From: an archaeon
GTDB taxonomy: Archaea > EX4484-52 > B79-G9
NCBI GenBank assembly: GCA_043813875.1
Contig: JBDRKP010000065.1
Location: 1 to 12,509, forward strand
Length of the DNA stretch: 12,509 nt
Direction of reading: 5' to 3'
The position numbers and the translations under genes were made by a program. The notes below the pieces were generated by a model. The model did no database searches, was not told where the DNA came from, and was given only the letters and a program-made list of their open reading frames with translations. Below, piece after piece: positions 1 through 12,509 of this stretch. Numbering within the stretch: position 1 is the first letter of the stretch; each line of letters opens with the position of its first letter.

Positions 1-1
1 T

Positions 2-88
2 AGGGAGTATGCATACTCGAAGAAAGATGAAAACATCGTCACTGAGTTCAAATTCAAGCAATTAACGTGGAATATTATGAGACTCTAA
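2..88 (+). CDS. 3' end of an upstream gene, partial (…REYAYSKKDENIVTEFKFKQLTWNIMRL*)
   Basis: Frame 2 is open from the window edge to TAA at 86-88. No recognisable motif. Confidence 0.35.
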   Translation, partial: REYAYSKKDENIVTEFKFKQLTWNIMRL

Positions 89-160
89 GCGGATTTTGCT
101 TGAGGAGTATAGACCTTTGGAGAAAGTAGTACAACAACACCGTTTTTTTGAGATTTTCGC

Positions 161-176
161 ATAGATTTATATATTT
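161..176 (+). promoter_or_regulatory. Putative archaeal-type TATA box for the his operon transcript
   Basis: ATAGATTTATATATTT (TTTATATA at 166-173) in the intergenic region upstream of the co-oriented gene cluster. Confidence 0.45.
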
Positions 177-219
177 AATCGTTCAGTTATTGACCAGTGA
201 TTAATATGGTTATGGGTGA

Positions 220-354
220 ATGTCTTCATCGGTGAATGTTTTCATTGAAGAATTATCCAGCCAGTGCTCTTTTCTTAACAAATATTTTAGAGATATAAGT
301 CTATGCAGCATTACTTCTGTATTTTTGAACAACTTAGCCGGAGGTGTATTTTGA
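220..354 (+). CDS. Possible 44-aa small ORF (MSSSVNVFIEELSSQCSFLNKYFRDISLCSITSVFLNNLAGGVF)
   Basis: ATG 220 to TGA 352-354, downstream of the TATA box. Its 3' end contains GGAGGTG (340-346). No homology recognised. Confidence 0.25.
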   Translation: MSSSVNVFIEELSSQCSFLNKYFRDISLCSITSVFLNNLAGGVF

Positions 355-360
355 TGAAGA

Positions 361-708
361 ATGAAATGTCAAAAAAGATGGGTGGATGTATTCACATCTG
401 TTGATGCGGATGCGGACGAATATAATGAAGATATAGTATATGCAGAAAAGAAAGAAGTTCTTTGTTTTAATGAAGCGGCGGATGATAAGGGCCGGAGTAT
501 TGTGCCTGCACCTCTCAGGCGGATGCGTTCTATTTCCAGAAACAACTGTGGCAGCGCCATTATAGAGCCTGTGATTCCTGTGAAGAGGGCCATATCCGAA
601 ACACAATCAGAGGTGTCAAGGATACTTGATTCTTTTGATAATGTGATCAATTACAGGCAATATGGCGATATTCTTGAGATAACGGTTGGCGGAGGTCGAT
701 TTCGATGA
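361..708 (+). CDS. Hypothetical protein (115 aa) at the head of the his operon
   Basis: Its stop overlaps the hisG start (ATGA at 705-708). GGAGGTG lies upstream at 340-346. Acidic N-terminus, no recognisable domain. Confidence 0.5.
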   Translation: MKCQKRWVDVFTSVDADADEYNEDIVYAEKKEVLCFNEAADDKGRSIVPAPLRRMRSISRNNCGSAIIEPVIPVKRAISETQSEVSRILDSFDNVINYRQYGDILEITVGGGRFR

Positions 709-1547
709 TCAGGCTTGCCATACCCAAGGGATATATGAACAAGAAGGTAATCGATCTTTTTTTGGATTGCGGTATCGTAATCAAGGAAAACGGCCGGTCA
801 TACAGGCCATATTGCAGCAATCCGGAAATCTCTGTGAAGATCAAAAAGCCGCAGAATATCGCAAAACTTGTCGAGTGCGGGGCGTATGATGCCGGTATCA
901 CCGGATATGACTGGGTCGTCGAATCTGGGGCTGATGTGGCTGAGGTTCTTGATCTTGGGTTCGATAAGGTCAAGATTGTCGCTGCTGTACCGACAGGATA
1001 TGATCTTGCGGGTGAAAAGAGGATTGTTGTCGCTTCAGAGTATGAGAACATATCGCGAAAGTTTCTTGATGAGAAAGGGTTCAAATATTCGTTTATCAGG
1101 TCTTATGGCGCTACAGAGGCATATCCGCCGGAAGATGCGGACATGATTGTCGAGAATGTGGCGACAGGGCGGACATTGGAGCAGAATAATCTCATGATTG
1201 TCTCAAGGATACTTGAATCGACAACAAGAATCATCGCGAACAAAAAGAGCATTGATGATGCCAGCAAAAGAAAGATCATCGATGACCTTGTCTGCGTGAT
1301 GAAGAGCGTGCTTCTGGGCAGATGCAAGGTCATGATCGAGATGAATGTTGATGAAAAACTGCTACCAGATTTGATAAAGGTCATACCGGCAATGAAAATG
1401 CCGACTGTCGCCAAACTTTACGGTGACTGCGGGTATGCTGTGAAGGCGTGCGTGGACAGGGGAATCGTGCGCGAGCTGATACCTATTCTTAAGACGGCAG
1501 GAGCAACCGATATTGTAGAATATGACCTCAGAAAGGTCGTGAGGTGA
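705..1547 (+). CDS. hisG: ATP phosphoribosyltransferase, long form with C-terminal regulatory domain
   Basis: RLAIPKG, DAGITGYDWVVE, LDLGF, SYGATEAYPPEDADMIVENVATGRTL, C-terminal PAMKMPTV…LKTAGATDIV. GGAGGT RBS upstream. Confidence 0.97.
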   Translation: MIRLAIPKGYMNKKVIDLFLDCGIVIKENGRSYRPYCSNPEISVKIKKPQNIAKLVECGAYDAGITGYDWVVESGADVAEVLDLGFDKVKIVAAVPTGYDLAGEKRIVVASEYENISRKFLDEKGFKYSFIRSYGATEAYPPEDADMIVENVATGRTLEQNNLMIVSRILESTTRIIANKKSIDDASKRKIIDDLVCVMKSVLLGRCKVMIEMNVDEKLLPDLIKVIPAMKMPTVAKLYGDCGYAVKACVDRGIVRELIPILKTAGATDIVEYDLRKVVR

Positions 1548-1551
1548 TTGA

Positions 1552-2838
1552 ATGACGACAATACCTATCCTTAAAAGCACGAAGTTTGATTGCAAAAGAC
1601 TGCGCCCGGATATGGATGATGCTCTCAATGCGGCGCGCCTGATAATAGATGATGTCAAGATGAGGGGCGATGAGGCATTAACCGAATATACGAAGAGATT
1701 CGATGGCGTCTACATCAATGAGCTCAAGGTGAGTGAAGAGGAAATCCGCGAAGCCTACTTTGTGGCTGATGAGGCGTTTGTCGCGTCAATACGCAAAGCC
1801 ATGGATAATGTCGAAAAGTTCCAGAAGGTCCTTTTGAAGGAGGATGTCTTTGCAGATATCTCCGATGGAATCAGATTGAGGTCGCTTGTGAGGCCGATCG
1901 ATAATATCGGCGCGTATGTGCCGGGAGGAACCGCATCATATGTGTCGACCGCTTATATGATCGGAATACCTGCAACGATTGCCGGGTGCAGGCGCAGGAT
2001 TGTCTTTACGCCGCCTAATAAATACGGCAAGATAAACCCGTATCTCATTGTCGCATGCGATATGGCGGGATTCAGCGAGATATACAAGGCGGGGGGAGCG
2101 CAGGCAATCGCTGCCATGGCATACGGGACCGAGAGTGCCGGCAAGGTCGAGAAGATATTCGGGCCGGGGAATGTGTTTGTGAATGCGGCCAAGATGATTG
2201 TCAGGGATGATGTCGCTGTCGATATGGTGGCGGGACCGTCGGAGGTGATGATCATCGCTGATGAATCGTGCAATCCGGCCTTTGTCGCAGCGGATATGCT
2301 TTCGCAGGCAGAGCATGATGCTTTATCCACAGCTCTGCTTCTCACTGATTCGCGTGATGTGGCGGATGCTGTGAAAAAAGAGATTGATTCGCAGCTAAAC
2401 GAGCTTCTGCGCAAGGACATCGCCAGAAAGGCGCTCAAGGATTACGGAAAAATCGTGGTATGCGAATCCATTGATGAATGCATCGATATCGCCAATGAGT
2501 TCGCTCCCGAGCACCTTGAGATCGCTACCAAGGATGCAGAGGATGCGCTTTCAAAGATAAGGAATGCAGGCTCTGTCTTTCTTGGCAATCTCTCGTCTGT
2601 CGTGATGGGAGATTATGCGACCGGGACCAACCACGTGCTTCCCACAATGGGATTCGCAAAGAGCATGTCGGGGCTTTCTGTTGATGATTTCGTGCGAAGG
2701 ATGGAAGTGAGTTCTATCGGGACTGAAGGACTTGCCGATATAGGGCAGACTATTGTGAGCCTTTCAGAGCTTGAGGGCCTCTTTGGGCACGCCAATGCAG
2801 TCAAATTAAGAATGGATAAAATGGAGGAGTCAAAATGA
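1552..2838 (+). CDS. hisD: Histidinol dehydrogenase
   Basis: GAYVPGG, GGAQAIAAMAYG, KIFGPGNVFV, DMVAGPSEV, DMLSQAEHD, FAPEHLE, GDYATGTNHVLPT. GAGGTGA RBS. Confidence 0.98.
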   Translation: MTTIPILKSTKFDCKRLRPDMDDALNAARLIIDDVKMRGDEALTEYTKRFDGVYINELKVSEEEIREAYFVADEAFVASIRKAMDNVEKFQKVLLKEDVFADISDGIRLRSLVRPIDNIGAYVPGGTASYVSTAYMIGIPATIAGCRRRIVFTPPNKYGKINPYLIVACDMAGFSEIYKAGGAQAIAAMAYGTESAGKVEKIFGPGNVFVNAAKMIVRDDVAVDMVAGPSEVMIIADESCNPAFVAADMLSQAEHDALSTALLLTDSRDVADAVKKEIDSQLNELLRKDIARKALKDYGKIVVCESIDECIDIANEFAPEHLEIATKDAEDALSKIRNAGSVFLGNLSSVVMGDYATGTNHVLPTMGFAKSMSGLSVDDFVRRMEVSSIGTEGLADIGQTIVSLSELEGLFGHANAVKLRMDKMEESK

Positions 2839-3416
2839 GCGTCAATGTTGAACGGAATACCAATGAGACAAAGATATGTGTAAAATTAGACATATACGGG
2901 AGCGGTCGGACGAAGATAGATACAGGGATACCGTTTTTTGACCACATGGTCGACAGCCTTGCACGGTTCGCACTGTTTGATCTTGTGGTCGAGTGCAAGG
3001 CAGACCTTGCTGTTGAAGATCACCACATGATAGAGGATGTGGCTATCGTGCTTGCGGAGGCGCTTCTTAAGGCTACGGGAGAACGGAAAGGCATAAACAG
3101 GATAGGCTATTCGATACTTCCTATGGATGATGCGGTCGTCATGGTGTCGATTGATCTTTCGAGGTCGTATTTCCAGCAGAGGGGCATCGCATTTTCGAAA
3201 GAGAAGTTCGGGAGCCTGTCTACTGAGAATATAGCGCCTTTTTTTGAGAGTCTTGCGCTCAATGCGAAGATGACGCTTTATATGAACAAGATTGAGGGAA
3301 CAAATGACCACCACATCGCTGAGGCGTGCTTCAAGGCGCTCGGATGCGCGCTCAAGATGGCGGTAGCGAAGGATGAAAGAATGCGTGATGCGCTGAGCAC
3401 GAAGGGTGTCTTATGA
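2835..3416 (+). CDS. hisB: Imidazoleglycerol-phosphate dehydratase (monofunctional)
   Basis: RNTNETKI, TGIPFFDHM, DHHMIEDV, PMDDA, NDHHIAEACFKA, STKGVL. No N-terminal phosphatase domain. ATGA overlap with hisD. Confidence 0.97.
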   Translation: MSVNVERNTNETKICVKLDIYGSGRTKIDTGIPFFDHMVDSLARFALFDLVVECKADLAVEDHHMIEDVAIVLAEALLKATGERKGINRIGYSILPMDDAVVMVSIDLSRSYFQQRGIAFSKEKFGSLSTENIAPFFESLALNAKMTLYMNKIEGTNDHHIAEACFKALGCALKMAVAKDERMRDALSTKGVL

Positions 3417-5137
3417 TGGTATCTGCCAAAAAATCGGTTTTAGGGATGAAGGAATATGTCCCACCAACGGCCAAGAGAAGAGGTATGCTTAGGCTTGACT
3501 TCAATGAGAATACGCGGGGGTGTTCGCCTAAGGTACTTGCCGCGCTCAAGGAGATCAAGGCAGATGATGTGTCCATATATCCGGATTACTCGGGTGTCTC
3601 CAAGATGATCGCCGGATATGTCGGGAACGGGATTGTGAGTGAACAGACAATGATCACAAACGGGAGCGATGAGGCAATCAAGTGTATCATGGATACTTAT
3701 GTCGAGTGCGGGGATGAGGTCGTGATGGCTGTGCCGACGTTTGACATATTCAGGGTGTATGCGACTGTCGCAGGGGCAAAGATTGTCGGTGTGCCTTATG
3801 GTGATGATATGGAGTTCCCGCTGGATGAGGTAGTATCTTCCATCAATGAGAGGACTAAGGTGGTGGTGATTGTGAATCCGAACAATCCTACCGGAACTGC
3901 CGTATCGAGGGAGGGGATACTGAAGGTCGTGAAGAAGGCAAAGGATTCTGTTGTCCTTATCGATGAGGCATATCTAGAGTATTACGGGGAGACGTGCGCT
4001 GATCTTGTCGCTATTTATGACAATGTATTTGTCATACGGACATTCTCCAAGGCGTTCGGGCTTGCGGGGCTAAGGATCGGGTATGTCCTGTCGGATGAGC
4101 GCAATATCGCATCACTGCTCAAGGTGAGGTCGCCTTACAGCATAGGGGCGGATGCGTGCATAGCGGTGGGTGCTGCGCTTGATGATGTTGATTTTGTCAG
4201 GGATTATGCGCGCGAGGTCAAAAAGAGCAGGAAGATGCTTTTTTTGGGGCTTTCCAGGCTCGGCGTCAAATGTTATCCGTCGTCTGCCAATTTTGTGCTT
4301 GCGGATTTCGGAAAGGATGCGGATTATGTGTGGAAGGAGCTTTTTTTGAATAACATCCTTACAAGAAGGTGGCCAATGAATGAGAGGCTCAAGAATTGTA
4401 TCAGGATAGGGGCAGGAACTTCTGAGGAGGCGGAGAAGGTGCTTTTGATTGTTGAGGCAGCGCTTTCTAAAAAGGAGGCGTTCATATTTGATGTAGACGG
4501 AGTGCTTGTCGACGTGTCCGGGTCTTACAGGCGGGCGGTGAAGGAGACGTGCGAGTTTTTCCTCAAAAGCGAGGTCACGGCGGATGAGATACAGAAGGTG
4601 AAGAATTCGGGCGGGTGCAATAATGACTGGGATCTTTCTATGAAAATCATCTCTCTGCGATGGAAAAATGTTCTGCGCGAGAATATAGTGTCAAAGTTCC
4701 AGGAGCTTTACATGAAGTACAGAAAGGATGAGAGATGGCTGATTTCACGGGATGTGATCGACGGGCTATCAAAGAGGTACAGGCTTGGAATCTTTAGCGG
4801 GAGGCCTCGAGAGGAATTGATTTTTGCTCTCCGTGAGTCCGGGATGGAGAAGTATTTCAATGCTGTCGTTGCCATGGAGGATGTGCCTGTGTCCAAGGGG
4901 AAGCCTGAGCCTTTCGGGTTGAAGCTTGCGCTTCGGATGCTCGGGTGCTCGAAGGGGTTCTATGCAGGGGATACTGTCGATGATGTCATGGCTGCAAAGG
5001 GCGCAGGGCTTGTGGCTGTCGGCGTGCTTGCCCCGCTGGACAAGTCGGATGAACTGAAAGGTATGCTGGTCTCTTTCGGGGCGGATTTTGTGGTGGATGA
5101 TGTCAATGACGTGTTAAACATTAATGGGGCGGTTTAG
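3413..5137 (+). CDS. hisC: Histidinol-phosphate aminotransferase fused to a C-terminal HAD-family hydrolase (probable histidinol-phosphate phosphatase)
   Basis: N-terminal ~350 aa: LDFNEN, NGSDEAI, NPNNPTG, IDEAY, RTFSKAFGLAGLRIG. C-terminal ~220 aa: FDVDGVLVD (HAD motif I, Asp codon at 4490), FSGRP, KPEP, GDTVDD. One continuous frame. Confidence 0.93.
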   Translation: MMVSAKKSVLGMKEYVPPTAKRRGMLRLDFNENTRGCSPKVLAALKEIKADDVSIYPDYSGVSKMIAGYVGNGIVSEQTMITNGSDEAIKCIMDTYVECGDEVVMAVPTFDIFRVYATVAGAKIVGVPYGDDMEFPLDEVVSSINERTKVVVIVNPNNPTGTAVSREGILKVVKKAKDSVVLIDEAYLEYYGETCADLVAIYDNVFVIRTFSKAFGLAGLRIGYVLSDERNIASLLKVRSPYSIGADACIAVGAALDDVDFVRDYAREVKKSRKMLFLGLSRLGVKCYPSSANFVLADFGKDADYVWKELFLNNILTRRWPMNERLKNCIRIGAGTSEEAEKVLLIVEAALSKKEAFIFDVDGVLVDVSGSYRRAVKETCEFFLKSEVTADEIQKVKNSGGCNNDWDLSMKIISLRWKNVLRENIVSKFQELYMKYRKDERWLISRDVIDGLSKRYRLGIFSGRPREELIFALRESGMEKYFNAVVAMEDVPVSKGKPEPFGLKLALRMLGCSKGFYAGDTVDDVMAAKGAGLVAVGVLAPLDKSDELKGMLVSFGADFVVDDVNDVLNINGAV

Positions 5138-5728
5138 ATGGAAGTATGCGTCGTTGATTACGGAGGAGGGAATGTCAGGAGCCTGTGCAATGCGCTTGAG
5201 TTTCTGGGCGCGGAGTATATATTGAGCGATGATGCGGAATATGTGCGCAATTCGGGCGTGCTTATGCTCCCGGGTGTCGGGAGTTTCGGTGCAGTCATGA
5301 ATGGCCTTGTGAAGAAGGGGCTTGATTCGGCTGTTGTCGATGCGATCGGGGCGGGGGCGAGGTTTTTTGGGATCTGCGTCGGTATGCAGGTGCTTTTCTT
5401 TGGGAGCGATGAGAGCCCGGGGGTCCCGGGGCTTTCGGTGATTGATGGAGATGTGGTCAGGTTCAACCGGGGGAAGGTGCCGCAGATCGGATGGAATACC
5501 ATCAGGACTTTGAATGAGGGTGTTTTTTTGGACGGGTATGTTTATTTTGTGAATTCATATTATTGCGTGCCGAGGGATATGGGGGTTGCCGCGTGCTTAA
5601 CGGAGTATGGGGGATTGAATTTCTGTAGCGCTTTGAGGCGCGGGAATGTCTATGCGACGCAGTTCCACCCGGAAAAGAGCGGATGGCTCGGGCTTGAGAT
5701 CATCAGGAGGTGGCTTTATGATCGCTAA
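5138..5728 (+). CDS. hisH: Imidazole glycerol phosphate synthase, glutaminase subunit
   Basis: VDYGGGNVRS, LPGVGSF, GICVGMQ, VPQIGWN, YFVNSY, TQFHPEKSG. Confidence 0.97.
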   Translation: MEVCVVDYGGGNVRSLCNALEFLGAEYILSDDAEYVRNSGVLMLPGVGSFGAVMNGLVKKGLDSAVVDAIGAGARFFGICVGMQVLFFGSDESPGVPGLSVIDGDVVRFNRGKVPQIGWNTIRTLNEGVFLDGYVYFVNSYYCVPRDMGVAACLTEYGGLNFCSALRRGNVYATQFHPEKSGWLGLEIIRRWLYDR

Positions 5729-6482
5729 GAGGATCGTGCCGTGCCTTGATATGAAGGACGGGAAGGTCGTGAAGGGAGTAGGTTTTGATAATCTTCGGGA
5801 TGCCGGGGATCCTGTAGTGCTTGCGCGGAAGTATTATGAAGACGGGGCAGATGAGATTGTCTTTCTTGATATCAGCGCGTCTACTGATAAAAGGGATATC
5901 CTGATCGATGTAGTTTCCAGGACGGCTTCTGAGATATTCATACCATTCACTGTCGGGGGAGGGGTGAGGAGCGTCTCTGACATTTCACGGATACTTGCGA
6001 ACGGGGCGGACAAGGTGGCATTGAATACTAATGCGGTCCTTGATCCGTGGCTTATTTCAAAAGCGGCAAAGGAGTTCGGGGCGCAGTGTGTGGTTGTCGC
6101 TGTCGATGCGAAATGGAACGGCAGGTTTTTCGAGGTTTTCATATTCGGCGGAAAGGAGGGTACCGGGATGGATGCAGTCTCATGGGTGAAGAGGTGCGAG
6201 GAACTCGGCTGCGGGGAGATTCTTCTTACTTCGATTGACAGGGACGGCACGAAGTCGGGGTTTGATACCGGGCTTATCAGGAAAGTCTCAACATGCGTCA
6301 ATGTGCCTGTCATCGCTTCCGGCGGGGCGAGGGGGCCTGAGGATTTCTATGATGCATTTTTAGCGGGCGCTGATGCGGCGCTTGCGGCATCGATCTTTCA
6401 CTATAGCAAATATACTATCGGTGACATAAAGGAGTTTTTGAAAAAAAAAGGAGTTGTTGTAAATGATGAAACTTTTGGGTAA
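5718..6482 (+). CDS. hisF: Imidazole glycerol phosphate synthase, cyclase subunit
   Basis: Start reassigned from 5646 to ATG 5718 (AGGAGGTGG at 5705-5713; canonical MIAKRIVPCLD). Also GADEIVFLDISA, PFTVGGG, GEILLTSIDRDGTKSGFD, ASGG, AALAASIFH. Confidence 0.97.
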   Translation: MIAKRIVPCLDMKDGKVVKGVGFDNLRDAGDPVVLARKYYEDGADEIVFLDISASTDKRDILIDVVSRTASEIFIPFTVGGGVRSVSDISRILANGADKVALNTNAVLDPWLISKAAKEFGAQCVVVAVDAKWNGRFFEVFIFGGKEGTGMDAVSWVKRCEELGCGEILLTSIDRDGTKSGFDTGLIRKVSTCVNVPVIASGGARGPEDFYDAFLAGADAALAASIFHYSKYTIGDIKEFLKKKGVVVNDETFG

Positions 6483-6527
6483 ATTTGGGGGTTTCAACCT
6501 CTACAATGGATGCATGGGTGATTGTAA

Positions 6528-7799
6528 ATGATTTTACCAAGTATTGATCTGTTGGACGGGAAAGCGGTGCAGCTGGTTGGCGGAGATCCCTTAAAGAAAA
6601 AGGTTGTCGTTGATGATGTTTTCGGGCTTGCGAGTGAGTTCTTTCGGTACGGGAAGTTCCAGGTGATTGATCTTGATGCAGCTTTCTGGAAGGGGAGAGA
6701 TAACAGAGGCATTGTAAAGGAGCTTTGCAGGAAGTATGATGTCAGGGTCGGCGGGGGTATAAGGACTGTCGATGAGGCGGTTGAGCTTGTCAGGTGCGGC
6801 GCAAAAGAGGTCATTATCGGGACGCGGGCGAACAAAGAGTTCCTAAAGGAACTTTGCGATGCTATCGGGCGAAAGAGGGTTGTTGTCGCGCTTGATGCGA
6901 GGAATGGAATGGTCGAGTCATGGGGATGGACCAAGGGTACTGGAAGGAGCGTTCTTGAGGTCGCAAAAGAGCTTGAGAACTACTGCTCTGAGTTCCTCTA
7001 TACCTGTATCGATAAGGAAGGGCGCATGATTGGCGGTGATATTGATACGGTCATGAAGCTCAAGGAAATCACGTCTAATAAGATCTGCGCGTCCGGAGGG
7101 ATATCTGCGGTTGATGAGATACGGAAGTTCGATGAGATAGGCGCTAATGTGGTCTTGGGGATGGCGCTTTATACAGGGAAGCTTTCTCTTGATGAGGTGT
7201 TTGCATCAAGGGTTGATTTTGCCAAGGGCGGGGGCATTGTGCCTGTTGTTGTCCAGGAGGCGGTCTCGCGGGATGTGCTTATGGTCGGATATATGGATAA
7301 GGAGGCGCTTTCTTTGACGCTCAAATCGGGTAAGATGACATATTACAGCAGGTCGAGGAAGAAGATGTGGGTCAAGGGCGAGGAGAGCGGGAATTCGCAG
7401 GAGCTTGTGTCTATAAAGCTTGACTGCGACAGGGACACTGTTCTTGCGACGGTCAGGCAGACGGGAGGTGCATGCCACACGGGAAGCTATTCATGCTTTG
7501 GTGATGAGAACCGGTCAGAAAGTAATATATTAACTGGCGTGTATAATGTTATCCAGGAAAGGATCAAGTATCCAAAAGAGGATTCATATACAAGCAAAAT
7601 CGCGAAGGATAAGGAACTGATCTCACGAAAGATCAATGAAGAGGCTCTGGAGGTCATTATTGCTTCAAAGGACGGGAAAAGAGAAGAGATCGTGTGGGAG
7701 ATTGCCGATCTTGTGTATTTTATTCTTGTTCTTGCTGCTGCCAATGATATCGATATGAGAGAGATATGGAATATGCTTGATTCAAGAAGGAGTGGTTGA
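6528..7799 (+). CDS. hisA: Trifunctional fusion: ProFAR isomerase (HisA), PR-AMP cyclohydrolase (HisI) and PR-ATP pyrophosphohydrolase (HisE)
   Basis: HisA: ILPSIDLLDGKAVQL, VIDLDAA, VGGGIR, ASGGI. HisI: PVVVQE, YYSRSR…WVKGEESGN, DCDRD, ACHTGSYSCF. HisE: SYTSKI, KINEEALEV, EIADLVY. Confidence 0.93.
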   Translation: MILPSIDLLDGKAVQLVGGDPLKKKVVVDDVFGLASEFFRYGKFQVIDLDAAFWKGRDNRGIVKELCRKYDVRVGGGIRTVDEAVELVRCGAKEVIIGTRANKEFLKELCDAIGRKRVVVALDARNGMVESWGWTKGTGRSVLEVAKELENYCSEFLYTCIDKEGRMIGGDIDTVMKLKEITSNKICASGGISAVDEIRKFDEIGANVVLGMALYTGKLSLDEVFASRVDFAKGGGIVPVVVQEAVSRDVLMVGYMDKEALSLTLKSGKMTYYSRSRKKMWVKGEESGNSQELVSIKLDCDRDTVLATVRQTGGACHTGSYSCFGDENRSESNILTGVYNVIQERIKYPKEDSYTSKIAKDKELISRKINEEALEVIIASKDGKREEIVWEIADLVYFILVLAAANDIDMREIWNMLDSRRSG

Positions 7800-7800
7800 T

Positions 7801-9087
7801 ATGGTCAAAATCGAGAAAGTGAAGGGCATGAGGGATTATGAGACTGAGGACATGGTCCTTCGGCGGAATGTCGTGGCGATGGTTGAGAAGATATTTGAGG
7901 CGCGCGGATTTGTGCCTATCGAGACGCCTGCGCTTGAGAAGTGGGATGTGCTTGCAGGGAAAGATGCAGGCGGGCGCGATATCTTAGAGCAGACGTTCAA
8001 TTTCCTTGACCAGGGGGACAGGAGGGTAGGGCTCAGGTATGATCTTACTGTGCCGCTTGTGAGATATGTGTCCGAGAGATCGAATATGGGGTTCCCGTTC
8101 AAGAGGTACCAGTACGGGCGAGTGTGGAGGTATGAGGAGACGCGGAAAGGACGGTATCGTGAGTTTTACCAGTTTGATATTGATATTGTCGGGGCTGGCT
8201 CTGTCGCTGCTGATGCCGAGTGCATAGCGACTATCACGGAGGCGCTTGGGGCGCTCGGTGTCGGGAAGTTCAAGGTGCTTATCAGCAACCGGAAGGTTGC
8301 CGAAGGGGTGCTTAATTTTCTTGGGATAAAGACGAAGAAGCAGGTTGACGGGGCGATGAGGACTATCGACAAGGCGGAGAAGCTGTCGAGGGCGAATCTT
8401 ATCAAGGAGTTCAAGCAGTATGATATTGTGGAGGCGCAGGCGATTGAGATCATCAATGCGCTTTCGAGGAAGGGCAGGCCGGTCGAGGTCATACGCAGCA
8501 TGTTGAAGGAGTTCCCGGACAATGACAAGGTACTTCTGGGTATCTCTGAGCTTGAGAAGCTTGTGGATTATCTCAATGCTTACGGGGTGACTGACAGGTG
8601 TGAGCTTGATCTTTCGCTTGTGCGGGGGCTCGGGTATTATACGGGGTGCGTGTTTGAGGCGCGGCTTGATAAGGGAGGGGACAGCATCGCGGGAGGCGGA
8701 CGTTATGATAAGGTCATCGGGTCGTTTACTTCGCGAGAGATTCCGGCGGTCGGGTTTTCGCTCGGCATCGAGAGGATCCTTAATATCCTGAAGGAGAAGG
8801 ATTATGTGAAGAGGCCGCTTGTTGAGTATTTTGTGCTTTATGCGGGGGCGGAGATGGAGTTTTCGGCTATCAAGATCGCGGAGGCGCTACGGGCTGAGGG
8901 GAGGATTGCCGAGGTCGATCTTATGGGAAGGAATTTTTCCGGGCAGATGAAGTATGCGGACAGGATTGGAGCGCTGAAAGTGGTCATCGTCGGGCAGAAA
9001 GAGATGGCCAGCGGCAATGTGGTTGTGAAGGATATGAAGAGCGGGAAGGAGCTAATAGTTGCTGTCGAGGGGATTTTGGGGGTCTGA
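7801..9087 (+). CDS. hisS: Histidyl-tRNA synthetase
   Basis: Likely start ATG 7801 (AGGAGTGG upstream). KGMRDY, LRYDLTVP, WRYE…GRYREFYQFDID, LVRGLGYYTG, GGGRYD, plus a C-terminal anticodon-binding domain (QMKYAD…VIVGQKE…VVKDM). Confidence 0.96.
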   Translation: MVKIEKVKGMRDYETEDMVLRRNVVAMVEKIFEARGFVPIETPALEKWDVLAGKDAGGRDILEQTFNFLDQGDRRVGLRYDLTVPLVRYVSERSNMGFPFKRYQYGRVWRYEETRKGRYREFYQFDIDIVGAGSVAADAECIATITEALGALGVGKFKVLISNRKVAEGVLNFLGIKTKKQVDGAMRTIDKAEKLSRANLIKEFKQYDIVEAQAIEIINALSRKGRPVEVIRSMLKEFPDNDKVLLGISELEKLVDYLNAYGVTDRCELDLSLVRGLGYYTGCVFEARLDKGGDSIAGGGRYDKVIGSFTSREIPAVGFSLGIERILNILKEKDYVKRPLVEYFVLYAGAEMEFSAIKIAEALRAEGRIAEVDLMGRNFSGQMKYADRIGALKVVIVGQKEMASGNVVVKDMKSGKELIVAVEGILGV

Positions 9088-9091
9088 GTTG

Positions 9092-9922
9092 TCATATCAA
9101 GTGCGATAGTCTTTCTATGTCACGGTTTGTCACGTGGGTGTAAATCTGCGTTGTCCTTATGTCTTTGTGGCCTAGAAGCTTTTGGATGTGGCGTATATCC
9201 GCGCCATTGTCTAGTAAATGGGTTGCAAAGGCGTGCCTTAATGTGTGAGGTGTTGCTTTTTTGTTAAATGTTGGCAGAGTTGATGCTTTTTTTACTATCT
9301 TCTGGATTGTTTTTTTGTTGTATCTTGTTCCTCTTTTTGATATGAAAATGAAGCCTTTGTCTTTGATGTCGTGTAGTTTCAAGACTCCTTTTAGGCTGTT
9401 GTGGAGGAAAACTATGCGGTGTTTGTCACCTTTTGCTGTCTTTAAGTGTATGATTGAGCGTTCAAAGTCAATGTCCTGCCACATGAGGTTTCTTACTTCG
9501 TCGAGCCTTAAGCCTGCGTAGTACAAAAACATCAAGATGAGCCGATGTTTGAGATTTGCGGTCGAGTTGATTATGATGTCTATGTCGTGCCTGCTTAGGA
9601 TGACGGGAAGTTTCTGATCTTTTTTTGCCAGAGGGATTTTTTGATTGAAATCAATGTCTAAGACGTGATTGTGGAAGAATTTCAGGGCAAAATAGTTTGT
9701 TCTTACGGTGGAGTTGGATTTCTCTGATTGCATTAAGAGATAGTCTCTTGGGCTTTTTCCTGTTTTGAGGTAGTTTTTGATTATTGATATGTAGACTTTT
9801 CCTGTCTCGTAGGAGTATTTGCGTAGTTTGATTTCTTCGATTAGTTTGCCGATGAGGCGATATATCTCATCTGGTGTGTGAATGATTGTGGGATTTTGGT
9901 CTTGAGTTTTTGTGTATATCAT
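9092..9922 (-). CDS. Tyrosine recombinase, integron-integrase-like / XerA-like (~276 aa)
   Basis: Catalytic set YAGLRLDE (R), AKGDK (K), HTLRH (HxxR), LLGH, TTQIYTHV (Y). N-terminal LRKYSYET..VY and KLPVILS resemble IntI. Start reassigned to ATG 9922 because the longer 10069 frame runs through the att region and a TATA-like box lies ~25 bp upstream of 9922. Confidence 0.9.
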   Translation of the reverse strand: MIYTKTQDQNPTIIHTPDEIYRLIGKLIEEIKLRKYSYETGKVYISIIKNYLKTGKSPRDYLLMQSEKSNSTVRTNYFALKFFHNHVLDIDFNQKIPLAKKDQKLPVILSRHDIDIIINSTANLKHRLILMFLYYAGLRLDEVRNLMWQDIDFERSIIHLKTAKGDKHRIVFLHNSLKGVLKLHDIKDKGFIFISKRGTRYNKKTIQKIVKKASTLPTFNKKATPHTLRHAFATHLLDNGADIRHIQKLLGHKDIRTTQIYTHVTNRDIERLSHLI

Positions 9923-9942
9923 CTGATTGAATGAGGTTTTTT

Positions 9943-9953
9943 TAGATATAAGT
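9943..9953 (-). promoter_or_regulatory. Putative TATA box of the recombinase gene (possibly a leaderless transcript)
   Basis: Minus strand reads ACTTATATCTA, ~25 nt upstream of ATG 9922. Confidence 0.4.
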
Positions 9954-9996
9954 ATTGTGGATAGGGTTTGCCGATAGCCGATATAATTAAATCGCC

Positions 9997-10067
9997 AAAA
10001 AGTTCGCTTTTTGCTCATTTTTTGAGGGTTAAACGAACTAAAAGTTCGTTTAATAGTTGTTATATTC
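9997..10067 (+). other. attI-like primary recombination site
   Basis: Upstream of the divergent recombinase. Direct repeat AAAAGTTCG (9998-10006, 10040-10048), perfect 11-bp inverted repeat TTAAACGAACT-AAA-AGTTCGTTTAA (10029-10053), then the core GTTATATTC (10059-10067). Confidence 0.65.
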
Positions 10068-10221
10068 AATCGTCGTGTAGAATTATTAGGGGGGGGTTTC
10101 CGCCTTTAGTGCTACGCACATTTAGCCTTTTTCTACGAAAAAGAATTTATAAGGGGGATTTCCTAAGTCCTGCGAACATTTTGCCTCACTTCGTGAGAAT
10201 ATTAATAGAAAGAGAGGGCGT
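10066..10221 (+). repeat. Non-coding cassette module, copy A (imperfect inverted repeat of 11772-11910)
   Basis: Five colinear blocks shared with the reverse complement of copy B: TCGTCGTGT, GGGGGTTTCCGCC, AAAAAGAAT, GGGGGATTT, AGAGAGGGCGT. Confidence 0.75.
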
Positions 10222-10222
10222 T

Positions 10223-11569
10223 TTATTCTAATTTTGCTCCCTTTTTACGATTACATTCAATACATAAAAGTTGTCCATTTTCAACTATGGATCTTCCGGT
10301 TTTACTATGAGGGACTATATGGTCTGCCTCAAATTCTGCCCAAAGTATCTCTTTCTTACAATTTTGACATAATCCTCCTGCTTTTCTAAATATCTCAATT
10401 TTATCTTTCAAATTAAATGCCCTTTTTTCATCTAATTCCGCAATATGAGGACATTTTGCAAAGAATGATGAAGTTATAATCATATCTCTAGATATTAAAC
10501 TAGCCTTGTCTTGTTGTCGTTTGTTACTAAATCTAATAATTTCATCATCTTCGTCATTTTGTTTTATCCACCTGCTAAAAAAATCAAAAATAAACTCTCT
10601 AAATTCAGGATAATTATTTTTTCCGAAATTATACTTTTTTGAGTTTAATTTTCTTAACAAAATATATGTAGAAATAATAAAATATTCCCTACTAAGCATG
10701 ATAGCTTCTCCTTTCTTATCTTTAAATTTTTGATCATTAAATATTTCATATAATATCTTTAACATATTTAGACAATTTATAACTTCTTTCTTCTTTTCAA
10801 ATTCACTAAGAGGCATATTTGAATAGTGATCCATTAATTTTGTAATTTCAGTATCTTTTAGTTCTGAGGGACCATCTTCAAACTCAATTATTAGAAATCG
10901 TGCCAATAATGCAAGATTTTGCAAACGATCATTATTTTGTTTAATTATTTTAAAAAATTTGTGTCTATCTGGATTTTCATCCTTTGAGAGATATTCCTTA
11001 TCATTGAAGGAGATATCATCAGCATATTTTACTATAAAATTTCTAGATGCACTATATAATTTAGAATGCTCAATTTCAAAATTACTTAGGGGGACCCCGG
11101 AATTTAGTCTTTGAAAAATTCCCGAAACGATCTTTTGGTGTTTTTTGTTGTGAGGATCATTTATTATCCCTATCTTACTACAGGGCAATACTAATTCTTC
11201 AAAATATTCTTGAACTTCTGGATCCATTTTAGAGAATAATCTTCCTCCGAATTTATCATTTATTTCATTTAGTACCAAGGGGGTTTTAAATCCATCTTCA
11301 AAAAATTCTTGAATTGCAGTAATTCTTTGCTGTCCATCAATAACATCAAACTTTAAAACTCCTTCTTTTGGAACAACTTCTCTTAAGATAATTCTTGGAA
11401 CAAAATATTTTCTAAATAAGCTCTCAATAAATTTCTGTTTTTTAATAGGAGGCCAAACATTTTTTCTTTGATAGGGTGGCCTTTTAATGTAGAGATTTTT
11501 TTTATTATTAAAATCTTTAAGATAAATTTCTCCATCCGTGGCCATAAAATCGGTTTTAATGTGAATCAT
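10223..11569 (-). CDS. DUF262 (ParB-like, GmrS-type) domain fused to a C-terminal HNH endonuclease; probable restriction/defence nuclease
   Basis: DUF262 motifs RPPYQRKNVW, IESL, VIDGQQRITAI, FQRLNSGVPLS. C-terminal CQNC…EADHIVPHSKTG…NGQLLCIECNRKKG (Zn-binding HNH). Confidence 0.88.
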   Translation of the reverse strand: MIHIKTDFMATDGEIYLKDFNNKKNLYIKRPPYQRKNVWPPIKKQKFIESLFRKYFVPRIILREVVPKEGVLKFDVIDGQQRITAIQEFFEDGFKTPLVLNEINDKFGGRLFSKMDPEVQEYFEELVLPCSKIGIINDPHNKKHQKIVSGIFQRLNSGVPLSNFEIEHSKLYSASRNFIVKYADDISFNDKEYLSKDENPDRHKFFKIIKQNNDRLQNLALLARFLIIEFEDGPSELKDTEITKLMDHYSNMPLSEFEKKKEVINCLNMLKILYEIFNDQKFKDKKGEAIMLSREYFIISTYILLRKLNSKKYNFGKNNYPEFREFIFDFFSRWIKQNDEDDEIIRFSNKRQQDKASLISRDMIITSSFFAKCPHIAELDEKRAFNLKDKIEIFRKAGGLCQNCKKEILWAEFEADHIVPHSKTGRSIVENGQLLCIECNRKKGAKLE

Positions 11570-11712
11570 TTCCTGTCCCCCTTCCCCCTCAATTCCTCAA
11601 CCATAAAATTCTCAAACTGCTTCGACAAAATAATACCTTTTTGTTCGCAGTGTTTTCTGTATTCTTCATAAACTCCTTCTTCAACACTTAATGATACGGT
11701 TCTTTTTGCCAT
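11566..11712 (-). CDS. Small ribbon-helix-helix (CopG/Arc-like) DNA-binding protein, 48 aa (MAKRTVSLSVEEGVYEEYRKHCEQKGIILSKQFENFMVEELRGKGDRK)
   Basis: Translated by hand; below the ORF-track cutoff. Alternating beta-strand RTVSLSV followed by two amphipathic helices with a KG-I-LS turn. Its TGA overlaps the DUF262 ATG (ATGA). Confidence 0.75.
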   Translation of the reverse strand: MAKRTVSLSVEEGVYEEYRKHCEQKGIILSKQFENFMVEELRGKGDRK

Positions 11713-11728
11713 ATTTACCAATCCATTT

Positions 11729-11768
11729 ATGTATATATAAGCTTAAATGTAACTTATTTATAAATCTT
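11729..11768 (-). promoter_or_regulatory. Putative archaeal promoter (and operator) of the RHH-DUF262 operon
   Basis: Minus strand has AAGATTTATAAATAAG (11768-11753) and CTTATATATACAT (11741-11729). ATGTA is repeated at 11729 and 11747. Confidence 0.5.
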
Positions 11769-11771
11769 ACG

Positions 11772-11910
11772 ACGCCCTCTCTAAAAAATCTTCTTTTTGT
11801 AAAAAGAACCAAAAACAACGCAAATCCCCCCACTATTCTTTTTTTATAAAAAATAAGCAAAAAACGGCGGCGGAAACCCCCATAAAAAACTATAGACACG
11901 ACGACTTTGA
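11772..11910 (-). repeat. Non-coding cassette module, copy B (inverted relative to 10066-10221)
   Basis: Top-strand blocks ACGCCCTCTCT 11772-11782, AAATCCCCC 11822-11830, ATTCTTTTT 11835-11843, GGCGGAAACCCCC 11869-11881, ACACGACGA 11896-11904. Confidence 0.75.
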
Positions 11911-11957
11911 TTTTTTGCCTTCGGCATCGTTGCACTAAAAATCAATCCCTATCGGGA

Positions 11958-12089
11958 GAATATAACAGCGATTAAGAGATTCCGAAGTCTTGCAGACTTC
12001 TCCATCCAAATTCGGTTTTTGTGGGTTGCCTCAAAACCTACGGGGAAATAAATCCTTCGGATTTACTTCTCTTAATCGCGATGTTAGTT
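11958..12089 (+). other. attC-like cassette recombination site (~130 bp hairpin)
   Basis: Left arm GAATATAAC-A-GCGATTAAGAGA; right arm TCTCTTAATCGC-GA-T-GTTAGTT. TAACA pairs with TGTTA, followed by a perfect 12-bp stem (11968-11979 with 12068-12079). Three internal hairpins form the variable terminal structure. Confidence 0.8.
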
Positions 12090-12254
12090 TCAATTGAGAA
12101 TTCGCCGTCCTATATAATTTAAAATCGCCCTTTAGCCATCCCCCGACCACCCGTCCCAGTTACGAGGTGCGCGCCTGTCCTTCGGACAATTTGTGAAACT
12201 TCGTTTCAAATTTATTTAGAAATAATCTTTTTTCCGCCGCCGAAAAATTTTGAT

Positions 12255-12271
12255 AGAAAGTTTTATATAAG
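12255..12271 (+). promoter_or_regulatory. Archaeal BRE-TATA-like promoter inside cassette 2
   Basis: AGAAAGTTTTATATAAG: a purine-rich BRE-like stretch followed by TTTATATA. Confidence 0.6.
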
Positions 12272-12365
12272 TCTTTCTTTTACTTTTATTGTGGGGTGAT
12301 GGTACCTCAGAAACCTTATTCTGAATCACAATAAAGTTTAAATAAACTAAATGCAGCTTAAGAAC

Positions 12366-12509
12366 ATGGAAAAAGCATATCAACCATCCAGAGAACAGCA
12401 AGACTATCTTGAGATTAGTTCTGTTTTGGAAAATGCACCTTACCTTCTTAACGAAGGTAGAAGTTTGAGTTATGTTGGTGCAGGAAAATCCAAATCTGGA
12501 ACTTGTAAT
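12366..12509 (+). CDS. 5' part of a hypothetical cassette gene (MEKAYQPSREQQDYLEISSVLENAPYLLNEGRSLSYVGAGKSKSGTCN…), partial
   Basis: Open to the window edge, downstream of the BRE-TATA. An alternative in-frame ATG lies at 12351. Confidence 0.5.
   Translation, partial: MEKAYQPSREQQDYLEISSVLENAPYLLNEGRSLSYVGAGKSKSGTCN

What the first reader, a model, noticed from the sequence alone, without database searches (positions are those of the whole stretch)
9092..12509. Integron-like cassette-capture system in a probable archaeon, anchored at the 3' end of hisS
Seen: a tyrosine recombinase transcribed away from the array, an attI-like site upstream of it, a 2-kb AT-rich cassette, an attC-like hairpin (TAAC…GTTA, ~130 bp), and a second cassette with its own promoter. 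Established: integrons have the layout intI <- attI -> cassette-attC -> cassette. Inference: this is a sedentary chromosomal integron or a parallel system in an archaeon. Its short integrase and unusual att architecture could cause standard integron searches to miss it.
Basis: partly seen in the sequence, partly recalled or inferred. Interest (0 to 1): 0.9.

Follow-up and report, generated by a model that had tools for sequence, protein, structure and literature searches.

The report
Integron-like cassette system with Xer-type recombinase
Next to the histidyl-tRNA synthetase gene of a small-genome archaeon sits a gene-capture locus that is built like a bacterial integron but uses a simpler Xer-type recombinase and unusual three-armed DNA hairpins, and the same design recurs in many ultra-small archaea and bacteria.

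Summary
The window (a whole 12.5-kb contig of an archaeal MAG) holds hisS, a 276-aa tyrosine recombinase transcribed away from the array, a recombinase-proximal site, a 2.0-kb low-GC cassette (RHH-like + GmrSD_N-HNH defence nuclease), a 124-nt TAAC...GTTA hairpin, and the start of a second cassette.

The hairpin belongs to a conserved family. My covariance model finds it in 39 of 61 related genomes. It forms co-oriented arrays (up to 8 per contig, median spacing about 1 kb) between unrelated, mostly single ORFs. The AAC/GTT boxes are invariant and all 11 inner-stem pairs covary. G.T outnumbers A.C 111 to 12, so one strand folds: the recombinase-sense strand, as in integrons.

All 12 array-linked recombinases fall in one clade that spans these archaea and CPR bacteria. 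The recombinase lacks the IntI-specific insertion and is closest to XerA, so it is not a canonical integron integrase.

Groundwater contigs carry the same cassette at about 95% identity. Their match stops in the GTT box, and one contig runs on there for 114 letters unlike the window.

Verdict: an integron-like system, a new variant of a known kind. Recombination itself is inferred, not shown. I found no description of it in seven literature searches.

The parts
7777..9087 (+). hisS (histidine-tRNA ligase), the last gene of a his operon. It is the chromosomal neighbour against which the platform abuts.
   Evidence: TIGR00442 at 368.9 bits, above the 286.75 cut-off; Pfam tRNA-synt_His. The stop codon is in the same place in 4 genus relatives, and homology between genomes ends 4 nt after it.
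9092..9922 (-). Xer-type tyrosine recombinase of 276 aa, lacking the IntI-specific insertion. It is the presumed cassette recombinase.
   Evidence: Phage_integrase 9.4e-39. XerA_Arch 178 bits (cut-off 220) and IntI TIGR02249 170.7 bits (cut-off 265), the latter matched in two stretches. Best solved relatives are XerA 4a8e and 5hxy. Against IntI4 (2a3v), 18 residues stand where IntI4 has 63. It lies in the array-linked clade.
9985..10069 (-). Recombinase-proximal (attI-like) composite site. It has a partial repeat at 9987-10009, a 10+5+10 palindrome at 10029-10053 and an R-type box GTTATATTC at 10059-10067.
   Evidence: Direct repeat D10 and inverted repeat I10 with the hairpin arm. The motif occurs 4 times in the genome. 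The same motif lies upstream of the homologues in G007, G005 and G012. Copies without a recombinase lie at G000:C77 and C40.
10060..12083 (.). Cassette 1, 2024 bp with inferred limits, running from the TT of the proximal GTT box to the G of the hairpin's GTTA. It has low GC.
   Evidence: GC 0.24-0.31. Groundwater contigs about 95-96% alike start their match at 10061, and one runs on for 114 letters unlike the window. The right limit is inferred by analogy and was not observed.
10066..10231 (.). Left arm of an imperfect inverted repeat of about 150 bp inside cassette 1. Its role is unexplained.
   Evidence: Local alignment score 69 against 28.0 +/- 5.1 (maximum 49) in 200 shuffles. Two of its blocks are unique to these two places in the genome.
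10223..11569 (-). GmrSD_N (DUF262) + HNH nuclease of 448 aa, a candidate anti-phage defence gene. This is the cassette cargo.
   Evidence: Pfam GmrSD_N 1.1e-17 and HNH 1.3e-11. PADLOC NsnA 4.7e-26 and PD-T4-2_A 6.2e-18. Found in 1 of 61 genomes searched, G000 only.
11566..11712 (-). Small ORF of 48 aa overlapping the start of the nuclease gene. It is possibly a ribbon-helix-helix regulator, a reading from the sequence only.
   Evidence: ORF list and translation. No Pfam or PADLOC match.
11758..11910 (.). Right arm of the inverted repeat.
11904..11942 (-). Second conserved mini-hairpin element beside the main hairpin. Its function is unknown.
   Evidence: Homologous elements follow the hairpins of G007:C16. 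Summed contig depth reaches about 1,500-1,800 at 11916-11925 in three groundwater runs and 127 in the fourth, against 6-30 over the cassette body. Many contigs diverge at 11904 and at 11940-11972.
11963..12086 (-). attC-like site: a 124-nt three-way-junction hairpin with TAAC at 11963-11966 and GTTA at 12083-12086. The minus (recombinase-sense) strand is the one under selection to fold.
   Evidence: Fold. Family model R1 at 82.1 bits, E 5.6e-15. Family covariation and strand asymmetry.
12084..12509 (+). Start of cassette 2. A plus-strand ORF at 12351-12509 points away from the recombinase (the typical orientation) and is cut by the contig end.
   Evidence: Translation reads like a real protein, whereas the minus-strand frame looks non-coding. 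No family match.

Best explanation
This is an integron-like gene-capture platform. I infer that a Xer-type tyrosine recombinase, without the IntI insertion, recombines folded single-stranded DNA sites.

The sites are hairpins of about 85-125 nt. They have invariant outer AAC/GTT boxes and covarying inner stems, and their core is a three-way junction built of GNA mini-hairpins.

Cassettes would excise by recombination between two such sites. They would insert at the recombinase-proximal site, with the crossover in or next to the GTT box. The result is an array of unrelated, mostly single-gene cassettes upstream of the recombinase gene.

In this window the array holds one complete cassette, a foreign low-GC RHH-like + GmrSD_N-HNH defence module with its own upstream region, and the start of a second.

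Shown:
- the anatomy of the locus;
- conservation, covariation and strand asymmetry of the sites;
- arrays and their polarity;
- the clade-specific link to the recombinase;
- the cassette in another context, with its match ending at the GTT box.

Inferred:
- that this recombinase acts on these sites;
- that the substrate is single-stranded DNA;
- the exact crossover point;
- circular cassette intermediates.
For: Site family.
- Nine hand-found hairpins gave 16 outer pairs, 8 of them with compensatory changes.
- The model built from them finds matches in 39 of 61 genomes.
- On 93 matches, 94.4% of cells pair against 73.2% in shuffles. There are 311 double-change cells against 103.5 +/- 9.8. The covariation score is 0.571 against 0.186, and at most 0.134 when the partners are slid.
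- AAC/GTT is kept in 93, 92 and 89 of 93 matches. All 11 inner pairs covary.

Folded strand.
- G.T/T.G cells number 111 and A.C/C.A cells 12. The folded strand is the recombinase-sense strand.
- That strand is antisense to the dominant ORF in 52 of 63 intervals; it is the same strand in 10, and 1 interval has no ORF. This argues against an mRNA element.
- Of 187 predicted terminal loops, 109 are triloops, 91 are [C/T]-GNA-[G/A] and 58 are C-GNA-G.
- GCGNAGC-type mini-hairpins are extraordinarily stable as DNA, much less so as RNA, and occur in single-stranded DNA origins (PMC13037366, passages; PMC3201870, abstract).

Arrays.
- In all 26 sources with 2 or more matches, every match is on one strand.
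- Median spacing is 1026 bp.
- In 41 typical single-ORF cassettes the median gap between hairpin and ORF is 66 nt on the start side and 70 nt on the stop side.
- No pair among 93 cassette ORFs is homologous at E 1e-8.
- Of 72 ORFs scanned, 35 have no Pfam family. The rest include restriction-modification genes, another GmrSD, GNAT, HD and HNH proteins.

Link to the recombinase.
- All 13 matches in 6 bacterial loci lie upstream of, and on the strand of, the homologue.
- Of 69 full-length homologues, 12 are array-linked. All 12 fall in one clade of 37 rows with support 95/87. Outside that clade the counts are 0 linked, 26 not linked and 6 unknown.
- No model match lay in about 296 kb around other homologues, apart from G000's four already known sites.

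Mobility.
- Contigs from runs of two studies carry the cassette at about 95-96% identity.
- Their matches start at 10061, inside the GTTATAT box.
- One 2050-nt contig has 114 further letters there that are unlike the window.
Against: - No recombination event was observed: no circle junction, no empty site and no array variant of the same strain.
- The recombinase lacks the insertion that IntI uses to hold the extrahelical bases of attC. A different mode of recognition would therefore be needed.
- Eight homologues inside the linked clade have 2 kb or more of upstream DNA without hairpins.
- In three loci the recombinase is on the expected side of the array but inverted.
- G025 has hairpins and no recombinase. 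G046 has 16 hairpins and only a 57-aa fragment.
- This window shows only one full hairpin, and its first cassette is in the atypical orientation.
- Alignment A2 was fitted to my own model, so pair counts lean toward the structure.
- The contig join at a repeated site could be an assembly chimera; no raw reads were available to check it.
- The cassette-bearing contigs might come from a strain whose proximal site and recombinase are simply under 90% alike.
Confidence: 0.65

Rival explanations
1. The recombinase is the host's ordinary XerA (chromosome dimer resolution). The hairpin cassettes are elements that exploit it, as IMEX elements or pdif modules exploit XerCD. Its proximity to the array would then be secondary.
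For: It is the best XerA_Arch match in G000, and no other full-length Xer-type gene is assembled there. The closest solved structures are XerA. The 10+5+10 palindrome at 10029-10053 has the form of a dif-type core.
Against: It scores below the XerA cut-off, 177-178 against 220 bits. It sits at different loci in genus relatives, next to hisS, NUDIX, RNase T, TruD and RFC. The linked clade is separate from the archaeal clade of 13 rows, drawn from six families of the order, in which no member is array-linked. Three genus relatives, 79-89% complete, have no full-length homologue.
Confidence: 0.1
2. This is an ordinary integrated mobile element or genomic island, an integrase plus defence cargo inserted beside hisS. 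The hairpin would be an unrelated terminator or repeat.
For: An integrase lies flush against a housekeeping gene, the cargo is low-GC and foreign, and the locus is absent after hisS in G004, G006 and G007.
Against: No direct repeat of the hisS 3' end exists elsewhere in the assembly. The hairpin is a conserved family arrayed between genes with fixed polarity toward the recombinase. The cassette alone, without the integrase, recurs in other metagenomes.
Confidence: 0.08
3. The hairpins are a MITE- or REP-like repeat family moved by another enzyme, and their link with the recombinase is incidental.
For: Singleton copies lie away from any recombinase (G000:C16, C70, C77). Summed depth over the hairpin and its neighbouring element is very high in groundwater contigs. 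G025 carries hairpins without a recombinase, and G046 with only a fragment of one.
Against: The inner sequences differ while pairing is kept, whereas MITE copies would be alike. Arrays are strictly co-oriented in 26 of 26 sources. Polarity toward the recombinase holds in 12 archaeal and bacterial loci, and the association is specific to one clade. No transposase was seen among the 72 cassette ORFs scanned.
Confidence: 0.07
4. The hairpins act as RNA, for example as processing or termination signals or a non-coding RNA on a transcript running toward the recombinase gene.
For: Covariation and G.T tolerance fit RNA as well as single-stranded DNA. The folded strand is the sense strand of the recombinase gene.
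Against: The folded strand is antisense to the dominant ORF in 52 of 63 intervals. GNA triloops closed by C-G dominate, a motif far more stable in DNA than in RNA (PMC13037366). There is no Rfam match. No RNA data were examined.
Confidence: 0.06
5. It is a canonical integron of the kind already reported in Archaea, with a degenerate or divergent IntI.
For: The layout is the same, with AAC/GTT boxes and cassette arrays. Archaeal integrons, mostly arrays without IntI, are published, including in Nanoarchaeota (PMC9668308).
Against: The IntI-specific insertion is absent. Positions 177-237 of the IntI model go unmatched, and 18 residues stand where IntI4 has 63. The protein is below both IntI cut-offs. 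The archaeal attCs whose sequences I saw in that paper's supplement are short simple hairpins, and the junction motif ATTTGG does not occur in the few sequences given there.
Confidence: 0.04

Closest known systems
Integrons (IntI + attI + attC cassette arrays), bacterial and, since 2022, archaeal (Ghaly et al., Sci Adv 2022, PMC9668308)
   Same: - A tyrosine recombinase sits at one end, transcribed away from the array.
- A proximal site shares the GTT box with the cassette sites.
- Co-oriented imperfect-palindrome sites have invariant AAC/GTT boxes and covarying inner stems.
- The folded strand is the recombinase-sense ('bottom') strand.
- ORFs are compact, mostly single and unrelated, and point away from the recombinase.
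- Cargo is rich in unknowns, restriction-modification and defence genes.
- Arrays without a recombinase also occur.
   Different: - The recombinase lacks the IntI-specific insertion and is closest to XerA.
- The sites carry a conserved three-way junction (GAAGT / ATTTGG) made of GNA mini-hairpins instead of a free variable loop.
- A second conserved mini-hairpin element follows the site in this genus.
- The platform lies at different chromosomal loci in close relatives.
- Matches occurred in 39 of 61 genomes of my relatives-biased sample, against 75 of 6718 archaeal genomes in the 2022 survey. The two samples are not comparable.
XerA/dif and Xer-exploiting elements (IMEX; pdif modules of Acinetobacter plasmids). 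The IMEX and pdif comparison is recalled, not from a call.
   Same: A short Xer-type recombinase with intact catalytic motifs. In pdif modules, discrete gene modules are bounded by Xer sites.
   Different: dif and pdif sites are 28-bp double-stranded cores. Here the sites are 73-174-nt hairpins under single-strand selection, arrayed with fixed polarity next to the recombinase gene. The protein scores below the XerA cut-off and is not syntenic between genomes.
'Cand' subgroup of Xer-related tyrosine recombinases of candidate phyla (Smyshlyaev et al., Mol Syst Biol 2021, PMC8138268; passages read)
   Same: Simple Xer-like recombinases from candidate-phyla genomes. The bacterial members of my linked clade come from such genomes.
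   Different: That paper treats them as Xer relatives that may stand in for Xer function. In the passages I read, no cassette arrays or hairpin sites are mentioned. I did not test whether my clade equals 'Cand'.
GmrSD type IV restriction enzymes and PADLOC NsnA / PD-T4-2 (for the cassette cargo)
   Same: An N-terminal DUF262/GmrSD_N domain.
   Different: The C-terminal domain is an HNH nuclease, not GmrSD_C (DUF1524). It comes with a small upstream ORF. No activity was tested.

Membership tests
Integron (IntI-based) | Tyrosine recombinase adjacent to the array | tested here: met
   Phage_integrase 9.4e-39 at 9092-9922 on the minus strand, upstream of the array.
Integron (IntI-based) | IntI-specific additional domain around patch III | tested here: not met
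   Query residues 182-200 (18 aa) stand where IntI4 (2a3v) has residues 178-241 (63 aa). TIGR02249 positions 177-237 are unmatched. Scores are 170.7 against a cut-off of 265, and 112.6 against 435.
Integron (IntI-based) | attC-type sites: imperfect palindromes with conserved AAC...GTT boxes, covarying inner boxes and one recombinogenic strand | tested here: met
   AAC/GTT is kept in 89-93 of 93 matches. All 11 inner pairs covary. G.T against A.C is 111 to 12. Lengths are 73-174 nt. This was tested with my own model only.
Integron (IntI-based) | Recognition by the standard attC covariance model (IntegronFinder / HattCI) | not testable with these tools
   Neither program nor model is on hand. 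Rfam holds no such family, and nothing relevant was found in the window.
Integron (IntI-based) | Arrays of co-oriented sites separated by short, mostly single ORFs in one orientation | tested here: met
   In relatives, 26 of 26 multi-site sources are single-stranded, and ORFs are antisense to the folded strand in 52 of 63 intervals. In the window itself there is only one full site before the contig ends.
Integron (IntI-based) | attI next to the integrase gene, with crossover at G|TT | tested here: inconclusive
   A proximal site with a GTTATATTC box is present and conserved. Cassette-bearing contigs stop matching at 10061, within 2 nt of the GTT. No crossover was mapped.
Integron (IntI-based) | Cassette excision and insertion activity | not testable with these tools
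   This needs an assay or raw long reads. Only assembled contigs were available.
XerA (archaeal chromosome dimer resolvase) | Score above the curated equivalog cut-off | tested here: not met
   NF040815 at 178.2 and 177.2 bits, cut-off 220.
XerA (archaeal chromosome dimer resolvase) | Vertical inheritance and stable position among relatives | tested here: not met
   The gene has different neighbours in G007, G003, G012 and G005:C39. The archaeal clade of 13 rows drawn from six families of the order lies outside the array-linked clade, and none of its members is array-linked.
XerA (archaeal chromosome dimer resolvase) | Acts on a 28-bp dif core | not tested
   No dif search was done. The 10+5+10 palindrome at 10029-10053 is only dif-like in form.
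GmrSD type IV restriction enzyme (cargo) | GmrSD_N (DUF262) plus GmrSD_C (DUF1524) | tested here: not met
   The N domain is present at 1.1e-17. The C-terminal domain is HNH at 1.3e-11, and there is no GmrSD_C match. It is therefore a DUF262-HNH variant.

The most novel reading that the evidence does not exclude
A previously unrecognised family of gene-capture systems spans two domains, ultra-small archaea and CPR/Patescibacteria. It works like an integron but uses a Xer-type recombinase without the IntI insertion. Its sites are three-way-junction single-stranded DNA built of GNA mini-hairpins. It would be either the ancestral form from which IntI-based integrons arose or an independent parallel. 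It could also explain why archaeal attC arrays mostly lack an IntI.
Probability: 0.5. Interest if true: 0.92.

Novelty: new variant of a known kind. Interest (0 to 1): 0.85.

Why it matters
Integrons are defined by IntI and its special insertion, and surveys find them by that signature. A working cassette system built on a plain Xer-type recombinase would widen that definition.

It would give a testable candidate for the origin of integron recombination, since Xer is the usual outgroup of IntI. It would also reveal a major route of gene flow, including anti-phage defence genes, in groundwater ultra-small archaea and bacteria, which are otherwise thought poor in mobile elements.

It may also explain the excess of integrase-less attC arrays reported in Archaea. 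Practically, the site model (R1) and the recombinase clade give a way to search for such loci in metagenomes.

Tried and rejected
- tRNA genes as integration targets: none in the window.
- Rfam: only two sub-threshold snoRNA-like matches, both irrelevant.
- A direct repeat of the hisS 3' end as an att site: no second copy in the assembly.
- A simple TAAC...GTTA stem scan of G000: 6 hits against 4 in a shuffled genome, so the scan was uninformative; the covariance model was needed.
- Invertible-segment and transposon readings of the 150-bp inverted repeat: neither supported nor excluded, and left unexplained.
- The search for related loci with the recombinase in genome contigs returned mostly generic Xer homologues. 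Only 6 of the 80 loci proved useful.
- The search for related loci with the GmrSD-like protein in metagenome contigs gave no close relative: one 32-residue HNH match.
- Cassette sharing between arrays: none among 93 ORFs. Movement could therefore not be shown from genomes.
- Extending the contig: it ends at 12509, and no other G000 contig overlaps its end.
- Coverage in the laid runs: no contig at least 90% alike lay over the body of hisS or the recombinase (6701-8710 and 9314-9916) in any of the four runs. This is not evidence of absence. Joints that join the outer ends of the inverted repeat have sides of only 28-37 letters, which is too weak to use.
- Conserved sequence beyond the recombinase stop codon at seven platform junctions: none seen.

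Full report
WHAT IS IN THE WINDOW

The window is the whole of contig C65 of a metagenome-assembled genome: 1.64 Mb in 90 contigs, 91.5% complete, GC 0.44. The organism is an archaeon. Its genome encodes eIF-6 at 177 bits, a family that rang only in the four archaeal controls. Relatives encode TruD, RFC and eIF-6.

Positions 361-7799 hold a his operon, and 7777-9087 hold hisS. After hisS the sequence changes character. GC falls from about 0.5 to 0.24-0.31, and the strand bias reverses.

THE FIVE REPORTED ELEMENTS

All five are real.

1. A tyrosine recombinase lies at 9092-9922 on the minus strand. Its stop is 4 nt from the hisS stop. The ORF list extends it to a TTG at 10069, but homologues begin near the ATG at 9922.

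2. Upstream of the recombinase, at 9985-10069, lies a composite site. It has a partial repeat, a 10+5+10 palindrome at 10029-10053, and a GTTATATTC box at 10059-10067.

3. A segment of about 2.0 kb follows. On the minus strand it carries a 48-aa ORF and a 448-aa GmrSD_N + HNH protein. The protein matches PADLOC NsnA at 4.7e-26.

4. A hairpin follows, with TAAC at 11963-11966 and GTTA at 12083-12086. It folds as a 17-bp closing stem around three inner hairpins. Its z-score is -2.9.

5. A plus-strand ORF from 12351 runs off the contig.

THE HAIRPIN IS ONE OF A FAMILY

The box motif shared by the proximal site and both hairpin arms occurs 4 times in the genome, 3 of them in this window. Five shuffled genomes gave 0, 0, 0, 4 and 0. 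The same motif lies upstream of the recombinase homologues of G007, G005 and G012.

In G007:C16, four of the five intergenic gaps upstream of the homologue hold a similar hairpin of 82-88 nt, and the fifth holds the recombinase-proximal site.

Nine such hairpins share a common architecture:
- an outer TAAC/GTTA stem;
- an asymmetric internal loop;
- a variable but complementary inner stem;
- a junction reading GAAGT, a mini-hairpin, ATTTGG, and a second hairpin.

RNAalifold gave 16 outer pairs, 8 of them with compensatory changes.

A covariance model built from these nine (R1) finds matches at E 0.01 or better in 39 of 61 genomes. That includes 14 of 15 genomes of the same family, with up to 33 matches per genome. 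G000 itself has 5.

On 93 matches from 29 stretches, the counts are as follows:
- 94.4% of cells pair, against 73.2% in shuffles.
- Double-change cells number 311, against 103.5 +/- 9.8.
- The covariation score is 0.571, against 0.186 in shuffles and at most 0.134 when the partners are slid.
- AAC/GTT is almost invariant (93, 92 and 89 of 93).
- All 11 inner pairs covary.

This is the attC pattern. The caveat is that the alignment was fitted to my own model.

WHICH STRAND FOLDS, AND AS WHAT

G.T/T.G cells number 111 and A.C/C.A cells 12. A neutral transition in a Watson-Crick pair gives either kind equally often, so one strand is under selection to fold. That strand is the sense strand of the recombinase gene, as is the 'bottom' strand of integron attC sites (the integron geometry is recalled).

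The folded strand is antisense to the dominant ORF in 52 of 63 inter-hairpin intervals. It is the same strand in 10, and 1 interval has no ORF. An mRNA element is therefore unlikely.

Of 187 predicted terminal loops, 109 are triloops, 91 are [C/T]-GNA-[G/A] and 58 are C-GNA-G. Mini-hairpins of the GCGNAGC type are extraordinarily stable as DNA and considerably less stable as RNA. They occur at single-stranded DNA origins (PMC13037366, passages; PMC3201870, abstract). I therefore read the sites as folded single-stranded DNA. This is an inference.

ARRAYS AND CASSETTES

In all 26 stretches with two or more matches, every match is on one strand; the largest array has 8 on G046:C15. Start-to-start spacing has a median of 1026 bp and a range of 332-6937.

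In 41 typical single-ORF cassettes the ORF starts a median of 66 nt after one hairpin and stops a median of 70 nt before the next.

No two of 93 cassette ORFs are homologous at E 1e-8. I sent 72 of the 93, dropping the shortest and those already scanned, to Pfam. Of these, 35 had no family. The rest include a second GmrSD, a methylase with the CfrBI endonuclease, type I restriction-modification subunits, HNH, PDDEXK, GNAT, HD, deaminase, HIT, glycosyltransferases and a transporter. This is the profile reported for integron cassettes (PMC9668308, Results).

LINK TO THE RECOMBINASE

Six of the 80 bacterial loci fetched with the recombinase hold model matches. They come from candidate-phyla MAGs, two of them labelled Gammaproteobacteria. 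All 13 matches are upstream of, and on the same strand as, the homologue.

By contrast, about 296 kb around 31 other archaeal homologues gave no match apart from G000's four already known sites.

Of 69 full-length homologues, 12 are array-linked, 34 are not (with 2 kb or more of upstream DNA), and 23 cannot be judged. In a maximum-likelihood tree all 12 linked ones lie in one clade of 37 rows with support 95/87 (12 linked, 8 not, 17 unknown). The other 32 rows hold 0 linked, 26 not linked and 6 unknown. A bacterial subclade of 15 rows has 6 linked, 9 unknown and none unlinked. Relatives are not independent, so I give no p-value.

There are exceptions:
- Three loci have the recombinase on the expected side but inverted: G022:C28, G005:C65 and G042:C32.
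- G025 has hairpins and no homologue.
- G046 has 16 hairpins and only a 57-aa fragment.

WHAT THE RECOMBINASE IS

It is not an IntI.
- It scores below both IntI cut-offs and below the XerA cut-off.
- The IntI model matches it in two pieces that skip positions 177-237.
- Against IntI4 (2a3v) it has 18 residues where IntI4 has 63.
- Its best solved relatives are the XerA proteins 4a8e and 5hxy, matched over nearly the full length.
- The box II and tyrosine motifs align with those proteins.
- No other full-length Xer-type gene is assembled in G000.

THE LOCUS AMONG RELATIVES

G005 shares the hisS-recombinase junction, with the recombinase 81% identical. Its contig breaks inside the recombinase gene. 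A second G005 contig starts with a recombinase N-terminus and carries six hairpins and unrelated cassettes. The two pieces cannot be joined with certainty.

G004, G006 and G007 have other genes after hisS. Homology between the genomes ends 4 nt past the hisS stop.

Close homologues elsewhere abut NUDIX, RNase T, TruD or RFC genes.

G000 also holds two decayed platforms:
- On C40: cassette-type ORFs, a hairpin, and a 68-aa C-terminal recombinase fragment that ends 3 nt from a class I aminoacyl-tRNA synthetase gene.
- On C77: a copy of the proximal site without a recombinase, beside TldD/PmbA genes.

EVIDENCE FOR MOBILITY

The GmrSD-like gene occurs in 1 of 61 genomes searched.

Assembled contigs of four groundwater runs from three studies were laid on 6500-12509. 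Runs X1 and X2 (one study) and X4 (another) hold the cassette at about 95-96% identity:
- 75 differences over 10061-11798;
- 88 differences over 10061-11968.

All three cassette-bearing contigs begin their match at 10061, inside the GTTATAT box. In X4 the 2050-nt contig has 114 further letters on that side that do not fit the window. The same cassette therefore has another left neighbour there, and the switch is at the predicted site.

The right limit could not be seen. The hairpin and its neighbouring element are highly repeated in these samples, with summed depth of 160-430 over the bins and about 1,500-1,800 at 11916-11925 in three of the four runs, and contigs break there.

One caveat applies. 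A strain whose proximal site is simply under 90% alike would look the same.

MECHANISM PROPOSED

The recombinase binds the paired AAC/GTT boxes of hairpins extruded from the recombinase-sense strand. It exchanges strands in or next to the GTT box, between two hairpins for excision or between a hairpin and the proximal site for insertion. As in integrons, replication would resolve the product. All of this is inferred.

What must differ from integrons is how the correct strand and register are recognised, since the IntI insertion is missing. The conserved three-way junction and the asymmetric internal loop are the obvious candidates.

COMPARISON WITH THE LITERATURE

Archaeal integrons were reported in 75 of 6718 genomes, with 6 IntIs that carry the IntI-specific domain and 539 attCs, mostly in arrays without an IntI. 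Some were in Nanoarchaeota (PMC9668308, Results and supplement). The attC sequences printed in that supplement are short simple hairpins. The junction motif ATTTGG does not occur in the sequences given there. Only a few sequences are given, so an overlap with the full set of 539 cannot be excluded.

Xer-related recombinases of candidate phyla were grouped as 'Cand' and treated as Xer relatives (PMC8138268, passages).

Seven full-text searches (and passages of PMC12259885) found no description of cassette arrays served by a Xer-type recombinase in these lineages. The library lacks most subscription journals.

LEFT UNEXPLAINED

- The imperfect inverted repeat of about 150 bp that brackets the two genes of cassette 1, and a 14-nt counterpart in one G007 cassette.
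- The second mini-hairpin element at 11904-11942.
- The recurrent C-terminal recombinase fragments.
- How the platform itself comes to lie against different housekeeping genes.
- Why the defence cassettes here and in G022:C28 are in the atypical orientation.

CAVEATS

- All genomes are MAGs.
- The window shows one full site only.
- The join at 10060 lies at a repeated sequence and could not be checked with raw reads.
- No recombination product was observed.

Noticed in passing
G000:C40:14000-19951 (locus L154): A second, decayed platform in the same genome. Cassette-type minus-strand ORFs (one a GNAT) are followed by a family hairpin at 16425-16519 and then a 68-aa C-terminal recombinase fragment at 16701-16904. 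The fragment ends 3 nt from the stop of a 1014-aa class I aminoacyl-tRNA synthetase gene.
   Followed up: partly
G000:C77:23489-23600 (locus L155): A 90%-identical copy of the recombinase-proximal site without any recombinase gene. It lies just after TldD/PmbA genes, with ORFans beyond it. A weak hairpin match lies 8 kb away at 15363-15468.
   Followed up: partly
window 10066-10231 and 11758-11910: An imperfect inverted repeat of about 150 bp inside the cassette brackets the RHH-like and GmrSD-like genes. It is built of GNA mini-hairpins. Its role is unknown.
   Followed up: partly
G000, at least 20 contigs (e.g. C76:2680-2838, C51:254-413, C39:27962-28125): An unrelated structured repeat of about 160 nt is scattered through the genome. 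It is also present about 1 kb downstream of hisS in G006 and elsewhere in G007. It looks like a MITE or a small RNA family.
   Followed up: no
window 3413-5137 and 6528-7799: Two fused histidine-pathway genes. One joins an aminotransferase (HisC-type) to a HAD phosphatase domain (574 aa). The other joins a HisA/HisF-type barrel to PRA-CH and PRA-PH (423 aa).
   Followed up: no
G000:C55:1979-2821: A different, long (465-aa open frame) tyrosine integrase, about 29% identical to the window's recombinase. It is probably from another kind of mobile element.
   Followed up: no
Several genomes (G046:C16:15627-15797, G003:C117, G002:C178, G006:C81, G040:C53, G022:C32): Short C-terminal fragments of the recombinase (42-86 aa matched, 56-73% identical) recur in several genomes, including one that has 16 hairpins and no intact gene.
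   Followed up: no
loci L029, L031, L032 (records titled 'uncultured Gammaproteobacteria'): Their recombinases sit inside the candidate-phyla subclade, and L031 carries a hairpin array. The taxonomic label of these bins may be wrong.
   Followed up: no

Follow-up and report, generated by a model that had tools for sequence, protein, structure and literature searches.

The window, by which we mean the whole stretch of 12,509 nucleotides analysed here, is an entire contig in which a XerA-type tyrosine recombinase gene is followed by an attI-like site, one complete cassette (the only one visible in the window), an attC-like folded site and the start of a second cassette (Table 1). The GC content of cassette 1 is 24-34%, compared with approximately 50% in the his genes. 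Its longer gene is, judging by its two domains, of a type IV restriction-like defence kind, and the 51-aa ORF looks ribbon-helix-helix-like by eye; its relatives (37-39% identity) come after attC-like sites in two further arrays, L259 and L258. The ORF of cassette 2 has no Pfam match, no tRNA genes were found in the window, and an Rfam search of the window at E ≤ 5 returned three chance-level matches only. The sequence around the boundary of the non-coding modules and the attC-like site (positions 11904-12012) is present at 79-90% identity in more than 20 loci, including one in a CPR bacterium (L016). When the 12-mer of module M1 was searched for across the phylum with one mismatch allowed, matches stayed at the control level, so that exact matches alone are informative.

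Table 1. Coordinates of the features of the window.
Feature	Position	Strand	Remarks
XerA-type tyrosine recombinase gene	9092..9922	-	276 aa; putative integrase, without the IntI insertion
attI arm motif as a 23-nt direct repeat, TTAAATCGCCAAAAAGTTCGCTT	9987..10009	+	second copy at 10029-10051
attI-like L arm	10029..10053	.	perfect 11-bp inverted repeat with 3-nt spacer: TTAAACGAACT AAA AGTTCGTTTAA
attI-like R box	10056..10070	+	core TGTTA at 10058-10062
Cassette 1	10063..12086	.	~2 kb; one end at the attI core, the other at the outer core of its own attC-like site
Inverted copy of the conserved non-coding modules	10066..10161	+	mirrors 11822-11910; collinear inverted matches
Cassette gene, GmrSD_N (DUF262) + HNH nuclease	10223..11569	-	PF03235 1.1e-17; PF01844 1.3e-11
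51-aa ORF	11566..11721	-	no HMM family
Conserved non-coding modules M2 + M1	11822..11955	-	inner side of the attC-like site; M1 contains TTTAGTGCAACG
attC-like folded site	11956..12090	-	R1 score 89.2 bits
Cassette 2, start	12087..12509	+	ends at contig end; open ORF from 12351

The attI-like site lies just upstream of the recombinase gene, and the same order of R box, 3 nt and palindrome is seen upstream of the recombinase in loci of G007, G005 and G034. The 23-nt direct repeat is possibly an accessory binding site; in G007, three repeats of this kind precede the recombinase gene. The TATTC that follows the core of the R box (10063-10067) is read as cassette-derived, and the attI junction is complementary at five out of five positions to the 5 nt outside the inner core of the attC-like site in the window. 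The genome to which the window belongs contains three attI-like cores (on contigs C65, C77 and C80), and its contig C40 carries a second platform, which is decayed.

The recombinase matches PF00589 (E 8.8e-39) and contains the R-K-H-R-H-Y catalytic set of tyrosine recombinases (R139, K164, H226, R229, H252 and Y261), of which H226 is nearly invariant and the others are invariant in an alignment of 109 sequences. It was originally predicted that this protein lacks the insertion specific to IntI, with only about 15 residues between KHRIVFLH and GFIFISKRG, and this was borne out: the spacer is exactly 15 residues long, NSLKGVLKLHDIKDK. In a phmmer search of PDB chains, the recombinase aligns in a single stretch with XerA structures 4a8e (E 6.4e-36) and 5hxy (E 9.3e-35), the nearest solved structures, whereas VchIntIA (2a3v) is matched in two stretches (query 60-182 with chain 55-178 and query 200-268 with chain 241-309), leaving 62 residues of VchIntIA opposite 17 residues of the recombinase, i.e., a gap of about 45 residues. 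When IntI1 (R388) and XerD of E. coli were aligned with the recombinase by MAFFT, a 36-letter segment of IntI1 fell opposite gaps in the latter. The AlphaFold model contains a short strand region and no helix at residues 184-202 (pLDDT 91.4); an earlier structure prediction from alignment A1, which is shallow, reached only pLDDT 58 and was set aside. The insertion is missing from all 36 aligned close relatives and likewise from the array-linked relatives, in agreement with the proposal of a distinct recombinase group.

The HMM search gives XerA_Arch (NF040815) as the top family at 178.5 bits, under its cut-off of 220, while a relative in G007 scores 202.7 bits and more distant array-linked relatives pass the cut-off with 220.8-266.4 bits. 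The second-best family is the integron integrase TIGR02249 (171.7 bits vs a cut-off of 265), and NF011946 scores 112.7 bits vs a cut-off of 435, each matching the recombinase in two stretches. VchIntIA is among the top Foldseek matches of the model (TM 0.76). In a phylogenetic tree that includes no proven XerA, IntI1 falls outside of the array-linked recombinase clade, on a long branch without resolution; the ancestral type that had been named as a further possibility does not follow from this tree. A single full-length XerA-like gene, that of the window, was found in its own genome (91.5% complete), and this gene may therefore also serve a housekeeping role. The subfamily of the window is present in only 3 of the 28 genomes of its phylum that are at least 80% complete (E ≤ 1e-70), although its identity across several further archaeal phyla is 59-65%, a pattern not expected of a housekeeping gene passed on vertically. 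A scan of the genome collection with query-specific peptides of the window protein returned CPR and ordinary Xer loci and not the family at 60-86% identity, a metagenome scan with two generic motifs of alignment A1 returned just one close relative, and a scan of the viral contig collection yielded no member of the recombinase family.

The attC-like site of the window possesses both elements that had been pointed out from its sequence, namely the GA bulge at 12080-12081 and a perfect 12-bp stem, in which positions 11968-11979 (GCGATTAAGAGA) pair with 12068-12079. Its inner R box occupies positions 11958-11967 and its outer core, TGTTA, positions 12082-12086; AACA (11964-11967) pairs with TGTT (12082-12085), so that the site has AAC/GTT ends. 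The interior of the stem is a branched junction bearing small hairpins with 3-nt loops. As DNA, the site folds with z-scores of -4.8 (plus strand) and -5.1 (minus strand), and none of 200 shuffled sequences folds equally well. The folded site resembles an arm-spacer-arm core such as attI.

A covariance model, R1, built from five such hairpins revealed a family of sites. At E ≤ 0.01 there are more than 170 matches (150 + 21) in 31 of the 42 genomes of the phylum; the other 11 genomes have no match, the genome of the window has only three, and several XerA-like genes of the phylum have no R1 site on the same contig. No site was found by R1 in the R388 class 1 integron, also with the filters off, or in 49 kb of E. 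coli. The structure of the family was analyzed in 71 matches, found in 203,630 nt from 24 sources and located on a single strand per contig. The pairing is conserved: 93.8% of the cells are paired compared with 72.2% in shuffled alignments (the observed value was reached in 0 of 500 shuffles), 316 cells have both-sided changes compared with 95 in shuffles, and slid controls give 33-56%, although these counts are inflated since alignment A3, from which they were obtained, was fitted to R1. The TAAC/GTTA core is nearly invariant, and R-box pairs UA, AU, AU and CG are kept in 65, 70, 71 and 68 of the sites, respectively. Both-sided changes occur at 10 of the 11 stem pairs; the sequence of the L stem is free to vary between cassettes while its pairing is kept, which argues for selection on intrastrand pairing and not for a sequence-specific binding site.

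A bulge of 2-4 nt, always in the same arm and adjoining the R box, is present in all 71 sites, the opposite arm having 0 nt (58 sites) or 1 nt (13 sites) at this place. The usual extrahelical bases, whose absence had been predicted, are indeed absent, as are a two-sided unpaired spacer and any single-base bulge within the 12-bp stem; the bulge, in turn, is not the minor detail it had been taken for, and this conserved one-sided element stands in place of the usual extrahelical bases. The sites thus have the different hairpin architecture that had been suspected. On the model strand of these sites, CGNAG was counted 128 times, compared with 12 times for CTNCG. This strand bias and the covariation of the stem hint, indirectly, at a single-stranded form.

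The sites form co-oriented arrays that bound gene cassettes. In relatives of the window locus, 4-7 sites follow one another in tandem with unrelated genes in between, and the cassette genes are mostly of no known function or belong to defence or toxin-antitoxin systems. Depending on the array, the cassette ORFs are oriented towards the recombinase gene or in the opposite direction, so that no common promoter logic is evident. A XerA-like gene is located at the inner side of 11 of the 23 array segments and at the outer side of none; since all genomes are metagenome assemblies, many arrays end at contig ends, and 9 of the 12 segments without a recombinase gene do so within about 1 kb. In three arrays, the recombinase gene is on the opposite strand. 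The link also holds when approached from the protein: in 160 loci found this way, all 23 R1 matches lie upstream of the recombinase on the same strand. These matches belong to 15 loci, obtained in two collection scans (genome contigs and metagenome contigs), with recombinases 37-47% identical to that of the window, candidate-phyla bacteria included. In five whole CPR genomes, 11 of 13 R1 matches are on the contig of the recombinase, and G005 has at least four separate recombinase-plus-array loci.

The boundaries of the cassettes carry a signature that is independent of alignment A3. In 48 consecutive site pairs from 23 segments, we compared the 5 nt outside the inner core of a site with the 5 nt outside the outer core of the next site and found them to be complementary at 4.04 of 5 nt on average, with 22 perfect junctions and 17 matching at 4 of 5 nt (39 of 48 at 4 or more). 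The two flanks of the same site reach 2.44, and shuffled partners 2.42 ± 0.16 with a maximum of 3.04 in 10,000 trials; 2.8 perfect junctions would be expected by chance (maximum 10). Such complementarity is the mark of cassettes that were inserted as circles. Comparison of related loci also shows that the content of a fixed place varies: G005 has hisS, the recombinase gene and attI in common with the window at 78-79% DNA identity, and its orthologous locus contains different cassettes. Cassette 1 is found in other DNA in four of four groundwater runs from two studies, at 90-99% identity, with the homology beginning within the attI-like core, at 10059-10061. These contigs do not cover the recombinase gene, a lack of coverage that does not amount to evidence of its absence. 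Three contig joints (10086>11887, 10088>11885 and 11631>11887), whose sides are only 28-31 nt long with 90% likeness, were also observed. No sequencing run contained half or more of the sampled words of the window, the best share being 0.20.

We propose, with a probability of roughly 0.7, that the chromosome of a small archaeon harbours an integron-like platform for gene cassettes and that the window contains its integrase end. The site family, the junction signature and the position of the recombinase at the inner end of arrays all support the non-canonical integron with a Xer-type recombinase that had been predicted from the window alone. The integrase would be the XerA-type recombinase without the I2 insertion of IntI and the docking site would be the attI-like site (10029-10070), adjoined by cassettes that each end in a folded attC-like site. 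A cassette would leave as a circle, in which 5 nt + TAAC-A and T-GTTA + 5 nt, the R-box halves, could pair over about 10 bp. One strand, predicted to be the minus strand of the window, which carries the C-GNA-G loops, would then fold into the R-box duplex, the one-sided bulge of 2-4 nt, an L stem of 11-12 bp and a branched tip with 3-nt GNA loops. The recombinase of the window, which is probably the enzyme acting here, would read the shape and not the sequence of this single-stranded substrate and exchange strands within the TAAC/GTTA core with attI or another attC-like site as partner, and replication may resolve the resulting junction.

The most serious competitor of this scheme, although itself improbable, is that the recombinase is primarily a housekeeping XerA, the attI-like site is the chromosomal dif, and the cassettes are hairpin hitch-hikers that take advantage of this site and accumulate at it, similar to IMEX of the CTX-phage type, without a dedicated integrase. 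The affinity of the protein and of its array-linked relatives (220-266 bits, above the cut-off) to XerA_Arch, the lack of another full-length XerA-like gene in the genome, the conservation of the spot next to hisS in two species of the genus and the short arm-spacer-arm layout of the site beside the gene all agree with such a role. Cortez et al. predicted dif close to xerA in Sulfolobales (the available part of PMC2958812), and an ancestor of precisely this kind is put forward in the eLife 2020 scenario (the available part of PMC7790495). At odds with it are the multiple recombinase-plus-array loci of G005, the three attI-like cores and the decayed platform in the genome of the window, and the distribution of the subfamily, patchy within the phylum and well conserved between phyla. 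The two roles are, in any case, mutually compatible. It is less probable still that the sites are ordinary double-stranded core sites composed of R and L arms, the inverted half being a second binding site and no folding taking place. Xer-type enzymes normally use duplex DNA, the outer half of the site is attI-like in its layout (R box, 3 nt and an ATTAA-containing arm), and the I2 helix by which flipped-out bases would be docked is missing from the protein. Duplex recognition, however, would leave unaccounted for the changes on both sides of 10 of the 11 stem pairs with pairing kept, the 10-bp R-box pairing that exists only in the circular form, the confinement of the bulge to one arm and the tenfold excess of C-GNA-G loops on one strand.

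Two further explanations are much weaker. A single integrated island, be it a defence island or a remnant of a plasmid or virus, with its own integrase, inverted terminal repeats and no cassettes, would fit a low-GC segment of 2 kb that contains a defence gene, adjoins an integrase and is flanked on both sides by imperfect inverted repeats (10050-10161 and 11822-11975). We regard it as very unlikely in view of the tandem sites with unrelated genes in the relatives, the junction signature of circular insertion, the different content of the orthologous locus and the absence of the recombinase family from the viral contig collection. That the integron is canonical and its integrase simply a divergent IntI is the least credible possibility: TIGR02249 as the second-best HMM, the structural match to VchIntIA and the AAC/GTT ends of the sites speak for it, but it is contradicted by the alignment, in which the defining insertion is missing, and runs against IntI HMM scores far under both cut-offs, the failure of R1 to find a site in R388 and the lack of a two-sided unpaired spacer.

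If the platform reading is correct, one may tentatively extend it to a Xer-type lineage without I2 that runs hairpin-based cassette capture across DPANN archaea and CPR bacteria, a generalization that we consider possible rather than probable. In the field's view, as given in the available part of PMC7790495, acquisition of I2 was the step that enabled hairpin recombination by letting a Xer-like enzyme recombine folded single strands safely. Were the lineage real, either I2 is dispensable for integron-style single-strand recombination, or the platforms represent the postulated pre-I2 stage of bacterial integrons, at which a Xer-like enzyme was hijacked by hairpin elements. With a natural system of cassettes that combines folded sites and the absence of I2, the claim about I2 becomes directly testable by standard assays. 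Some genes of ultra-small microbes annotated as XerC, XerD or XerA would then be hidden integron-like integrases, and cassettes would move across the domain boundary, as the 79-90% identity of non-coding modules in archaeal and CPR loci suggests. This points to a route of gene capture in the tiny genomes of DPANN archaea and CPR bacteria that would be missed by tools requiring the IntI domain and by XerC/D annotation. Our literature search found no report of such a system.

Among known systems, integrons, especially the sedentary chromosomal ones with IntI, are similar in several respects: an integrase gene lies beside a docking site followed by a cassette array, a cassette ends in an imperfect palindrome in which only the letters AAC...GTT are conserved, pairing is conserved and sequence is not, the outer half of the R box belongs to the neighbouring cassette, and the cassette genes are of the same mostly uncharacterized, defence or toxin-antitoxin kinds. 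The differences are the lack of the I2 insertion that defines IntI, the one-sided bulge of 2-4 nt right after a 5-bp core where attC of integrons has an unpaired central spacer and separate extrahelical bases, the conserved non-coding modules after each site, the cassette genes that often point to the integrase gene and have upstream regions of their own, and the hosts, which are DPANN-type archaea and CPR bacteria. The archaeal integrons of Ghaly et al. 2022 share with the present platforms the occurrence of cassette arrays in archaeal metagenome genomes; according to the available part of that work (PMC9668308), these arrays mostly have no recognised integrase (CALINs), and six archaeal IntIs carry the IntI-specific domain by the authors' detection method. 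By our own reading of its Data S9, the four assayed archaeal attC sites are canonical-looking, GC-rich and spaced on both arms, and neither the motif strings of the present site family nor the names Micrarchaeota, Altiarchaeota, Iainarchaeota and Undinarchaeota occur in the available part of the PMC9668308 supplement. The IMEX of the CTX-phage type resemble the proposed platform in that a Xer-type recombinase without I2 acts on a folded hairpin site: XerC/D integrates a folded single-stranded hairpin that mimics the core site (the available part of PMC7790495). Unlike in IMEX, the units described here are not phage genomes; they are short cassettes of promoter and gene, arrayed in tandem and with a common site family, the recombinase gene is located at the array, and one homologous recombinase is implied instead of the XerC/XerD pair.

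The archaeal XerA/dif systems of P. abyssi and T. acidophilum have the same protein fold as the window recombinase, as the nearest structures show, and fall in the same HMM family neighbourhood. XerA works on dif, a 28-bp duplex site present once per chromosome, and we know of no cassette arrays described for archaeal XerA/dif. In Thermococcales, dif does not adjoin xerA (the available part of PMC2958812). Finally, the pdif modules of Acinetobacter plasmids are gene modules between Xer-type sites that are thought to be moved by host Xer. The pdif sites are 28-bp duplexes that alternate in orientation and flank a module on either side, whereas each cassette of the platforms described here has a single folded site of 73-124 nt.

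The archaeal window carries an integron-like cassette platform, which is most likely served by a XerA-type recombinase devoid of the IntI insertion. The window is the entire contig C65 (12,509 nt) of a metagenome genome of 1.64 Mb (90 contigs, 91.5% complete), and the DNA beyond the recombinase gene is low in GC (24-34%).

Features of the archaeal window
Feature	Position	Strand	Remark
Histidine-biosynthesis genes and histidyl-tRNA synthetase gene	1-9087	plus	~45-55% GC
Tyrosine recombinase gene	9092-9922	minus	next after the histidine genes
Docking-site palindrome	10029-10053		perfect, 11 bp, 3-nt spacer
Docking core	10058-10067		TGTTATATTC, upstream of the recombinase gene
Inverted module copy	10066-10161
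GmrSD_N+HNH gene	10223-11569	minus	within low-GC DNA
51-aa ORF	11566-11721	minus	within low-GC DNA
Arms of the attC-like site	11968-11979 / 12068-12079		perfect pairing
Unpaired GA	12080-12081

By eye, two ORFs of the histidine pathway resemble fusions: a 574-aa ORF (3413-5137) would couple an aminotransferase to a HAD-type phosphatase-like part at its C terminus, and a 423-aa ORF (6528-7799) would join a HisA-like part with a HisIE-like part.

The original prediction ascribed to the attC-like site a perfect 12-bp stem and a 2-nt GA bulge, and its coordinates and pairing were verified: AACA and TGTT close the structure, and the fold far exceeds that of shuffled sequences on both strands (z -4.8 and -5.1). 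In a genome of the same genus (G007), contig C16 contains a 63% identical recombinase gene. The sequence downstream of this gene is host-like; upstream, a low-GC region of at least 6.8 kb has four hairpins of the window type and ORFs between them. A covariance model (R1) built from these four sites and the window copy has matches in 31 of the 42 species genomes of the phylum sample, all from one order (150 listed matches and 21 further unlisted ones). On the fetched segments (203,630 nt), R1 gives 71 matches, which occupy a single strand throughout each contig. When these sites are aligned, 93.8% of cells are paired, versus 72.2% in shuffled alignments and 33-56% with partners slid; 19 of 23 pairs have changed on both sides, and the four core pairs, between TAAC and GTTA, persist in 65-71 of the 71 sites. 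Fitting the aligned sites to R1 favours pairing, so we give more weight to the junction test described below. Unpaired nucleotides are present in all 71 sites on the arm beside the outer core, i.e., the one away from the recombinase (3 nt in 48 sites, 2 nt in 20 and 4 nt in three); on the modelled strand their usual sequence is TAT, TC, TTT or TCT. The opposite arm has none (58 sites) or one (13 sites). The sites measure 73-124 nt (median 84) between TAAC and GTTA. Their tip, a branched junction, bears two small hairpins with covarying stems and mostly GNA loops. In DNA, d(GNA) triloops with a C-G closing pair have unusual stability, and on the modelled strand of the sites CGNAG occurs 128 times versus 12 times for its complement.

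Entry of cassettes as circles, with exchange within the core, predicts that the 5 nt beyond the inner GTTA of a site complement the 5 nt flanking the outer TAAC of its neighbour towards the recombinase, and not the outer flank of the site itself. In 48 consecutive pairs from 23 segments, the complementarity is 4.04 of 5 on average, with 22 perfect matches and 17 at four, compared with 2.44 for the own outer flank of the same site and 2.42 +/- 0.16 for shuffled partners (maximum 3.04 in 10,000); chance alone predicts 2.8 perfect matches and reaches 10 at most. The flanks comprise 24 different 5-mers. Nine of the 48 pairs match at three positions or fewer and may represent missed sites or rearrangements. 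At the window site, the inner flank TATTC complements GAATA at the recombinase-side junction.

A XerA-like gene is found on the inner side in 11 of the 23 array segments (on the same strand in eight and on the opposite strand in three) and on the outer side in none of the 23. Nine of the other 12 end at a contig end within ~1 kb, and in the remaining three the fetched inner DNA, over 1.2 kb, shows no XerA-like gene. The search was also conducted from the protein: R1 at E <= 0.1 gives 12 matches in 80 genome loci (1.2 Mb) and 11 in 80 metagenome loci (0.47 Mb) chosen by protein alone, and every one of the 23 is upstream of the recombinase gene, on the same strand as the gene. The matches are spread over 15 loci with recombinases 37-47% identical to that of the window. 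Six of the 15 bear titles of Patescibacteria-type genomes, apart from one that is titled Gammaproteobacteria; the other 145 loci, which for the most part have ordinary bacterial Xer, yield no R1 match. In the five whole genomes behind the six genome-collection loci with R1 matches (four titled CPR-type, one Gammaproteobacteria), 11 of 13 matches are on the recombinase contig, and one of the five has none at E <= 0.01. Contig ends 100-600 nt upstream of the recombinase gene are very frequent (e.g., G003:C81, G012:C98, L004, L007, L010, L012 and L110), as if repeats or strain variation broke the assemblies there.

The source organism is archaeal. The nearest recombinases carry the names Nanoarchaeota, Pacearchaeota, Woesearchaeota, Aenigmatarchaeota, Altiarchaeales, Diapherotrites and Thermoplasmatales, and genes for TFIIB and a V-type ATPase subunit lie in the array flanks of relatives. 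One recombinase-family cluster at 90% identity (that of protein P0008) unites 20 contigs named Nanoarchaeota, Pacearchaeota and 'Euryarchaeota', which hints at recent spread between lineages.

The palindrome before the docking core is accompanied by an extra direct repeat of its arm, and the same layout on the gene strand (an outer-type R box, 3 nt and the palindrome) precedes the recombinase gene in G007 and, at two loci each, in the phylum genomes G005 and G034. The window's own genome contains a 71-nt copy of the docking site, 90% identical, on contig C77 (G000:C77:23521-23591 = L107:6122-6192) and a third docking core on C80 (G000:C80:34707-34727), followed by ~4.3 kb and ~0.5 kb of low-GC DNA, respectively. 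No recombinase gene lies near either core, and the R1 search of the C77 island gives no site; both are candidates for secondary docking sites. The C77 island also has, between two of its ORFs, a palindrome, ATATAAC-GGT-GTTATAT (L107:7037-7053), that resembles two R-box halves abutted without a stem. A second platform of this genome (G000:C40:16431-16904, L108) is decayed. Beyond its attC-like site (35 bits), which closes a low-GC stretch, a recombinase gene of this family is left with its last ~68 codons only (57-67% identity).

The cassettes differ between relatives. G005, of the same genus, keeps the hisIE-hisS and recombinase gene order (81% protein identity for the part of the recombinase that is present; as DNA, 79% identical across 1,698 nt), and its contig C162, which we infer to adjoin its contig C42, has the recombinase gene start, the docking site and seven family sites but no GmrSD cassette. 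The window cassette occurs at 90-99% identity in contigs of four groundwater metagenome runs from two studies; these pieces begin at 10059-10061, inside the core, with unlike DNA before, and cover neither the recombinase gene nor 12276-12509. Being contigs and not reads, they show the cassette in another context and have no bearing on excision at the window locus. Some contigs of metagenome runs X1-X3 join 10086-10088 to 11885-11887, skipping ~1.8 kb, with sides of only 28-31 nt; this joint of the attI-near module to its mirror copy could be a cargo-less cassette form or a repeat artefact.

A Pfam scan of 46 ORFs, drawn from six arrays with their flanks plus the open ORF of the window at 12351, leaves 29 without a family; the families found include a nucleotidyltransferase/HepT pair, HNH, DUF4365, GNAT and a PLP enzyme. 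Sugar-metabolism genes fill a 6.9-kb interval between two sites, and the outer flanks of arrays are ordinary host genes. The ORFs point towards the recombinase gene in some arrays, the window included, and away from it in others. The 51-aa ORF has relatives (37-39% identity) in small ORFs of two array-bearing loci (L259:1223-1369 and L258:4483-4596), by coordinates a few hundred nt from an attC-like site; by eye they resemble ribbon-helix-helix proteins, with no HMM match. Conserved non-coding modules lie on the inner side of the attC-like sites, M1 with TTTAGTGCAACG and M2 with small hairpins (window 11822-11955), and the inverted copy makes the non-coding ends of the window cassette mirror each other. 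The non-coding stretch 11904-12012 (M1 and the inner portion of the site) recurs at 79-90% identity in over 20 loci from other genomes, among them a CPR bacterial locus, L016 (82% over 120 nt); summed contig depth over bins 11808-12041 in the four groundwater runs is 37-304 versus 6-30 for the cassette body. The modules may be a promoter, a second protein site or a replication element.

The proposed absence of the IntI-specific insertion is borne out by several comparisons. Only 15 residues separate KHRIVFLH from GFIFISKRG; archaeal XerA structures align in a single continuous piece (4a8e, E 6.4e-36; 5hxy, E 9.3e-35), versus two pieces for VchIntIA (2a3v), where 17 residues of the window protein face 62 of the integrase. 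Aligned with XerD of E. coli and the IntI1 of plasmid R388, the window recombinase shows gaps opposite the IntI1 insertion, and so do a typical family member, a same-genus array-linked relative and a CPR relative. XerA_Arch ranks first among NCBIfam models (178.5 bits, under the cut-off of 220), followed by the integron-integrase model (171.7 bits, under its cut-off of 265), which is matched in two stretches; array-linked relatives of the 35-47% class exceed the XerA_Arch cut-off and also match the IntI model in two pieces only. A first structure model (36 close relatives) was of poor quality; the second (109 diverse relatives, pLDDT 91.4) predicts only short strands at residues 184-202, at the place of the IntI helix, and Foldseek orders its neighbours as XerA 5hxy (E 9.2e-16), VchIntIA (TM 0.76) and XerA 4a8e. 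In a quick tree of 109 sequences, with no proven XerA among them, 22 of 23 array-linked recombinases fall into one clade (SH-aLRT 96) that also includes 12 sequences without an R1 site, and IntI1 lies outside it on a long unresolved branch.

The 71-site family, the junction signature and the recombinase-linked arrays support the predicted non-canonical integron-like system, in which a Xer-type recombinase would read a different hairpin code; the platform has its own site architecture and ranges from DPANN-type archaea to CPR bacteria. The enzyme may double as the dimer resolvase of the cell, its substrate may be single-stranded, and the type may have preceded classical integrons or have converged on them. 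A full-text search, with most subscription journals outside its reach, found no literature linking insertion-less Xer-type recombinases with hairpin-bounded cassette arrays. The motifs of the present sites are absent from one supplement file of Ghaly et al. 2022 (PMC9668308), whose figures S1-S4 could bear on the comparison. In that work, 75 archaeal genomes contain 539 attC sites and six IntIs, all six with the IntI-specific domain by the authors' method, and the arrays are mostly without an integrase; the four assayed attC sequences of its Data S9 have, in our reading, the canonical layout. Smyshlyaev et al. 2021 (PMC8138268) place the Xer-related recombinases of candidate phyla in a group named 'Cand' and regard them as substitutes for Xer. 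Escudero et al. 2020 (PMC7790495) state that I2 is found in no other protein and confers single-strand recombination, and that integrases may descend from a Xer-like enzyme that single-stranded IMEX elements had hijacked.

Follow-up and report, generated by a model that had tools for sequence, protein, structure and literature searches.

Matching ends of a gene pair in an archaeal genome look like the scar of a circular cassette spliced in beside a recombinase gene

The archaeal contig analysed here over its whole length (the window, 12,509 nt) raises the question of why the first bases of a gene pair beside a tyrosine recombinase gene reappear, inverted, behind the pair, and whether this match records the arrival of a circular gene cassette. 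The stretch 10060-12083 is read here, with a probability of roughly 0.7, as a mobile cassette that was integrated as a circle at an att site by tyrosine-recombinase exchange within GTT. A preliminary description had reported that GTTATATTC (10059-10067) and GAATATAAC (11958-11966) are exact reverse complements of each other, which was verified in the sequence; it had also reported a mismatch at the present right end, GTTAGTTTC (12083-12091), and this end and the left end's complement indeed disagree at positions 5 and 6 only. A repeat search extended the pair to a longer form of 18 nt at 89% (10050-10067 / 11958-11975).

The window holds one full cassette, with its cargo in antisense orientation, and the beginning of a second. 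The main cargo gene (10223-11569, minus strand) encodes a 448-aa protein with a GmrSD_N (DUF262) domain (Pfam, E 1e-17) and a C-terminal HNH nuclease domain (E 1e-11), which by these domains is likely a type IV restriction-like defence enzyme; its GC content is 0.31, versus 0.49 in the housekeeping flank. A small ORF (11566-11721, minus strand) lies upstream of the nuclease gene and overlaps it, and encodes 51 aa from a TTG codon, with an ATG three codons in. No Pfam or NCBIfam match was obtained for its product, which gives by eye the impression of a ribbon-helix-helix protein. The second cassette starts at 12084 (plus strand) with an ORF open from 12351, and the contig end at 12509 cuts off the rest. 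A part of the left module of the first cassette (10167-10194) is directly repeated in it (12177-12204).

The cassette is preceded by an attI-like block of about 69 conserved nucleotides ending in a core (10002-10070, plus strand). The block has about four copies in the genome, including copies away from any recombinase gene, which sets it apart from a single attI: one on C77 (L001, ~11525-11591) and a more diverged one on C80 (L106, ~4660-4728), both without a recombinase, and a related copy at L001 1911. Within the block, TTAAACGAAC and GTTCGTTTAA form an L-box-like hairpin (10029-10053, plus strand) with an exact 10-bp inverted repeat; this stem recurs in C77 with the loop flipped, and a structurally equivalent stem is present in the orthologous sites of G005 and G007. 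The core GTTATATTCAAT (10059-10070, plus strand), with the proposed crossover in GTT (10059-10061) and the cassette counted from 10060, is located upstream of the divergently oriented recombinase gene, 137 nt from its start, which is the position of an attI. The same upstream layout was observed in G005, G007, G012, G034 and G005:C78, and a downstream layout, with the first site behind the recombinase gene, in G022, G018 and G005:C65.

The cassette ends in an attC-like folded site (11958-12094, plus strand), which is the best match in its own genome to the covariance model R1 (80 bits). It comprises R'' GAATATAAC (11958-11966), L'' (11968-11979), a branched middle with CCAAAT, L' (12068-12079), a GAT spacer and the R' core GTTAGTTTCAAT (12083-12094); on the L'-R' side the spacer is longer by about 2 nt. 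It is preceded by a pre-R'' module of two small hairpins (11905-11957, plus strand) whose conserved word GTTGCACTAAA also stands just upstream of 6 further attCs (L103, L104, L111 and L014). The site is thus an imperfect palindrome of the attC type (R''-L''...L'-R', with AAC/GTT) that is kept more in structure than in sequence. In a 15-sequence alignment TAAC/GTTA is kept in all 15 sites and 9 of the 15 predicted stem pairs show compensatory changes; the fold is under selection. The G-T wobbles in the stems show no strand preference (about 6 versus 6 per strand, counted by hand). The model gave 85 matches in 29 stretches and matched 31 of 41 related genomes, and for at least 10 of the 47 recombinase places the matches listed include one to the attC on the same contig within 6 kb (hand count). 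An Rfam search of 9900-12509 returned one sub-threshold snoRNA match, which was dismissed.

Taken alone, the match between GTTATATTC and GAATATAAC is weak and barely above chance, because most of its bases belong to the conserved core GTTAnnTTCAAT in its commonest variant. Seven of the nine bases of GTTATATTC are invariant or nearly so, and this variant is the complement of 9/62 left ends and is found at 11/62 upstream right ends (hand count). The core GTTAnnTTCAAT has four further places in the same genome, five in total, and also lies beside the recombinase genes of four relatives. Judged from its sequence, the cassette would carry a signal of its history only in the two variable core bases (TA versus GT) and in its outer stems. 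There are two such stems, both exact: TCGTCGTGT (10070-10078, plus strand; clamp 1) pairs over 9 nt with ACACGACGA (11896-11904), and GGGGGTTTCCGCC (10092-10104, plus strand; clamp 2) pairs over 13 nt with GGCGGAAACCCCC (11869-11881), so that the clamps are the right arms and the stretch 11869-11904 (plus strand) holds the left arms of two private outer stems. Both are collinear with the R-box pair and possible only on circularising 10060-12083, and this collinear complementarity beyond the R box lifts the end match above chance. In DNA folding the circular junction, in which clamp 2 also forms, reaches -68.7 kcal/mol, a gain of about 28 kcal/mol over the integrated context (-40.5 kcal/mol) and over controls in which the same left part was joined to 200 random 62-nt cassette-interior pieces (-39.7 ± 2.2, minimum -47.4 kcal/mol).

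In bacterial integrons a cassette starts with bases complementary to the left end of the site it carries; this is the classical boundary rule and a textbook footprint. The rule was examined in the same genome and 13 related genomes, in which 22 stretches gave 62 consecutive site pairs. In this sample, in which the related genomes are non-independent and 15 of the sites had trained the model R1, the complement of the attC left end was nearer to the upstream right end in 47/62 pairs and nearer to the attC's own right end in 6/62, with 9/62 ties (sign test on 47 versus 6, p = 6e-9). Perfect complements were found to the upstream site in 30/62 pairs and to the own right end in 4/62. Private outer stems of at least 9 nt were present in 46/62 cassettes, compared with 8/202 mismatched cassette pairs. 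The pattern of circular integration seen by the preliminary description at this one locus is therefore borne out by the 47:6 preference and by the further stems that exist only in the circle, which supports the view that a cassette would begin with the 3' half of the R box that its circular form contains. The longest ORF is sense-oriented in 48/62 cassettes, and the median interior is 843 nt. The footprint rule holds here in arrays whose sole neighbouring recombinase is Xer-type, and it may serve as a cheap tool for finding cassette boundaries and past reshuffling in such uncultured organisms.

The matching ends thus look like the genuine scar of a circular gene cassette spliced in beside the recombinase gene. 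On this reading, 10060-12083 would be one mobile gene cassette composed of the small ORF, the GmrSD/HNH nuclease gene and its own folded site, and the circle would enter the att site beside the recombinase gene with strand exchange within the invariant GTT of GTTAnnTTCAAT. In the circle the site would form one long imperfect hairpin consisting of the outer private stem(s), the two small hairpins, the R box (GAATATAAC / GTTATATTC), the L box and the branched tip. The exchange would cut this hairpin inside the R box, so that the 3' part (TTATATTCAAT and the right arms of the private stems) becomes the left edge of the cassette, and the remainder is kept at the right edge, followed by the first bases of the next cassette (TTAGTTTC...). 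It is because of this proposed cut within the R box that the attC left end pairs perfectly with the first bases of the cassette and imperfectly with the present right end, and since the site extends beyond the R box, far more than six bases would be transferred to the start of the cassette.

For the second cassette the same course predicts that the left end of its attC, together with the 140 nt upstream, would complement TTAGTTTCAAT and the bases after it. That attC lies beyond the contig end, and a search of the whole assembly for the complement of the second cassette's start gave only chance 11-mers. GAAACTAAC occurs twice elsewhere in the genome (C63 and C79), in neither case as an R1 match; these occurrences are uninformative, because at such a genome size chance alone would give about a dozen copies of a 9-mer. 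The preliminary description had predicted a next attC beginning with about GAAACTAAC, and a pair of exactly this kind was seen in the relative G022:C28, with GTTAGTTTC at the first site and GAAACTAAC at the start of the attC that follows. The model R1 found no site in the remainder of G022:C39.

The single-base resolution that had been claimed for the crossover could not be upheld. Comparison of the sites sets two limits to it, the L' stem of the attC itself on the 5' side and core position 4 on the 3' side; position 4 matches the upstream site in 3/3 informative pairs (L116), and since GTT is invariant, the crossover is placed no more closely than (N)GTT. Sites varying at core positions 1-3 (L111, L118 and L122) had no informative neighbour by which the interval could be narrowed. 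The cut at G|TT is suggested by analogy to IntI and Xer geometry and is not read from the sequence; the exact phosphodiester, like the use of folded single strands as substrate, is inferred.

The recombinase gene (9092-9922, minus strand) is transcribed away from the cassettes and encodes P0001, a XerA-type tyrosine recombinase of 276 aa (Pfam Phage_integrase, E 9e-39). The best NCBIfam model was XerA_Arch (178.5 bits, below its cut-off of 220), the integron integrase model TIGR02249 gave 171.7 bits in two stretches (cut-off 265), and P0001 is below the cut-offs of both integron-integrase models. The top structure matches were XerA 4a8e (E 6e-36) and 5hxy (E 9e-35), end-to-end and over nearly the full length. 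The IntI-specific extra domain around patch III is absent: residues 183-199 of P0001 (17 aa) stand against residues 179-240 (62 aa) of VchIntIA (2a3v). The attI and attC wording of the earlier account, which implied a classical integron, therefore does not fit the neighbouring enzyme. IntI reads folded attC by means of this extra domain. P0001 lacks it, which speaks against taking catalysis by P0001 for granted; the adjacent XerA-type enzyme is inferred to be the one that moves the cassettes. In the congener G005 the orthologous hisS-xerA locus has the same att architecture and another first cassette.

It was considered whether a classical integron integrase encoded elsewhere, in unassembled sequence or in another community member, moves the cassettes, with the XerA-type neighbour being a chromosome-resolution enzyme that is present by coincidence or whose att site doubles as dif. 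The site logic (R''/L''/L'/R', AAC/GTT and the crossover footprint) is as described for IntI systems, the genome, a MAG in 90 contigs, is 91.5% complete, and the available part of Ghaly et al. 2022 (PMC9668308) includes Nanoarchaeota MAGs with 2-4 attCs and no IntI. Against this, a PF00589 search of the genome gave three matches and no IntI (P0001, a 451-aa distant Xer-like protein on C55 that scored 43 bits with the integron-integrase model, and a pseudogene on C40), the insert is absent in 7/7 aligned array-adjacent recombinases from five genomes, and the adjacency of recombinase and array recurs in two fixed layouts. An integrase acting in trans is accordingly regarded as unlikely.

The gene pair could also be an element with terminal inverted repeats (10059-10104 versus 11869-11966) moved by a transposase in trans, so that the match would be part of a repeat and no scar. 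The repeats around the cargo are indeed long and imperfect, and the end modules are strongly repeated in groundwater contigs. However, the repeats start exactly at the conserved recombinase core, which also closes every upstream attC, the cassettes are packed head to tail with neighbours sharing one site and without target duplications, the variable core bases obey the neighbour rule, and the window contains no transposase gene, which makes such an element quite improbable. Least probable of all is that the match has no history and that GTTATATTC and GAATATAAC are a consensus core needed for protein binding, arisen independently at both ends. The near-invariance of seven of the nine bases, the commonness of the variant and its place beside the recombinase gene in four genomes speak for this view, but it leaves unexplained both the two exact stems and the upstream preference, which together with the perfect matches extends across variants other than TA, and the private-stem counts disfavour it as well.

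The locus represents a cassette platform of DPANN-type archaea that resembles an integron and carries a GmrSD/HNH defence gene. Like integrons, the platform has a recombinase gene beside the insertion site, followed by mostly single-ORF cassettes in one orientation with defence-type cargo; each cassette closes with an imperfect palindrome that has AAC...GTT triplets and L stems that covary, and starts with bases complementary to the left end of its own site. Unlike integrons, its recombinase is without the IntI-specific domain and aligns end-to-end with XerA, its conserved core (GTTAnnTTCAAT) is longer, its site extends past the R box into private stems (9-19 nt) and small hairpins that are conserved, its attI-like block is hairpin-bearing and multi-copy, and in some relatives the first site is found downstream, not upstream, of the recombinase gene.

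The platform shares with Xer/dif systems a Xer-family enzyme without extra domains. Its core, the following 6 bases and the L' arm are readable as an 11-6-11 layout, in which G|TT would fall on the border of spacer and arm, where Xer enzymes cut, and the TTAAT-GTTA helical spacing of the folded attC equals that of the att site if GA bulges out. CTX phage is known to integrate by exploiting Xer, using a folded single strand. A dif is a duplex site, one per chromosome, in which a 6-bp spacer separates two 11-bp arms that resemble each other, and the att site hardly fits this form: its arms AGTTCGTTTAA and TTATATTCAAT are alike at only 6/11 positions (hand count), the core occurs five times in the genome, the site abuts the recombinase gene, and the partner sites are selected for folding and stand in tandem arrays. 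In the available text of Cortez et al. 2010 (PMC2958812), dif is a lone double-stranded site whose two arms are alike and which does not adjoin xerA.

The pdif modules of Acinetobacter plasmids are likewise small gene modules between Xer-type sites, apparently shuffled by host Xer recombinases; pdif sites are ordinary duplexes of 28 bp that alternate in orientation, whereas the platform has long, uniformly oriented hairpins that bear private stems and a crossover footprint. No paper describing a XerA-adjacent integron-like cassette platform was found in the literature.

The platform may represent a second kind of integron in DPANN-type archaea (and perhaps, by record titles, in some candidate-phyla bacteria), with a plain XerA-type integrase without the IntI domain, long-hairpin sites, and a crossover inside a stem that continues into private clamps, being either an ancestral Xer-based state that gave rise to IntI integrons or an independent reinvention; the odds of this are put at about even. 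If true, it would explain the apparent absence of an integrase in nearly all published archaeal attC clusters; for archaeal integrons and CALINs, the 2022 survey (PMC9668308) gives six IntIs for 539 attCs. If the Xer-type enzyme acts, folded-site cassette capture would be possible without an IntI-specific domain, which bears on the origin of integrons from Xer recombinases. The private outer stems give a concrete prediction for the substrate, which would be a circle or a looped single strand with its two ends zipped together.

The locus was also compared with assembled metagenome contigs (Logan) from four runs, the best of which contained at most 0.27 of the words. The stretch 8500-9973 (hisS and the recombinase gene) was essentially uncovered in the four runs, and these contigs, which do not reach into the host flank, showed neither a circle junction nor an empty-site junction. 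So-called skip joints (10070-10106 to 11849-11904), with unknown letters between, were read as other cassettes with shared end modules and not as deletions. A backward joint (12094 to 10109, run X8) was not accepted as a circle of the 10060-12083 cassette, since with 38 different letters between it belongs to another array. In the same run the summed depth of groundwater contigs reached 10373 over 11905-11957, the most repeated part. Contigs of three other runs carry the same cargo and cassette at about 95% identity, matching from 10059-10061 onwards and with unlike sequence before.

The match at the cassette edge in the window appears to be a genuine recombination footprint of an integron-like system, lengthened by private stems, the cassette-specific outer stems formed on circularisation. 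The preliminary description had proposed that a cassette (10060-12083) entered as a circle at attI, and the complementarity on which this rested is present: GTTATATTC (10059-10067) and GAATATAAC (11958-11966) are exact reverse complements, and the hairpin starting at 11958 ends imperfectly as claimed, in GTTAGTTTC (12083-12091), 2 positions off the complement. The window is one entire contig of 12,509 bases in a MAG of 1.64 Mb (90 contigs, GC 0.44). Housekeeping genes (a hisF-hisIE fusion and hisS, GC 0.49) lie left of the gene for the 276-aa tyrosine recombinase P0001 (9092-9922, minus strand), and the GC content drops to 0.31 right of 10059, where the minus strand encodes a 448-aa GmrSD_N and HNH nuclease and, upstream of it, a small ORF. 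The attC-like site (11958-12094) has the R''-L''...L'-R' anatomy, with L'' GCGATTAAGAGA (11968-11979) complementary to L' TCTCTTAATCGC (12068-12079). P0001 and a TldD homologue have archaeal best matches, and the genomes of the relatives are small, which gives limited support to a DPANN-type archaeon as the source. In addition, the single 423-aa ORF at 6528-7799 is a three-domain histidine-biosynthesis fusion of His_biosynth (HisF/HisA-type), PRA-CH and PRA-PH.

Taken by itself, the 9-base match would be weak evidence. The core GTTAnnTTCAAT was found in five places in the source genome and also adjoins recombinase genes in four relatives, and the attI-like block of about 69 nt ending GTTATATTCAAT has a second copy on contig C77 and a looser copy on C80, neither with a recombinase near it. 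Since the block is repeated and the core recurs, conservation spans the proposed crossover and only two bases differ, TA at the cassette start and GT at the present attC end; TA is the commonest variant at these positions (hand count: 9 left ends and 11 upstream right ends, each out of 62). The reading of the 9-mer as a footprint is rescued because the complementarity extends further and the rule holds across the family.

Collinear with the 9-base match, TCGTCGTGT (10070-10078) pairs exactly with 11896-11904 and GGGGGTTTCCGCC (10092-10104) with 11869-11881. The DNA fold of the predicted circular junction reached -68.7 kcal/mol, compared with -40.5 for the integrated context and -39.7 +/- 2.2 for 200 control joins. 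Of the 62 cassettes, 46 have private stems of at least 9 nt (median 12 nt), mostly beginning at the T of CAAT, while mismatched cassette pairs used as a control gave such stems in 8 of 202, the longest being 10 nt.

To follow the rule through related arrays, a covariance model of the folded sites (R1) was built from 15 sites, with compensatory changes in 9 of its 15 predicted pairs. R1 matched 5 places in the source genome and 31 of 41 related genomes, and none of the 5 genomes of one family. A search of 29 stretches with R1 yielded 85 matches; a reverse-strand echo in L102 and a weak attI-like match in L105 were removed and four recombinase-proximal first sites were added, giving 87 sites. 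These provided 62 consecutive pairs on 22 of the 29 stretches (source genome and 13 relatives), with all distances admitted and ten sites with odd ends retained. The complement of the attC left end was nearer to the right end of the upstream site in 47 pairs and to that of the attC itself in 6, the other 9 pairs being ties, with perfect matches in 30 pairs versus 4 and mean mismatches of 0.92 versus 2.65 (sign test p = 6e-9); the relatives are non-independent and 15 sites also trained R1, which is itself blind to relations among neighbouring sites. The left end predicted for the next attC was encountered in a relative (G022:C28), where the first site carries GTTAGTTTC and the next attC starts GAAACTAAC. 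The footprint rule is general in these arrays.

The crossover itself had been placed at G|TT with single-base resolution, which is overstated. GTT is invariant, whereas the fourth base of the core differs within one array (L116, GTTG versus GTTA), where it agrees with the upstream site in all 3 informative pairs, and the bases left of GTT are paired with the L'' side of the attC itself; therefore the sequence bounds the exchange only to (N)GTT. G|TT is consistent with these bounds and with Xer-type geometry, and rarer variants at core positions 1-3, used as markers, did not narrow the crossover.

Over almost its full length P0001 could be aligned with the XerA proteins of Pyrococcus (4a8e) and Thermoplasma (5hxy), whereas Vibrio IntIA (2a3v) gave a split match, with 17 residues in place of 62 in IntI; the scores of P0001 are under the cut-offs of the XerA and integron-integrase models alike, and the insert was absent from 7 of 7 aligned array-adjacent relatives. 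A relative of P0001 is present in 29 of 41 related genomes, and by hand count no fewer than 10 of the 47 recombinase places have an attC match on their own contig at a distance of up to 6 kb. Two layouts recur, divergent or with the site just 3' of the stop codon. In the congener G005, hisS (81% identical) adjoins a recombinase gene fragment (81% identical), with the same att architecture and an array that opens with another cassette and totals at least 7. The remaining PF00589 matches of the source genome are a distant 451-aa Xer-like tyrosine recombinase (C55 1676-3031, L129; 81 bits with the XerA_Arch model) and a recombinase pseudogene (C40 16427-16907, L108) that has 4 stops in the PF00589 match and shares 67% identity with P0001 over its final 52 aa. 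A strong attC match (70.9 bits) is found at about 80 nt from the pseudogene, and the locus looks like a decayed second platform.

The cassette boundaries follow the rule that is classical for integrons. In Ghaly et al. 2022 (PMC9668308), archaeal integrons are defined by an IntI with an extra domain, six IntIs are set against 539 attCs, and Nanoarchaeota MAGs are listed that have a few attCs but lack an IntI. In Cortez et al. 2010 (PMC2958812), archaeal dif is described as a single 11-6-11 duplex site not adjoining xerA. Our literature search, with most subscription journals outside its reach, found no description of a XerA-type enzyme operating cassette arrays.

The extra attI-like blocks or cores of the source genome lie past housekeeping genes, with no recombinase nearby, on C77 (L001 1850-1922 and 11525-11591), C80 (L106 4660-4728) and C1 (L107 7398-7409). 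The copy at L001 11581 is located at a GC drop, and after that at L001 1911 comes a cassette with a degenerate attC (about L001 3380-3470), which R1 missed but which keeps a 13-nt private stem. Among 80 loci fetched via P0001, 5 had attC-like R1 matches on the divergent, upstream side of the recombinase gene (L004, L007, L011, L014 and L018, from public MAGs titled Shapirobacteria, Uhrbacteria, Gammaproteobacteria, Saccharibacteria and Magasanikiibacteriota), all among the closest relatives of P0001 outside the order. The system may reach candidate-phyla bacteria, or the bins may carry wrong labels.

The same cargo was found at about 95% identity in contigs of three other groundwater runs, where the match begins at 10059-10061 and is preceded by unlike sequence, the host flank being outside their cover. 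These contigs provide an independent hint of cassette mobility. Neither a circle junction nor an empty-site junction turned up in this contig-level material, a result that weighs neither for nor against the model. In record 18 of run X4, with the same cargo, R'' and two further bases are kept (11958-11968) and then a different L'' follows, suggesting that the whole inner hairpin can be exchanged at the border between R'' and L''. Conserved modules with many small TTCG-loop hairpins occupy both cassette ends (10106-10200, 11905-11957 and 12177-12204), for example GTGCTACGCAC about 50 nt past the core and GTTGCACTAAA directly before R''. In several genomes some of the cassettes share these modules, which are highly abundant in groundwater contigs.
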